From Porphyridium purpureum (taxonomy: Eukaryota): 64,000 nucleotides of DNA. Where the stretch lies: assembly GCA_008690995.1 (NCBI GenBank), contig VRMN01000020.1, positions 62,001 to 126,000 of the forward strand, read 5' to 3'. A program made the translations under genes and the position numbers. Below are positions 1 through 64,000 of this stretch, in pieces (the first letter of the stretch is position 1; every line of letters starts with the position of its first letter). Under the pieces are notes generated by a model. That model was not told the DNA's origin. It was given only the letters and a program-made list of their open reading frames with translations, and did no database searches.

Positions 1-526
1 ATACCACGTTTTTCACGTTGCCTTGAAACTACGTGCGGATTGTCTTCACCACTATGCGCTCTTTCATGAACGCCCGGATCATAAAAACGGCCGTTGGCAG
101 CCGTGGGCCACGGGCTTCCGACGCAGGGAGCTCTCTCACCGTTTTAGAATATCATTGGTGCTGGCTTCAAAGCTTGAGGCATCTTGACGAAAGCCGAGTA
201 TGAGCCGGCAGATGAGGTAGAATTTTCCGTCTCCCTCGCCTCCGTCATCTGCGCTAGAAGAGCCATGATATCTTGCACGAACCTGGCCGTAATGACCTCG
301 CGTTTTACATTCAACTGAGCATGCTGCATCGCTGCCATCTTGCTTAATTGCTCGGTATAGGCTTGCTTTACCACCGGCATAAAGTCCTCCAGCACTACCG
401 CCTTAACAGCATCCCAGGCGCTTTATGCTCTTCCGGCCACATAACATCCCGCGCAGGTCATAGTGCAGGCGACCCTCGAACTTTCACATCAAGAGCAAAC
501 GCCGATAGGCGCTGGAAACCTTTTAT

Positions 527-2272
527 GTGGTCAATGACGTTGTATGTGCGGCCGACGTGGACATCTGGTGGGACGCCGAACATGAAGGGATAAGGAGACT
601 CGCGCACAAAGATACTCGAGCACAAAGGAAGTATCGTGCCGCTGCATACGCTGCCGCCAAGTGCAAACTTTCTGGGTTCCAGATCTTTCAATCAAATCAA
701 GCAAGACCGAAATAAACGGCTAGCTAGGTCGTACTAGGACATCGCGACAAAGAAATAAAGGCACTCAAGGTGGAAGCCCCGTCGCTATCAAAACAAATGA
801 TGCGCATGGTAGTATCAATGGCTACCGTCAACAGACGAACAGTAAAGTACAGGGACTCCAAAAAGACTTGCCAAAATATCGGTGTTTCCCATGGAAAGAG
901 ACATCTCCATTTGACTGGGCACAAAAACCCTCGCCATTTTTGAACAAGCGTTGTAGAAGACATTGGCGGAGCACACTTTATTGAAGAAGCCGCTTTCCGC
1001 GTTGTGCGAACCTGGCTGTTCCTAGCATGAGAGCCCACTGCAAGCTCTCAATAAGGAGGGGTTTTAGCCCGGCGCGTTGGGCCCATGCATCATACATTGA
1101 AGCACGCACGGTGCCATCGGCACGCTTGTGGCTAGCGTGTTGGCGAGGGCGACAAAGTTTGCACGAAAACCGACGAGGTAGCTATTCCGACATTGAAGAA
1201 CAAGGGCCGTACTCTGCCGCATTTTATCTTGAATGGCGTGAATTTCGAGCAACAGAAAAACGCGTGTTACAGAATTGGAAACACCACAAGCGTCGAATCC
1301 CTTTCTGGGTGCGAAGACAAATTGAATTGCTGTCGCAGTACCAAGGACTCACAGGCGTACTTGGCCTCGCAAACCCGGCCGGACTTGCTATGCGTGAGCT
1401 CCAAGTTGTCTCAAATCACCGAGATGAAATAAGCACGTGAAGATGCAAAAATCCTTAACGTGGCTTTGCCGGGATTAAAGACGAAACAGAGCACAGGGAT
1501 GCTTCGGTTCGCAGCAAGAGATAGAGGCGAAATCAGATTGCCGGTTGAAGCGGATATCGCGTACGCGACGAATGACAATGCGACGTCCCAGCCGGCTTTC
1601 GTCATCTTCCTCAGAAGTCACACCGAAGTGTCGGTACAAACGCGTGGTACAGTGAGCAGATGTGCGCGTGTGTGTGAGAGGTGCGCCGCTGCCGGAGGAA
1701 CGAGTTTGGCGAGCGCAAGATTCTCCATGATGGCGGCTGTCACATGTAGCGTTTATCGCGTTCTAACTCTGTCGGGCAAGGAGTGATCGTGGTTTGTTTG
1801 CCGACAGGCTGGTAAATGAAGACTCGGATGCAAGCAATCGACTCCTGTGTGGTCGGACGGTGTAGTAGTCGCGGGACGCCAGGCGTGCAGTGAGAAAGTT
1901 TGTTTACACGAGAATGTGCATTTTCTTACTGCGCACTACGCAAAGGCGAGGCAGGTAATAGCCTTCGTGATGGGAGCGGAGCTTCTGTTTCTCTGTTTAG
2001 CCTTCGACCGTGCAAAGCTACTGCCGCTGAAACATCTGCACCTGGGGATGCCGGCATGGCTTTCGCTTGCGACAGACTCCAAGCAAGTGTATGGTGCAGT
2101 GGCTCGCAGCACAGTCATGCAGGAGAAACGACTCACGATGCCAATGCTGCCCCTTAGGGAAGGCATGTCCAACCTGCAAAGTCGAGAGCTGCTACGGATG
2201 CCAGGCAGTCAGACTGTCGCGGATGCACTAGCAAAGGTCAAGGGCTGTGGTTTGAATGGAAGAGGGTGCTAA
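527..2272 (+). mobile_element. Degenerate Ty1/copia LTR-retrotransposon pol relic (reverse transcriptase + RNase H), broken by stops, frameshifts and an insertion
   Basis: Collinear copia motifs lie across several broken frames. ~710-880 reads K*TAS*VVLGHRDKE..APSLSKQMMRMVVSMA..YRDSKK (cf. KARLVVQG..D...PT....R..L..AA....D+K.A). 1193-1432 has AYLASQTRPDLLCVSSKLSQ. 1460-1615 has GMLRF..IRLPVEADIAYATNDNATSQPAFVIFL (cf. DASFA....SQ.G+II). 1910-2240 has GAEL..AFD..LATDSKQVYG..QEKRL..LRE..ADALAK (RNase H end). Confidence 0.8.
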
Positions 2273-2339
2273 ACTGGGGTTTGCTGGCGGAGGTCGAGCC
2301 GTCAAAGACGTACTTCTCGTGTTTCTAGACGAGCGCCAC

Positions 2340-2358
2340 GAAAAGGTGGGGGAAAGAA
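2340..2358 (+). other. Candidate polypurine tract of the copia relic
   Basis: Purine-rich run GAAAAGGTGGGGGAAAGAA about 70 nt after the end of the RNase H frame; no LTR pair could be confirmed. Confidence 0.3.
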
Positions 2359-3229
2359 TAGCCAAAGTGTTGTAAGGTTCATTGCGGCGCCAAACATAGC
2401 CGTAACCTCTCCTGAGCAAATGCTAGCGGTGCTGGCAAGGTAGCGTTGCACGGGATTGGGAGGGCTCCAGAGCACTTGTTTGTCATTTCACGAGAAAACA
2501 TCTGTTCAGAGCCTCGTGCTTTGGAATAAGTAGACGCAGCGGGCGGCGCGAATACATTCTTCGCCACCACGCCGTCGACCAACGCCCTCTGCGGGAGCAT
2601 TAGTGGCTCTAGGCCCAGGCGGGGGCCACGCTCACAACCCGGTTCAGCTTTGACCCACTGTTGAAACCGCGAACTCGCCCGATGATGCACTTTTGAGGGG
2701 GCGCGAGCGGTAACCGGGACGAGAGCGACCTGGCCGGACGGTCGCGCGGAGAGTGCGATGGTCCCGGTCTTCGCGGTTGCTCTGTATATAAAGGACTGGT
2801 GGAGCCGCGCGGAGCAGGATTTGCCGGTCTTTAGAGTCAGAGGCTGTAGCATTTAGCATCGGAACTAATAGGTACTATAAAGGAGGCTTCTCTGAACCAT
2901 GGCGCTCGCTTATAGTAAGGCGGTTGCACCTGTGGGTCCGGGCGTGTTGGAGTTTCCACCCACACACACAAATACCCAAACGCGTCCGCACGTGGACACC
3001 GCTCCAACCCGACTAGCCGGATCCCCGGTTTCCCGGGTGGCCGTGAACGGTTTGCGCGCGCACGCGCCACGCGCGGGGTGTACAGCGCGCTGCGGCGTGT
3101 ACAGTCGCCCTTGCACGCACAGGATTTGTAACCGACAGGCGCGAGAACGGGCCCGTTTTGGCGGCAACGCGCGTGGGCTGGCGCGCGTGTGCGCGTGTGG
3201 CGCGCGGCTGTGAGGGAGTGCGAGTGCGG

Positions 3230-3360
3230 GCGGGACACGGGCGGCACGCGAGCGACACGGGAAGCGGCGAGGCACGACACGCGCACACGGCACGCACGGC
3301 ACGCACAGCACGCATACGGCACGCATACAGAACGCACAGCACGCACAGCACGCACGGTGG
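3230..3360. repeat. Low-complexity GCAC/GCACA repeat tract upstream of the MsrB-like gene
   Basis: Repeated gcacacg/gcacag/gcacg units are directly visible. Confidence 0.7.
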
Positions 3361-3551
3361 GAACGGTGGGTGGGTGTGCGGAGCGCGGTGGGCCGTCGGG
3401 TGCACGCTGCACGGTGCTCGGTGCTAGCCGCGTCGGGCTGCGCGTCGGGTGCTCGTTGGCACGCGCGCGAGGCTGCGCGGAGCGCGGGACGGTGGCCGCC
3501 GAGGCGCTGTGAGCAGGGCGGCACGGAGCGCGCGGGCGCGGGCGGGGCAGC

Positions 3552-4271
3552 ATGAGTACAAAGGACGAGGAGAGGCCGCACGGCCTCGCGAAGATGATGC
3601 CGCGCGCGCTGTCGGGGAAGAAGAAGAAGGACGCGTTGGACGCCGCCGACGCGGACGCCGACGCAGATGACCATGTTCCGCCAGGCGCCATGCCGCGTAA
3701 CATCACCGAGCGCGCCAAGAAACGGGTCACCGAGGTTTTGGACGAGGTCGCCGGCGAGGGCAAGCACTCGACCGCCGCGCCGGTCGAAAAGGTCGTGCGG
3801 TCCGAAGAAGAGTGGAAGGCGCTGCTCTCCGAGAACGAGTTCAACGTGTTCCGCAAGGGCCAAAACGAAAAACCAAAGATGGAAATAGGAACGCGTCTCC
3901 ACTCGGACCGCATGGGTGTCTTTTTGTGCAAGTGCTGCAACGAGCCGCTGTTCTCGCTCTCGTTTGAAGGCCCCTCACAGTTCGGGCTCGTCACCTTTTC
4001 TCACGCACTACCGGGACGAACAATTGTCAAGGACGTAGGAAGTCCAGAGGAGTATGAATCGCTGAACGTGCGCAAGAAGGTCTACTGTTGCCGCTGCGAA
4101 GGCTACCTTGGATTTATCGGGATGCCAAAGAACGCTTCGGCCACCATGGAGAAGATCACGCAGCCCATGCAAATCAACAAGTGCTGCCTCGTGTTCCTGG
4201 AGGCGCTGGTGCCCAAGGGCTCCAAGCGCACGAGCACGCGGATTGGCTTCAACAGCATGGTCGAGACATAA
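3552..4271 (+). CDS. MsrB/SelR-fold protein (methionine-R-sulfoxide reductase-like), probably non-catalytic
   Basis: RSEEEWKALLSENEFNVFRKGQNEKP, G.FLCKCCNEPLFS and VYCCRCEGYLG match the MsrB N-terminus and its two Zn CxxC pairs; the RYCINS catalytic motif is replaced by PMQINK. Confidence 0.8.
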   Translation: MSTKDEERPHGLAKMMPRALSGKKKKDALDAADADADADDHVPPGAMPRNITERAKKRVTEVLDEVAGEGKHSTAAPVEKVVRSEEEWKALLSENEFNVFRKGQNEKPKMEIGTRLHSDRMGVFLCKCCNEPLFSLSFEGPSQFGLVTFSHALPGRTIVKDVGSPEEYESLNVRKKVYCCRCEGYLGFIGMPKNASATMEKITQPMQINKCCLVFLEALVPKGSKRTSTRIGFNSMVET

Positions 4272-4438
4272 AAACACAGTGCAGTGCAGCCGGCGCTCGT
4301 GGTTGAGAGGTGTATATCTTTGCTCTGGTATTTCGCAAATGCGAGACATTGGACGCTGGGATGCATTGTACGGTCCGTGCTATGCGTGCGTGCGTTTGCC
4401 ATCGATCATTGCTTGGCTTGTTATCTGCTGTCTTTCTC

Positions 4439-4441
<3 letters not shown>

Positions 4442-4487
<46 letters not shown>
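4442..4487. repeat. (CT)n microsatellite
   Basis: Perfect CT dinucleotide run. Confidence 0.95.
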
Positions 4488-4493
<6 letters not shown>

Positions 4494-5080
4494 TTCTTTT
4501 TCTGTTTCTTTCGCCCTCTCGTTCTGTGTGTCGGTACGGATCGGGGAAAGATCCCAAGTCACCGACTCAGACTGACCAGCCGTCCGCATGCAAGCTGCTT
4601 TGGACAGTCGTTGTGCCGTCCGTGTGTCTTTTATCTGGGACGGCCAGAGAGGGCGTCAAAGGATAGGTGACACCCATACAATCGTGTACACATCGAGTAA
4701 ATCCAGACGGGCATTGACGCTTGACAAGCAGCATCTCTCTGGAGAGCTCCCCGAGGATTCGTCCTGCTCATTTCTCAAGGCTCCTGTGCACAGGCAAGGA
4801 CAGCGAGGTTTTCATGAATGCGTTGTTCGGCAGCAAGTCAGCAAGAACCACAAGTTGAGAGAACCATGACACCGCGTTTACTCAAGTGCACAATACCGCT
4901 ATTCGGGCGTGCTATTGCAAGCCCGCGAGACAACGACTGTGCTGGCGCGAGCGATGCGATGATCTCTAGAGCCTACTGCGTGATATGCTGATGAAGCCTC
5001 ACGAACGCGCGCCTCGCGAAGCGCGCGGCTCGTGCTGCTCGCCAAAAAACAAGGGGGGGAAGACGCAACAACCCAGCTGC

Positions 5081-5455
5081 CTACACGGCTGTCTTCGGGT
5101 CGTACGACTTTGGCGGACCCGGCAGCTTGGAAGGCCGGTGGCCCGGAAAGACGGCGAACGGAGACGGCGGCTTATCCGCGGCGCTGGGCGCGGCGGCCGA
5201 TCCGCTTGGCGAGGAGGTCGGGATCGGCGCGGCCGGCTTCTTTTCCGGGACGGCGGCGGTCCTGGGCAAGTCCTGCGTCTCTCCGACCGGCTTGGTGGCG
5301 CCCGAGCCGCTCTTCCTCGCGAGCCAGCCAAAGGATGCCTGCATGCTGGTCACCTGCTCGAGCTCGTCGCGCGTGGCGCTCGCGAGCGCGCCCATCGCGA
5401 CGACCGCGCCCGCCTGCGCCAGCGCGGCGCCCGCGACCGGAGCGATCCCTGCCAT
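5081..5455 (-). CDS. Small hypothetical Ala/Pro-rich protein (about 124 aa)
   Basis: ATG at 5455 (MAGIAPVAGAALAQAGAVVAMGAL...), GC-rich coding-like composition, hydrophobic N-terminus and Pro/Ser-rich C-terminus; no recognised domain. Confidence 0.45.
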   Translation of the reverse strand: MAGIAPVAGAALAQAGAVVAMGALASATRDELEQVTSMQASFGWLARKSGSGATKPVGETQDLPRTAAVPEKKPAAPIPTSSPSGSAAAPSAADKPPSPFAVFPGHRPSKLPGPPKSYDPKTAV

Positions 5456-5602
5456 TCTCTCGTCAGTCCTGCGTCTGCCACACCCCACACCCGCCTCACG
5501 CACGCACTCTCACTCGCTCCTTCTCACCGCGTCCGAACCCCCACGCGCCACACGCACCACACACGCCGCGCCCCGCGCCGCCCCGCGCCGCGATCTCGAT
5601 CT

Positions 5603-5810
5603 CACCACTCCACTGTACTCCACTGTACACCACTGTACTTAATCACTGTACACCACTGTACTCAATCACTGTACACCACTGTACACCACTGCACTCCACT
5701 GTACTTAATCACTGTATCCCACTGTACTAAGCTATTTCACACTGTACTCAATCACTGTACACCACTGTACAAATTGGAGTACAGTGAGTATGTACAGTGA
5801 ACACTGTACA
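5603..5810. repeat. Minisatellite with CACTGTAC core (about 10-13 nt units) ending in inverted GTACAGTG copies
   Basis: Units such as CCACTGTACT, CCACTGTACA and AATCACTGTACA recur throughout; reverse-complement copies lie at about 5779-5799. Confidence 0.9.
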
Positions 5811-7038
5811 CGCGGTGTGAGCGTGCGGGCTGCTGCACTTCCCTGGCAGGGCACGGGGGCAGAGCTGCCGGTCCGCTCATGGTGGCATTTGCGCGCGTGC
5901 GGCGGCGTTTCCCCGTCTTTCGATCGCGCGCTTGTTTCGCGCCGCTGTTCAGCCGCGTCGCGCGGTTTTCGCCGCGCCGGTACTGCGTCGGTCCGGTCCA
6001 TCGCACGAAAAGGTCAACGGCGCGCCACGGAATGCCGCGCAATGAGTGTGACGACGCGTGACAATTAGGCAGATGCGACACGAGCGAGCAAGAGATGCGC
6101 GAGAGCGCGTGCCAGGAACATAAACGGGACAAGGCTTGCTTCGTGGGGAACTAGATGCGCCAGAGCGTCTGAAATCAAAAGCTTGCAGGGCAGGGTCCGC
6201 GAAAATAAGCCGAGGGACTGGCGTCAGGCCCCGGCACGCGGCCTGTAGAGGGGTTGTCCAATGGGAAGGCGGCCTGCTTGCGCAGAAGGCTTCTTCATTT
6301 TTTGCCGTGCTCAGTCCTTTATCGGCAAGGTTGAAGAGTGAGTGCCTGTGGATACCATGGATGAGCAACCGTTGTGAACCAAACGGTTTGCGCGTGCGTC
6401 GCACTCGAGCAAGTGACGCGGAGAACCGGAAAAGTGCTGTGAGTCGCCAGGTCGGCGTGAGAGAGCAAGTACGTCGCTCCGAGTTCCGAGCGCCATTCTC
6501 GCTGGAAGAATCATCATGTGTTGGTATCCCCTGCCATCCGAGCGCAGTCAAAGTAGAGCATGCACTCCAGAAACGCAAAGCCACCTGGTCGGGAGGACAG
6601 CTGCGATGAGGCGCGGAAGCGCTGAGGGCATCACGTTTTAACTGTTCACTCTGGAGTGCCAAGGAGAGCCAGAGCATCATTCAATCCACTCGTCCCATGC
6701 GTGGCACGCCTTTAATGTTACACAGGTAGACACACCCACGGGCCCGGGGCGTTGCGTTTTGCAGACGAACGCCGCGAGTGTGTGAGAGAGCACATATGCA
6801 CACGCGCGTGCGCATGCATCCACCACTCCCGCCAACACACCGCGAAGAAGCAGGCGCGCGCGCCGCTGCCTGCCGGCGTTGCTGCGTTGTTGAGCACCGC
6901 GAGGCCGTAACTGTACCTAACTGTACCGCCGTACTGGGGTGTACAGCGGTGAATCTGGGGGTACAGCTCAGCGGCTTTGGGCGGACGCGCGGGCGGACGC
7001 CGCGGGGGCCGCGGGAGCAGCGAGAGGCGGACAGCGCA

Positions 7039-7374
7039 ATGGATTTGCTCAAGGGTGTCGTGGGAGGCGGCGGCGACGGCGGCGGCGCGGCGGCGTCCCA
7101 GTCGGGTGACGCGCAGGCGGCGACGGCCGCGCAGCAGGTGTTCCGCAAGTTTGACAAGGATTCGTCGGGCGCCCTGGACAAGAAGGAGGTTTCGGCCGCC
7201 CTCGCGGAGGTCATGGCCAAGCTCGGCATGCAGGAGCCCAGCGACTCGGTGGTGACCACGGTGGTCAAGTTCATGGACAAGGACCACGACTCCAAGATCG
7301 ACCTCAAGGAGTTCACCAGCATGGTGGAAAAGCTGCTCAAGCTGTGCAAGCCAAAGCCGCAGCCAACAGAGTAG
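7039..7374 (+). CDS. Small two-EF-hand calcium-binding protein (calmodulin-like lobe)
   Basis: Canonical loops VFRKFDKDSSGALDKKEV and FMDKDHDSKIDLKEF; ATG at 7039 in the frame of ORF 6778-7374. Confidence 0.9.
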   Translation: MDLLKGVVGGGGDGGGAAASQSGDAQAATAAQQVFRKFDKDSSGALDKKEVSAALAEVMAKLGMQEPSDSVVTTVVKFMDKDHDSKIDLKEFTSMVEKLLKLCKPKPQPTE

Positions 7375-7806
7375 GCCTCGCATCCTCCGCACGCCGGGCC
7401 GGCGTTCTGCAACCGACCGGGCCGCGTCGTCGCGCGCGTGTGGCGTGTTCCTGGGGCATGATGACGGACGTCCGCGGGATCTTGGGCGTTGCGGACAGAA
7501 GGGACGGGTGGCCTCTACCTGGCGCGCGTCCGCCACGCTCCTTGCGAGCACACTTGTGTAATGTAGCAGTAATTCGTAAATCGTAATCAGTTGGAGCGTA
7601 CGCAGCAATCTGACGCATCAGGTCGGCCGAACCACGTGCGTTCCGAAACCACACACCCGTGCCGGGCAGATTTCTCGTCCAATTCTTCACCGCCCAAGTT
7701 TATACTTTTTTGTCGCTCGGACTCTTGCGGAATCACGAACGTGCCGTGCTGTGCCCAGCCGAGCCGACCCGAGCCGACCCGAGCCGGGCCGGCCCGGTCG
7801 AATAAC

Positions 7807-8730
7807 ATGTTTGTAGCAACGCACGCGGGCATTGGTGCGTCGCACTCGCGACACGCCAATGCGCTGGTGGCAAAGAGGCGCGGATGTCTGTGCATGGCAC
7901 TCAGCCCAGTTCACATTGCAGTTGCGCTCCGCTACGTTCGACGCCGCGCGGGGCTACCCGGCAAGGTCAACGGAGGCGCCGTTCACTTTGTTGGATCTGG
8001 CTGCGCCGAGATCGACGGAATTTCCGTCCGCGGCGCGTCCTTGTTGCGCAGCTGTGATGCGGTTGTCTATGACGACCTGGTGGACGTCAGCGTCGTCAAT
8101 CATTACTGCCCGCCGGAGCCGTTCTGCCAGAGGATCTACGCCGGAAAGCGTGGAGGAAATGCTCCGTCTACGCTCCCGCTGCAGAACCACATCGACGAGC
8201 TTCTGCAAGAGCTCATGCGCGCAGGGATGCAGGTAGTCAGGCTCAAGGCCGGCGACCCTCTGATCTTTGGGCGTATTTCGGACGAGCTGGCGGCTGCGGA
8301 AAAGGCAGGCGTCAGTTGCTCCATTGTGCCAGGCTTCAGCAGCATCCAGGTCGCAGCGGCCTCGATTAGATTGCCCCTCACAAAACGCGATGTCGGTGAA
8401 AGTGTTCTCATCTTAAGTGGGCACAAGGAGCTCTCCGACTCGCAAGTTCTGAGCGCGTGCAACGCAGATCTGGTCGCGCTGCTCATGGCCACGAAGAATA
8501 TAGAGCGCATTGCCGACAGGATGATGCGCAGCGGACTCCCGGCGCGAACAGCTGTAATTGCCATACAGTGGGCGGGACGCAGTGACCAGCGAGTGGAACA
8601 TACGACGCTGCTCGAAGTGCAGCAAAGCAGCATTCCGCACATGAGCCCTGCTGTTGTCTTTATTGGTCGCGCAGTTGATGACTGGATGACGAGTGCTGCC
8701 GCTCTCAAAGTCATTCGCAGAGCTTTATGA
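7807..8730 (+). CDS. Uroporphyrinogen-III C-methyltransferase (SUMT; CobA/CysG-A/UPM1 family), with possible N-terminal organellar transit peptide
   Basis: VHFVGSG..., DAVVYDDLV, IYAGKRGG, VVRLKAGDPLIFGR, IVPGFSS, ILSGH and SPAVVFIG motifs; first ATG at 7807, start uncertain. Confidence 0.9.
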   Translation: MFVATHAGIGASHSRHANALVAKRRGCLCMALSPVHIAVALRYVRRRAGLPGKVNGGAVHFVGSGCAEIDGISVRGASLLRSCDAVVYDDLVDVSVVNHYCPPEPFCQRIYAGKRGGNAPSTLPLQNHIDELLQELMRAGMQVVRLKAGDPLIFGRISDELAAAEKAGVSCSIVPGFSSIQVAAASIRLPLTKRDVGESVLILSGHKELSDSQVLSACNADLVALLMATKNIERIADRMMRSGLPARTAVIAIQWAGRSDQRVEHTTLLEVQQSSIPHMSPAVVFIGRAVDDWMTSAAALKVIRRAL

Positions 8731-11048
8731 ATGAGCTTTCGATTGGCAAGACCCGTTCGAAGGCAATTGGAGTTTTCATGCTGAGTCTACTACTCCTCGA
8801 CCGCACTGGGATCAGCTGAGGAAGAAGCTGGCCCAAAGGACGTCACTCACCCGACAAATTTGGCACATCGTCGGAAAAGCTCTGACTGACCGCGACACAT
8901 GGCGCGCAATCTCTGTCTGTTCTTGCTTTTGTGCATAGTTTCCAAAATTCCGATGAACGATTTTGCAGCAGGGTGTGAGCTTTGCTTCAGTCTCCACGTG
9001 TCAGCCCTAAGGACTCTTCTGCGCCAAAAAGAAGCACAGAAAGGGATCCTTATCGTTTAGGAAAGGCCACGCATATGCTCTCTCGAGAGCGCTACAAGAC
9101 GCACGCCGCGCATTTTTTTGTGCATGATGCCGCAAACTAGGTGACCAACGCCAAACCTTTCATGCGACTTGTGCATTTCGGAACGAATTGCATACCATTC
9201 GAAGCCGCGATAAGCATGACATACAGCTGACACGGGACGAGCCGGTCTCGGTGCACACTCGTCTATACGAATTGCGAGCGCCTGCCTCTGTTCAAGTTTC
9301 TTTGCGCCGAAACCGTGGCATCTCGGCGAGGCGCTAGGACATGTGGTGCGCAACGGACCCGGGATTCTTTATTTGCTTGCGAGTCTAATCTGCCGGGATT
9401 TATACGCGCGACCAACGCACGCGACCACAGCCGCCACCATTTGCTACGCGTGGCCCTCTGCACCGCCAGCATCTCCTCGTCAGTCAACCAAACAAAGCTC
9501 GCAATAAATCGCGTGCGTAAAGGATTAACACGCAGACGTTGGCATTCAGATAGTGGCGTGCGGGTTTTGCCACTACCGTCGGCGCCGGCGCCCCTCAGCG
9601 ACCTGGTAAGCTATGTGTCCGCTGTATGTGGCTCAATTCCAGTCCTCATATCCTTCCTTTAACACAGTAGAGGCCGTGTAGTGCAAATAAAAAATCTTCT
9701 CGGACACGATTCCTCGATCACAGATTCACAAGCACAACCGGCGCGGGCTTGACGTGATTATTCCTCTTCGTCACGCTCCTCTTCGATACCTCTGTGGCAC
9801 TTTTGCTCGCGCGGGCAATAGCGTGCTGAGAGCCGTTCATTCTTCCATGCGTTTCATTCGTTCGAGTGGACATCTGCAACTGTCCTGCGGGATATGTCTT
9901 TTGTGCGTGTCTCCGTCTGATTGTAAAGGACGCCGAAAGGTGAGCTGAAGAACAGGTTGAAGGCACACGCGCTTAGAAGCAAGATAGCTGACGCATTGCG
10001 TGTCCTCCAATGGCGCAGTCTTGGTCCGACGCAAGTGACAAGGGAAGTGGAAAAAAACGGCCGGGCACGACATCACGTGTCAAAACAATTGCATTGACGA
10101 GGTGTTCTGGGTTCGAGACGCTCCTTTCACAGCAGAACATTCGGGCAATGCAATGTGGAAATAAATATTCCATGCGAAATTTCGAAGAACAGCAGAAAAT
10201 ACTTGCAAACTGGACATGGGTCACGCAGCTCAGCCAAACCAGCTCCTCATGCAAGGTGGACCGAACTTCGTCCATCCGGGACCAGAATCGATGCCTCGCA
10301 AGGTCGAATGCCACACAACGAGTGCTCAACTTGTACTCGTAGCACAAATACGCCACGCAAGTACGCAACGCTGACCAGGTGCAAGTTTCACTTCAGGATC
10401 CCGCCGCGAAATGGCATCTCGTATGGAAACACTTTAACTATAGCCACGAGAAAAAGTCGGTTTGTCCGTACGATCGCGTTGCACCACACCCACAAACGCA
10501 CCAAGCGTGCTGGAAGTCCGTTCCGCGCTTGAAACTGCGCTGGGCCATAGCACAGGTCATGCGATGCGACGAAATACAACGTGACACGCGATGCATGGAT
10601 GAGCGGGCTCGACCCATGGTCAGAAATTCTGTCCATAGCTTCAGCATTATCCGCGTCTGTGCCATCTCCTCTGGGTCTTCGCGGTAAAGCACAAGCGCAG
10701 GTGGCAAGAAGGGACCTATGTGCTTGCCTTGGAGCACTCTTTTAAGCCCATGCGCAAGACACGCGCCCAGCGCTTTGCTGACATACGAATCGGACTGCGC
10801 CCAGCGTTGCGCCGAAGACACGAAACGTGAAACTTCGTTCTGAGGAGTTCTTCCTCCACTGCGCACGAGGCTTCGACAATGGAACGAACGATCACGGAAA
10901 GTTCACGTTTCTTGATCGGTGAATCAGTTATCGACATCATCACGTAAAGGCCACGCACGCGTACCCATGCCCAGGTTCACAAGGTGTGGAGAACCCTGCA
11001 AAATACATGTGCGTGATTGTAGAGCCACCGGACAAAAAAAAAATCCTA

Positions 11049-12738
11049 CTAGGAGATTTGGTCACGTCCCGATATTGGCAAAATCCCCAAGTCGGCCCTA
11101 TGCTTCACGTCAGAAGGCGCAATCTCAAGCTCCGTGAGCAGTTGTCGAATTTCATTCACTTGCTCTTGAATGCCGCCAAGCGTTCGCGATTTTTCAATTC
11201 GGAGCTGATCAAAGTCACTCAACCTCACGTCAGGCGACATATTTTCGTTTTGCGACGGTTCGATAGTTGCCGTGTGCATGCTCCCGTTTTCATCTCTGTG
11301 AGCACTCTCCAGAAAGTCTTCCATGTACGAGACCAGCTCAGCGATTTCTTCCGTAGGGAAAGGCGCGTTCTCCGACAGAGCCGGTTTGAGTCTTTTCAGC
11401 AACAAAGATCCGAGCGTACAGACAGTCTTCTCATTAAAAATTGGCGCTCCGGAACGCTGCGCTTCATGCAACGTGCGAAACACTGCGATACCTTCAGAAG
11501 CACGGTCGGCCTCGTCGAGAACTTCCATGTATGCGTTCGATACAGATACATCATGGCCAAACAGATCCAGATAGGAACGATACATCTCCGTGCACTCGCG
11601 CATCCGACCAAGGCTACCATACACCGGCATAAACTTCGAAACGAGGTACGCGATCACCGGCGGATGGTCAAAGTCATCACCCCGTCGTTCGAAAAGGATC
11701 GCCAGCGCGTCATACGTACGCCTTTCCTTGACGCTCTGTTTGACAAGCGACACGCAGGCACGCTCCAAAAGTGAATCGAGAGATATCTTGGGTACGACGG
11801 AGGACTCTTTCTGCTCCAAGCTCTCAGGTGGATTCATTAAAACTTCTCGAGCTCGCCAAGAACGCGCCAGTCGAAGCGCATCGTCAAGTCGCTCCGCGCG
11901 CGACGCAAAGTGTACTGCAAAGCTAGTCACGGTAGGATCCAGAGTTTTCCAACGAGCAACCAGGGACAGCGCCACCTCCGCTACGGCGTGCACGTCGGGG
12001 GCGTACCGGCTGTTGGACAGGTCACGGTACAACACACCACAATACGATCGCAAAAACTGCACTCTCTCGGTTTCGCTGGTGCACAAATACTTTGCCCGGG
12101 AAACTACCTTGCCGAGCGCCAGGACAGCGTCCTCAGACAGTTCATCCCTCTTTCTGCGCTTTTTCGACCGCAGATAGTCGTTCAACTCCTTCTCGTGCAG
12201 AACGTAGTCCGCCCGGCACGTCCAGCGCATGAGCGAGCGGGCTGCTTCATGATTTGACTCACTGATGCACGCGGACGTTAGCAGACGAAGCGTGCGTGCG
12301 CCAGGAGTAATGCTGAGCTTCAAGTACTCGGTCGCAATCAACCAAGCATCAGTGTCACTGCCCTCCAATGCGCTCGTCCACGCGCCAACTCTAAGAATCG
12401 ATTCCTTCACAGCAACATGTGTGGCCGAGGAGTAATCTATGTTTCTCCACATTTCGGCGGCCGTTTCGTAGTTCTTGCGACCATAATAGTAACGCAATAG
12501 GACTGCCAGCGCTGACATTTGTTCACTGTAGTGCTCGCGTAGCTGCTCCACGAACGCCTCGAGCATAAGATCGACGCGGTGACATTGCTCCCAGTATTCC
12601 ATCAGGTCAGCGTACACCCTTTCATTTATGCATCCCAGTCTCAAGTCGTCGCGAAAGCGAGAGGAGATACGTTCGCTTTGTAAACTGCACCCAGAGGTCT
12701 TGCTGCTTTTTTTCTTGTCCTTATCATCATCATCATCA

Positions 12739-12801
<63 letters not shown>

Positions 12802-13724
12802 TCGTCGTCATCATCATTGGCATTCTTATCCTTATCCTTATCGTTATCGTCATCATTGCCTTCATCATTATCGTAGTCAATGTCGTCGTCATCGTCCTCG
12901 TTGCCTCCGCCAATTCCACCACCGTAATTATTCGCTCGGAGTGGGTAGACTTTTCTTGCATAATGACTCCTGTCCTCATCAGTGTCGTCGCTCCCACTAC
13001 AGCTTTCACTGTCGTTGCCATTTTTCCGGGCTGCTCGCCGCTTCTCCCGTTTCTCATCCTCCAAAATCAGTTGAAGCTGGCGCTGCATCTCAATGATTCG
13101 CTTGACGACCAGAACCACATCTACCTTGCGCAGCGGTTTCGCCAGTTCCAGAAATCTCACCAAGACACTGTCATCCAGAGGTACGCCTTGCATCCTTGCG
13201 CGTTGAAGCATTCGCACTGCAAACCTCAGCTTGGCCAGCTGCGTGGTGTCCGGCAATCGTGCGGCCAGCTTCAAGGAGGAGCCCAAGGTAACCAGGTCGA
13301 AAGCCACGTCGGTGGTTTCTAGAATGCGACTCATCTCGTTAACGGAGCAGGCGGTGTCCGCACCGATATCGTGCACAGTATTACTCAGCGCATGCTGTAG
13401 AGCCGAGTTCAGCTTCTCGGTGTCGAAATCGGCATTGCCATGTTCCCTGCTCAGTGTCGACATATTTGATGGACGTGCGCTTTGGGCACCTTGATCACGC
13501 TGGGCATCATTCGGTGCTGCTGCTATCCCGGGACTCGACCCAGATGCCCTGCACATCATCGCCACCGAGTGCAAGAGCACACCGCCAGACACCGCACTTG
13601 ACGATTGGCCCCATGCCAACTGTGGATGTCGCCAGATCGCGCCACCATCACGGTGACGGGCGAAATGCGCGCACGCGTGCACACTGCGCGACGTCCTCAC
13701 GGCGCGCGCCCAAGAGCCAGTCAT
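11049..13724 (-). CDS. PPR-like helical-repeat protein, paralog 1, with poly-Asp insertion
   Basis: Long ORF with the family motif FLELAKPLRKVDVVLVVKRIIE and PPR-like helices (e.g. VSVSNAYMEVLDEADRASEGIAVFRTL); Arg/Ser/Ala-rich N-terminus resembles an organellar presequence. Confidence 0.75.
12723..12815 (-). repeat. (GAC/GAT)n trinucleotide repeat encoding 31 consecutive Asp
   Basis: 93-nt ATC/GTC run on the + strand, in frame in the 11049-13724 gene. Confidence 0.95.
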
Positions 13725-14497
13725 GCTTGTCGCTCGTCCCAACTGAGAAGACCTGCCTTGCGGCCGCGCATGCGGCAGCGCGGTGATGCGGTGGAGCTAC
13801 GCACTCGGCGGATACGGCGCCTGCTCAAGCGAATACGGTATTCCACATCCAAGTCCAGCGGTCTGTGGCGCTCGCCAGCACCGCGCCGGCGCCCCGGACT
13901 GCTTGTCTGTCCCGGCCAGCGTGGCGCCGGAAGCCAGCATTGACCGGCACTGATCGCGCAGGATGTGTGCGCGGTGTGTGCTCGGGCGCCGCCTGCTGCG
14001 CCACGCGTGCACCAGGGAGAGCAGCGCAAGGTCGCAAATTGCTACTCGTTTACTTGTGAGCGCGCCGGCTGCAGACGCGGCGCGGACCGCGGCGGCGCAG
14101 GCTCGAGCTGCCGCATCGCACGCATTGCGGGCTTCTCGCGCGCTTGACGTGTTGCCGTGACGGCGTGACGGCGTGACGGCGTGTACCGCAGCGGCCGCGC
14201 ATGAATGCCTCTGCTGCGCGCGGTGACGTCCTACGTTTCCGAGGCGGTGGAACTGCAGCGGTGGCTTCAACGAGGCGTCCAATGTACAAGCACGAAACGT
14301 GACAGGTTCCTTGCTCGCCCAGAACGGAAGCCAAAGGTTCTTCTCGAGCGCGTTGACAGGTTTCACCACTTGCCGTCGCTGCTTCTGGCTCAAACTCGGC
14401 GTAGAGGCTATGTCACCGGAAGGCGCCGAGCACGGCAAGTAAACGTGCTTCCAGCCGACACACTCAGGCAACTCAATTTTTCTGTTCGGTCGATGAC

Positions 14498-16639
14498 TCA
14501 GGGTCGCGAATATCTCGCGCGCGCAGCAGCCAGCCACCTGCGAATCCGCGCCACTTTCCTTCTTACCTCTTGCAATGTATGCGCCTGTTTCATCTGTTCA
14601 TACTTCTCTGCATCACGCGTGCTCATCATGTCGCGCTCATGTCGCAGAAAGGGTGCGTCTGGACTGCGCAGCATGGAGCTAACAACATCTTGGCCCGGTC
14701 CGCCGGTTTTCGCAGCGCGCAAATAGTCTTCCATGTATTCAGCCATTTCGGCAACCTCGTCGACTGAAAGGAGCGCACCCTGGCCTACCACGTGGCTGCT
14801 GGTTTTTACTCCTTTCAGCAGAATTGAGCCCAGCACCGAGAACGTGACCTCGTTCGGAGCGGAGGCTCCGACGCTCTGGGCTTGCTGCAAGGCTCGAAAC
14901 TGCGCAATGGCTTCCGTTGCGTGCGCGGCTGCGCCCAGCACAGACATGTACGCCGTTGAAACCGCGACATGAGTTCCATGACGATGTGAGTACACGTCAA
15001 ACGCCTCGCCGCACAAATCTAGGCGTCCGAGCTGGCCCAAGATGCGGATATAACATGCGACCGCAAATGCATTCATATGAAAGGCATCCGAGTCGTCGCG
15101 ATTGGTGCCGAACACGATGGCCAGAGCAGCTGGCCAGCGACCATCTCTGACACAACTTTCCACCAATGCTTCGTACGCAAAGGCATGCAGAGCGCCGCGT
15201 ACTTTGGCTGACGTGGGACGGTGATGTCGCGCTTGCGTGTGGTTACGGTGCGCCACGCGCAGAGCTATGTCGAGGTGCTTAGAACGTGAAGCGATGTACA
15301 CAACGTGGCTGGCCAGAATGCTGTCTTCAACCGCCCAGCGTTCATACACCTGCCACGCACAGGTGGCTGCATCTTGAACGTGGTCCGCAAGCCAGCCCTG
15401 GGAGACGCCCAGGGACAAGGATTTCATGAATGTCCGCAAAGCTCGGAGACGAGCCTGCTCATTCGAGCCCAAGCGCACTGTGTCCACCAAAACATCACTC
15501 AGCGGTATCAAGATTACGCCAAGCGGTCGCTGCCCTTTTGCCGCCATGCACGCATCTATGTAATGGTGCAGCTGTTTCTCGTGTAGCACGTACCCGAGAT
15601 CACACAGCCAGCGCATGTGCGAGCGTGCTTTGTCGAATTGCCCCGCGTGTATAAAAGTCGATGTCAAGAGGTCCAGCGAGAGTGCTTCTGGCGTGATTCC
15701 CAGCTCCTTGTACTTGCTTGATATCCACTCGGCCTCGTCTGTATCGATGGTGAGCACACAAATCCACGACGCGCGACTCAATATCTTGGCATCTAGCGCA
15801 GCGCTTGCACTGGAGGAAAGAGCGGATGTGCGCATCCTCTTCCATGCCTCCGCCGCGGCATCGGCTTTTCCGCGACGAAGAAGAAAGTGAAGCACAATGA
15901 GGAGTGCATCTGCGTCACCAATCACGTCACTTGGCGAATGATTGTATGGTGCCAAGGAGGCGTTGTATGGCGAGTGCGCTGCCGGACTACTCAGTGCCTG
16001 TTGACGCTTTTGCCGTTGGTGCCCGTCGATCAAGCGATTGATGACAAGGACGACGGTAACCTTGTTGCACTGTTCGGCGAGCGTCACAAAGTGCGTCAAA
16101 ATAGACCAAGAAAGCGGCACCTTGTACATTCGCGCGCGTTGAAGAATGCGCACTGCAACCGCCAGCCTAGTGCGGCTCGACACATTCTGCATGCGTCGAA
16201 CCATCTTGAGCGACGTGAATAGAGTGGCCGTGTCAAACGGCGCATCCGTCGTCTTCAGAATATGTGCGAGTTGCCTGTATGTGCGAACACTATCTGGAGA
16301 AGATCGTTTCCAGTCACGATCGAGTGCGAGCGATGGCTCTGAATTCAGCGCTTGAGTAGCTCTGGGCACAGTACCATGAACGGCGTGCGTCGCGATGCGG
16401 CACGGGCTCAGATGGTCCTTACCATTTCGTCTTCCTCTTTGAGCGGCCGTCGCGGACTCTGTGGAAAACAGCGCAGCCGCCCTAGAAGACTGAAGCAAGC
16501 GCTCCATGGTCGCGGCCCGTTTCCGGCACCCGAGCGCGAATCTGCTCCAACACAGACTAGCGCCAAGGCTACTCAGACCTGGCGTGCGCGAGCTGGATGA
16601 GTCCCGCACAACACGCGCTCCGAATCGAACGGCATTCAT
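14498..16639 (-). CDS. PPR-like helical-repeat protein, paralog 2
   Basis: Shared motifs PFDTATLFTSLK, LAVAVRILQRAR, LAEQCNKVTVVLVINRLID, YKELGITP, GYVLHEKQL, CYIRILGQLGRLDLC and VSTAYMSVL; first in-frame ATG at 16639. Confidence 0.75.
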   Translation of the reverse strand: MNAVRFGARVVRDSSSSRTPGLSSLGASLCWSRFALGCRKRAATMERLLQSSRAAALFSTESATAAQRGRRNGKDHLSPCRIATHAVHGTVPRATQALNSEPSLALDRDWKRSSPDSVRTYRQLAHILKTTDAPFDTATLFTSLKMVRRMQNVSSRTRLAVAVRILQRARMYKVPLSWSILTHFVTLAEQCNKVTVVLVINRLIDGHQRQKRQQALSSPAAHSPYNASLAPYNHSPSDVIGDADALLIVLHFLLRRGKADAAAEAWKRMRTSALSSSASAALDAKILSRASWICVLTIDTDEAEWISSKYKELGITPEALSLDLLTSTFIHAGQFDKARSHMRWLCDLGYVLHEKQLHHYIDACMAAKGQRPLGVILIPLSDVLVDTVRLGSNEQARLRALRTFMKSLSLGVSQGWLADHVQDAATCAWQVYERWAVEDSILASHVVYIASRSKHLDIALRVAHRNHTQARHHRPTSAKVRGALHAFAYEALVESCVRDGRWPAALAIVFGTNRDDSDAFHMNAFAVACYIRILGQLGRLDLCGEAFDVYSHRHGTHVAVSTAYMSVLGAAAHATEAIAQFRALQQAQSVGASAPNEVTFSVLGSILLKGVKTSSHVVGQGALLSVDEVAEMAEYMEDYLRAAKTGGPGQDVVSSMLRSPDAPFLRHERDMMSTRDAEKYEQMKQAHTLQEVRRKVARIRRWLAAARARYSRP

Positions 16640-17574
16640 GTAGACGCGAGCGCCAAAATCCGCCGGCCTGTGCGCTCCGACTTTGCCCTCACCTTCCGGG
16701 CAGCCAACGACGAAGCCTGAGCCACAGCCACTGCTGCGCAACCGCGCGCGAGATGTTCGATCGGCACGCCAGGCTGGCACGGCCGGCCGACGCAGAGCGT
16801 GCCACGTCCGGTGATGGAACAGCCTGGCGCTGACGCGGGCTGGCTCCTGCACACCGAGCGCAGGTGCTATGTGGCCGTTAACATCACCGATGTGTCAAGC
16901 GTGGCCAGGCGTTCATGGCTTTGGCTTCGCGTGGCCGCTACTGTCTGCACGACAACGCGGGTTGCGAAGTGTCGCACGCAGCAGATGCGAAGCACGGAAC
17001 CCGACAGGTTATTTATTTGGCAGGTCGGGCAAGCGCTGGGCTGAAGTTCCGTCGAGACCATGGTACAAACGTGTTGAGCTCACACGACTTGATAGCATGG
17101 TGTCGAAAAATGTGGCTCAGCCCCAGACCGCATTTTGGCGCGTCACCGATTCCAACAAGAGGATTGCAGCGCATGTGGAGACTACAGGTGCTCAGAGATG
17201 TTTGCACATGTAGCCCGATCTATCTGCTTCACCACCGCTTCCGAGCGCTCCAACGCGCGAACCAGGCGAATTTCCTTCTCGGACTCGCTGACAATGCTCT
17301 GACGTTGACTAGATGGGACCAGCTCATGGCAGAATAGTTCGGCACGATAGTTCCCAAGCCGCCAAGCCATCGCAGGGCAAATGCTGTTCCTTTGAGATGC
17401 CAATCGCGTATCGGGCGCACACGCACAGACGCCCGCACGGATGTGAGAATATTCTTCGACTCGGTGTTGCTGTATGTATCAGCCGGGCTCTGTTGTCACG
17501 TGGGCACTGAGCCATTTGTCGTGGCTCTCAATGCTTGACACTCACAAGCCTTTAACTTGGTCGCCTGGTGGTCT

Positions 17575-19854
17575 TCATCGTATCGACGCCAAATGCTCCT
17601 TCATCTCGGCCACTTTGCCTTCAAGTTGTTGCAAGACGCGAACAGCATCTTTCGACTGCCTGTAAGCGCTTCGGGATTCTTTGAGTGACTGAGCGGCCGC
17701 ACTTATGGCAATGCTGCTGTCTTTGCCCGTACTGAGAGCACACAGTTCTGCTTCTGCTTGTTGCACTGCCAACTCCTTCTCGGCAAGGACCTCGCTTTGA
17801 TTCACATCCTCGTGTGCCAGAAAACTTTCTATGCAATCAACTAGTTGAAAGACTGCATCTGTAGACAACGCCGTTCCATATTCTTGATCCTGGCGACCGC
17901 TTGAGAGAGACTTTAGCACAGTCGTTCCGAGCAAGGAATACGTAAATGCGTTTAGCATCGACGACGAGCTTCCGGAATGTATTTCTTGCAACCGTCGAAA
18001 CAGCGCCACAGTCTCCTCTGCAGATGCCGACTCGCTCAGCACCATCATGTACGCATTGGATACGACGACACTCGGATCGTATGCGCACAAGAACGATTCA
18101 AACACTTCGCGGCATAGATCGAGCCGCCCAAGCCGACCAAACGCACGCACATAGCACTGGATAATGTGTGCAGCGTCGTTTCCCGGCACGTTAGACCTCC
18201 TCCGCAGAGTCAATGGCTCAGAGCTGTCGGTTTTGAAAACGAGCTGTAGTGCGTCACGCAGGCGATTTTCTGCAACACTTTGCTCAGCAAGCGCCTCATA
18301 CGCAGACGCAAGAAGCGGACCGCTTGCGTCTTCATCGATGTTCTCGCCAGGTGAATCGTGGTGAGCTCGCGCGGCTTTCAGCGCCAAGTTCAACAGCCCG
18401 CCGCGCGACGCAAGGAAGACCATGTGACTAGAAACCGTTGCGTCTGGAATCTGCCACCGTTGAAAAACCCGATCAGCAGATTCAGCGGTAGCGCGGGCAT
18501 GCGCCGACAAGCGAGAATCTGCAACGGCCGTTTGCAAGGCGCCAAAATAAGTTCGTAGGACCGAAAGTCTTTGTCCCTCGCTCGCGCACAAGTATGGCGC
18601 ATCGACCAAAATTTCGGCCAGAGGCAGAAGCAGCTGGTGCAGAGATTCTCCCTTCGTGCTGGCCAGAAAGCTGTTCCGTATGTATTGGCGCAGTGCGTCG
18701 GCCCGCAGCACAAAACAAAGGCGGGAGATCCCGCGCATCACCTTGCGCGCCCTGTCAAAGCACTCGGCGTTGATGAAAGTTGCCAAGATGAAATGCAGCG
18801 TGCGTGCGTCCGGTGTCATTTTGAGTTGCCTGTACTTGCGAAGAATGCTCCGTGCTTCAGTGGCATTCTTAGTGATGGAACAAACCATCGCGCCGCTTCG
18901 AAGAATGTTGGCTGTGACCAAGGTGTCTTCGGCCAGTGCAGAGGAGCTTATATTTTCCCACACATCTACGGCAACGTGATTCTGGCTTTGGGAAATCAAG
19001 TGCCGAACCAGCCGCTCAAAAACCTGTTCGGCTTTCGCGTCGTGTACTTTGATCATCTCGACGATTGTTTTGTCCTTCAAATCCTGTCGATTGCACCGCA
19101 CGAGGTACGACACAAGCACGCAGTAGGTGTGCACGTCCACTCTACGCATCCACACTTGCAAGGGAGGCACGTGCTGCTTTTGGACCATACGATGTACGGC
19201 CATGATCACGTTTACCTTGCGAAGGGGCTTGGCCAGATCCAGCATGAGCTGAGTAACGAGTGAGCTCAGCCACGCCTTGTGCTTTCTGGAGCGTCGGATC
19301 ACACGCACCGCGAGGAACAGCCTGGCGTGTGCGTCGAGGTGAGCCATTCGCGCTGCTAATTTTAAGGCCAAGACAACCGTGATGCCATTAAACGGCGCCT
19401 GTGTGACGTTTAGCATGTTCACGACGTGCGCCAGACCAGCTTTCGCATCGGCATCGTGAAGTGCAACTCTCAGCATTCTGTTCAGCACCTCTGTTCTTGG
19501 ATCCTTGCGACTGGGCATCTCCCATTCGTCATCCGTATCTTGCCCTGACGATGCATCAGGAGCGCCGCCCACGTCCAACCATGCAGGGTCTTCATGGCTC
19601 GTTGTCTTCATGGGCTTGAAACGCGCCCTGGTCTCCCGTGCACGTTCCATTGCGTGCGGATGCGCGTACGAAGCGCGCGCGGCCATATCGCGCGCGGCGA
19701 GCTGAGGGCCTGTGCGCGATGTAACATGAGAGCCTGCGCCGGTAGCGATGCAACGTTCCAGCCGCACCAACAGAGTCACAGCCGCAGGCGAGCGCTTGGC
19801 CGAGTTCGACAGCGCGCGCACGCCGCGCATGCGACCAATGGCTTGAAAGGACAT
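17575..19854 (-). CDS. PPR-like helical-repeat protein, paralog 3
   Basis: Shared motifs LAKPLRKVNVIMAVHRMVQ, YRQLKMTPDARTL, CYVRAFGRLGRLDLC and VVSNAYMMVL; first ATG at 19854. Confidence 0.75.
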   Translation of the reverse strand: MSFQAIGRMRGVRALSNSAKRSPAAVTLLVRLERCIATGAGSHVTSRTGPQLAARDMAARASYAHPHAMERARETRARFKPMKTTSHEDPAWLDVGGAPDASSGQDTDDEWEMPSRKDPRTEVLNRMLRVALHDADAKAGLAHVVNMLNVTQAPFNGITVVLALKLAARMAHLDAHARLFLAVRVIRRSRKHKAWLSSLVTQLMLDLAKPLRKVNVIMAVHRMVQKQHVPPLQVWMRRVDVHTYCVLVSYLVRCNRQDLKDKTIVEMIKVHDAKAEQVFERLVRHLISQSQNHVAVDVWENISSSALAEDTLVTANILRSGAMVCSITKNATEARSILRKYRQLKMTPDARTLHFILATFINAECFDRARKVMRGISRLCFVLRADALRQYIRNSFLASTKGESLHQLLLPLAEILVDAPYLCASEGQRLSVLRTYFGALQTAVADSRLSAHARATAESADRVFQRWQIPDATVSSHMVFLASRGGLLNLALKAARAHHDSPGENIDEDASGPLLASAYEALAEQSVAENRLRDALQLVFKTDSSEPLTLRRRSNVPGNDAAHIIQCYVRAFGRLGRLDLCREVFESFLCAYDPSVVVSNAYMMVLSESASAEETVALFRRLQEIHSGSSSSMLNAFTYSLLGTTVLKSLSSGRQDQEYGTALSTDAVFQLVDCIESFLAHEDVNQSEVLAEKELAVQQAEAELCALSTGKDSSIAISAAAQSLKESRSAYRQSKDAVRVLQQLEGKVAEMKEHLASIR

Positions 19855-20194
19855 GACTGACGCCGCAGACACATGCCGAGCTGTCTAGACGACGCTACGC
19901 ATCTAGGCCGGGGAAGATCAATCAGCCAATCACCCTCGCTCTGTGGTAGCCGCGCTCTCGTGCTGTGCATCGTGTCGCGTCATAGTTCGACGTCTGGCAC
20001 AGCGGCTGAAATGCAAGGCACACATGCGATGTCTGTGCGGGGCTTCTCAGCTGCTGCGTTGCGGAAGCCGCGCGTGTGCAACTGGGCAACATGAGTGCTT
20101 ATTCGTCGAGAGCAACGCACCTCGCGCGAGGAAACGCGACGATGTGCCTACTCGGCAGCTGGCCACACGACAGCAATGCGGTATTTATTTGCTA

Positions 20195-23100
20195 TCATGA
20201 GCGAAGGTTTCGTTGCCTATGGAGCATTGTAAACTGCTCCAGCGCCCGATTCGCGTGGCGCCGTGTTTCGGCCTTCTTGGCTTCGAGCTTCTCAGCTTCG
20301 GCCTTCTCCGCTGCGGCCTTCTCAGCCTCGACCCTTTCAGCTTCGGCCTTCCTAGCTTCGGCCCTCTCAGCTGCGACCTTCTGAGCCGCGGCCTTCCTAA
20401 CTTCGGGCCTCTCAGCTGAGAGCTTCTGAGCTTTAGCCCAACTAGCTGTGGCCTGTTCAAATACGGCCTCCTTAGCTTCGACTTTATCGCTTTTGGCCGT
20501 CTTTCCTTCAGCTCTCCTTCCTTTGGCTCTCTTTCGTTCGGCTCTCTTTCCTTCGGCTCTCATTCGTTCGGCCTTCTTTTCTTCGGCTCTCTTAGCTTCG
20601 GCTTTCTTCGCGGCGGCTCTCTGCCTCTCCAGCTCTTCGTCGTCTGTGTCCTCGGCCGATGTGCCCGGCGTCCACGAGTCCTCATAAATATTCATGAGCG
20701 AGTCGACGACTGCTGAGCTCGAAAACTCGTGCACAGGTGCTTCAGGATGCGGCTTCACAAAACTCATCGCCGTCTCCGCCGCGATATCGTCATCCGTGGG
20801 AGTCATACATGCTCGAATTTGCTCAACTTGCTCCGCGACTCTCCGCCGCAAGTCGAGATGATCAGAGCTTTCATTCTGAAGATACTCGTCCATGTAGCCA
20901 AGAGCTTCATTCACCAAATGATCTGCTAGCACGAGGTCAGGACCATGCGCGCCGTTTCTGCTGGGAAGGAAATTTTGCACGACCGTCCCTAGAGCTCGGA
21001 AGGTTTCCCCGTCCGCCGCCCACGTCTCACTTGCACGATTGCCCCGCAATGTGCGGAACAGCGCGATTGCCTCTGCAGGGCGCGACGCATTGCCCAGTGC
21101 CTCTACGTATGCAGTCGAAACGAAAGGATCAGGGGCGGCGAAGCAAGGAAACGCATTAAATAATTCGGTGCACAAGTCTAGTCGCCTACTCTTGCTCAGG
21201 GAGCGGATAAAGTAACCAACAAGGCCTGCAGCCACACGAGGAGCCAACACATCCGACCCGGGTGGCACCGTAGAAGAGTGATACCCGGGCATGTCGCCAT
21301 TCACAAACAGCAAGACAGACGCAAGTATGCGATTTTCCTTCAAGCTCTGCTCGGCTAGGGCGCAGTACGCCACTGCACGCATTGATCGAGGTGATGGGGG
21401 AGGCTTCGGCTCGTACCAATGGAACCAATTCTTCTTTCGCGTGCACACAGCAGTGAGTCGCGCTAGGCGTAACGCATCGTCAAGCAGCTCTGCACGCGCC
21501 AACAGAAAAACTAGCGCATACGCCGATTTTTTGTCCACATCTTTGGTGTCCACTAGCTTGGTTAAGCGAAGTGCACACTCAGCTGCAGCGCGAGACTGGT
21601 TCATTTCTAATCGTCCATTCGAAAAGCCTTGACACAGAGCATAGAGAAAGAATTCATGCAGACGTTCTGTCAAGTATACACGCAGTGCGGGGCTTTTCGC
21701 TCTCCCGTCCTCCGCATTGGATACTATGAGCGGGGTTTCGGCCAAAATCTCGGCCAGCGGCAACAAGCAATCGTCCAGCATGTGAACATTCGCACCTGCT
21801 TTTAAACTCGAAGACGCGAAAGTAAACAGCATTTTCTCATCCAATTCACAGCCGCAAGCCTTACTCCAGCGTATCAGATCGAGCGCCACGTCAAAGCGAT
21901 CCACATGGACCCAGAGTGATACCAATAAGTTCAGGATTGTTTGATTCGGAGAAATCTCAAGCTGCTTGAACTTTGCCACAATACGCTCGGTCTCATCATA
22001 GTTTTTCACGGCAGCGCAAACCATCACACCGCCTCGCAGAATTGTGGCATCCACAACTGCGTCATCAGAGAGAGCCTGCGAGCTCACCATCTTCCAGATT
22101 GCATGTGCTGCCTCGACACGCTCTTCACAAAGCAGATGGGAGATTAGTTTTTCAAACATGTCAGAGCCTGCACTATCATGAAGCTGCATAAGCTCAAAGA
22201 CAGCTTCGTCTCTCAACCTCGGCTGATTGCAGGCATCCCAATAAGAGACGAGCGCAAGGCTCATCTCCGCGTCGAGAGCCAAAGAGGTTGGTGTTTCACC
22301 TATGAGCTGCTGCTGCATTTGTTGCTGTTCTTCCAACATGCGCTTCACAATCAAAATGAGGTTCACTTTTCGACAAGGCTGGGCCAAGGCTAAGAAAGAT
22401 TTGAGCAGATCCTGTTCAAGTTCCATGTTGTTCGAACGAGCATTCTGCAACTTGCGCACAGCCAACGCTAGCAGAGCTCGCGGTGAGCGTTGCGACGTTT
22501 GACCGTCAAGTCCGGACGAGACACTCAGCGTCTTGTCGGAAAGTGACAACCCAGTTGCAGTCTCTGCCTCGGTTCCGTGCGCGGCATCAGCACCCGGCCT
22601 TCTACCCGCCATCATGCCACGTCGCTGCTTTCTCTTGTTCTTCAATATCGTCAATAGTTTGGAAGCGGCTCGACGTTTCGGAATGCGTAACCAGGGCTTG
22701 CGCTTGCCGGCACCAGGTGCCCCACGAATCTTGCTCGTGCTTGCAGCCGGCCCACTCCCTGATTCTTGCCAAGCTTCGGAGTTTGATTCTGGCTTCGCCG
22801 CTGCTGGCACCGCCGCCGCCGCGGACGCCGCAGACGTCGTCGTCGATGCATCCCGCTTAGCAGCGAACGCGCGGCGCGAAAAGGATCTGCGCAGCGCAGC
22901 CCGAGGACAGATCCACAAAACACGAGGTCCGAGCAGGCCCGGCGCCGAATGCTCCAGCGCGAACACGCACGCACGCTGGCGGCCGGACCGCAAGCATGCG
23001 TGTGCATGAAAAGAGTCTGTGCAGGCCCATGGCGGCGCATCCTGCGCGCACAGCGCCCATCGGCGAGGCACGCTCGTCCGAGTCGGGAGCGTTATCACAC

Positions 23101-23324
23101 CCACCGCGAGAACCCGCTCTCACCGCGCGCGCGCGCGCGTAGACCTCCGCGACTCCGCCTTCCTGCTCGCGTCGCGCGTCTCGCCGAGTTTTCTGTGCTT
23201 GGCGCCGCGCCCGGCATTTTGTGGTGACGGCGGCAGGCGCAACCGACATGCGGCGGCGCGGCAGTGACTTTGTGACTCGGAGGGAGCTTTCCAGGCTACC
23301 TGGCAGGCACGCGCGCGCACGCAT
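20195..23324 (-). CDS. PPR-like helical-repeat protein, paralog 4, with K/A/E-rich tail; probable two-exon gene (exon 1 23324-23124, exon 2 23041-20195)
   Basis: Shared motifs LAQPCRKVNLILIVKRMLE, FKQLEISP, YFIRSLSKSRRLDLC and VSTAYVEAL. The ORF has no early ATG, but a GTGAGA...GCAG 82-nt phase-0 intron would join the ATG at 23324 in frame (inferred). Confidence 0.65.
20270..20630 (-). repeat. Degenerate 15-nt coding repeat (KAE/KRAE pentapeptides, charged alpha-helical tail)
   Basis: Recurrent cttcggcct/cttcggctct units; protein KAEAKRAEEKKAERMRAEGKRAERKRAK...KAAAEKAEAEKLEAKKAE. Confidence 0.8.
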
Positions 23325-23783
23325 GCTTATGACTTGCTGGCCGTCATGGCGCTCAACAAACGTTTGAAGTATTCAGATCTGCGCGTTCGGACGGCTGCCG
23401 GTCTGCGGGGGAAGGGGCCCGTCGCGGCGTGCGAGTGACAATTTCTGGGATAAGCGAGCTAGGTGATGCGCACTTTGCCTCACGAATAGAGCATTTGACT
23501 CCACGATATGCGGCTTGCAAAGCCGCTTAGAGTGGAGCACCTTAGTCGTCTTTCCTGCTACGAGGAGGCTCGATCAGTGCCACCTTCGTCCTGTTCGTGA
23601 ATAATTTGAAGCGGGCCAGGAACGACCATTTTGCGACAGCGCCACTGGACTCTTCTTGTAGACGGCCCAGTTCAGCGATTGCAGCAAACAGTCCATGCGT
23701 TGCTTCATGTACGCCTACCTTGGATTCTTTTGCACGGCTTGAGCGAGTTGGAAACTGCTCTGCTTGACTACAATGCCACTGCT

Positions 23784-25259
23784 CTAAAGCTCTTCATCCC
23801 TCTCAAGCCAGCTTTCTCGAGAAAGTGGACCATGGGCAGCCCTTTCGGCATGAACTCCGGCCACTCCTTTGTCTTGCTCCGCATCGTCACGACGCAGTTC
23901 AAGCAAAAATTTCAAAAACATGGTCGAGCGCGAGTCGGTCAACTTCCAGCGAGCGGCGACACGTTTTGCGCATCTTCGAGCTTCTTGCGCGTCCAGCCGG
24001 CCTCTTGAGGCACACTCACCCAGCGTGCGCAGGTACGCGTGCAGGACCCGAAGCTGCTCGCGGAAGTCTGAGCCCAAGTATTTGGCCTCAGTCAGCACAT
24101 CGGATAGTGGGAGCAGCTCATGCGCTTGCGCGCGTCGAATGCAGTCAGGCATATACTGGTACATGCGTCGCTCGTGCAGCGTATAGCCCAGTGCCATGAT
24201 CCAGCGCATGTACTCTCGCGCCTCCTCGTAGTGTCCCGCATTGATAAACGCCGTACTTAGAACGTGAAGCACAGCGCTAGGTGGCTTGAGACCCAATTCG
24301 CGATACTTGTAGCCTATCCACCTTGCGTGGTCCGCCTTGTCGTCACCAGTTGCACAGATCCACGCTCCACACTCAAGGAGGCTGGCGTCCAGTGGCACCG
24401 CTAACGTATCCGGCCCGTTCCGGACAGTTTGCCAAACGGTCAGAGCTGCATCGGGTCGGCGATTCCGCAGCAAACCGTACGCAACGCTGCATATCAGATC
24501 CGCAGTGGGGGTAGGATAGACATGCAAGCGCTCACGGAATGTCCGTTGCATCAATTTGACCCGGCCACACACGCTCAAGTGAGTGATGAGCCCGCTGTAC
24601 GCCTTCTCATTCAGCGTATGATTCTGTGCTTCGACAAGGTTTTTCACTGCAATCACCACATTCACCTTGTAGAGCGCTTTGGCAAGTGGAAGCAGCTGCA
24701 GGAGCGCGAACGAATCCAGCCGCGCACCGTCATCTCGCGCTCGTGCGACCATACGAATCGCAAAGGCTAGCCGTTCGCGAGGCTCCGCGTGTAGCGCGTG
24801 TCTAGCATTGCGCAGAGCAAAGTCGAGCGTCCAATGGTCAAATACTGCCGACCGAGCTGCATCCACGATGCCTTTTACGCGCTGCAAAGTGGCCTCCTCA
24901 ACCAGCGCCAAGTTGAGCTGATCATTCAGCGCTCGAGTTTCTGGCTTTCTTTTCGCGCGCGCGCGAGGCGAAAATGGTGCGGCATCCGTTGGTGGCGAGT
25001 CGAACAATGCGCGAGGCGGATACAGGTCTGGTTGCTCTGAGAGCGAAGCCGCGCGAATGGCTCGCGGCTCCTGTAAATGAAATTGCCGCCGGCACATATT
25101 AGACAGCAGAGCCCTGCGCGGACTCACGTACCGGTCTTGCCAAGCTGACAATAGCGACGCTAACGATGAATGCTGGTGCGCATGGGCACCGCGATTCCAC
25201 AGCAGATGCTTCAGACCCAGTCGCATCGGCCAACGCGGCCACAGCGGGCTGCCAGCCAT
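23784..25259 (-). CDS. PPR-like helical-repeat protein, paralog 5 (C-terminally shorter)
   Basis: Shared motifs LAFAIRMVARAR, LAKALYKVNVVIAVKNLVE, YRELGLKP, AREYMRWIMALGYTLHE and LPLSDVL; it ends before the RLDLC/VSxAYM helices of the other four. Confidence 0.7.
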   Translation of the reverse strand: MAGSPLWPRWPMRLGLKHLLWNRGAHAHQHSSLASLLSAWQDRYVSPRRALLSNMCRRQFHLQEPRAIRAASLSEQPDLYPPRALFDSPPTDAAPFSPRARAKRKPETRALNDQLNLALVEEATLQRVKGIVDAARSAVFDHWTLDFALRNARHALHAEPRERLAFAIRMVARARDDGARLDSFALLQLLPLAKALYKVNVVIAVKNLVEAQNHTLNEKAYSGLITHLSVCGRVKLMQRTFRERLHVYPTPTADLICSVAYGLLRNRRPDAALTVWQTVRNGPDTLAVPLDASLLECGAWICATGDDKADHARWIGYKYRELGLKPPSAVLHVLSTAFINAGHYEEAREYMRWIMALGYTLHERRMYQYMPDCIRRAQAHELLPLSDVLTEAKYLGSDFREQLRVLHAYLRTLGECASRGRLDAQEARRCAKRVAARWKLTDSRSTMFLKFLLELRRDDAEQDKGVAGVHAERAAHGPLSRESWLERDEEL

Positions 25260-26208
25260 ACTGCGCGCGAACCTCCAAGCGCCGGATCTTTTCGCACTGA
25301 ATGCGGGCGAAACGTGCGTCGGCGCGCTGAATGCCGCAGCAATGGCGGCCTGTGCGGTCACCAGCGCCTTCCAATGCAGCCCGCCAAACGCACGCGTCCC
25401 CGCTCGTGCCTGCTTTTCACATTCGAGTCACTTGGACCGGTTAACGGTTTACTTTCTTGCAATCGAAGCGCGTCCGGTTTATGTCCCCACCAGCGGGAGT
25501 CCCTGCTGCGAAAAGAAGAGTTTGGCTCGGACTTGGGGCGGCTGTCGCTCTTCTCGTATCTATGTGGCTCTCCGACGGACAAGATGAAGCTTTACTGTTT
25601 CCTAATGAACTCGGAAATAAATTCTCCACCGAGTCGCGGTCTCTCGTCTGCTGGACCGGCGCGGAGCCGGCCGGTCTTCTATATCGTTCGATCTGGGGAT
25701 CTCGCTGCGGTACAGCTGTGCGTACCTGACCACAGCGACACTTCCGTAAGACCAACTTCACATGCTCTGGTTGAGCATCAGAGTCACAGAAAATTTGAAA
25801 AGAATGTCGCGCTGCTTCTCTCCACATCACGTACCGCCTGCGCGTTTAAAGTCCGTTATTGCAGGTTGAGCGCTTCTAGCAGAAGCTCCTACGACTCTTT
25901 TGCGCCTTCCACTACGATGAATGTTGCGGTACCCCCAAAAAGAACAAGGAAACAAACGCCCGGTAAGTAGTCCCACCCGTGCGCGAACGTGCCTGCGTGG
26001 AAAGAACAATGCGTTACTTTGGCCACGGAGGGGAAATGTTACCAATGCTGTGCCTTTATTCTCTCTCTTTCTTCTTCTTACCTCCGAGCAAGACCTGACC
26101 GGCTAGTCCGGGCAGGCGCGTCGCCTTTTTATACCCTTACTTCCGCTAGGGACAGCAAGGCGGCAAGAGAAATGACAATGCAAACCATTGGCATTTCTGC
26201 GCGCGTCT

Positions 26209-26242
26209 AGAAGGTTCTGGAACCTCTAGAAGCTTCTAGAAA
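26209..26242. promoter_or_regulatory. Two perfect three-unit heat-shock-element-like sites (nGAAnnTTCnnGAAn)
   Basis: aGAAggTTCtgGAAc at 26209-26223 and aGAAgcTTCtaGAAa at 26228-26242. Confidence 0.45.
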
Positions 26243-27094
26243 CGGTTAAACGGTCTGCCGGTTTAACGGCTTACCGGTTCCGGAGCAACCGAACCGTTCT
26301 AGGTGAATGGGGTCGAACGGATAACATGCAGGCCATGTGTGTTCATGCTCGGCCGCGCTCAACACTGAGACACCGGCGGTCTCGCCACCTCACTCACAGC
26401 CGTCGCTTTTCGGCCACGGGCTCAGCCGCCAACGACGGAGCGCCGTTATCTGCGCATGCACGCGCGCCGTGCGCATTCGCGACGCCAATGGCAGCAGCGC
26501 CCGCGCCGCAGAGTCCTTGCCCTTCCTACCCACCTCGGCACGGCACCATACCTGTTGTAATTCTTGTCTGCTTTTGACGAATAGGCGATCGCGATGGCCC
26601 GTTCGTCTCGTTCTTAACTCCGATTACGATGGAAGTTTGAGAACGATGAGTTTCAGCATAAAACTCTTTTATCTTAACAACTTATCTTTTGTCTTTTCTT
26701 CTGTGCTTCTTAATTCTGTCTCTTCTACTTTGCTCCACCCGCCACAGGCGTGCCGCATTTTATAGTCGCGTTCGCGGCAAATGGTCAGTGCATTGTGACT
26801 GTGCCGCGACCCATTTGCTCCTGTGCGGCGACCCCTCGGGTGCGTGTTTTGAAATCTGCACAGTAATCAACTTGCGTCCCTTCGCGAGCATCTCGAAGAG
26901 GAACCCTGCTCGAAGTTGTCACAATACCAAACTGGTTACACCCAACCACTCCGCTTTTCCTAGCAAAACGCTCGCGTTTTATATGAGTCGGCAAAAGTCG
27001 CTTCGTTCGGTTCAACGGTTCAGCGCCGAACACGGCCAGCTCACAAATCACTTGATAAATTACACAGAAAAATTCCTTCCCACATTACATAATT

Positions 27095-27166
27095 ACTGTA
27101 CCCAGTGTACTCGCTGTACTTGCTGCATGCACTGTACTCGCTGTACTCGCTGTACTCGCTGTACTT
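27095..27166. repeat. Short CTGTACTCG minisatellite
   Basis: Tandem (CGCTGTACT)-like units about 130 nt beyond the DUOXA stop codon. Confidence 0.8.
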
Positions 27167-27296
27167 CCGTGTCTTGAGGAATTGACTCGAGCAACAGAAT
27201 GCAAGAAGCAGAGGAAGATAGATGCGCGCGGATGTGGATGCTGGAGGAGCTGTTGCGAGGACTGGATTGTTTGGTCGCCGCCGGGCGCTTTGGGTT

Positions 27297-28790
27297 TTAA
27301 TTGAGCCATCCGCCTGGAGGAGGAGGAGGAGGCGGCGGCGATGGACGAGGCGACCGCGGCACAGACGAGGCGTGCATTGCTGCGCTGCCGCCCAACGCGT
27401 TCGCGTCAGCCGCTGAGTCCTTGGGTATGTCAGACCAGGATACTTCCGTTCCCGACCGTGTTTTAAAGGAAGTCGACTTGACTTGCCCGTGCTCGGCGGG
27501 ATGAGCCATCACACGGATGGGGTCGTAATCTTGCTGCGACGCCAGGCTGGGTGTCGTTGAGCTCGCATCGTCTGCATCTGGCAGTTCGACATAGTCGAGG
27601 TCCAACAGCCCAGTGCCTCGCTTCTGCAATCCATTGCGGGGCGTGGTGCGGCTCTTGGCCCATTCTGGCTCTGTTGCTTCGTGGCACACGCAGTGGCACA
27701 GGTCATCATCACACGTTCCGCACAAACAAGACACATCAATGTCTCTCAGCGTCAGGCGGCTCGCCGTGGTGAAAGCCTCGCGGCTTCGACCAAACAGAAT
27801 TTCGAGTACATCACCGAAATAGTCGCTAAACCAAACGGCCACTTTGCCAGTACGGCTGTCTTCCTTGCGCTCTTGCAGGCGCCGCACGAGCTGCACCGTG
27901 TGGTGCATGTACAGGAGCGTGGCGAACAAGAAAAGGACTCCAGCGGTGACGGCAGTCAAGATGAACGACCAGCTGTAGTTCACCACCAACAAGCCGTCGC
28001 GCCACGGAATCACCAGAGGGTTCTTGATTCGGCTCACCACTGAAACATAAATGATGACTGCGCTTGCCATCAACCCTGCCACGACCATCAGCAGCAACGC
28101 ACCGACGCGCGGCCGGAACGCGCCAAACAGCACGGACACAAAGTACACGCCGAGGCCCGTGTACAATAAGATATGGGTATAGTACCCGGCGTATCGATAA
28201 TAACGCAGCCAGCGGATTTGCTCGCCGTCGAGCAAGAAGTATTCAGCGATCTGCAGAAGGGGCAGCGGCATTCCGTTAAATTGCGCCTGCCGCCATCGGC
28301 GCGCAACGGTGTTGGCAAGCACTGAAAAGCCTCCACGGCCTTGGAACCAAACATCGCCGCGGCCCCAGAGAAACTGTTCGTTGTAGTTGATGCGCTGTCC
28401 GAACTGGTACTCTGGCTCGCCTAACATGGTCACATTAAAGCCGCGCAGCCCAATCTTGATACCGAGCGTCACGTCCACTTCGTGCGCGTCGTACGCGGCG
28501 TAGGGCGTCCGCGTGTGCACCTCGCCGTATTGCCAGTTGTACGAGAAATTGCTGAGCAGCAGCGTGAACATGACGTACACGCCAAACAGCAGCATGAATG
28601 TCTTGCGCGCAGCGTCGGCTTTGGATTCAAACGAAAAGATGGTGAACAGGCCTGCCACCGCAATGGTCGCGCTCGCGACGCTCACGCTGATGATCCACAA
28701 ATCCAGGCCCACGGCGGTCTTGTTGGGTCCATAGTACGTAGGCCCAATGCCATTCCCAGGCAGCGTCTGCGGCACGCACGTGTCCGCCAT
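27297..28790 (-). CDS. DUOXA: Dual oxidase maturation factor (DUOXA/NIP family) with long C-terminal cytoplasmic extension
   Basis: NFSYNWQYGEVHTRTPYAAY, LGIKIGLRGFNVTMLGEP, INYNEQFLW, GMPLPLLQIAEYF and YRYAGYYTHILL align with the DUOXA signature (IGL.+GL.G+N+TL.G.P....E.INYNE.F.W; GLP.P+L.+AE.F; YR.AG.Y); about 5 hydrophobic segments. Confidence 0.93.
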   Translation of the reverse strand: MADTCVPQTLPGNGIGPTYYGPNKTAVGLDLWIISVSVASATIAVAGLFTIFSFESKADAARKTFMLLFGVYVMFTLLLSNFSYNWQYGEVHTRTPYAAYDAHEVDVTLGIKIGLRGFNVTMLGEPEYQFGQRINYNEQFLWGRGDVWFQGRGGFSVLANTVARRWRQAQFNGMPLPLLQIAEYFLLDGEQIRWLRYYRYAGYYTHILLYTGLGVYFVSVLFGAFRPRVGALLLMVVAGLMASAVIIYVSVVSRIKNPLVIPWRDGLLVVNYSWSFILTAVTAGVLFLFATLLYMHHTVQLVRRLQERKEDSRTGKVAVWFSDYFGDVLEILFGRSREAFTTASRLTLRDIDVSCLCGTCDDDLCHCVCHEATEPEWAKSRTTPRNGLQKRGTGLLDLDYVELPDADDASSTTPSLASQQDYDPIRVMAHPAEHGQVKSTSFKTRSGTEVSWSDIPKDSAADANALGGSAAMHASSVPRSPRPSPPPPPPPPGGWLN

Positions 28791-30448
28791 CTTGTGTTCA
28801 CCGCCGGCGCGCAGCAGCTCTGCACGCCGATGGCCACGACCTTGGCTTGCCTAACTTTGCACGACACAAGCGCAGATGTGAGAGGCGAGTACAAGCGTGA
28901 GGCGCGTATAAGTCTAGCTCGGCGGCACCGAATGCACGTCAAGGCGCATCGTCGGTCAGTTTGCAGGGACAGAGTTTTCTTTCCCCCGAGAAATGGTTTT
29001 TCGCCGCTCCTCCAAACGCAATTCGGTGTCACGGCACATCCGCGCACCAGCCCACCACCGACCCATTTAGCCGTTGTGACAATCCCTTGCGCGGGTTGCC
29101 GCTGCCGCGTTTTCCTATGCACGCGCCTCCAACCGCGACGTGGGCAACATTCCGTTAATTCTCCATACGCGCGCTCGCGCCGTGTGCGCAAGCGACCCCT
29201 CACTTGCGCAGATCGAGGGCGTGTGTGCGACGCGCGCCAATGCCGATGACCCCGCAGCGGCTCGCCCACTGCCTGCTTTGTGCGCACGCTGGGTCATCAT
29301 CGTCGCCGCAGAACAAGCGGCTGTAGCCGCCGAATTCACAATTCTGCGCGTTGACGCGACGATTTTCGCCACGTGGAGTAATTCTCCGAATCTGTGCGCG
29401 GCGACGAAGCAGAAGAGAATATCTGCCGCAGAGTCGCACGTGCGGCTCGCGCCATTCCGTTACGAGCTTGACAACTCGCGCACGCAGAAGTGGCCGACGT
29501 GGCCACGCTGACTCAGCCACTTGGCGCGAGCAACGGGGGGGCATGGATGCATTGGAAGCAGAGTTGGCCATAGTGAGTTGCTTTGCGAAAGTCGACGTGT
29601 GCTGCCTAGGCAAGAAAGGGTCGTGCGGGCTAGGATACACGTGTGCGAAACGGAAGGAAGCGTGCGTTGCACGTGCTCGTTTGCTGTGTTGCGTCGTGTA
29701 AATCCACGAAATGAGAACGGCTTTTGATGCGACGAAAATCAAATCGATCCACTAGCAGATTGTCGCGGGCGAGCAGGAATTTTTTTTTTCCTCCCTTTCC
29801 TCTTTCTTTTCTTTCCCCGATGCGCGTCGCTCTGGTTCGTTAATTCTCTGTCGGATTCTGTCGGCGATTTGTGCGCAACGGGACCACGCCGCGCGCAAGG
29901 CCGTTTGGCGGGGTTCTGGTTAGAGGCGCATCTTGTCAAAATATCGTTTGTGATGTTGGCAGTATGTCCTGAGGGGACGGCATCTGTGTCGCACTATTTT
30001 GTGCCCGCCACATGAATTGCATGTGAAGCTTGCAAGTGACAGGGCTGACCCAGCCCGTAATTTGCGTGACATGCGAGTCACGATCGACGATGCAAAGTCG
30101 GCCCTCCTCATTTCCGGGACCTCGTTTTCCTTTTTCTTTTTCTTTAGAATGCTTGCAAAATCGCACGGCAGACGGGCATCAGCCTTGCATATAATGGGCG
30201 AATAGCGAGTGCTGTCAACTCGACGAGGACTTGTGCGTCGTCTCCTGTGCCACAGAGCGGCTTCTCGGAAGATCCAAAGCTCAAACACTTTCAAGAGGGT
30301 GGCCATTTCGAGGACAGGACCGAGGCGATCCAGGTCGCAAGGTAAGAGCTGCCTTTCCCTCTCGTGCATTCTTCGCAAGCCGCATTCGCAGCGCGAGAGG
30401 GGGCGCACGCTTGTCAAGCAGGAAGGCTGACACTTTCGCGCCCCTCTC
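28791..30448. promoter_or_regulatory. Divergent DUOXA-DUOX intergenic region (putative bidirectional promoter)
   Basis: 1658 nt between the two outward-facing ATGs, with no convincing CDS; contains pyrimidine-rich tracts at about 29779-29818 and 30123-30145. Confidence 0.5.
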
Positions 30449-33400
30449 ATGGAAGCGTTTTATCGCATCTCGCTGCCTCGCGCGCCCAGCACGCGCAATG
30501 GACAGCTCGTCGATATCGACCCTGAGGGCGTGTATCGCGACGAGTTGTTTGAGGAGGCTCAGCGCATGAATGATGCGGAACAGGGCGTGCTTCGATCGGT
30601 GCTGGCCCAGCAGCGCATCAAAAAGCGCTTCTCAGCGGGCGCCATCTTTGGTCTTTCGTTGATGCTGCTTGTCTCGATGCTTCTTCCGATGCTTCTGGTG
30701 CATAGCTCCATGTCTCGGGTGCGAGCGCGAGTTAGCTCGCTGCCAGTCTTCACCAAAGCAAACACTTCGCGCCGCTTTACAGGTGTGCTACGTCAAGAGG
30801 CAGCGGTAGACATCGAGTGGACACCGTGGGACGGCGCGTTTAATAACATTGCCCACCCTGAATATGGCGTTGTGGAGGGCCGAATCACACGCCCATGCTT
30901 GCCACGTTATGCGGACGGAGCGTATGCGCCCTCCAATCCTGAAGGTCCCAACCCGCGCACCGTGTCAGAGCTCGTCATGGGCGGCGACACTGGGTACGGC
31001 TCGCTCACCAATAAGACCGCCTTTCTTGTCTTTTTTGGGCAGCAGGTCGTCGAGGAAATTCTCGATGGGCAGGCCTTCCAACCGGCCGAGCCGTATGTCA
31101 ACATTCCCGTGCCTCAATGCGATCCGCTGTACGATCCAGACTGCAAGGGCGACTTGTTCATTCCTTTACCGCGCAATCGATACGACCTCAGCACAGGCAA
31201 TGCACCTGGCGTTCCGCGCGCTCAGCTCAACGAAATCAGCGCGTGGATCGATGGCACGCTTTTCTACGGCCCTTTCAAGGCGTGGGCAGACACGCTACGT
31301 GCGTACGACGAGGAGCGACCAGGACGATTTGCGTGTCTGGTTGACGAAGAAAGTGGCGTGGAAAACTGCAACCTTCCTGCACTCAACACAATTGGATTGC
31401 CAATTGTGAACCCTCCTCCTCCAACCCTTCGTGACGTGAGGCCGGCCGAACGCTTTTTCCGCCTGGGCAACCCGCGCACCAACGAAAATCCCATGCTGCT
31501 GGCGTTTGCGGTGATGTGGTTCAGGTACCACAATGTCGTGGCCGATCGCATTCATGCCAAGCATCCAGACTATGACGATGAGGAAGTGTTTCTGTTTGCG
31601 CGACAGTGGCTGATCGCAATCTACCAAAAGATTGTGTTCTATGACTGGTTACCGAGCTTCTTGGGCATCCCGCGCGAAGAGTTTGACGAAAAGTATGCAT
31701 ACAAGGGCTATCGCACGGTCGACCCGGCCATTTCGCAAGAATTTCAGGTCGCGGCCATGCGCTTTGGACACACGCTCGTGACGCCAGGTGCATATCGTCG
31801 CGAGCCATACTCATGTACCCCGAGCTCCTTCGAAGCGCTTCGCACCTGCAACTCTTACTTTCGCGGCGAGGAAGTGCTGCTCGAAGACGACGGCCCCACG
31901 AAGATGCTGCTGGGTCTGGCTTCACAGCTGGCCGAGCGTGAAGACGCGACAATCACGCCGGACTTGCGCGGCTTTGTTTTTGGCGTCTCACTGGACGCGA
32001 CACGACGCGATCTCATGGCAATTAACATCCAGCGGGCGCGCGAGCACGGCGTCGGGACGTACAACCAGGTGCGCAAGTGCTTCAGGCTTCCGGAAGTGTC
32101 ATCGTTTGACGAGATTTCGTCACTCACGGACAACCCGGCGTTCAATAACTGCACTGACGCACAGGGCAACACGGGCGTCAATTGCATGCAGATTGCCATC
32201 GAGGGCTTGAAGCTGGCGTACGACAACGATATTTCCAAGTGTGACTTGTGGCCCTGCGGGCTGCTGGAGGTGAATGTGACCGGACCAGGCCCTCTGTTTC
32301 AAGCCATCCTGATTGACCAGTTTTTGCGCATCCGCGACGGCGATCGGTTCTGGTTTGAGAATGACAATGGGCCCATCGCAAATATTCTGTCCGCGGAGCA
32401 GATCGATGAGATATGGAACACGACCATTCGAGATGTCATGGTGGACGCTCTGGAGCTTAGCGACGATGTTATTTTGCAGAGCAATCCGTTCAAATATGAC
32501 CCATCTGTCTGCGCACAGCCCGTGCAGCTGAGCGAGTTCAATCTTGAAAATTGCTCCGCACCTTCAACGTACAACTGGTACCGAGGACACATTCCTCAGC
32601 GTGAGCCCTCGGTGACGACCACGACCTCGCAACGAAGCGTGTGTGAAGCAGACTCGTTGGCAAAAATCCTTTTCGGGTCCAAGGATGGACACGAGCACGA
32701 TGATCGTCTACAGCAAGAGCTTTCCACGGAGGAGCAGGCAGCGGCAGCAGGTTGCCCGGTGTACAAGGCACGCACAAAGCTCGCGCGTATAATGATCATG
32801 CAGCAGGTGATGATGGAGCGTGTGAAGAAGGGCATCTCCCAGCGCTACGTTAGCTACCTGGGCTCCAACGACTGTGGTATCACAAATGGTGACTCGCTCG
32901 TGCAACTCGCGTGGACCATCGCTGGTATTGTGATGTGGCTCACCGCGAATGTGATAGTGATGTATTTCCTCGTCCGCTGGATCAAGCAGCGAAAGGGACT
33001 TCGGCAGTTCGGCCGCAAAGCTCCGAAAAATGGACCCTTCATTCCGCCCGATTTCAAGCCGACGCGAAGCGGCACCGGTGTCCACATGTACAAGCACAAC
33101 TCAAAGACCACGGGATACGGATGTCTCATCTATCACTCTTTTCGGCACGAGTCGTCTGATGTGAAGGGTGCTACCGTGAAATTGTGCGAGCCAGAGCAAG
33201 CGCATTTCTTCTTAGTAGGAGTGGGAGATTCCGTCCAAGATGGAGACGCCAGAGGCATTGCACGCGAGGGAGACGGCCATGAGTCGCGTATTGATAGAAG
33301 CCGCGCTACCGATTCAGCCCGGCCGATGGAAGTGCGAGAGGTTCTAAGTGGTGATATTACCATGATTTCACCTTCGAACGTATCCGAAGTGCGTATCTTT

Positions 33401-36400
33401 GACAAATACCTGATGGTGGTGTGCAAAATTGGGTCGGCGCGGCTCTTCGAGTTTGATTCACCGACCAAAGCGAGACTTGTGCTTCGAGAGCTGCAGGAGA
33501 GTCTGAGTAGGACGATCGGGAACGGCATCGAGGTGAACGCGGCGAGCGTGAACGAGCTTGCCGAGGGTTGTACGTCGAGGGCCGAACGCATGGAGGAGAT
33601 CGAGCAGTTTTTTGAGGAGGTCAAACTCGACTTCAAGAAAAAGTACAGTGCGTCTGCCACACATACGTCCTTCGCAGCAGCTGCCACTGCACTTTCCAAA
33701 TGGGACATGACAGGCGACACCCTTTTGGGAGACGATATGAAACTGGTCCATGAGACCGTGCAAAAGGTCACTGCCTATAATTTATCAGGAGTCGCATGGA
33801 CCATCCACCAAAACGAGACTGATGAAGCGGGAGCAGAACTGGGCAACGGTATTGCGGCCAAGCAGTCAGCTACAAGGACGACGACGCAAGCAAGCGCATC
33901 GCATCGTAACACCAGCAAGCGTCCGCTGGGCAGAAGTCTCTCCAAACTTGCTCTTCGCAAGACAAAAGGTAGTCTTGCTGCAGGTTCAACGCAAACCTCT
34001 CACGGTTTGTGGCGGGGGGCAGGAGTGAGACCGGAGGACGTTGAGGATACGGTGCTCTTCACGAAGCACGAGGTTGCTGCGGTTTTGCACATTCACCCTT
34101 CTTCCTTTATTCTCTCACGCATGTTTTATGAAGGCATGGGTAAGCGTAGCTCCGTGATTACCGCGCGTCAGTTTCGTCGAGCCGTAGAAAATTTGCTGAA
34201 AGCCGGCGAGTCGCCGGGCCTTTTCCTCGCTGGTCTTGCGGTCGGTGAAGGGCAGAGTATTGACAAGAGACTGCTGCTAGATATTGTGTACGAGTTGAAA
34301 GGTGGCACTGGGATGGATGACGTTGATCTTGACCGTGGCGACGCGCAAGTGATGGCAAAGTACATGAATGCAACCAGCTCGGCGACGCTCTCTGTGGAAG
34401 AATTTGGGAACATGATCGTTGAAATGCAGGAGAAGACGATGAAGCAGCGCAATGTTGGATGGCAGCAGTATTTGAGGCAGATCAAACAAGACGCAGAAGA
34501 AAGTGCTAACGAGCGGACGGCTCCGACGGGAAGGAAGTTTGAGAAATTGCGCTCATGGCAGCACTCGTTTGTCGACTACTGTAAGGCACACCGTTTCGAG
34601 ATTTTCTGGGGCGTCGCATACGGCCTCACAATTGCGCTGATCTTTTTGTACACGTGGTGGTACTACTACTCTCTTCGTGAGGTATACGGCTTGCGCGGTA
34701 TTTTGACGGTGGGGCTGTGCGTGACGCGCGCTTCTGCCAGTGTCGACATGTTCGTGTACTCGATCACTTTGCTTCCGATGTGCCGTAATCTGATCACCTT
34801 CTTGAGGAGCACAAAACTGCACCGATACGTGCCGTTTGATCGTGCGTATGAGTTTCACGTCGTCACGGCAGTCACGGGTGAATTCTTCACGGCGTTGCAT
34901 GTTGTCGGCCACTGCGTAAATTTCTATAACATCACGACGCAGCGCAGTGGCGACCTCACGGGCTACTTTCGCGCGGTGAACTGGAACTCGGACTTTGTGC
35001 CTTCCTTTGCGTTCTGGGTGTTTGAAACAATCACTGGCATGACGGGCTTTTTGTTGACATTCGTCATCATCACTTTGATGGTGTTTGCCATTCGGCAGGT
35101 GCGCGCCGCCAGCTTCCAACTGTTTTGGGTGATGCACCACGTGTGCTTCATGCTGCTGTACACGATGATTGTTCTGCATGGCTCCTTTGTGCTCGTGCAG
35201 CGGCCAATCTTCCACTACTTTTTACTTGGCCCACTGCTCTTGTTCATTCTCGACAAGCTGTATTCATTCGCGCGTGAGTCTGAGCGACTGCAAATTATTG
35301 AGATGCGCTTGCTTCCGAAGGGCGTCACTGCATTGTATGTTCGCGTATCGCCCAGCTTTTCTTACAGCTCGGGCCAATGGGCGCGCTTGAAGATTCCGGC
35401 ACTGGGCACGTCGGAGCTCCATCCTATCACGATTTCGTCAGCGCCACATGATCCGTACGTGTCGTTCCACATCCTGGCGTGTGGGCCTTGGACGCAAGCG
35501 CTGCGCGACCTGGCGTTCGAAATGCAGGGCAAACCAGTGTCGTCATTACCCACGATCCGCATCGATGGCCCGTACGGCGAGGGCCACCAAGACTGGATGC
35601 TTTATGAAACGGTGCTGCTGGTGGGATCAGGGATCGGTTGTACACCTTTTGTGTCGGTTCTGAAGGATATCTTGCATCAAGTGCGCAGCAAGACGTTCCG
35701 CACGACAAAAGTGGTCGCGGTCTTTATTTCCAGAGGCATTCGAGATCTGGCATGGATCACCAATGAACTGAGTCAGCTCGAACCGTATGCGCCGCCCGGT
35801 TTCCTCGAACTCCTGTTTTTCGACACGGAACAAAAGGTGGACAAGAAAACAAGCACGCTCGATGCGCGCCATTTGGCTTTTGACCAGGCAATTCTGCGCC
35901 ATGTGGAGTACGTTTCGCAGATCTTGGCGGGCCGTTCGTCTCTCATTCGCGTCAGGGGATTCGTGTTGCAAGGCCGCCCGAATTTTGACACGCTTTTGAA
36001 AGATGTGCAAGCCGATTGTATGGCGCACGGCGCTTTGAGCGCTGAAACTTATTCCGAACTCCAGGTCGGCGTGTTTGCTTGTGCGTCGGCCCCGGTCACG
36101 CTCAGTCTTAAGAAAGCGTGCATCAAACGTGACCGCGACACTATGAGAGAGATTGCATCCAGACAAGCGGAACTGGGGAAGAAAGAATTTGAGTCTCGCG
36201 AAGTCTCTTCAGCGGATCAAGACGCATCGCAAGATGGACGTGGCTTGAACGGAGAGGCGGCGCAGGGGGGGAACCGCACGCCGGAAAGAGACACATCTAG
36301 CTCAAGTAGGCTGACGGCCACCTTGCGCGAAGAAAACGTGCTGTCAGAGTCGCTGCGCGAGTCGAAAATGCCATCGGTTGACATGAATAAGATCAAGAAC

Positions 36401-36640
36401 TTTGCTACGTCGTTCAAGCCGAGCGCAAGGCAACGCGCGCGAGTCGAGCGGCCGGTGTTTTTCACATTTTATGGACAAGTGTTCAGCTCGGACACGTCGT
36501 TTGACTTTTGGTCGAAATGGAAGACAAAGTTGGGCAAGCGGAAGCAGCAGCAAGCAGTGCAAGAGGCATTCGAGGCGTTGCCCAAGGTCGCCGCGCATGC
36601 GATGGGTGGTGATGATGCCGTCGGCGCGTCGCAGGTGTAA
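30449..36640 (+). CDS. DUOX: Dual oxidase (peroxidase-like ectodomain + TM + degenerate EF-hand region + gp91phox-like NADPH oxidase), 2063 aa
   Basis: Peroxidase domain: WDGAFNNIAHP, YADGAY, PNPR, FFGQ, WIDGTLFYG, RLGNPRTNENP, AAMRFGHTL, RRDLMAINIQRAREHG, DQFLRIRDGDRFWFEN. Ferric-reductase His pairs: EFH...LHVVGH and FWVMHH...LHGS. FAD site HPITISSAPH. NADPH sites IDGPYGEG, GSGIGCTPF and GRPNF. Confidence 0.95.
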   Translation: MEAFYRISLPRAPSTRNGQLVDIDPEGVYRDELFEEAQRMNDAEQGVLRSVLAQQRIKKRFSAGAIFGLSLMLLVSMLLPMLLVHSSMSRVRARVSSLPVFTKANTSRRFTGVLRQEAAVDIEWTPWDGAFNNIAHPEYGVVEGRITRPCLPRYADGAYAPSNPEGPNPRTVSELVMGGDTGYGSLTNKTAFLVFFGQQVVEEILDGQAFQPAEPYVNIPVPQCDPLYDPDCKGDLFIPLPRNRYDLSTGNAPGVPRAQLNEISAWIDGTLFYGPFKAWADTLRAYDEERPGRFACLVDEESGVENCNLPALNTIGLPIVNPPPPTLRDVRPAERFFRLGNPRTNENPMLLAFAVMWFRYHNVVADRIHAKHPDYDDEEVFLFARQWLIAIYQKIVFYDWLPSFLGIPREEFDEKYAYKGYRTVDPAISQEFQVAAMRFGHTLVTPGAYRREPYSCTPSSFEALRTCNSYFRGEEVLLEDDGPTKMLLGLASQLAEREDATITPDLRGFVFGVSLDATRRDLMAINIQRAREHGVGTYNQVRKCFRLPEVSSFDEISSLTDNPAFNNCTDAQGNTGVNCMQIAIEGLKLAYDNDISKCDLWPCGLLEVNVTGPGPLFQAILIDQFLRIRDGDRFWFENDNGPIANILSAEQIDEIWNTTIRDVMVDALELSDDVILQSNPFKYDPSVCAQPVQLSEFNLENCSAPSTYNWYRGHIPQREPSVTTTTSQRSVCEADSLAKILFGSKDGHEHDDRLQQELSTEEQAAAAGCPVYKARTKLARIMIMQQVMMERVKKGISQRYVSYLGSNDCGITNGDSLVQLAWTIAGIVMWLTANVIVMYFLVRWIKQRKGLRQFGRKAPKNGPFIPPDFKPTRSGTGVHMYKHNSKTTGYGCLIYHSFRHESSDVKGATVKLCEPEQAHFFLVGVGDSVQDGDARGIAREGDGHESRIDRSRATDSARPMEVREVLSGDITMISPSNVSEVRIFDKYLMVVCKIGSARLFEFDSPTKARLVLRELQESLSRTIGNGIEVNAASVNELAEGCTSRAERMEEIEQFFEEVKLDFKKKYSASATHTSFAAAATALSKWDMTGDTLLGDDMKLVHETVQKVTAYNLSGVAWTIHQNETDEAGAELGNGIAAKQSATRTTTQASASHRNTSKRPLGRSLSKLALRKTKGSLAAGSTQTSHGLWRGAGVRPEDVEDTVLFTKHEVAAVLHIHPSSFILSRMFYEGMGKRSSVITARQFRRAVENLLKAGESPGLFLAGLAVGEGQSIDKRLLLDIVYELKGGTGMDDVDLDRGDAQVMAKYMNATSSATLSVEEFGNMIVEMQEKTMKQRNVGWQQYLRQIKQDAEESANERTAPTGRKFEKLRSWQHSFVDYCKAHRFEIFWGVAYGLTIALIFLYTWWYYYSLREVYGLRGILTVGLCVTRASASVDMFVYSITLLPMCRNLITFLRSTKLHRYVPFDRAYEFHVVTAVTGEFFTALHVVGHCVNFYNITTQRSGDLTGYFRAVNWNSDFVPSFAFWVFETITGMTGFLLTFVIITLMVFAIRQVRAASFQLFWVMHHVCFMLLYTMIVLHGSFVLVQRPIFHYFLLGPLLLFILDKLYSFARESERLQIIEMRLLPKGVTALYVRVSPSFSYSSGQWARLKIPALGTSELHPITISSAPHDPYVSFHILACGPWTQALRDLAFEMQGKPVSSLPTIRIDGPYGEGHQDWMLYETVLLVGSGIGCTPFVSVLKDILHQVRSKTFRTTKVVAVFISRGIRDLAWITNELSQLEPYAPPGFLELLFFDTEQKVDKKTSTLDARHLAFDQAILRHVEYVSQILAGRSSLIRVRGFVLQGRPNFDTLLKDVQADCMAHGALSAETYSELQVGVFACASAPVTLSLKKACIKRDRDTMREIASRQAELGKKEFESREVSSADQDASQDGRGLNGEAAQGGNRTPERDTSSSSRLTATLREENVLSESLRESKMPSVDMNKIKNFATSFKPSARQRARVERPVFFTFYGQVFSSDTSFDFWSKWKTKLGKRKQQQAVQEAFEALPKVAAHAMGGDDAVGASQV

Positions 36641-37289
36641 ATCGTCCACGCGGCCGTTTGCAACGCAGAGGGAGGGTGGGAGGGAGATGGAAGTATTTTG
36701 CCTTGATATATTTGTATGGATGTGTGCGCCTTGAAAACTACTGCGGCGCAGTCGTCCCATGCAGCGCGTTCCTGCCCGATGTGTTGTCCGCCGGGGTATA
36801 CTACAACGGAAACTCGCATCTATCTAGCGATGTGAAACTGCGCGGGGGTGCCTGCCAGCCACGGTGGGTTATACATCAGTGGAGCGAGCTAGACAGCTCT
36901 TTGTTGTCAAGTAGGATTGCTGAGGTAAACACTTGTTTGATAAGATTTGGTGGTGTGCAGTTTCTATTGATGTTTTTGAGCCGGGAGCGCAAGAGCTAAA
37001 GGTCGTCCCCTTCATCGCCGAATTGTTCAGCATGGTGATAAATTTATTCCACGGATCAACCGGCGATTCGGGTCAGTACCACATTTGACTGAGAACCTGG
37101 AAACGTCTCAAAGAGAAAGAAACATGGCGTCGGCGAATACCTGGAGCCAAAAATCCGTTGCGCACTTCTTCGCCGCTTTGCATTCCAAACCGGGCGCTTT
37201 GTCTGTCGTCTGGTCGTTCCCTACACAGCCGAGCCCGAGTCTGTTCCGACTCGTTGCGCCCTGCCAATCTGCATGTGCATTCCTGACGG

Positions 37290-37844
37290 CTAGAACGCAA
37301 AAGTACCTTGGAGCAAGCGGTGGGGAATGATAAGCGCATTGGCATCGAGCCAGGTGTCCAGCAGTGAGAGACCGAAAAGCTTTCGCGAAAAGCGCTCGAT
37401 GATCAGAAGCGCGTGGCCGAGACCCGGAGCGACCCATCGAGTGTAGCATGATGCTTTGACGCCATCCACGACGATGTCACCGTGCATAGTGTGCGGATTA
37501 TATAAACCCTTTGCGCGAACGCTTCGCCGCACTGAAAGGACACTGCCATTTTCACCGATTCCCGTGATCATGATGTCGCCAGGTTGAATGGTCCCAGCAA
37601 CAACCAGGTTACCGTTCGCGTAGACAAGATGCCCACTTGTGACAGTCAACATGTCATGCTCAAGCTGGATTTGGACGAAATCATCATGGACACTTTCCGC
37701 ATCATGGTGGCCCCAGAATACCACTGGGCTAAATGCATCAGACGACACGCGCACTATATCACCTACTTTCAGTGTATCCATTCGCTTCAACGAGCCATCC
37801 TCCATCCCGACCAGTCCGCTAGCTGGGAAGCAAGTCCCAGAGAC

Positions 37845-37895
<51 letters not shown>

Positions 37896-38900
37896 TTGAA
37901 TTTGCATACCGGGCTGATAGCCATCGGTGCAATTTTCAAAGCTGGGCCTCTGCATCACACAGCCAAGCCAACTCGTCATGGCCGAGAGGCGCGTATACAC
38001 GGCAGCTGGGTATTCAGGGTCTGCACAGCCCGTTCCAAAGGAGACAATTCCGATTTGAAGACGGCCTACGGAGCTCTCTCCCGTGTCGTCGCCGAGAATG
38101 AGTGGACCACCGCTATCGCCCTGGCAAGTATCTGCAGGAGGCTCGGGCTCGTATCCAGCACAGAGCATGCTCGTTGCTTTGAACGAGGAGCCGTACAGGC
38201 TACGGCACAGACTATCCGGCTCTACGAATATATCTTCTTCCAGAAGAATGTTTGAACCGTCGCCGCCAAAAAAGAGGTCCCCGAAGCCAATGATGGTCGA
38301 CCTCTCGCCCTCGAGGTCCACGCCGTTTGACGATGTATCCAAACCAAAAATCCGCGCGTATGTAGAAATTGTCACGTCTTCGCTCAACTCAATCAGAGCG
38401 GCGTCCCATTCAAAGGAGAATTCATCCCACTTGGGGTGTCTGTACACGTTGACGGCACGCGCGTTAAGGCCTGTGGTGGATTTGACTGAGTCATACAATC
38501 CAACAACCGCGGACGGTACAAAAATGTCCTCCAGAAAGCAGTGCGCAGCAGTCAAGATCCAGCGCGAGCCGACGATCGTGCCGCCGCAGCTGTACTGTTC
38601 ATTGAGGTCGGCATACGAGATCAACACTTGCGCAAACCACGGATACTCCCCTTGATCCGCGGGCTTTCCATTCACAATACGCTGCAGGCCGTGCGCGACT
38701 TTCAACCGCCGCGTACTGGGCTCTGACGCGCGGTCGCTCCATCTCGGCTCCTTCACTGCCGGGGTACCGGCGCGCTTCCCTTCTACCCGCTGAAGCATCG
38801 TCGCGCCACCTCGAGACGCACAGTCAAGTCCAACAAGCATCAAAACCACTATGCTTAAAGCATACGCGCCGCCCATTCCACGTCTCGTACTTCGACCCAT
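37290..38900 (-). CDS. Secreted trypsin-like (S1) serine protease fused to a hedgehog-type Hint (Hog) autoprocessing domain
   Basis: Signal-like AYALSIVVLMLVGL; activation site R-IVNG; triad motifs LTAAHC, WDAAL and DTCQGDSGGP; acidic/Gly linker; Hint motifs CFPASG..V, L.VGD.V, LTVTSGHLVY and GLYNPHT.HG.IVVDGV.ASCY. Start at 38900 or 38876. Confidence 0.92.
37846..37896 (-). repeat. (GAT)n + (GGT)n microsatellite encoding the poly-Asp/poly-Gly linker
   Basis: tca and cca runs on the + strand between the protease and Hint domains. Confidence 0.9.
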
Positions 38901-41900
38901 CGTTCGCTGAGTACTAAGCATCTGCCCTGAGGAACAAGGCAAGCACGCATGACAAATCTTGTCACGCAGCACACTGACAGTCGCTTCTCTTCCTCCTGCT
39001 GGTCTGACTCGAACGCTTCGTTCCTTCTGCGTATCACACTGTTCCACCATCACCAGGCCCGGTATCCCCCGATACGTATACCCAACAACCGGCGCCAAAG
39101 CCACCACGCCGCTCACAAAAAACACCGGCGTGACGCTGCAAAAAATCACAATTCAGAGCACCCGCGCAACATCCCCTGCGAAAGAGAAATTCAAGCACCG
39201 ATGCGAGAGACATGAGCTCACTCAGGCCGAAAGCAAAAAGAATTCATTTATGCGTGACTCAAGTTGCGAGCCAACGGCGCCGACTCGCAGCCTTCAGTGG
39301 TACAGACCAGGGATTGACTACTCACGAACTCCATGCGCTAGAACATTGCGCGAGACGAGCTGTGCACCGTGTCTCGTAAAGTATGAAAAAATCGCGCCGC
39401 TGCTGCTTCACGTAAAGATGCATGTGGCCGAACAGATATGCACAAGACGATGAAGGCTGGACGCTGTTGAGCGTCCGAAGCTGTGGCCGCGCGTGGCGAG
39501 CAAATCAGATGATACCTGGTTGAGAGAGTATCGCTTTATGCGAAATGAATACTAACCGTCAGATGATTTAGCGCGATGTCGAAAAATTATCGGTCCCAGT
39601 CGAAAGTCGCAGAACTTTTTCTGACCCGATTGATTCCACTGCGATCGAAAAAGATCGTTAAGCGTGACTCATAGGCGGGCGCCGCTGTCCAGGAGTGTGC
39701 AAAGTTCAACGCAGCTTTCGTCAACCTTTCAGCCCACGTGCAGAGCCGGGAACCGCGTGCGTCAAAGCTTCTCATGTGCCCAGGCCCCATCAACGCCTGC
39801 ATTGCCGCGAATTCAGTACCGTTGGCGGCATGCTCGCTTCTGTTCGCCTGGAGAAGCAGTGCTCAGCCTCAGGGGCGCCCACATCAGTGCTAGCCACAGT
39901 TTATACTTCAAAGTCGCTTTCCGCCAGCCGAGGAAAAGGTACTCGTCGCAAATAAGCCCGGTCTCTCACCAGCACGTGCATGATGGAACAGAGGGTCTCG
40001 GGTAAGGGACATGTAGATCGCGAAGACAGACGCATTTGCAGCGTGCCATTTGACCATCTTGCTGTTCTAGCTCTTGTGGAAATCTCGCATGTGCCCGAGA
40101 AGATTGGGCTTTCACTGGTCACGCTCTGGGCGAGAGAGGCAGGTCTCGGGTTCACCGCACGCCCGCGCGCGCATCTCCCTGCGCTCTTGCCGCGGAAAGA
40201 AAGGGCGCGATTCAGTGTACTATGCGCGTCCTGGTGGCGGTATTGTTCGGTCTGAGCTCGCTTCGGGACGAGGTTCTTCTGGGGTTGAACGCGACGCCAT
40301 GGCGTCTTGCTGGTCCGACCGGCACGAAACGGCCCAAGGTATTGCTCCGAGCCAACTGGAAATAGTTCTCACCCAGGATCGGGTGTGCAGGAGCAAGTGG
40401 GTTTGGATCCCGAGCAGGCGCCTGCGCTTCCGATGTCCGTTCCGCCCGGTGTCGAGGAGCAGCTGGCGCGCAGGGGGGCTTGGGTAGGAGGCGCTTGCAC
40501 ATGTGCGCGGACCGCACGGCACGCGAAGAATGGAACCCACGATCAGAAGGCTGTACGATTCAAATGCGCTTATGGGCTAAGTGTATGCCCGCGCGCATAC
40601 GTGTCCTTGTGGTAGTCTGGGAAAGGAGGAAACCTATGTGTGGCAGATTCCCAAGCTTGTGGAACCGTAGGTACTTGCATCAGCGGCTGAACTGCTCACT
40701 ACGCAGAGTATCGGTGAGAAAGTTTCTCGCGAGTGCGACAGCAAACCGTATCAGCTGGCTTTCACGGCTGAAGCGCGCTCCTCACCTGCGTTCATGTTAT
40801 ATTATGTCCCGGTCGGGCATAATCCGGACATGTTTGAAACTTTTCTTCTTGAGACGTGCGATTGTGGCAATATGTTCGTGGTCGATAAAGGCGCCGTGAC
40901 ACACCTGGCGTGAAAAACGCCGTTTTCGTCGCGCGACTCCATCGCAACTCATCCGGAGCGGTGGGCGCGGGATGCGGGCAAAATGCCTTATCTGTTCAGA
41001 AACGAGGCAGAGCTCAAAGGGATGGATGCTGGGCGTTGGAAGATTGAGAAGGCGCCGCGTTATTTGTTGCTCACCGAACGTAAGCTGTCCTAGCATCCAC
41101 TAGCTCGGAAAATCGTGACGGCGGGTTCCAACGCAAACTTGGCGTATGTCATCCAGATTGTGCTCGGGTATGCTCTCACGCACCTGGAGGAATGTGAGTT
41201 GAGGTCTGATCAGACAGTAGCCATCGTGTACCATTCAGTTTCAACCCAAGTTTGAGTGGCATGAAAGCTCGCCGATGCAGGACGGCGCCGGAAGGGTCCC
41301 ACGCATGGTGATGTGGAAATGGGCTGCAAAGCGCGCGACCCCTTCAGAGGCGGTCATTCTTGATTTTTTTGGGCATTGCGTGGGATGCTGTGCCACTGGC
41401 GAAGCTCTTGCACACTGCTTTGTTCCGATGCAATGCATTGACCAAAGCCATGCAACGTTTCTCTTCATGGGTCGTGGGTGCGGAATACATGTATTGAGTG
41501 TAAAGGTGTGTCGATGATGCAGCTCGTCAACGCGATCATCGTCATCGATGCGCAGCGATCTCCATGTATCCATGGATTCATGTGAATCGGCGCACATGCG
41601 CAATCCAACCGTGGAGCACTTTGTGTGGTTGTTCACGTTTGCTCACTTGCTGTTATGTTTGCCACTGTCCGACGAACAATGCATCTACCGTGGACAGAGA
41701 AGGGATTTTACTTCCCTGAGTAGGATTGACTCCAAATCAAAAGCGTGGCCTTGCGATGCTGAAGTCTCGTGAAATCGTTCACCGTGCGCAACGCGCGTAG
41801 ATGGAATATGTTTTCTACTTGGAAGTATAAAACCGATTCATAGTTCAATCATCTTTCATCAAGCTTTGGAGAAATAATCGTTGTCCAGCTGAGCATGACT

Positions 41901-42116
41901 TTGGTGGCACCATTAAGCGCGAACATATGCGGCATTGGCACGCGAAATACTAGGAAATGGACCTTTCCACACCTCACGGTGAAATAACTTGAACACCAAC
42001 AGCCCTTTTTTCGACATCATAATGCGACAAGTAATCGAAGGATAACGCCAGCAGCTTTGCGTCTCTATAAACCACTCAAGGCAAAACCTTGCCTTCACAT
42101 TTTAAGCTGACCTCCT

Positions 42117-44924
42117 TCATTGCACAGGACGACGCATACGGTGACGTGAGCCTTGCTTCGGTTCGCCTCTCACATCTGATGGCCTCGAGAGACGCGCCCT
42201 CATGCAGAAATCGTTGCATCGATGAGCTGCGAACCAGTCCATCATACCCTCCTCTCCTAGGTCCGTCAGCCCAAATTGGCCTTCTGTCTTGCTCAGAATC
42301 ACCGGATCAGTGAACAGGAAGTAAGTCGAAGCACCGTGCAGCTTCGGCCCACCCGGTTTACCCCTGTAGCCCTGCAAGTCACAAACGATATGCTCGCCTT
42401 TCGAGTGCACCCACGTCCAGTGGCTAAAGAAGTCTGGTACAGAGCCACTTTCGCTTGTCCACCCAGAATTACTGTTGAACTTTTCGTACTCTCCATGAAC
42501 CTTCATCTCCACAAACATGTCTTCACCAGCAGTGATGGCCAAGCCGCCATCAGGCACTCGCACGTCAATTGGACATTTCGCGATACTGCCCAGTCGGAAG
42601 TAGACCTTCAAACTCTCGCCATCCTTGGAAAGGTTGAAAGTCGCATTAAATGCATCAGAATAATCGCGACACAGCATTTGAAGCGTCCTCTCGTCCGCAT
42701 CGATACGTACGCCTTGGGCATACAGATCCCGCTTCATCACCTTCAACACGAGTTCCGACCCGCATTCAAATCTGAGCGGAGTGCCACGCTTCACGACACC
42801 ACCGAAAACCACGCGAGACGCACCTTCACCCAGCGGTTTCGTGTCCATCGTAATTGCTCCCGAATCAATGAGTAGATCCACGGTCAGAGCACTAATAAAC
42901 ATGTCGAGAGGAACGAACTGGACGACAACTGTTGTCCGCGCAGAGCGTGCGTCTGATCTAAGATCTCGCTTTGTCTCATAGTTCACCGCACCGACCTTGA
43001 GGGCTTCAAACATTGATGCCACGGAATCCAGATGTATCTCACGAAATCTTGCCAGCTCGGCCTGAACTCGCTGATCCGCATTGTCTGTGCCTACGTTATT
43101 CTCATTTCCCCAAGGTATAAAGGCAAGGTATACTTTTGCGGGAAAAAACAGTTCCTTCACGTTCTTCCCAGCTCCATGCGACGAAGTAGGCTTTCCAACA
43201 AAGTGTAGTCTTCTCGTGCTGCCTCTGGTATACCTTGCGAATATTCTGCACATGGACGCTTCGGCAACTTGGCGCAGAACAGCTGTAGACAGATCGAGAA
43301 GCGCCTTTTCCTTCGCCGACACATCGTTTCCAGACGCTAGGCCTTTGGCGAGCTCTTGACGCTCAATATCAAACTGCAGGCGGAACTTTGTGGTGATAAT
43401 ATTATTTGTCGACGCCCAAGACAACAATTCCTCGCGACGCGTGCGTGCGGCTTCGGTCTCGATCTCACAGTCTGGATCATACTCGGCGTCGAGGGCGAAC
43501 CAGCGCTTTGGCGGTGGAACTGAGATGCCGAAAGACTCTAACACCTTGGATTGGCTCTCCACCAGTCGTGTCAAGCTTTCGCCTTTAATCGCACGCTTCT
43601 TGGCAACTTTCGGGTTGAGAGTCCATTTCGTCAGCACAACACCCATCACCTCATGGGCATCGTCCCCGAACACTTCAACTGCAATCTCAAACAATTTCGC
43701 GTGCAACGGCGTCACGCGAGGGTTGGATGTGTCAACAACCAACAGCACAGCGCATGCTGATTGGTCCCCACTGAGAAATGTCTTGAACTCGTGCAACACT
43801 TCCACGTCTGTGCCGGACGAGTCCGAGAAGCCAGGCGTATCCACACAGTTCAATCGAGTTCCTTTGAAGTCGAGTGAAAGAGACAGGAGCTCTTTGGTGT
43901 CAGACTCAATGCCGTGGCTGATGTGGAAGGCGCTACTGTCATTGGCGGCCAAGGACGCGCCATCCACCAGAAAAGAAGCCAAACTTGATGTGCCCGCGCC
44001 TGTCGTACCCAGCAGGAAAATATTCCTTGGGTTTTTGCTCGCTGATGTCAACTGACGAACGAGGTTTGAGTCTGTGCTAGCTGCTACAGGTGCGTGTATA
44101 CCGTGATTCGCGTCTTCAGCTTGATTCACTAGCGGCACGTCTGGATACAATGGATAAAGTGGCGCAGGAAGGAGGGCCGTATCGAATGGCGCCACGGCTG
44201 GCTTCGATGGCGCCGGGTCTGCATGCAATGGCGCGTCGTCTGCATACAATGACGCCTGGCCTGCATGCGATGGCGCGTCGTCTGCATGCAATGGCGCCTC
44301 GTCTGCATACAATGGCGCCGGGTCTGGATTCCATGACTTCGCGTCATGCCAGGTCTCATCCGTAGAAGCATTCTCATAGGGAACCTCAACGGACGCACGT
44401 GTCGTCTCAAGATCTCCAACAGGGGCCCTTGCGGTTTGCGGTTCACAATGACCTGGATACCCATTGTTCGCACCAGATGTACCAGCCAAGGAGAAAGCAT
44501 CCGCGGCATGGATCCCCGAGCTTGGAAAGCTTGTGACGGATTCTCTCGCACCAGAAACACGCGGACCATGCGGACCTGAAATTCTACGATATCGAGGATC
44601 TGTGTCGTAGTCCCTGCCTAAAGCCATGTTTCGGTACAAGATCTGATGGCTGACCGGGTCCTTCACCACAATCCACTTTTCACCGTTGAGGATGAAAATA
44701 TGGCCTTCCGGCGGGTCCAATGACTTCTGATTGTGGGGACCTCCATTATAGACGGACTGCTTTCGGTCTTCGTCCCACTCCTCTCGATACGTAGGGTGGG
44801 TGGATGCATTGGAAATTGCAGACGGACACGAATCAGAATCGTACGCTTTGTTTGTGCGCACGTTTCGTGAAACCTGCTCGCGCGGGCGATCGCCAAGAGG
44901 CAGGTCGTGAATTTGCTGAGACAT
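42117..44924 (-). CDS. AIG1/GIMAP-like (TRAFAC) GTPase-domain + alpha-kinase (eEF2K/MHCK family) fusion protein
   Basis: GTPase: NIFLLGTTGAGTSS, SDTKE, VDTPGFSDS, VVLTKW. Alpha-kinase: PLGEGASR, VLKVMK, VEMKVHGEYEKFNSNSGW, FFSHWTWVHSKGEHIVCDLQG, FTDPVI, GLTDLGEEGM..WFAAHRCNDFC. Confidence 0.9.
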   Translation of the reverse strand: MSQQIHDLPLGDRPREQVSRNVRTNKAYDSDSCPSAISNASTHPTYREEWDEDRKQSVYNGGPHNQKSLDPPEGHIFILNGEKWIVVKDPVSHQILYRNMALGRDYDTDPRYRRISGPHGPRVSGARESVTSFPSSGIHAADAFSLAGTSGANNGYPGHCEPQTARAPVGDLETTRASVEVPYENASTDETWHDAKSWNPDPAPLYADEAPLHADDAPSHAGQASLYADDAPLHADPAPSKPAVAPFDTALLPAPLYPLYPDVPLVNQAEDANHGIHAPVAASTDSNLVRQLTSASKNPRNIFLLGTTGAGTSSLASFLVDGASLAANDSSAFHISHGIESDTKELLSLSLDFKGTRLNCVDTPGFSDSSGTDVEVLHEFKTFLSGDQSACAVLLVVDTSNPRVTPLHAKLFEIAVEVFGDDAHEVMGVVLTKWTLNPKVAKKRAIKGESLTRLVESQSKVLESFGISVPPPKRWFALDAEYDPDCEIETEAARTRREELLSWASTNNIITTKFRLQFDIERQELAKGLASGNDVSAKEKALLDLSTAVLRQVAEASMCRIFARYTRGSTRRLHFVGKPTSSHGAGKNVKELFFPAKVYLAFIPWGNENNVGTDNADQRVQAELARFREIHLDSVASMFEALKVGAVNYETKRDLRSDARSARTTVVVQFVPLDMFISALTVDLLIDSGAITMDTKPLGEGASRVVFGGVVKRGTPLRFECGSELVLKVMKRDLYAQGVRIDADERTLQMLCRDYSDAFNATFNLSKDGESLKVYFRLGSIAKCPIDVRVPDGGLAITAGEDMFVEMKVHGEYEKFNSNSGWTSESGSVPDFFSHWTWVHSKGEHIVCDLQGYRGKPGGPKLHGASTYFLFTDPVILSKTEGQFGLTDLGEEGMMDWFAAHRCNDFCMRARLSRPSDVRGEPKQGSRHRMRRPVQ
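44184..44326 (-). repeat. 21-nt coding tandem repeat (APL[Y/H]AD[D/E] heptapeptides)
   Basis: About 7 copies of a tctgcatgcaatggcgcgtcg-like unit. Confidence 0.85.
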
Positions 44925-45606
44925 TGTTTCGCCTATCTCTTTCTGATTTGGGTACCGACAAGCTTCCGGATAAAATTAGACACGTAGACCACGCAGCGAA
45001 TGAGCGCCTACCTAGGCGTGCGAACCTGTCCGCTGCCACCCAACTTGATTCACGCACTCTTCACCGCTCCGCGAAGCTTGGCGAAGATATCTGACAGACG
45101 GAGCGCTAGGAAGGAGCGCTCGACATCCTCTAGTTATACTTGTTAGTCTGTATGCTTGGGATAGAAAGAGTCCGCCGTGCTGCGACAACTAGCTGCTAAC
45201 CGTGAAATCATATGAAAGCAGGCGGTTAGAAGCGAGTAGATCGCGGATTGATGGCGCAGCCCGTTGTACTACCAAAATATCGCGTCTCCGTGATGTGGAT
45301 GCGCCCCAAATTAATTTGCGATATGCCCTCGCATTTTGCGTGTCAAAGGCGTGAGCTGTCCGGGCCTACGTGCGCCCTTTCTGCGGCGCTCCACACTACG
45401 CCTTCATTCCCACTTTTCCATGTGTTCACGCGAGTTGCCTTGCGAATCGCGTCCGTTGGCGTCATCCTTGTCGCGGCGTGGATTTCCGCCGTTATGGAAT
45501 AATATTCCACACACCACGCTCATGATCATAACGACCTACAGTTGGAGCGTGACCCACTGATAATCGTGTCCGTTTTTCAGTACTCACGGCTTCTGCCCTT
45601 TTCGCC

Positions 45607-45816
45607 TATAAAAAAGCGCCGGTGCTTTGTGGCTTTTTCTTTTTTCTTTTTTCTTTCTCAGCGTAGAATTTAGCACCGATGTGTCTCAAATTCACACGAC
45701 GCGCGAGGAAAGAGACTCCGCACAGCAGCACTGTATGCACGTGTCTGATAAGCGTTTCATTCTGGCGAGGATGGAACAGAAACGTGCGTTCCGCATAGGT
45801 CGCTGTGGGGTATAAA
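45607..45816 (+). promoter_or_regulatory. Candidate TATA boxes upstream of the GTPase gene
   Basis: TATAAAA at 45607-45613 and TATAAA at 45811-45816 in the divergent intergenic region. Confidence 0.35.
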
Positions 45817-46031
45817 GAGGCGGGCAGTCTTGTCAGGCTGCTTTCACGAACACCACATCCGCGCGGGCGAGCGGGCGTGCAGCTGGGAATTATCGCGTAG
45901 ACATTGATTTGCGCGAGCGAACACGGTCTTTGACGAGCGTTGGGTCTCGGTTACTTGCGGAACGTAGTACGAGGCTTCCCTGCCCACAGTAGCGGAAGAC
46001 TTGAGGAGCCCCGTTCGAAGACTGTGGTAGC

Positions 46032-47270
46032 ATGATGGGTACGCTGCCACTCCAAATCATTTTGATTGGAGTGACCGGCGTAGGGAAAAGCACTCTTGCG
46101 AACACGATTGCGACTGGATTATCAAATGTTGATCCGGACGAGAGAGATAGACTGACCCAGATTTTCGCTGTCTGCAATGGCGCAGAGTCGTGTACGACCG
46201 CGACAAAGCGTGAAATAGTCAAACATAAAAGCCGAGAGCTCTCCATTGTCGATACGCCCGGGTTCATGGACACCTCGGGAAGCGACACAGGAATCATGCA
46301 GGCTTTTCGTGCATTTCTGAACAACAACCAGAACGCCAGTGGTGTGTTGCTGGTACTCAACGCAACAGATTGTCGAATTACTGAGGTCCATCAAGCGATG
46401 TTTAGGACAGTTGGTGAAGTGTTTGGCAAGGAAGTTGGTCGGATTTTCGGAGTAGCCTTTACGCACATGTCGCAAAACGCAAAGGAAAAAAGGAAGCGTG
46501 AAGTCAAGGGCCAATCTGAGAAGTCGATGATTGCATCTTGGACATCTGCGCTGAAGAGCAGAGATATACTTTGCCCCGCAAATGACAAGTGGTTCTTTTT
46601 GGATGCAGAGTTTGCACATGATGATAAAGACGAGGTGGTCTTTGCCCAAAAGGAACGCCAAAGACTGCTGGACTGGGCCCTTTCGAATCCTGTGGTGAAG
46701 ACTGAGATGCGTCTCGAACTTGAGCAGAAACAGCAGGAATACCTTCACCTCGCTAGGCAGACCGGTGATATTAAGGATGCGATGCTCAAGCTCTCGAAAG
46801 ACATCTTTGCACGACTGAAAGAACTCGTTGGTGTCGACAGGAGGTGGAGGCGACCACAAGGGAAAGAATATTTTGAGTTTCAGCCCAACAAGGGTGGAAA
46901 TGCGATTATTGGGATACTAACCCTCGGCATGGAAGTCCAAGTTGACCGTTTCCGACTTTATTTCGAGGCGACTGACGGTGATGGGGACAATGCTGACGAC
47001 GACTTGGTGGATCACTTTTTGACCATGACCACTGAACTTACGCTGCGCCAGATTGAGGCTATTATGAACAGGAAAAAAGTGGGGCTGCGCGACTTTCGCA
47101 CATCAAGTTTGGTCAAGTATGGCGCCGTGCACAGGAATAATATCCTCAACATTACGCTTGTTTTGTGCGGAACGGGAGGTTTTGAAGCACTCGCCAAAGC
47201 TGCGGCTACTGCGGCAGACAGCATCCGAGCCACGAAGATGGGGAAGCCGAAAGAGGCATCGTGGAAGTGA
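46032..47270 (+). CDS. AIG1/GIMAP-like GTPase with intact P-loop and C-terminal extension
   Basis: IILIGVTGVGKST (G1), ESCT (G2), IVDTPGFMDT (G3) and AFTH (G4); collinear similarity to the GTPase domain of 42117-44924. Confidence 0.88.
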   Translation: MMGTLPLQIILIGVTGVGKSTLANTIATGLSNVDPDERDRLTQIFAVCNGAESCTTATKREIVKHKSRELSIVDTPGFMDTSGSDTGIMQAFRAFLNNNQNASGVLLVLNATDCRITEVHQAMFRTVGEVFGKEVGRIFGVAFTHMSQNAKEKRKREVKGQSEKSMIASWTSALKSRDILCPANDKWFFLDAEFAHDDKDEVVFAQKERQRLLDWALSNPVVKTEMRLELEQKQQEYLHLARQTGDIKDAMLKLSKDIFARLKELVGVDRRWRRPQGKEYFEFQPNKGGNAIIGILTLGMEVQVDRFRLYFEATDGDGDNADDDLVDHFLTMTTELTLRQIEAIMNRKKVGLRDFRTSSLVKYGAVHRNNILNITLVLCGTGGFEALAKAAATAADSIRATKMGKPKEASWK

Positions 47271-50198
47271 AGGAAGCTCAGAGTGTGAAGCAGGTTTTAA
47301 ATATTGAATGTAGAGTATCGTGGCTGTCTCCACAGATGTCTGCGCTTTGCTTATCTCACGCATTTCGCGTGAGCTTTTCAGTCTCTCCTGTGACGAGTAT
47401 ATTAGATAACGTGCGACCCTGAGCACACGAAATCGACGAGAAAAAGTCCAAGAATGAGAGACCAGGTTGCTTTTTTTTTGGTATTGAGCACTTCAACCTT
47501 GCAAGCTCTGACAAGCCCCCTGACTTTGTGCCAATGGTGTAAAAATACTCTGCTGCTTCCGCGCTTCTCCACATCTTGCGCCACGCGCGTGGGTCCAAGC
47601 CCGTTCCATTCAACAGGCCTCTGGACGCCGCGTGACGTCTTCCACACCGCCTCGAATCGTTTGCCATGCCCGCAGACGACATCCACAGCGGCTGCAGTCA
47701 CGCACTTTCCGCCTTCGTGCCGCGAGCGCCGCAGCGCTGCGCCCCCAAAGCGTCCACTGTACTTACGCTGGCCGAAGTGTACCGCTTTAACCGTTTAGAT
47801 CCGGTTGGAGCCGATAAGCGATAGCGGTTAATTTCGCGAAGAAAGTTTTGCCGGGGCAGGGGGGAGCGGCACGCGCGCAGCATGCGCACGGCATGCGCAC
47901 GGCATGCGCACGATTTCGAGCGTGTGCGACGCGCGGTGCGGCACGTCGGGTGCGCAGCCGCACGGAAGCGTTTACCGCGCTCGTCCTTGTAACAAAGAAT
48001 ATTGCTCAACAAACGCGCAGCCAGGAGTCTGCGTTCGACCGTCTGGCAATTGCGGCTGAGAACGCGTGTGGTCATGACACAATGGTCACACAAGGGCAAG
48101 AGGCGGCGGTGATGATTCGCCGTTTAGGATTGCTGGTGCCGTGCATCGCCTGTCGCATGGTGCCCAGTCTTTGTTTCTGAAGTCGTCGAGCTGGGGGCTG
48201 GGCTCGGCTGCGCTCGAGAATGATGAGCAAGTGACGAGCCGGCAGCGAGCGCAGGCTGTGCGTGCGCACACCAAGGTACGTTCGACCAAGCTAGAGCTCC
48301 ATCGCACTGAGCAGAAACTGACTCGGCAGCGCTAAGGAAATTTATTGCAGATGAAGTCTGGCTGGCCACGGCGCAGGCCCTGAAGGATGGTGCTATGAGA
48401 TGGGACCGCACAAGTCGTCGTGTGAGGGGCCGAGGAGAAAACAGGAGCTGTGGTGATGGATGAAGAAGGAGCGGGCGCTGAGATGTGTGCCTCTGCTGCG
48501 GAAAGGCTTTGGTGCGACAGGTGATGGTAGCGAGCAGACGGTGGCTGAGTTTGGTTGCGAAGCAGTAGAGCCACATCCGCGAATTGCTACACCAACGCGT
48601 GACGACGGTAAGCCGCCGCTACCAGGGCAACTGGCAAAGGCGCTGTGGAGTACAACTCTGATGCTTCCGTGTTACGCCGCAGTGCGCGCAGTCGTGTGTC
48701 GAATATCGGTCAAACAACGTACCTGGCTTTTCTGGAGCACTCCGAACAAGGGCGGATCCAAGGAAGCGAGCGATCCGGACATGCTCTAGGGTACGAAGGT
48801 GGTGCAGAGTTGCGGCGCCAGGATGCTTGCATGCCTTCGCTCTGACTGCGTACCGGTGCGCCTTGTTGAGGCGGCCCGCGTGCTCGTCATTGCACCAACA
48901 CTGCCCGGAGACTCGGCATAAAATGTAAATGGGGCTCCTAATGCGGAGAAAGGGGCGCCATGGGTTCTTAATTGAAGAGAGGCGCTGCTTTGAGGAAGGA
49001 TGAGCGGATATTGCCTTTCCAGCAGAACGCCCGATCAGAATGTGGTATCTTTTCGCCAGCAAGTAGAGGGAACAAGGCGTCGGCGACCACAGATGCTCTA
49101 GGTATCGAGATGGTTTAGCAAGAGGTGCTGCTGGGACGTCTTTGTGGGCTACGCGCTGGTATACGCCAATGCGCACCGCGAAACGATCTCCTCCATGCAT
49201 GCTGTCTCTTTTTTCAATATCACATGTAATTTTTTTTCTCTTCCGCCGGGCCAAGCAGCATCGATTCGACACACGAGAGCAATATTGGCCAGTAAAGAAG
49301 TACATCATGTCATAGCACACATTCTCTTCCTTTTTCAGCATATGGTGCTCGTTGGGCTTGCGAGCAGCCTTCCCTGCCGACACTTTGTGTCTCCGCAGCC
49401 GCTCGGCCACGTGCTCTTCAGAACTTATTTTGCACAAAACTGTGGAAGCGTGACCTTGTCCGATAAATCTTCTGCTTTCTTGGCAGACCACATTCCGTGT
49501 GCAGCACACGAGGTTGACGCACCCTTTGCCGTCTAAGTTGCAGTCACGCGCCAGTTTGCTTCGATTTGAACCGGTGACGTCGACATCCGCACCGCGCAAA
49601 AGTGCGCAACACCGGTGTAAATTGCGTCTCCTCCGACCAGTTTACACCTGCAAGCTGCCTTACGTGTTGAACGTCGCTTCTTGTTTCACCGGCACGGTGG
49701 CTTGGACGCTAATCTTGCCATTCACTCTGTGCCGAGATACGTCGCCGCACGAGTTTTGTAAAAGCTGAATACATATTCAACATGTGCTAGGAAGGCGCCA
49801 TCCATTCCGGCGCTTCACGATGGAGCAAAGGCTCGACATGCGCCGAGTCCTCTTCCGTTTAGACCTTCCACCACGTCGTGTCCTCGTCTGACCCGATTGT
49901 AAATCTCGCAAAATGGATGATGCGTGTCAGGAGAACAGCAGCAAAGGGCACCGTCCGCTGTCCGACTTGGCCACACGCGTCTCGCGCGAGCGGCGGCGAG
50001 CGCAGCAGATGCACACCGGCAGTTCCAGTGGATTCTTCAACGCGAGTATCGTGAGATGGGCCTACTCCACTGCGGAATTGAGGCGAGCGTCCTTCCTGAT
50101 TGCGGACAGCAGCGGAGGTGCGGGCACCGGCAGACGCGCGTGGGCGTGTGAGCGTGTGTGGAAAGGTGTGCATTGGCGTGTCTCGTGTTGGGCTTGGT

Positions 50199-51758
50199 AT
50201 GAATGAGCATGGAGCAAGGCCTGTGGCAGCCCTGCCACTGGACGAGTCCGGCGATGACGGCGCTTTGATCGCGGACACGCTGGCTGCGGCCGGGATTGGA
50301 GGCGAGGCGAGTCAGAGTAGCGCTGGCAAGCATGAGGATGAGACCGCGTGCGGTTCGACGTCGAACTCGGTGTCCACGGCGTCCAAGACGGGCTCTCATG
50401 CTCGACTTAAGCTTCATGGCGGAAGTGAGCTGCGGGACCAGAGCCAGAATGGTGCGTCCGGGCAGGACGATTCTAGCGGACACAGCCACCAGAGTCGGAA
50501 GTACCTTGTGCATTACCCATCAACAGCAGAGCGCGATGAGTCTGTGCATATCATGAGCAAGGAGAAGTCCAAGTTTTTGGCGCTTCAGCTCAAGCTAGAC
50601 TCGCCGCCGTCGCACGTGCTGCTTGTGCGCTCCCCGCATACGGGGGAGGTGACGCTCGACGCGATTGCGACGCTGGCGCGCGAGCTGATCGCCAAGTACT
50701 CGGTGTGTGTGGTGACATCGGCGGACGACGCACGAGCGCTTGAGACCCAGTACAATGTCGTTGTGGCAAACTATGCGTCTGAGCGCGTGCGTGCAGGCCG
50801 CTTTTACTGTGCGGCGAGTCTGCGGGTGCCAAAGAGCGCCATGGTGCCAGGTGGAGACGACGATGGATGCGGCTGGCTCACGCGAGTGCCAAGTGTTGAA
50901 AATCGGGTCTACTCCAAGCATGCCAGAAGAGAGTTTTCTCTTGCGGATCTCGAAGAAAAAATCGGGCTCGTCGTGGGCCTTGGTGGTGACGGATTGCTCC
51001 TGTACGTATGCAGCGAACTATTTTATACCAAGGTGCCACCGATTCTGGGATTCAACTTTGGCTCGTTGGGCTTCTTGACGCCCTTTTCGATCGACCAGTC
51101 TTCATCCGTTTCCAAGCAAGTATTTGAAGAGATGATGGTACCGTACACGAAGCGCATGCGGCTGCAATGCACGCTGTATCGTCTGCAACAAGTGGATGTC
51201 GCAAATACCAACTCTGCGACGAGCGGTGATATTGAAGAGCGCTTGCAGCAGGACGAAGAGACGCACTTCCTTGAAAACGAATTCCACGTCACGAACGAGG
51301 TGGTCATTGACCGCGGCCCCGCAGCGTATCTGACCAATCTCGAATGCTTTTGCGACGGTATTTTTGTGACGCGTGTGCAGGCAGACGGTCTCATTATTGC
51401 CACTCCAACGGGTTCAACGGCGTACTCTTTGTCCGCGGGTGGCTCCATGGTTCACCCGTCCGTGCCATGCATCCTGTTTACTCCCATCTGCCCCCACTCG
51501 CTAAGTTTCCGTCCTGTCCTGTTTCCAGATGGCGTGGAGCTGAAGCTGTGCGTGCCGCACCACGCACGCAACTCGGCGTGGATCAGCTTTGATGGTCGCA
51601 ACCGTGTCGAAATGAAACGTGGGGATTTCATTCTCGTCAGGAAAAGTCTATACCCGCTCCGCACGCTCAATCACGAGAATCCGATCAGCGATTGGTTTTC
51701 TGCAATCCAGCGCTGCCTGCGTTGGAACGAACGTGAGTCTCAAAGAACGTTTCCGTAA
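50199..51758 (+). CDS. NADK: NAD(+) kinase
   Basis: GLGGDG, FNFGSLGFLT, NEVVIDRG, ADGLIIATPTGSTAYSLSAGGSMVHP, TPICPHSLSFRP, SFDGR and L.WNER motifs; first ATG at 50199. Confidence 0.95.
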   Translation: MNEHGARPVAALPLDESGDDGALIADTLAAAGIGGEASQSSAGKHEDETACGSTSNSVSTASKTGSHARLKLHGGSELRDQSQNGASGQDDSSGHSHQSRKYLVHYPSTAERDESVHIMSKEKSKFLALQLKLDSPPSHVLLVRSPHTGEVTLDAIATLARELIAKYSVCVVTSADDARALETQYNVVVANYASERVRAGRFYCAASLRVPKSAMVPGGDDDGCGWLTRVPSVENRVYSKHARREFSLADLEEKIGLVVGLGGDGLLLYVCSELFYTKVPPILGFNFGSLGFLTPFSIDQSSSVSKQVFEEMMVPYTKRMRLQCTLYRLQQVDVANTNSATSGDIEERLQQDEETHFLENEFHVTNEVVIDRGPAAYLTNLECFCDGIFVTRVQADGLIIATPTGSTAYSLSAGGSMVHPSVPCILFTPICPHSLSFRPVLFPDGVELKLCVPHHARNSAWISFDGRNRVEMKRGDFILVRKSLYPLRTLNHENPISDWFSAIQRCLRWNERESQRTFP

Positions 51759-52346
51759 TGTGGTTTGGATTGGGGCGTAAACCACCGTGCTTGCTGCCTT
51801 TCTCCTGCAACGCCGGGCGAAGAGAGTAGCAGCCACTTGGCAATACTCCTGGCGGTGGAGTGAAGAGGAAACGGAATGAGCGCGCCGTAGCATGGATCAG
51901 TCAGCGAAAGACCTACAGCTTGCGCCGCCGCGACCTACAGTCCACATCGACGGAGATCTAGTGGGATTGATAGCGGTTCCGCAGTCGACTTGCGTGAAGC
52001 TGCTGTCGTATCGTGCGGACTTGTCTTGTCAAGCCACGAATGAGGGGAATAAATGTGCGTATGGGTACGAGAAGCTTGGCGTTCAAGACTCACCGCAGTC
52101 TCTTGTGAATACTGGCGCTTTGCCACGGAACGGGACGGATGAATGAGGAAAACAAGCACGTTTCTGTTCTGCTCGAATGATCGTGCCTGATAACCGAAGG
52201 ACCGCGTCCGCACATCCGTGGAAAGGCAGATTGGGAGAGTTTGGCCTGGTCGGCGCGTAGCATTCGACGTTTGGGCCACATACACAGAGGCACAGGCACA
52301 GGCCAAAGTCTTGCATTCATCTTCATCTTGCAAGGCCCGAACGCTG

Positions 52347-55319
52347 TCAACGCATTTGGTTCAACCGACTCTTCGCTTGCGCTATTCCCTTTTCCGCAGC
52401 CTTGCGGTACCACTCGGCGGCTGCGCGCTTGTCCTTGCGCAGACCGCCCTCTCCGTTCTCGTAACATGCACCCAAATTATACTGCGCCCTCGCGTTTCCC
52501 TGTTCCGCGGCGTGACGATACCACTCGACCGCTGCGCGCTTGTCTTGGGACAGCCCACCCTCCCCGTTGTCGTAGTAATAGCCCAAGTTATACTGCGCCG
52601 ATGCGACCCCCTGTATTGCGGCCTTGTAGAACCACTCGACCGCCGCGCGCTTGTCCTCGGGCAGACCGCCCTCCCCGTTTGCGTAGCAAAGGGCCAAGTT
52701 ATTCTGAGCCGATGCGATTCCCTGTTCCGCGGCCTTGCGGAACCACGCAACCGCCGTGCGCTTGTCCTCGCGCACAACGCCCTCTCCACTGGCGTAGCAA
52801 ACGCCCAGCATACACTGTGCCCGTGCATTTCCCTGTTCCGCGGCCTTGCGATACCACTCGACCGCCGCGCACTTGTCCTCGCGCAGACCACCCAACCCGT
52901 TCTCGTGCTGAAGGCCCAAGTTGCACTGCGCGTCTGCGTCACCCTGTTCCGCGGCCTTGCGGAACCACTCGGCCGCTGCATGCTGATCCTCGCGCAGACC
53001 GCCCCACCCCTTTTGATAAAAGTAGCCGACACGACACTGCGAGTAGGCGTCTCCCACCTGCGCCGCCTTGCGGTACCAGAGCAACGCTTCCGTGTAATTG
53101 CTGTTGGTCAACTCCTCGATCTGACCACGTCGCTGCCAGCCTGCGGCGTCGCGGCGCGCTTGCCGCTCTTCGGCCTCCAACGCTTCCAGCCATGCGGACC
53201 CGGCCGAACTGCCGAGCTTCGCGGCCTTTCCATACCACTCCTTCGCAAGACTCATGTTCTGCGGCACTCCCCGCCCAGAGTGGTGGCAGCGGCCAAACTC
53301 AATCATGGCGTCCACGTAATCTTTCTCAGCAGCGGCGCGCACCCAACCCGCGCCGTGCTCCAGGTGCTGGCTCATGCCGTGCGTACCGTCAAGCAAAATC
53401 TTGCCCAGCCGGAACCGGCCTTCCGCGGTGCCTGCTTCTGCAGCTTGCTTAATGCACTCGTACGCATTCGGCATGTTCCCTGATTGCTCCCACTCTTCTG
53501 CGAGGCGGAGCCTTTCATCAACACTCAGCACTTGCACTTGCAGAGGCCGGGATCCACTTGGCCGCGCCGGGCTGCCTCCGACGCCTGATGAGGCGGCTTC
53601 TGACCTACCAGATTCCACCGTGACCTGCGAAAACCTTGCAGCAAATGCGTCAAGCTTTGTCATGCTGGCGTCAAACGAGGGTGGAACATACTGGCTGGTC
53701 TGTGATCTTGCAGCCGCAGTGGCCCCCTCCGCACCCATCCGGTCATAAAATTCGAGCCAGACATCAGAAACCGTCGCGCGCCTCCTGGGCTCGGGCTGCA
53801 GACACGCATGTGCCATATTTACCACCCAGCTGGGCCATTGTTTAGCATACTCCGATCTCTTCAATCTGTCCCACGGCACGCCCCGCAGCGGATCTTCGAT
53901 GATCCTCAGAATTTGAACCATCGTGCAGTCGCTTTCGAACATCGCCTCGCCGAGTAGCATTTCGAACAACATGACGCCGTACGACCACACGTCGCAGGAA
54001 CGGTCGTACTGGTCGCCGCGGATAACCTCTGGTGCCATATACTGGCTGGTCCCAACCGTTGACTTTGCAAAAGCACGCGAGTTCTTCACCGTAGCCAGCC
54101 CGAAATCACTAATCTTCGGAGTCCAGTCATCCATCAGAAGAATGTTCTGGGGCTTGATATCTCGATGAACGATTTTGCTGGCATGCAGGTATTTCAAGCC
54201 CTCCAGAACCTCACGGAAAATACTCAGCAATGTGTCCTTCGGAAGCAAAGTCATAATGTTGCTAGCGAACATGTACTTTTCGAGCGAGCCTTTCGGGGCG
54301 TATTCGAGCAGAATCAGCGGCACTTCGCCTTCGTGGTCATCCACACCGGCCAATGGGTAAAAACCTCCATGCGTCCGAATAATGTTCTCGTGTGAAACTC
54401 GCCACATCATTTCTAGCTCGTTCTTAAACTCCTGTATCGCTTTGTCACCTGATGAATTGACTTGCTTGATGGCAACAGTCTCTCCCCCGCATGTGCCCCG
54501 GAAAACTGTCCCAAAGCCACCGGTGCCGAGTGTGACAAACTTTCGCTTCTTACCGTGTACGCGCTCTTCCTTTTCGACATCAGCAACGTCTATAAACCAC
54601 GGCTCGATGAGCTGCGGCTGCATTGAATCACCACCCTTAGAATGACTTGCATGACGGTATGGATTTGGAGTACTTGTCGACATGCTGTGCATTTGCAGAA
54701 CAGCGACCCTTTCCGGAAGAGCCCGTAGTTCACGCTCGAGCATTGATCTATCCCTCACTCTGTCCGCATCACGAGCGCGCATCATCTCCTGATGATTTTG
54801 CTCTAGCTTGCGCAGCAACTCCTGCTGATTCTGCTCCTGGTCGTGCGCGATTTTGGAAGTGATGATGCTCGATAATTGCGACTCGAGTTCGGTTAGCCGA
54901 TCGCCGCACGCCTGGAACTCGCCGAGGTAGTTCTTCGCCCGCATAGCGCGCACCACTTTTCCATACGCGCTTTCGGCACTTGAAAACTTCTTCACGAGCG
55001 AGCAGGCGGACTGGAGTCCAGACTCCAAGTCGCTGAGGCACGCAAGCAGACTTCTATTCATCAAGCCGTGTCTCTTGTTCATGAGCTTCTCACCATCGGG
55101 GCCAAAGTATTCAACCAGCATGTTTCTGATGCCCGTGGCGCGCTTGGCGAGCAGCATGCATGAGTCCTTGTTCGCCTTTGCCGCCTGCGCATACTCTATA
55201 ATAATCTTGGAAACCGCGTAAGCGACCGCGACGTATGGAAGTACAAGCCCGACATCGTCGACGATTGCGCCAGCCACTTTCACACCGTCCTCCCATGGCT
55301 GTCTCTTGGCCGTCGCCAT
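52347..55319 (-). CDS. MLKL-like N-terminal four-helix-bundle + Ser/Thr (TKL-like) protein kinase + Sel1-repeat protein
   Basis: The N-terminus LPYVAVAYAVSKIIIEYAQAAKANKDSCMLLAKR...LSDLESGL..ACSLVKKF resembles MLKL/HeLo-like domains. Kinase motifs LGTGGFG, VAIK, HRDIKPQN, DFG, GTSQYMAPE and DVWSYG. Sel1 units AQYNLG..Y.NG.G....D...A.EWYRKAAEQG. Confidence 0.9.
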   Translation of the reverse strand: MATAKRQPWEDGVKVAGAIVDDVGLVLPYVAVAYAVSKIIIEYAQAAKANKDSCMLLAKRATGIRNMLVEYFGPDGEKLMNKRHGLMNRSLLACLSDLESGLQSACSLVKKFSSAESAYGKVVRAMRAKNYLGEFQACGDRLTELESQLSSIITSKIAHDQEQNQQELLRKLEQNHQEMMRARDADRVRDRSMLERELRALPERVAVLQMHSMSTSTPNPYRHASHSKGGDSMQPQLIEPWFIDVADVEKEERVHGKKRKFVTLGTGGFGTVFRGTCGGETVAIKQVNSSGDKAIQEFKNELEMMWRVSHENIIRTHGGFYPLAGVDDHEGEVPLILLEYAPKGSLEKYMFASNIMTLLPKDTLLSIFREVLEGLKYLHASKIVHRDIKPQNILLMDDWTPKISDFGLATVKNSRAFAKSTVGTSQYMAPEVIRGDQYDRSCDVWSYGVMLFEMLLGEAMFESDCTMVQILRIIEDPLRGVPWDRLKRSEYAKQWPSWVVNMAHACLQPEPRRRATVSDVWLEFYDRMGAEGATAAARSQTSQYVPPSFDASMTKLDAFAARFSQVTVESGRSEAASSGVGGSPARPSGSRPLQVQVLSVDERLRLAEEWEQSGNMPNAYECIKQAAEAGTAEGRFRLGKILLDGTHGMSQHLEHGAGWVRAAAEKDYVDAMIEFGRCHHSGRGVPQNMSLAKEWYGKAAKLGSSAGSAWLEALEAEERQARRDAAGWQRRGQIEELTNSNYTEALLWYRKAAQVGDAYSQCRVGYFYQKGWGGLREDQHAAAEWFRKAAEQGDADAQCNLGLQHENGLGGLREDKCAAVEWYRKAAEQGNARAQCMLGVCYASGEGVVREDKRTAVAWFRKAAEQGIASAQNNLALCYANGEGGLPEDKRAAVEWFYKAAIQGVASAQYNLGYYYDNGEGGLSQDKRAAVEWYRHAAEQGNARAQYNLGACYENGEGGLRKDKRAAAEWYRKAAEKGIAQAKSRLNQMR
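52360..53080 (-). repeat. 111-nt (37-aa) tandem Sel1 repeat array with high DNA similarity
   Basis: The anchor CCAC(TCG) recurs at 52410, 52521, 52632, 52743, 52854 and 52965, exactly 111 nt apart. Confidence 0.92.
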
Positions 55320-58139
55320 GTCTCCTTGCGTCGGTTGCTTGCCTCACCGGATTGACAACACCGCAATACACTCGCTTGTAACCCACCGCGAGCACTGGGC
55401 ACGAGCTCTCCACAAAACGGTGACCAAGTCGGCGGACGGAACCCAAAAGTTGAGATGCCAACCCGCACGAGCGTCCCTTCGTTTTCCCATTCGCCTCTTC
55501 CAACTCCCCTCACCATGCAACCGAGCGACGCAGACCCGGTTTTAAGCCTGTTGAGCCTTTCCCGACGCGTCGGTCTGCAGAAACAACGTAGCGCGCGCAG
55601 AAAGACTCACGGTGCGATACCGTGAGAGAGACACATCACACATCCATAGCGTCTTGTGCGACAGACAGCGCGCCGCCCCGAAAAAAAGCCGCGCGTCGCA
55701 CGTGCCAACTGATCATTCCTGATATGCAAATGAAGAAAAGATTATTCCCTCCTTCCCTTTCTCCCCTCCAACGCACATCGCAACGGCGCGCGGTCTGCAC
55801 GCACGTCCGGCGCCCGCTTTTGCAGGGTTGCCGCGAGTTTCGAGGGGACTTGGAGCGAGTTTATCACTCAGAAGCGCCGTTTCAAGATTTTCGGGTGGTG
55901 TGGGGTACAGCGTGGCGCAGGAGCGCTCGAACGGAAGGAGCGAGCACGGGTGGCATGAAATTGCGCCGTTTTGATAGACCGCGAGCAGCCGTCTGAATTG
56001 AAGAAGCAAGTACAGTGAAGGCGCTAAACGAGTCGAGTACACTAGACAAGCAGGACGCTGTACCTCAGGTGTTAATTAATGCGCGCGCTCGCGTTGGTTC
56101 ACAATGTGCGCTGGTGTTGGTGGCGCGTTGATTGGGTGCCTTGAATGGGGGCGTGCGCTTGGCGCGCTTGGGTCGTCGCGGCGCGGCGGCCGCTCGTCTC
56201 TGGATGCTTGCGCGGATGTTGGGTGTATGACAGCTCTCAGTGTCGCAGCAACGCTGAAATCTGTGTCGCCGTCTGGCGCCATTCCTCCCCGACGCGTATG
56301 TGTCGCTCGAGCTCCACCGCAAAAAAAAACAGCTTGCAGGATCGCACTTGACACGCTACAGCATCGCCTGTGTTTATGGCGTCATGATTGTCGTTGTGCG
56401 AGTGGGTCATTGGCCGCGATGCCGACAGAAGGTCTGGGTGTCGCGGGAGCGATTCGGAACAGGGCAAAGTACCGCCGACTATCGCCAGCTTCTCAGCCTG
56501 CGGGTTTACGTATTGCCATACCGGCAGTGCATAAACAGAGCGAGCATGCAAGGCATCTACCCAAGCCGCGCATGCTATGCCGCAATGTGGCTGGGTTGGA
56601 ACGGGCCGTTAAACAAGCGCCACCCATTAGCAATGCTGCTGACTCCACCGTACATCTTGCTACACTCCTGCGGACGCATCAGCCTGGATGCGTACACCTG
56701 CAAGAGGCTCCGCATGCCGCGGCTGGGTTCTGTGCGGACCGGTATCGCGCGGCGGACGCATCGGTCGTTAGTTGAAATGCGCAAAGTGCGACCCACATTT
56801 GAACTGAGCTTGAGGGGCTTTGGTTCAGCCTATGCGGTCGGCATGTCTTGCTGCATCTTCCAAAAGATAGCAGGCTCGTAAATATGGTCTGAACTAGCCT
56901 GGCAACTGACTGGGCAGGAGCTCTCGATTCTCGCAAACGCGCACGTGGTACCGTCAATGAAGATGCAGTCACGCGGCACAAACTGCGGTCAGTCCAGAGT
57001 GCGCTGCCCAGATTTGAGGCCGTGATGAACTATTTACCGCAGGTGACACGAGCACGCGCAAACCGTATCTCAGACTGCTGCGCGAGTCTGCGTTGAGCTG
57101 TCGCGCAACGGGCGGTTCCACATGGCTCACCAGTTGCGCGGTCACCGAGCGACGCATGTGTGAACGCCTCTCGCGGCAAGGCAAATGTTATCTGTTTCGT
57201 GCTGCATTTGCACAATGTCTGTACCGCGGCGGATCGCGTGCGCTCGCGCGCGGCCGCGTCACCTTGTGTTTGCGTCCTCGTGCAGAAATCCAGCGTCACA
57301 ACGGGCATGCGGAACGCGCCGCATCCAGCCCGCCGCGGCGGCCGCGTCCCCGCGCCGAAGAACCGCAACCGCTTACGCGCACGCGCCGGCGCGTGCCAAA
57401 GCCCTCACGCCGGCCTCTCTGCATCACGCAGGCACGGCCAGACCACGCCTGCACCGCACTGTACCCGCTCGCTCTTCCCGCACGCTCGCTCACGGGCAGA
57501 GCGAGCGTCACCCGCCACCGCACCCGCGCGCGTGGAAGGAGCCACACGGCGCGCGCTCGACGACAAGCGCATGCTCCCTTACTCTCCTCGCGCGCCGGCA
57601 ATCGAGCGTCGCGCGCACACGCCACTAGTAGAAGACACGCACTTTGTTATCAACCGACCGATGACCCGACGGATGGATGGATCGTCTTGATCGCGTGATC
57701 GGGTGATCGAGCGCTGGGATGACCGTGTGCTTGATCGCCGGCTGGCTGGAAGAAATGAATAAATCACCGCCCGCACGATCGCGTGATTGACTGCCTACTT
57801 GAATGAGTGGCTGGATGCTCGTGCGAATGACCCACTGCTTGATGACCTGCTTGATCCATCGCGTGATGGCTCGCTTGATCCGAAGCGCTCCGATCCTCCG
57901 AAAGTCGGGTGGGTGAGTTGACGCGTTGAATGATTGGTGGGTTGTGCGGGGGGCGGGCGTCCCGTTCGTGTTGCTGCTGCGTGCGTGTGTGGAACGCGCG
58001 CGTGGCGCGTGCTGTGGCACTGCGTGGACCATGACGGACTCGATGCGGTGGCGACGCGGCGTGGCCACCCGGTGATGGCTGCTGGCACGCGGGCGTGCGT
58101 GGCGCGGCCGTGTCTCTTTCCTCCTCCCCCGGTTGCTGT

Positions 58140-58400
58140 GCACGCGCACGTGTGTGTGCGCGCGTGTGCGTGCGTGTGTGTGCGTGTGTGTGTGTGTGGC
58201 GCCGATGCGTGTGCAGCGGCACGCAGCGCGATCGGCGTGTGCGTGTCCGTGTCCGTGGAATTGTTTGCACGCGCGCACGTGGAATCGGTGGCGGTGTGTG
58301 TGTGTGGATGCACGCGGTGATTCGGTGATGCGGTGATTCGGTGATGCGGTGATTCGGTGCAGGATATTTGCACGGCGGTGTGTGTGTGTGTGTGTGCATA
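58140..58400. repeat. (TG)n/(GTGC)n microsatellites plus 16-nt GCGGTGATTCGGTGAT tandem repeat
   Basis: TG runs at about 58149-58197, 58294-58305 and 58378-58396; three 16-nt units (last one partial) at about 58314-58369. Confidence 0.85.
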
Positions 58401-58711
58401 GAGGCGGGGCGTGCATTGGTGGGGATAAGAGAGCAGGGACGGCGCGTGACCATGCGCGCGGGGGGAGTGGGTGTGTGTGTGTGACCGTGTGAGGGACGGT
58501 GCGTGCTCACGAGTGGGGTGGATTGGGAAAGTGTGGCGGAAGACGAGGAGCACGGTGCGCACGTGGCGGCGAGATACAGAACAGCGCTGGTGAATAGAGT
58601 CGCGGCGGGACGCGTTGAAGAAAGGAAGAGGAGCAAGAGAGCATTGGCGCATCAGAGCGGCTTTTTCGCGACGCGCGCGCGGCTGCCGATCTATAGGGCC
58701 AGCACGGTGAG

Positions 58712-60292
58712 ATGGCGCGCATGCGTTCGTGGGCTGGCGCCGTGGCGATCGCGCTGCTCGCGGTATGGTCGGCAAGGCACAGTGCGATCGCGCAGGAGCT
58801 CTGCCAGCTGGTCGAGCTCAGCGACCCGTGCTTGGGCGAGGGGGCGCTGGGCCTGGTTCCAGTCGCACAAGGACCGGTCGCTTGCACGCCCATCCCCGCG
58901 ACGTGTCTTAGTGGGTTCCCCGAGTGCGCGTTGCAGCCCTGCCTGAAATACGTCGAGTCGGGCGATGCCCAGCAGATGGTGCTCGAGTACGAGGATGTGT
59001 CGCAGGTAGCGCTGGAATTTTCTGCATTGCCTGTGGACGTTGTGGTCGATTACGGCGACGGAACGCTGGCGGTGTACGTGAGCATGGGGACATTCGTGCA
59101 CACTTACAGTGCGCAGGGCGACTATCCAGTCGTCATCTTGGGAAGCCTGGGCGGAATCAGGTTCTCGGACGGCATCGCGGCCGTGGCTTCGTGGGGCGAG
59201 CTCGGCCTGACCACGTTGGATGCGGCTTTCTCGGGCGTGAGTTCACTGCAGAGTCTTCCCGCGGACATTCCGCGCACCGTCACTGATCTGAGTAGCATGT
59301 TTGCGGGCTCATCTTTCAACGGAGAGATCGGCAGCTGGGATACATCTAGCGTGACAGACATGCGCGACATGTTTGAAGGCGCCAGTGCTTTCAGTCAGGA
59401 CCTCTCCAGCTGGGATGTAAGCCGAGTCCAGAGTTGCAGTGGATTCGACCTAGGAGCTCCCTTGAATTGCGCGTTTGCACCCGGGCCCCTTGGTCCCTGT
59501 GATGGAGGGTTCGCTTGCGGGCTTATGGACATGGTGCTCGAGTACCCGTTTACCACTACAGTAGCTTTGGAATTCTCTGTACCGCCTGTCGACGTTGTGG
59601 TCGATTATGGTGATGGAACGGTAACTGCGTACACGAGCGTTGGGGAAGTCGAGCATAGCTTCAACTTTATCACGGATGGTCGCGTGGTTATCTCGGGAAG
59701 TCTGGGTGGGATAAGGTTTAAGAACGGCATCAGTTTTGTGAATGCGTGGGGCGATCTGGGCCTCACCACACTGAGTGGGGCCTTCTCTGATGTAACATCG
59801 CTGCAAAGTCTTCCCGCCGACATCCCGCACACCGTCACCGACCTGACCGGCATGTTTGCGTCGTCAAACTTTAATGGAGACATTGGCTCGTGGGACGTGT
59901 CGAGGGTGACAAGTATGGCCTTGATGTTCTCATTTTCTTCGTTTAATCGAGATATTGGCGCGTGGGACACGTCCGGCGTGACAGACATGCGCGACATGTT
60001 TCTGTTTTCTTTGTTTGATGGAGATATTGGCACATGGAACACGTCCAGCGTGACAAGAATGGACTTTATGTTTTCTGAGGCATCTTTCAACCAAGACATA
60101 TCTGACTGGGATGTGAGTCGTGTCACTGACATGAGTGGCATGTTTTTCCAAGCTGCGAATTTCGACCAGGATCTTTCTCAGTGGGATGTAAGCCAAGTCA
60201 GCATGTGTGGCGACTTTGACCAAGGGGCTCCCATGAATTGCGCGTTCACGGCGGGGCCCCTTGGCCCTTGCGATGGAGGGTTGACCTGCTAG
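58712..60292 (+). CDS. Secreted DUF285 / BspA-family surface-repeat protein with two tandem modules
   Basis: Signal peptide ([14 protein letters not shown]), Cys-rich N-terminus and about 25-aa repeats [18 protein letters not shown] / [20 protein letters not shown]; modules start at 58976 and 59531. Confidence 0.9.
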
Positions 60293-60295
60293 CCG

Positions 60296-60960
60296 ATGAA
60301 AATGCTGCTCGAGCTCGAGGACGTTTCTCAGATGGTTTTGGAATCATCTGCACAGCCTGTAGACGTCGTGGTCGATTTTTTGGTGGTGGAACGATGACGG
60401 CACATACAGGCTTGCAGAAATTTGGATGCACCTGCAGTGCCCACGGAAACGATCGTGTCGTCATCCCGGGCAGCTTGGGTGGACTCAGTTTCTCGGAAGG
60501 CGTAACTCGTGTGGCTTGATGGGGCGAGATTGGTCTGACCACGTTGGATGCGGCTCTCCGTGAAGTGTGGTCACTGGAGAGTGTTCCCGCCGAAATAACG
60601 CGCACCGTCACAGGCTTGAGCAGCATGTTTGCGGGGTCGAGCTTCAACGGAGAGTTTGGCTCGTGCGACGTTTTAAGGGTAAAAGACATGAACTTTATTT
60701 TCGTCCGTTCGGCCTATTTTTTTGGTGGCCCGTGGCTCGTGGGAATTCAGCAGCGTGACCAGCATGCGCAGAACGTTAACCTCGGTCACTTCTTTCAGCA
60801 GGAGCATTCCTGATTGAGACAACAGCACTTGTGACGACAAGGAGCGTTCTGTTTGTCTGTTCTAGTTTTAAAGTAAAAGTTGGTTCGTGGGACGCATCTA
60901 GAGCGACATATATAGTCGATATTTGACGGCGCCACGTCTTTCAACCGGGGTAGGTACAAG
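60296..60960 (+). pseudogene. Decayed third DUF285 module
   Basis: Reads MKMLLELEDVSQMVLESSAQPVDVVVD, then a frameshift in a T run (about 60376-60381), RVVIPGSLGGLSFSEG, TGA at 60517, then [12 protein letters not shown]...[19 protein letters not shown]; end point approximate. Confidence 0.8.
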
Positions 60961-62437
60961 TTTAACATTAGCGGTGAGACAAGCATGGACTTCACGTTTC
61001 AGGGCGCCATTCCTTCCATGCAGGGACTCTCATATTGGAACTCAGCACGTGTTGCGGCAAGCCATCAAGTTTGTTGTTAATTCGTCTGGCGTTTCTTTTT
61101 TGTATTGTATGTCTTCATGAGGCCAACGTACAGATGCCCTGGAAATACTCTTTCCGGGGCGCATGTTGCTCAAGCGACAGACATTGAGAAGAATCGGCGA
61201 CCCACAAGTCAGCTCCAAGCAGTACGTCCGCGCAGCCCATGAACCTTCCAAAGCTTCCACGCACGGTCCACAACAATGTGGTTCTGCAGTCGGTTGGGGT
61301 TGCATGTTTATACTATGGCGATGATGCTGCAGCTCGAGTCTCAGCATTCGCCCCCCACTTCCACCCGCGCAGGAGTCACCGCGTGTGTTTGCTTGTGGCG
61401 TTTCGAAGTGCATCGTCAAACGTGGCGGTTTTTGGTCTTAAAGATGAGCAACGCGTCGCTGCTTTTCACATACTAAAATGCATTTAATTTGCTAGGAGAA
61501 TAATATTCCATAAGAAAACGTGCCCTAGAGCGCGACTGATTTGTACGCAAAAGAAACGTGTTTTGATATGAGAAGGTGAGCATATGAAAAGAGGGTAAAG
61601 GCGCTTGTGTTTGTAATGCATTGCATCGCCATCCCGAGGGAAGCGACTCGTGAGCACCGGGTGACAACGGGAGCGATTTGGTGCGCGCAATGCCGCGAAG
61701 CAGAAAAGACGCCGCTGGTATCAGGATGGGGTCACTGCGGCGAAACAGGTCTGGTTTGGGTTGCACGTACGCTGCTGCGGGCAGTGGGCAGGCGGGCACG
61801 CAGTGGACCGCGAGGGAGTGGGTACTGGCGGTGTGAGGCGCTTGCATATGCGTGTGTACGCATGGTGCTCCAGTGACATCGCTGCGTTTTGCGAAAGTCT
61901 GTGGATATTGAGAGTTCCGACGCCCTGAACAAGCGCTCGGCGCTCTGGCACCCCGAGGCACTGAGCCGCTCGGCGAGAGCTCCAAGGCACGTAGGGTCGG
62001 GAAGGAACACGTTCTGCGTCGTGGCTGTGATTAAAGTCCCGGCGTCGTGTCTGCTGCCGCTCGCTGTGCAGCGAAAACGGTTCGAGTTTGGGCGCAAAAC
62101 ACGTTTTGGAACGAGGTCAATCACAGAGCGCACTCGCCGGGCCCAAATGCCGTTTGTTACGTTCAGAAGCGCTGGCGGATTGGGAACGGAGCGCGCTCGC
62201 CCAGCTCGCACAGCTTGCACGCACTGCGCAGAGCCGGTAGGCTGTCCGTCTTGGCCGCGCATCGCCTGGTAAACTAGGGCGACCGGCGGGCCGCCTCGGT
62301 GCGATCCATGGCGCCGGCTCCGTTGCTAAATCATTTACTTTTGTATACCGTGCAAATGTTCTCGCGTGGTACCTCTCGAAGGCCTCACTGAGCGCCCCGC
62401 GCGCAAGAATGCTTCAACTCTGCAGACTGGAATGTGC

Positions 62438-64000
62438 CTAATACAAATCGCGATTACGCACGAATGAGCGAAACTGATTCAGGACAAGACCTGGGCGATG
62501 CGTGCGCTTGTATGAGATACGGTTGTTCACCTCGCCTTCGACGTATTGAATGATGGTCAAGTTGATGACGTCAAATACATAATTATCAAAGCGGATCCAC
62601 CCACAGTCGGCAAGCTCGGCTTCAACAAAAATCGGACCCGTCATGATCTGGCCGGATGGAAATTCTCGGACAATGGAGTGTTCGTCGGCAAGGTCACGTC
62701 CTCGGTCGGTGATCGACCAAAATTGCTTGATCCCTTTGCCATGAAAGCAAGTCACAAAATTTGACATGTTCGTGATCCTGATCTGGCCGTAAAGCAGCCC
62801 CGCCGACAGCGTCCGAATTCCCAGACTTTCCTCAAGAAGCGTGATGAGAATCAATATTGCGGTGAACAATGTCACCACGTTGAGAAGGTGCGTCGTCCAA
62901 TCTGAGTTTCCGAATATCGTGGTAAGGACGCTCACGGTGATGGCAAAAGTCCACATGCCCATCGCAACAGAGCGCGTCAACCAGTCGGCGGCGTAGAGTT
63001 TGTCATTATGAACCACTGTGGAACGACTTCTGAAGGGTTCGATTTTGATGCTGTCAGTATATGACGTGTCAAGTAACACTACGCTGTCCCACACTCGGAT
63101 GCGATAGGTATACTCATCACGATCATGCGTTGGCACATTGCGAAACACGGGTCTGAGCGAGACTATCACCAGCATGGTGCTCAGTATAAGTGCAATCAAT
63201 AGAGGAAAGCCAGCCTTTTCGGCTGCGGCGATGGCTGCAGGGTTATACGTACGAAAGGGCCACATAAAGTCTCTTAACATCCCGTCAATGTTCGAGGGCT
63301 TGTTCTTCTCGGATATCTGTGATGCCAACTCTTGTACCTCCTTATCATCAGGATCCACATAATCCAATACCAATGCAAGGGATTCGTTCTTCCATGCATG
63401 CCAAAGAGCCTTAAGCATTTGCAAAGTTATCTCGTTGAGCTCACCGCTGATTAGAAAGGGCGCTAGCGCTTTGAACAACGCATTGTCCAGCCGTATAATA
63501 CGACTGTTTCCATAATGCGACCGAAACGCTTTACCCGAACCGATCAGATTCGTCATCGTGCCGCTGACCTTGCGTTTTGTTTGGTCCGTTTGCGGGACGA
63601 AAGTCAGCAAGCTCTTGTCGTTCTCTACATCGAATACGTTCAGCACCTTTGCACGCGGCTCGAGTTCATGATCCATCGCAAGCTTGTAGTCACTTCGTTT
63701 CATGCCTCCATGAATCCCACCTGGCAACGGATAGAACTTGATGACGTCTTTTTCCCTGTAGTCTGCAATAGCCAACTCGAGTTCGAAGATTTCTTTTTCG
63801 TGCGCTTTCAGAACGGCCCTCGGTGGTCTCACAGTGAAACCATTGGCAAGTGACTCTGGGTTTAGATCCTCCGCGCAACCGACGCCAACTTTGTCGATTA
63901 AACTCATGATCCTCTTCACAATACTCAAAAATCGGAACATGCGCCGAGTGAGCTCGGGCGTCTCGGACAAGAAAAGAAACTTCAGCGGTGAGCGCTTGCT
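62438..64000 (-). CDS. Hypothetical multi-pass membrane protein, open to the window edge (5' partial)
   Basis: More than 510 codons with no stop up to position 64000; hydrophobic segments FPLLIALILSTMLVIVSL, VAMGMWTFAITVSVLTTIF and LLNVVTLFTAILILITLL; no family recognised. Confidence 0.7.
   Translation of the reverse strand, partial: SKRSPLKFLFLSETPELTRRMFRFLSIVKRIMSLIDKVGVGCAEDLNPESLANGFTVRPPRAVLKAHEKEIFELELAIADYREKDVIKFYPLPGGIHGGMKRSDYKLAMDHELEPRAKVLNVFDVENDKSLLTFVPQTDQTKRKVSGTMTNLIGSGKAFRSHYGNSRIIRLDNALFKALAPFLISGELNEITLQMLKALWHAWKNESLALVLDYVDPDDKEVQELASQISEKNKPSNIDGMLRDFMWPFRTYNPAAIAAAEKAGFPLLIALILSTMLVIVSLRPVFRNVPTHDRDEYTYRIRVWDSVVLLDTSYTDSIKIEPFRSRSTVVHNDKLYAADWLTRSVAMGMWTFAITVSVLTTIFGNSDWTTHLLNVVTLFTAILILITLLEESLGIRTLSAGLLYGQIRITNMSNFVTCFHGKGIKQFWSITDRGRDLADEHSIVREFPSGQIMTGPIFVEAELADCGWIRFDNYVFDVINLTIIQYVEGEVNNRISYKRTHRPGLVLNQFRSFVRNRDLY

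What the first reader, a model, noticed from the sequence alone, without database searches (positions are those of the whole stretch)
27297..36640. Head-to-head DUOXA/DUOX pair in an apparently non-animal, intron-poor eukaryote
Seen: a full dual oxidase and its dedicated maturation factor are divergently oriented 1658 nt apart, each a single uninterrupted ORF. Established: DUOX/DUOXA are characterised as an animal system for extracellular H2O2 production, and in vertebrates each DUOX sits head-to-head with its DUOXA on a shared promoter. Inference: the neighbouring SUMT, PPR-like array and DUF285 genes point to an alga/protist. The pair could then be an ancient conserved two-gene unit, a co-transferred cassette, or a convergent arrangement, implying a DUOX-based oxidative defence or matrix cross-linking system outside animals.
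Basis: partly seen in the sequence, partly recalled or inferred. Interest (0 to 1): 0.9.

Follow-up and report, generated by a model that had tools for sequence, protein, structure and literature searches.

The report
Red alga's calcium-blind DUOX/DUOXA pair
A single-celled red alga carries the hydrogen-peroxide enzyme DUOX, best known from animals, head-to-head with its helper gene DUOXA; the pair likely came in together from a single-celled relative of animals, and the enzyme has lost most of its calcium-binding residues, so it is predicted to work without the usual calcium switch.

Summary
Confirmed. Two intron-free ORFs lie head-to-head, 1,658 nt apart: DUOXA (497 aa) and DUOX (2,063 aa). 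The host is a Porphyridium-like red alga. The P. purpureum orthologues (72% and 66% identical) have consecutive accessions on one scaffold, as do DUOX and DUOXA of the fungus Gonapodya, so the linkage likely predates animals. DUOXA also occurs in the red alga Compsopogon, a choanoflagellate, Syssomonas and Lithocolla.

DUOX trees join Porphyridium to choanoflagellates (100/99) and reject the species-tree split (AU p=0.008 and 0.0005). A rooted test (p=0.16) and DUOXA (p=0.43) do not resolve the origin.

Both Porphyridium DUOXs keep the four haem histidines and the oxygen site. They lack canonical EF-hand calcium loops (present in 113 of 118 other DUOXs) and both cysteines of a disulfide that is invariant in 117 of 117. 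The peroxidase domain has no distal histidine.

Best reading: a two-gene unit transferred from a unicellular opisthokont and rewired into a calcium-independent extracellular ROS source. NCBI names the P. purpureum genes automatically; ten paper searches found no report of them. New variant of a known kind.

The parts
27297..28790 (-). DUOXA, 497 aa: N-terminal peptide, five hydrophobic helices, claudin-like loop with the conserved sequon N119 (human N109), low-complexity tail
   Evidence: Pfam PF10204 E 1.7e-51; human DUOXA1 alignment; N119 invariant in alignments; hydropathy
28791..30448 (.). 1658-nt divergent intergenic region, likely mostly two long unspliced 5' leaders
   Evidence: Coordinates; no Pfam hit for 3 short ORFs; contigs of RNA or guessed-RNA runs extend far into it from both sides, with no joints
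29127..29806 (.). Inferred site of a shared bidirectional promoter (narrowest window 29326-29360); weak hint only
   Evidence: Contigs on the DUOXA side end at 29302/29127/29325 and on the DUOX side start at 29806/29628/29361 in X15/X16/X19, while DNA run X3 runs through; contigs cannot show starts or strand, and X15 has low cover inside the gap
30449..36640 (+). DUOX orthologue, 2063 aa, single ORF
   Evidence: 66% identical over 2056 columns to P. purpureum KAA8493733.1
30644..30700 (+). Hydrophobic segment aa 66-84 after a 65-residue N-terminal stretch; predicted signal anchor, shared with P. purpureum
   Evidence: Hydropathy; colinear N-termini
30827..32464 (+). Peroxidase-homology domain aa 127-672: proximal His441, Arg343 and Glu346 kept; Glu202 at the distal His position; staple Cys (human C118) lost
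32918..32974 (+). Extra transmembrane helix (M0), aa 824-842
   Evidence: Hydropathy
33323..33547 (+). Predicted PH-like domain, about aa 959-1033
   Evidence: Model; best fold match human DUOX1 7d3f, Z 9.6, rmsd 5.0, 167 aligned, followed by PH folds; no significant sequence score
34058..34441 (+). Degenerate EF-hand module aa 1204-1331: loop 1 has M/K/S/Q at ligand positions 1/3/5/12; loop 2 has N/T/S/E with Ala for the Gly (Pro for the Gly and Arg at position 12 in P. purpureum)
   Evidence: Profile score 16.4 bits against a maximum of 2.9 in 200 shuffles; canonical loop pattern in 113 of 118 other DUOXs and in 0 of 2 Porphyridium proteins
34562..35278 (+). NOX transmembrane domain: haem His1470, 1484, 1563, 1577; oxygen site Arg1427/His1488; loop C staple Cys (human C1165) replaced by Gly1505
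   Evidence: fold match
35288..36481 (+). FAD/NADPH dehydrogenase domain with deviations (HPIT for HPFT, GSGIG, CA for CG), an insertion of about 100 aa before the last strand, then a C-terminal extension
   Evidence: model; cyanobacterial NOX5 DH domain Z 26.7, rmsd 2.0, 245 aligned
36182..36240 (+). 59-nt stretch that is possibly a collapsed direct repeat; the true insertion may be at least 340 nt longer
   Evidence: Loose end at 36240 in 4 of 4 runs; separate contigs start at 36182/36185 in 3 of 4; P. purpureum has a longer insert here

Best explanation
This is a head-to-head DUOX and DUOXA gene pair in a Porphyridium-like red alga, likely acquired as one linked unit from a single-celled relative of animals and predicted to act as a surface source of hydrogen peroxide that no longer answers to calcium through its EF-hands. 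Shown: gene identity and orientation; adjacency by accession in P. purpureum and Gonapodya; intact haem and oxygen-site residues; loss of EF ligands and of both staple cysteines. Inferred: both genes are transcribed from a short shared promoter. DUOXA escorts DUOX out of the ER and stays bound at the plasma membrane, as in the human complex. Electrons pass from cytosolic NADPH through FAD and two haems to outside oxygen. With the calcium switch gone, output is set by expression, NADPH supply or another input, as in the EF-less red algal NoxD/Rboh enzymes. The peroxidase domain, which lacks the distal His, serves as a scaffold or at most a weak peroxidase. The most likely use is an oxidant zone in the polysaccharide capsule against microbes, fed to separate peroxidases. 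The transfer likely happened before Porphyridiophyceae and Compsopogonophyceae split. Odds by step: identity 0.99; red algal host 0.95; ancestral linkage 0.85; transfer from an opisthokont 0.7; active oxidase 0.8; EF-independent 0.85; defence role 0.4.
For: Nearest relatives are P. purpureum KAA8493732.1/KAA8493733.1, consecutive on scf236_6. Gonapodya KXS19340.1/KXS19341.1 are consecutive, both on a contig of 808,289 bp. 7 of 46 metagenome DUOXA loci have DUOX upstream on the opposite strand, about 5 of them distinct. The best non-Porphyridium DUOXA hit among 1.84 billion representatives is Compsopogon. The only non-opisthokonts among named relatives are red algae. No DUOXA was found in prokaryote genomes or viral contigs. 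Porphyridium + unnamed P0061 + choanoflagellates form a 100/99 clade in three DUOX trees. The split (animals + choanoflagellates | fungi + red algae) is rejected at p 0.008 and p 0.0005. Both red proteins share 17 rare residues with the two named choanoflagellates and 6 with the two fungi. The four haem His, Arg1427 and His1488 are kept. EF ligands are lost, and these residues are required for calcium activation in human DUOX1 (PMC7794343). GC3 of 0.65 and 0.71 sits in or just above the range of 13 neighbours, 0.55-0.67.
Against: With bacterial outgroups, a tree with the red algae outside all named opisthokonts is not rejected (p 0.163). DUOXA does not reject the species-tree split (p 0.43), and its red algal clade has only 93/42 support. 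The NOX half alone leaves Porphyridium unresolved on a very long branch, so long-branch attraction is possible. No Compsopogon DUOX is among the 120 of 285 hits listed (only proteins of 1134-3611 aa searched). Only 20 of the 150 listed DUOXA representatives (386 hits) were looked up and 8 carried a species name, so other non-opisthokont holders may be hidden. Gene orientation in P. purpureum and Gonapodya was not seen. 7 metagenome loci with at least 1.4 kb upstream show no DUOX. Near-invariant catalytic-side residues are changed: HPFT Phe (Ile1660; Met in P. purpureum), the FAD-contact Arg (Val1471), the CG Gly (Ala1879, window only) and both staple cysteines. In human DUOX1 the calcium-free state is the low-activity one, so losing the ligands could lower activity. 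EF loop 2 of the window keeps N, S and E and might bind weakly. No activity was measured.
Confidence: 0.55

Rival explanations
1. [quoted passage not shown]
For: The rooted AU test does not reject red algae outside opisthokonts (p 0.163). DUOXA is uninformative (p 0.43). The NOX branch is very long. Many deep DUOXA lineages are unnamed.
Against: The species-tree split is rejected in two unrooted tests, one on the peroxidase domain alone with no long end branches flagged. It needs many losses: surveys place DUOX almost only in animals (PMC7730656; PMC4029949).
Confidence: 0.15
2. Same origin, changed job: the protein is no longer a peroxide generator but a weak or differently wired transmembrane electron carrier, for example for reducing extracellular iron or dumping surplus NADPH.
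For: The NOX half evolves much faster than the peroxidase half (about 2.7 against 1.0 changes per column on the stem). HPFT, FAD-contact Arg, EF ligands and staple disulfide are all changed.
Against: The oxygen-site Arg1427 and His1488 are kept; the matching His is among the positions that PMC3591440 uses to tell ROS-making NOX from ferric reductases. DUOXA is retained with its N-terminal peptide and sequon, which in humans favour H2O2 output. The peroxidase domain is 87% identical between the two Porphyridium proteins.
Confidence: 0.15
3. Reverse transfer: red algae had the gene and choanoflagellates took their DUOX from an alga they ate, replacing their own.
For: The tree joins the two groups without a firm root. 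Monosiga holds 405 genes of likely algal or prokaryotic origin (PMC4046809 abstract).
Against: Choanoflagellate DUOX keeps EF loops and both staple cysteines. The system is spread over animals, choanoflagellates, Syssomonas, Lithocolla and early fungi but was seen in only two red algal classes. It still needs a separate origin for the red algal copy.
Confidence: 0.07
4. The two genes arrived or persisted separately and came together again in Porphyridium by convergent selection for co-regulation.
For: Gonapodya has a second DUOXA on another scaffold. 7 metagenome loci lack an upstream DUOX. The two gene trees do not show the same donor with support.
Against: Adjacency in vertebrates (PMC2871058), Gonapodya and P. 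purpureum and about 5 distinct environmental loci is simpler as one ancestral state.
Confidence: 0.06
5. Contamination or a chimeric contig carrying animal DNA.
For: Most named relatives are animals.
Against: Orthologues lie on a 975-kb P. purpureum scaffold. The DNA is held in 9 studies. DNA contigs span the pair. Animal clades exclude these proteins in the DUOXA and concatenated DUOX trees (95/94; 98/95). Codon GC matches the neighbours.
Confidence: 0.02

Closest known systems
Human/mouse DUOX1-DUOXA1 complex (PDB 7d3e, 7d3f, 6wxr; PMC7794343)
   Same: Domain order (peroxidase homology, M0, PH-like, EF module, six-helix NOX domain, dehydrogenase), four haem His, oxygen site, a partner with N-terminal peptide and N109-type sequon, head-to-head genes.
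   Different: Red algal host; no introns; EF calcium ligands lost; C118-C1165 disulfide lost on both sides; proximal His kept (lost in human); predicted signal anchor; insertions after the peroxidase domain, in the cytosolic loop and in the dehydrogenase domain; C-terminal extension.
Salpingoeca rosetta and S. infusionum DUOX (EGD74734.1; noted in fPoxDB, PMC4029949)
   Same: Closest named clade in DUOX trees (100/99); same peroxidase-site residues; several shared rare residues such as Thr344.
   Different: They keep one or two canonical EF loops and both staple cysteines; linkage to DUOXA was not testable here.
Gonapodya prolifera DUOX/DUOXA (KXS19340.1/KXS19341.1) and Chytridiales DUOX (KAJ3411720.1)
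   Same: Non-animal DUOX; in Gonapodya adjacent to DUOXA by accession and contig length.
   Different: Canonical EF loops and staple cysteines kept; separate branch; orientation not seen.
Red algal NoxD/Rboh (Chondrus, Pyropia; PMC1940245, PMC9322803)
   Same: NADPH oxidases of red algae without working EF-hand motifs.
   Different: NoxD has no peroxidase domain or DUOXA partner and has four extra membrane helices in the dehydrogenase region; this protein is a DUOX by descent with a decayed EF module.
C. elegans BLI-3 with MLT-7 and sea urchin Udx1 with ovoperoxidase (PMC6411640)
   Same: Model for function: a DUOX with a doubtful peroxidase domain feeds H2O2 to a separate peroxidase for defence or matrix cross-linking.
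   Different: No partner peroxidase was identified here (no genome held); animal DUOXs are described as calcium-activated.

Membership tests
DUOX (canonical, calcium-activated) | N-terminal peroxidase-homology domain followed by an extra membrane helix | tested here: met
   PF03098 E 2e-116; DUOX1 E 2e-102; helix aa 824-842
DUOX (canonical, calcium-activated) | Six-helix NOX domain with four haem histidines and the Arg/His oxygen site | tested here: met
   His1470, 1484, 1563, 1577; Arg1427, His1488
DUOX (canonical, calcium-activated) | FAD- and NADPH-binding dehydrogenase domain | tested here: met
   PF08022 and PF08030 above cut-off; fold Z 26.7, rmsd 2.0, 245 aligned; motif deviations HPIT, GSGIG, CA
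DUOX (canonical, calcium-activated) | Two EF-hands with calcium ligands | tested here: not met
   Module is homologous (16.4 bits, shuffle maximum 2.9) but has no canonical loop; 0 of 2 Porphyridium proteins against 113 of 118 others; no Pfam EF hit. Filed therefore as a DUOX orthologue and variant, not a canonical calcium-activated DUOX.
DUOX (canonical, calcium-activated) | Disulfide stapling the peroxidase domain to loop C (human C118-C1165) | tested here: not met
   Both Cys present in 117 of 117 other DUOXs, both absent in both Porphyridium proteins
DUOX (canonical, calcium-activated) | PH-like domain in the cytosolic loop | tested here: met
   By predicted fold only: 7d3f Z 9.6, rmsd 5.0, 167 aligned; the model was built from an alignment of DUOXs; the sequence profile score is not above shuffles
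DUOX (canonical, calcium-activated) | NADPH-dependent H2O2 production that needs DUOXA | not testable with these tools
   Needs an assay
DUOXA (PF10204) | Profile match above the curated cut-off over the full model | tested here: met
   175 bits against 23.3, profile positions 1-266 of 279
DUOXA (PF10204) | Five membrane helices, aromatic N-terminal peptide, conserved N-glycan sequon | tested here: met
   Five hydrophobic peaks; alignment to human DUOXA1 from residue 17; N119 invariant in 46 sequences
Active haem peroxidase (peroxidase-cyclooxygenase superfamily) | Distal histidine | tested here: not met
   Glu202 or Glu203 at that place in either register; Glu in 110 of 117 other DUOXs
Active haem peroxidase (peroxidase-cyclooxygenase superfamily) | Proximal histidine and distal arginine | tested here: met
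   His441, Arg343
Red algal NoxD/Rboh | Four extra membrane helices inside the NADPH-binding region and no peroxidase domain | tested here: not met
   No hydrophobic peak after aa 1583 at the threshold used; peroxidase domain present
DUOX/DUOXA bidirectional gene pair | Adjacent, divergent genes | tested here: met
DUOX/DUOXA bidirectional gene pair | Shared short promoter and co-expression | tested here: inconclusive
   Contig ends of three RNA or guessed-RNA runs fall between 29127 and 29806, but contigs show neither starts, strand nor level

The most novel reading that the evidence does not exclude
The DUOX-DUOXA 'operon equivalent' is an ancestral opisthokont unit, older than the animal-fungus split, whose tight head-to-head linkage let a two-subunit membrane enzyme cross from a choanoflagellate-like cell into a red alga in one eukaryote-to-eukaryote transfer. 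There it became a natural calcium-independent, constitutively or metabolically driven DUOX that no longer needs the staple disulfide.
Probability: 0.4. Interest if true: 0.85.

Novelty: new variant of a known kind. Interest (0 to 1): 0.72.

Why it matters
Surveys treat DUOX as an animal enzyme with one choanoflagellate exception (PMC7730656, PMC4029949), and the gene pairing is documented for vertebrates (PMC2871058). A linked pair in red algae and in an early fungus would push the pairing back to the opisthokont ancestor and give a clear case of gene linkage enabling transfer of a whole complex between eukaryotic supergroups. A DUOX that has shed both its calcium ligands and an otherwise invariant disulfide is a natural test of how EF-hands gate electron flow and what DUOXA needs for assembly, questions raised by the human structures and by thyroid disease mutations. 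It also names a candidate source of extracellular H2O2 in a cultured, capsule-forming microalga.

Tried and rejected
No whole genome is held, so copy number, partner peroxidases and other NOX genes of the host could not be checked.

Complex prediction of the peroxidase domain with DUOXA returned no verdict (score 0.11, mark 0.34, alignments not used, controls not folded); it says nothing either way.

DUOXA scans of viral contigs (113 pattern matches, none confirmed) and prokaryote genomes (142, none) found nothing. DUOX scans found only stand-alone peroxidases of 29-36% identity in prokaryotes and three of 23-31% in viral contigs, so no viral or bacterial vector was seen. A scan for a prokaryotic NOX outgroup found none, so the NOX half could not be rooted.

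The cytosolic loop has no sequence match in the PDB, and Foldseek gave no hit at E 0.001 for its model. The first DUOXA tree, joining red algae with Gonapodya (quick, 92), did not survive the careful tree and was dropped. The first word-based DUOXA search returned only 3 proteins and the profile version 14; neither is a census.

Rows left out of trees: 36 of 120 DUOXs were used, 26, 20 and 19 (both insect long branches removed there); 46 DUOXAs. The two-domain oyster protein P0006 was left out of the residue count.

The protein atlas did not complete. No Rfam match in the window. The sequence that follows 36240 in the laid contigs is not elsewhere in the window; the collapsed-repeat question stays open. 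Absence of contig cover in RNA runs (for example X15 beyond 36240) was not used as evidence. No earlier scan findings exist. Grasberger and Refetoff 2006 is not held.
Full report
Observation. The window holds a 497-aa ORF at 27297-28790 (-) and a 2063-aa ORF at 30449-36640 (+), with 1658 nt between the starts. The first matches Pfam DuoxA (E 1.7e-51). The second matches An_peroxidase, Ferric_reduct, FAD_binding_8 and NAD_binding_6, with no EF-hand family. Their best PDB matches are DUOXA1 and DUOX1. Three short ORFs in the gap match nothing. Among roughly ten thousand genes (a recalled figure for Porphyridium), divergent adjacency of two partner genes by chance is of the order of 1 in 10,000.

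Host. The closest relatives are Porphyridium purpureum DUOXA (72%) and DUOX (87% in the peroxidase domain; 66% over 2056 columns). The host is therefore a different Porphyridium-like red alga; that is inferred from these two genes, as no genome is held. The DNA is held by 20 runs in 9 studies, 2 runs being its possible source. In 4 runs laid there are no joints, and DNA contigs span the pair. GC3 is 0.71 and 0.65 against 0.55-0.67 for 13 neighbours. Contamination is unlikely.

Transcription. Contigs from one RNA library and two guessed-RNA runs cover both genes, which fits expression but does not show it. On the DUOXA side they end at 29302, 29127 and 29325; on the DUOX side they begin at 29806, 29628 and 29361; a DNA contig runs through. 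This is a weak hint that the gap is mostly two long leaders around a short shared promoter. Such leaders would hold 7 and 13 upstream ATGs, so the real starts may differ. All four runs also leave the window sequence after 36240, which suggests a collapsed 59-nt repeat and a longer C-terminal insert; this was not resolved.

Linkage elsewhere. P. purpureum DUOXA and DUOX are KAA8493732.1 and KAA8493733.1, both on scf236_6. Gonapodya prolifera DUOX and DUOXA are KXS19340.1 and KXS19341.1, both on a contig of 808,289 bp; a second DUOXA lies elsewhere. Orientation was not visible in either. Of 46 metagenome loci with DUOXA, 7 have DUOX upstream on the opposite strand, 265-1275 nt between first hits. 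Two pairs look like duplicates and three rest on short N-terminal matches. 7 loci have at least 1.4 kb upstream and no DUOX hit, and 32 lack enough upstream DNA or the DUOXA start. The four tested score higher against unnamed P0089 and animal proteins than against choanoflagellate, fungal or window DUOX; their lineage is unknown.

Distribution. A full HMMER search gave 386 DUOXA relatives, 150 listed. Of 20 looked up, 8 had species names: Compsopogon caeruleus (the best hit), Gonapodya twice, Syssomonas, Salpingoeca infusionum, Lithocolla, Sycon and Nymphon. Two unnamed MMETSP proteins group with Compsopogon at 100/100. Among the 120 of 285 DUOX hits listed, named non-animals are P. purpureum, two Salpingoeca, a Chytridiales fungus and Gonapodya; no Compsopogon DUOX is listed. 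Porphyridiophyceae and Compsopogonophyceae form a clade in PMC6811547.

Origin. In the peroxidase-domain tree with 9 bacterial outgroups, Porphyridium, unnamed P0061 and choanoflagellates form a 100/99 clade. The same split appears with both halves joined and without insects or outgroup. The species-tree split is rejected at p 0.008 and p 0.0005. Against this, red algae outside all named opisthokonts is not rejected when rooted (p 0.163), the NOX half is unresolved on a long branch, and DUOXA gives 93/42 for red algal monophyly, 80/74 for a loose group that includes the choanoflagellate, and p 0.43 for the species-tree split. Transfer from a unicellular holozoan is the best reading, at about 0.7. 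Vertical loss, hidden paralogy and reverse transfer remain open.

Anatomy. Kept: haem His1470, 1484, 1563 and 1577, oxygen-site Arg1427 and His1488, loop B Arg1453, and NADPH-side Arg1762 and Arg1843. The predicted dehydrogenase fold is complete, closed by a strand after an insertion of about 100 aa. The cytosolic loop model best matches human DUOX1 residues 644-884 (Z 9.6, rmsd 5.0, 167 aligned), though it was built from a DUOX alignment. The EF module is recognisable (16.4 bits, best of 200 shuffles 2.9) but lacks a canonical loop in both Porphyridium proteins, whereas 113 of 118 other DUOXs have one. Both cysteines of the human C118-C1165 staple are invariant in 117 of 117 others and absent in both Porphyridium proteins. 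The HPFT Phe and the FAD-contact Arg are changed. The peroxidase domain has Glu at the distal His position and keeps the proximal His, like most invertebrate, choanoflagellate and fungal DUOXs here. DUOXA keeps five helices, the aromatic N-terminal peptide and the N109-type sequon.

Mechanism (inferred). By analogy with the human complex (PMC7794343), DUOXA brings DUOX to the surface, and electrons move from NADPH through FAD and two haems to outside oxygen, giving H2O2. In the human enzyme calcium-loaded EF-hands dock the dehydrogenase domain. Here that switch is likely gone, so the enzyme is either held on by other contacts (the insertions are candidates), controlled by expression and NADPH, or weak. 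Red algal NoxD/Rboh enzymes also lack EF motifs (PMC9322803; PMC1940245), so the loss fits the host. In animals DUOX usually feeds a separate peroxidase (PMC6411640). An oxidant zone in the Porphyridium polysaccharide capsule (capsule recalled) against microbes is my preferred role, at about 0.4. Matrix cross-linking, iron uptake and reductant disposal are alternatives.

Literature. Ten searches listed no paper on DUOX or DUOXA in red algae; Porphyridium with DUOX gave 0 papers. The library lacks most subscription papers. fPoxDB reports DUOX only in Metazoa and one choanoflagellate, and none in fungi. NCBI and UniRef already carry automatic names for the P. purpureum genes. Seen: parts 1-4 of 6 of PMC7794343; keyword passages of PMC9421330, PMC9524095, PMC2871058, PMC7730656, PMC6411640, PMC9322803, PMC1940245, PMC3591440, PMC6811547, PMC5372347 and PMC4029949; the abstract of PMC4046809; nothing of Grasberger and Refetoff 2006 beyond its citation. 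No supplements were read; gene tables there (for example P. purpureum gene-transfer lists or the Rboh set of PMC9322803) could already include these genes.

Verdict. Real and apparently unreported. DUOXA is a member of its family. The oxidase is a DUOX by descent but fails two family features, so it is filed as a new variant. Interest 0.72.

Noticed in passing
window 26030-26330: Strongly self-complementary element (DNA fold -60.3 kcal/mol, z -5.4) with summed contig depth above 200,000 in DNA run X3 against 12-28 for the genes; likely a high-copy repeat or MITE-like element.
   Followed up: partly
window 11049-25259 (-): Tandem array of five long genes (891, 713, 759, 806, 491 aa) that share motifs by eye; helical-repeat-like, with no Pfam family hit and one sub-threshold PPR hit.
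   Followed up: partly
window 37290-39050 (-): Trypsin domain fused to a Hedgehog-type Hint module, convergent with DUOX.
   Followed up: no
window 42117-44924 (-) and 46032-47270 (+): A second divergent pair: an AIG1-GTPase/alpha-kinase fusion and an AIG1 GTPase, possibly defence related.
   Followed up: no
window 52347-55319 (-), 58712-60292 (+), 50199-51758 (+), 7807-8730 (+): Protein kinase with Sel1 repeats, DUF285 repeat protein, NAD kinase and uroporphyrinogen-III methyltransferase; the NAD kinase lies 13 kb from an NADPH oxidase, probably by chance.
   Followed up: no
P0123/P0167 (Gonapodya), P0062 (Chytridiales): Early-diverging fungi encode full DUOX with EF-hands, and Gonapodya has an adjacent DUOXA; fPoxDB counted 0 fungal DUOX in 2014.
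   Followed up: partly
L001:446-8800, L011:2500-10900, L007, L014: Intron-poor head-to-head DUOX/DUOXA pairs with gaps of 265-624 nt in unidentified eukaryotes close to unnamed P0089.
   Followed up: partly
P0061 (Logan, 1481 aa): Unnamed DUOX that is the tentative sister of the Porphyridium proteins (96/69, 90/88) yet keeps EF-hands and both staple cysteines; it could be near the donor or be another red alga.
   Followed up: partly
L127:1597-3096, L128:6001-7518, L129:6001-7569: Stand-alone animal-type haem peroxidase genes in three viral contigs, two of them over 350 kb.
   Followed up: no
window 5595-5769 and 27095-27170: Short tandem repeats with similar 9-13-nt units, one just downstream of DUOXA.
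   Followed up: no

What the first reader, a model, noticed from the sequence alone, without database searches (positions are those of the whole stretch)
42117..47270. Divergent paralogous GTPase pair: P-loop-defective GTPase-alpha-kinase facing an intact GTPase
Seen: two head-to-head genes 1107 nt apart share a GTPase domain (DTPGFSDSSGTDVEVLHEFKTFL vs DTPGFMDTSGSDTGIMQAFRAFL; RWFALDAEY...REELLSWA vs KWFFLDAEF...RQRLLDWA). One has canonical GxxGxGKS; the other has GTTGAGTS and an added alpha-kinase. Established: paired plant NLRs are arranged head-to-head, and P-loop-variant IRG GTPases (GMS) regulate canonical (GKS) ones. Inference: a sensor/effector heterodimer in which GTPase state controls an alpha-kinase, possibly targeting translation as eEF2K does.
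Basis: partly seen in the sequence, partly recalled or inferred. Interest (0 to 1): 0.8.

Follow-up and report, generated by a model that had tools for sequence, protein, structure and literature searches.

The report
Red algal GTPase pair with kinase
Two facing genes of a single-celled red alga encode related GIMAP-type GTPases, one fused to an alpha-kinase, which are predicted to pair and would likely switch the kinase, while the 'broken' GTP-binding loop is a one-letter change confined to one of two near-identical gene copies.

Summary
Observation confirmed: a 935-aa AIG1/GIMAP-class GTPase-alpha-kinase gene (42117-44924, -) faces a 412-aa paralogous GTPase gene (46032-47270, +) across 1107 nt; 34% identity over 262 aa; both transcribed divergently. 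Named near-identical proteins are from Porphyridium purpureum. A 97%-identical second copy in a duplicated gene block, and the Erythrolobus ortholog, keep GxxGxGKS (9 of 10 aligned family members have Lys). So this is no fixed GMS/GKS-like pseudo-GTPase. What survives: solo and fusion types split before Porphyridium and Erythrolobus diverged (species-specific duplication rejected, p-AU 0.0002); both keep G2, G3 and the conserved-box arginine; the kinase keeps all catalytic and zinc residues; a predicted heterodimer scores 0.76 against 0.01 for the best control, each arginine reaching the partner's P-loop. That pass may reflect solved GIMAP/Toc dimers, and homodimers were not tested. Best reading: a dimerisation-switched GTPase pair controlling a fused alpha-kinase, ROCO-like in layout but GIMAP-derived. 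The eEF2 target is unsupported. I found no such fusion in print. New variant of a known kind; interest 0.45.

The parts
42117..44924 (-). Fusion gene, 935 aa (P0001): low-complexity N-terminus with degenerate WW-like region, AIG1/GIMAP-class GTPase, helical segment and small alpha/beta C-domain, alpha-kinase
   Evidence: transcribed on this strand in 3 of 3 raw-read runs
44589..44792 (-). About aa 45-112: aligns with the WW-like region of the Erythrolobus ortholog; degenerate here (no Pfam WW hit in P0001)
   Evidence: alignment; PF00397 in P0007 at E 1.2e-5, 25.7 bits, under the 26.9 cut-off
44164..44352 (-). In-frame 21-nt (7-aa) tandem repeats in the Ala/Pro/Asp-rich linker
   Evidence: family D1, 21-nt spacing
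43365..44039 (-). GTPase domain of the fusion, aa about 296-520
   Evidence: 40% identical to the Erythrolobus ortholog (91/225)
43986..44009 (-). P-loop GTTGAGTS, aa 306-313; Thr312 codon at 43989-43991 where the sister copy and ortholog have Lys
43716..43718 (-). Arg403, conserved-box arginine; predicted to touch the solo GTPase's P-loop and switch I
   Evidence: chain 2 residue 109
42885..43364 (-). Helical segment and C-domain, aa about 521-680, likely homologous to the C-terminal third of the solo protein
   Evidence: C-domain alone only hhalign E 7e-4, probability 27%
42204..42830 (-). Alpha-kinase domain, aa 699-907, with Lys728, Asp849, Asp873, the glycine-rich GLTDLGEEG loop and zinc ligands His835, His901, Cys903, Cys907
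   Evidence: 54% identical to the ortholog (127/234)
44925..46031 (.). Shared 1107-nt upstream region; TATAAA at 45811 just ahead of where solo-gene reads begin
46032..47270 (+). Solo GTPase gene, 412 aa (P0002): GTPase, helical segment, C-domain; no transmembrane segment
   Evidence: transcribed on this strand in 3 of 3 raw-read runs
46068..46091 (+). Canonical P-loop GVTGVGKS, aa 13-20
46374..46376 (+). Arg115, conserved-box arginine, aligned with the arginine of GIMAP7's G-R-Y-T-E-E box; predicted to touch the fusion's P-loop
40507..55319 (.). Approximate block present in a second near-identical copy (fusion, solo GTPase, NAD kinase, kinase-Sel1 gene) on another scaffold; limits approximate
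   Evidence: loose ends at 40507; DUOX, DUOXA and the 58712 gene show no second copy

Best explanation
Two paralogous GIMAP/AIG1-class GTPases, one of them fused to an alpha-kinase with intact catalytic residues, are encoded head to head and are predicted to form a heterodimer that likely switches the kinase according to the bound nucleotide. Shown: an old duplication, older than the Porphyridium-Erythrolobus split, gave a solo type and a type that gained an N-terminal WW-like region and a C-terminal alpha-kinase; both types keep G2, G3 and the conserved-box arginine, and all but one member keep G1. Predicted: they dock through the G-interface with each arginine reaching the partner's P-loop, as GIMAP7 does. 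Inferred: GTP binding and dimerisation are relayed through the helical segment and C-domain to the kinase, mutual hydrolysis resets the switch, and the WW-like region picks substrate or site; the role is most likely stress or defence signalling, substrate unknown. The Thr312 P-loop is a recent change in one of two copies of a duplicated block; it likely weakens that copy's GTP binding and is most simply a tolerated change in a redundant copy, not the design of the system.
For: Both types in two genera: P0005 47% and P0007 41% identical. Tree: fusion and solo each one side of a branch in 200 of 200 bootstrap trees; Porphyridium-only duplication rejected, p-AU 0.0002. Motifs: G2 Thr in 10 of 10, G3 DxPG in 10 of 10, conserved-box Arg in 9 of 10, G1 Lys in 9 of 10 aligned members. 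Closest solved structure is GIMAP7 by sequence (E 1.5e-15), Foldseek (E 9e-12) and VIA-align (Z 16.0, rmsd 3.3, 189 aligned). Complex prediction 0.76, 0.74, 0.76 against controls 0.00, 0.00, 0.01 (mark reached by 51 of 78 solved and 2 of 108 mismatched pairs; runs agree in at least 45% of contacts; partner pLDDT at least 57); interface is P-loop, switch I and conserved box, Arg115 on fusion residues 308-309 and Asn401-Pro402-Arg403 on solo residues 15-16 and 48-51. Precedent: GIMAPs regulate GTPase activity by homo- and heterodimerisation, GIMAP7 activates GIMAP2, GIMAP6 inhibits GIMAP7 (PMC9111091, PMC8201404, passages). Kinase: Z 22.3 to MHCK-A, invariant Lys, two Asp and zinc ligands present (their role from PMC2827801 passages). 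Both genes transcribed in 3 of 3 raw-read runs of one study.
Against: The complex pass may come from likeness to solved GIMAP7 and Toc34 dimers, does not tell which family member binds, was run without my alignments, at pLDDT 57-59 and with ligands outside the calibration; homodimers were not modelled. Adjacency is shown for one species only: the second copy is a recent block duplicate and so not independent; Erythrolobus data are transcripts. A third solo paralog P0004 sits on another scaffold with no annotated fusion partner found. Three RNA runs cannot show co-regulation. No result links GTPase state to kinase activity. The G4 aspartate is missing in 10 of 10 members, so guanine specificity itself is untested. 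The C-domain has no identified fold.
Confidence: 0.5

Rival explanations
1. The two proteins work apart, each as a homodimer; the head-to-head layout is only the trace of an inverted duplication, and the fusion is a self-contained GTPase-kinase switch.
For: Each protein has its own arginine and, in the Lys-type copy, a full active site. Inverted-repeat-driven head-to-head duplicates are described for plant AIG1/IAN genes (PMC12845241, passages). Divergent pairs are common in the window, 5 of 15. Extra solo paralogs exist in both genera (P0004, P0009, P0056). The complex tool warns that close cousins pass without being the true partner.
Against: Both types have been kept since before the two genera split and are still neighbours in this species although only 34% identical; the heterodimer is modelled with reciprocal arginines and contacts from family-specific helices.
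Confidence: 0.27
2. The window's Thr312 copy is a pseudo-GTPase in the making: a duplicate selected to lose nucleotide binding while keeping its arginine and kinase, acting as a constitutive or inhibitory partner as GIMAP6 does for GIMAP7.
For: The allele is transcribed with an open frame, Arg403 and all kinase residues intact. The two fusion copies differ at 27 of 935 residues against 14 of 1509 in two flanking duplicated genes (Fisher p 0.0005). At the 6 of 27 sites that the ortholog polarises, the window copy is derived at 3 of 3 in GTPase and C-domain and the sister at 3 of 3 in the kinase (noticed after the fact). GIMAP6 binds no GTP yet inhibits GIMAP7 (PMC9111091, passages).
Against: One base change in one copy; absent from X15 contigs (2 of 2 Lys) and X21 reads (2 of 2 Lys); no accompanying interface changes of the kind GMS proteins carry (PMC3042988, passages); relaxed selection gives the same pattern; no DNA of the sister copy for dN/dS.
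Confidence: 0.1
3. One reading: a conserved sensor/effector pair with a built-in P-loop-dead partner, like IRG GMS/GKS or paired NLRs, whose kinase shuts down translation like eEF2K.
For: Thr for Lys in this copy; head-to-head layout; predicted heterodimer.
Against: Lys in the 97%-identical sister, in the ortholog and in a third, more distant fusion-type copy; GMS is a subfamily-wide substitution with further interface changes (PMC3042988, passages); no LRR or other sensor domain; eEF2K is not the nearest kinase and needs a C-terminal eEF2-binding domain (PMC2827801, passages) that has no counterpart here.
Confidence: 0.05
4. The pair are divergent plastid import receptors, Toc34-like (solo) and Toc159-like (fusion with an acidic disordered N-terminus).
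For: Toc33/34 are among the structural neighbours (Z 14.7; E 6e-8); Toc GTPases carry the AIG1 domain (PMC12845241); the fusion's N-terminus is low-complexity and acidic (40 D+E against 23 K+R in 295 aa).
Against: TIGR00991 18.9 bits against a 421.55 cut-off and TIGR00993 12 against 660.7 for the solo protein, neither listed for the fusion; best 19-residue hydropathy 1.39 and 1.72, no membrane anchor; GIMAP7 ranks above Toc in three searches.
Confidence: 0.03

Closest known systems
GIMAP heterodimers (GIMAP7-GIMAP2, GIMAP7-GIMAP6); PDB 3ZJC
   Same: AIG1-type GTPase domain followed by a helical segment; conserved-box arginine; predicted dimer through P-loop, switch I and conserved box; paralogs clustered in the genome (clustering recalled)
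   Different: About 21% identity; own clade; G4 lacks Asp and an invariant W-x-x-x-D-[AS]-E-[FY] motif follows; extra C-domain; one partner carries a kinase; no membrane anchor
ROCO kinases (LRRK1/LRRK2, Dictyostelium ROCOs)
   Same: Layout of interaction module, GTPase, intervening domain, protein kinase in one chain (PMC1420674 passages, PMC11378527 abstract); LRRK1 was second in the structural list for the solo model (Z 15.4, 175 aligned)
   Different: GTPase is AIG1-class, no Pfam Roc or COR hit, kinase is an alpha-kinase, not TKL; a separate kinase-less paralog sits beside it. An analogy, likely convergent
IRG GKS/GMS system
   Same: Paralogous GTPases predicted to meet at the catalytic interface; one P-loop variant lacking Lys
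   Different: Different GTPase family; here the variant is one recent substitution in one copy, not a subfamily; IRGs use no arginine finger (PMC3042988)
Alpha-kinases (MHCK-A, Entamoeba alpha-kinase 4KUJ, TRPM7, eEF2K, ALPK1)
   Same: Fold and all catalytic and zinc residues
   Different: No WD40, vWA, calmodulin-binding or eEF2-binding parts; nearest named sequence relatives are dinoflagellate and choanoflagellate proteins (3 of 8 kinase hits looked up had names); 0 of 144 kinase-only hits carry this GTPase
Plant IAN/AIG1 head-to-head duplicates
   Same: AIG1 paralogs arranged head to head (PMC12845241, passages)
   Different: Those are recent duplicates; this pair is old (34% identity) and asymmetric in domain content

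Membership tests
AIG1/GIMAP-Toc-septin-like GTPases | Pfam AIG1 above gathering score | tested here: met
   34.2 and 60.1 bits against 27
AIG1/GIMAP-Toc-septin-like GTPases | G1 GxxxxGKS, G2 Thr, G3 DxxG | tested here: met
   G2 and G3 in 10 of 10, G1 Lys in 9 of 10; the window's fusion is the exception
AIG1/GIMAP-Toc-septin-like GTPases | Conserved-box arginine at the dimer interface | tested here: met
   Arg115 aligns with GIMAP7's box arginine (its role as arginine finger R103 is recalled, not read); Arg in 9 of 10; in the predicted interface
GIMAP proper (animal-type) | Falls inside the GIMAP clade; G4 with Asp | tested here: not met
   Separate clade from 3-4 GIMAP-like outgroups (few outgroups, long branches); G4 Asp absent in 10 of 10
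AIG1/GIMAP-Toc-septin-like GTPases | GTP binding, hydrolysis and nucleotide-dependent dimerisation | not testable with these tools
   needs biochemistry; only a predicted dimer
Alpha-kinase | Pfam Alpha_kinase, fold, invariant Lys and two Asp, glycine-rich loop, zinc ligands | tested here: met
   120 bits; Z 22.3, rmsd 2.3, 203 aligned to MHCK-A; residues
eEF2K | N-terminal calmodulin-binding and C-terminal eEF2-binding domain; nearest kinase relative | tested here: not met
   kinase ends at aa 907 of 935; no further Pfam domain; eEF2K below MHCK-A, 4KUJ
IRG GMS-type regulator | Fixed loss of the P-loop Lys across the subfamily | tested here: not met
   Lys in sister copy, ortholog and third copy
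ROCO | Roc-COR tandem | tested here: inconclusive
   no Roc or COR Pfam hit at E 0.01 and GTPase is AIG1-class; the C-domain was not folded and searched alone, so a remote COR likeness is not excluded
Toc34/Toc159 | TIGR00991/TIGR00993 above cut-off; membrane anchor | tested here: not met
Paired NLR-like sensor/executor | Conserved head-to-head linkage and a ligand-sensing domain in one partner | tested here: inconclusive
   linkage seen in one species only; no sensor domain by Pfam; C-domain function unknown

The most novel reading that the evidence does not exclude
Porphyridiophycean red algae independently built a ROCO-like signalling machine from a GIMAP-class GTPase: an obligate heterodimer in which a kinase-less partner, encoded head to head, supplies an arginine finger in trans and so times an alpha-kinase, within a defence-flavoured gene neighbourhood; and a recent block duplication has produced a transcribed P-loop-dead copy, a pseudo-GTPase caught at birth.
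Probability: 0.2. Interest if true: 0.75.

Novelty: new variant of a known kind. Interest (0 to 1): 0.45.

Why it matters
How GIMAP/AIG1 GTPases pass a signal on is poorly understood (PMC8857920 abstract start says their exact mechanism remains unclear). A natural fusion to a kinase gives a direct read-out of GTPase state, with its likely partner encoded next door and a natural Lys/Thr pair for comparison, in a culturable alga. If the coupling holds, it is a second, independent origin of the GTPase-linker-kinase design known from LRRK2. The narrow range found so far (two genera) and the lack of any functional data limit the weight; the striking pseudo-GTPase claim does not hold as a conserved feature.

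Tried and rejected
Assembly error for Thr312: rejected, reads and a contig carry it. Conserved P-loop loss: rejected. Porphyridium-specific origin of the pair: rejected; monophyly of all red algal rows to the exclusion of the unnamed protein P0080 was neither shown nor rejected (p-AU 0.144). Search for shorter relatives of the fusion's GTPase part found 0 of 4405 candidates and missed even known 34% paralogs, so it only speaks against close ones. ESM Atlas gave no usable hit twice. No long inverted repeat around or between the genes. Earlier findings of the scan: 3 look-ups, nothing. Literature on ploidy or duplication in the species: two searches gave nothing relevant in their listings, so allele versus segmental duplicate stays open; single-copy DUOX, DUOXA and 58712 genes favour a partial block duplication or partial haplotig. 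Searches for a published AIG1/GIMAP-alpha-kinase fusion (listings and abstract starts only) showed none; subscription papers and supplements were not seen.


Full report
Observation. The window holds two intron-free ORFs head to head, 1107 nt apart: P0001 (42117-44924, minus, 935 aa) and P0002 (46032-47270, plus, 412 aa). They align over 262 residues at 34% identity, E 1e-44. Pfam gives AIG1 for both and Alpha_kinase for P0001. Near-identical named proteins are from the red alga Porphyridium purpureum. Stranded RNA reads of 3 of 3 raw-read runs (one study, same species label, 20-25% of each run read) cover the two genes on opposite strands at similar depth; reads of sister copies are included, and three runs cannot show co-regulation.

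The P-loop. P0001 has Thr312 for the P-loop Lys, a one-base difference at 43990. Its cluster has a second member, P0008 (KAA8490626.1, 97% identical), which has Lys; so has the Erythrolobus australicus ortholog P0007. P0008 has the accession next to P0003 (KAA8490627.1, 98% to P0002) on one scaffold, and the NAD kinase and kinase-Sel1 genes further along also have second copies there (KAA8490629.1, KAA8490630.1), whereas DUOX, DUOXA and the 58712 gene do not (5 of 9 look-ups were found; the 4 misses were guessed starts of one gene). So a block of about 15 kb exists twice. At 43990, X23 has 5 of 6 reads with the Thr base and 1 with the Lys base, X21 2 of 2 Lys, X15 2 of 2 contigs Lys, and the X1 contig matches the window without a difference. 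The Thr form is therefore real and transcribed, but Lys is the ancestral and general state: 9 of 10 aligned members. That loss of this Lys usually impairs nucleotide binding or hydrolysis is established knowledge, not tested here. IRG GMS proteins carry their Lys substitution subfamily-wide along with further interface changes (PMC3042988, passages); that is not the case here.

Anatomy. The whole solo protein appears to be contained in the fusion: hhalign matches 349 columns, phmmer aligns the Erythrolobus solo protein in one stretch to fusion residues 298-662, and the two AlphaFold models show the same order of elements after the GTPase (helices, then strand, helix, helix, strand, strand, helix; this part of the fusion model is under pLDDT 50). 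The C-domain alone matches weakly (hhalign E 7e-4; top non-self hits among 166 proteins at E 0.06-0.18), so I call it likely homologous. The ortholog has a sub-threshold WW hit at its N-terminus, degenerate in P0001. The kinase is the best conserved part (54% to the ortholog against 40% for the GTPase), matches MHCK-A at Z 22.3 and keeps Lys728, Asp849, Asp873, the glycine-rich loop and His/His/Cys/Cys (roles from PMC2827801, passages). Both GTPases keep G2, G3 and the conserved-box Arg (Arg115, Arg403); G4 lacks its Asp in all 10 members and an invariant W-x-x-x-D-[AS]-E motif follows. GIMAP7 is the nearest solved relative in four searches. Toc34/159 models score far under their cut-offs and no membrane anchor is seen.

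Distribution and age. Among the best 150 of 2479 hits of an unindexed search of 1.84 billion representatives, 6 matched the GTPase part and only P0001 and P0007 spanned both domains; 0 of the 144 kinase-only hits carry the family GTPase. Kinase relatives with names are from dinoflagellates and a choanoflagellate (3 of 8 looked up) and bear assorted partner domains (27 scanned). One unnamed 428-aa protein (P0080) belongs to the GTPase clade without a kinase. In trees of 15 and 13 rows the red algal rows and P0080 stand apart from GIMAP-like outgroups (weak, 60/87; 100/99 after leaving out L004 and L002; long branches flagged). Fusion and solo types each fall on one side of a branch in 200 of 200 bootstrap trees, and a Porphyridium-only duplication is rejected (p-AU 0.0002). 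Both types thus predate the split of the two genera. Whether they are neighbours in Erythrolobus could not be tested.

Do they bind? One complex prediction (solo full length, fusion aa 295-690, GTP and Mg riding along) scored 0.76, 0.74 and 0.76 against a best control of 0.01; the mark was reached by 51 of 78 solved complexes and 2 of 108 mismatched pairs (on eukaryotes 39 of 65 solved pairs without an older like complex and 2 of 126 unrelated pairs); runs agree in at least 45% of contacts; partner pLDDT at least 57. The interface is the G-interface: Arg115 touches fusion residues 308-309, and Asn401-Pro402-Arg403 touch solo residues 15-16 and 48-51. This is the geometry described for the GIMAP6-GIMAP7 model, where switches, P-loop and conserved box form the contact (PMC9111091, passages). 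Because GIMAP7 and Toc34 dimers are solved, the pass may reflect likeness; it does not separate hetero- from homodimer, and close cousins of true partners also pass. It supports binding and does not show it.

Mechanism. Shown: architecture, motifs, age, transcription, copy-specific Thr. Predicted: heterodimer with reciprocal arginines. Inferred: as in GIMAPs, where dimerisation replaces GAPs and GIMAP7 activates GIMAP2 (PMC9111091, PMC8201404, passages), GTP loading brings the two together, the change is passed through the helical segment and C-domain to the abutting kinase, and mutual hydrolysis ends the signal. I put this at 0.5, independent homodimers at 0.27. The role is likely stress or defence signalling, by family association (PMC3417536, passages) and neighbourhood, which is weak. 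Nothing points to eEF2. The Thr copy is most simply a tolerated change in a redundant duplicate; the faster divergence of the fusion copies (27 of 935 against 14 of 1509 in flanking genes, p 0.0005) and the split of derived sites (3 of 3 against 3 of 3, only 6 of 27 polarised) leave a 0.1 chance that it is becoming a nucleotide-free regulator.

Comparison and novelty. It works like a GIMAP heterodimer and is laid out like a ROCO kinase (PMC1420674, passages; PMC11378527, abstract and outline), but is a member of neither GIMAP proper nor, as far as tested, ROCO, eEF2K, Toc or GMS-type regulators. Head-to-head AIG1 duplicates are known in Arabidopsis (PMC12845241, passages). Five literature searches (listings and abstract starts) showed no AIG1/GIMAP-alpha-kinase fusion; the library lacks most subscription papers and I saw no supplements. 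Interest 0.45.

Noticed in passing
window 27297-28790 (-) and 30449-36640 (+): A DuoxA maturation-factor gene (Pfam E 2e-51) and a 2063-aa dual oxidase (peroxidase, ferric reductase, FAD and NAD domains) lie head to head, 1658 nt apart, in a red alga. The same divergent DUOX/DUOXA layout is listed for human (PMC2871058, passages). One literature search showed no paper naming Porphyridium for it. Possibly more interesting than the finding itself.
   Followed up: partly
window 11049-25361 (-): Five tandem, same-strand paralogous ORFs of 525-969 aa, 25-42% identical in aligned parts (E to 1e-76), with no convincing Pfam match.
   Followed up: partly
window 52347-55319 (-): Protein kinase with Sel1 repeats and a weak MLKL N-terminal-domain hit (E 0.003, under cut-off). 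With DUOX, trypsin-Hint (37290-39149) and NAD kinase (50199-51758) it gives the region a defence or oxidative-burst flavour; untested.
   Followed up: partly
window 43623-43793 and 43957-44039 (runs X1, X15, X23): A third, about 88-90% identical fusion-type GTPase sequence with Lys in the P-loop; its upstream loose end reads as a start codon right before the GTPase domain, so it may lack the long N-terminus. No protein for it. It may face P0004; not testable.
   Followed up: partly
window about 44175-46840: The two copies are identical in protein over the facing halves (fusion aa 1-250, solo aa 1-269) and differ by 4-5% outside (chance 2e-4 and 6e-4): gene conversion, recombination or an assembly mosaic.
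   Followed up: partly
L004:125-2347: A related AIG1-like GTPase with a similar F-L-D-S motif is fused to a class 3 lipase (740 aa), hinting that this GTPase branch takes on different effector domains; its place in the tree is weak.
   Followed up: partly
window 40500-41830 (+): Stranded RNA reads cover a region without a long ORF, convergent with and overlapping the fusion transcript's 3' end near 41570-41830.
   Followed up: no
window 58712-60292 (+): Protein with a hydrophobic N-terminus, weak PKD hits and DUF285 repeats (E 3e-63), a family named from mycoplasmas; possible horizontal acquisition.
   Followed up: no
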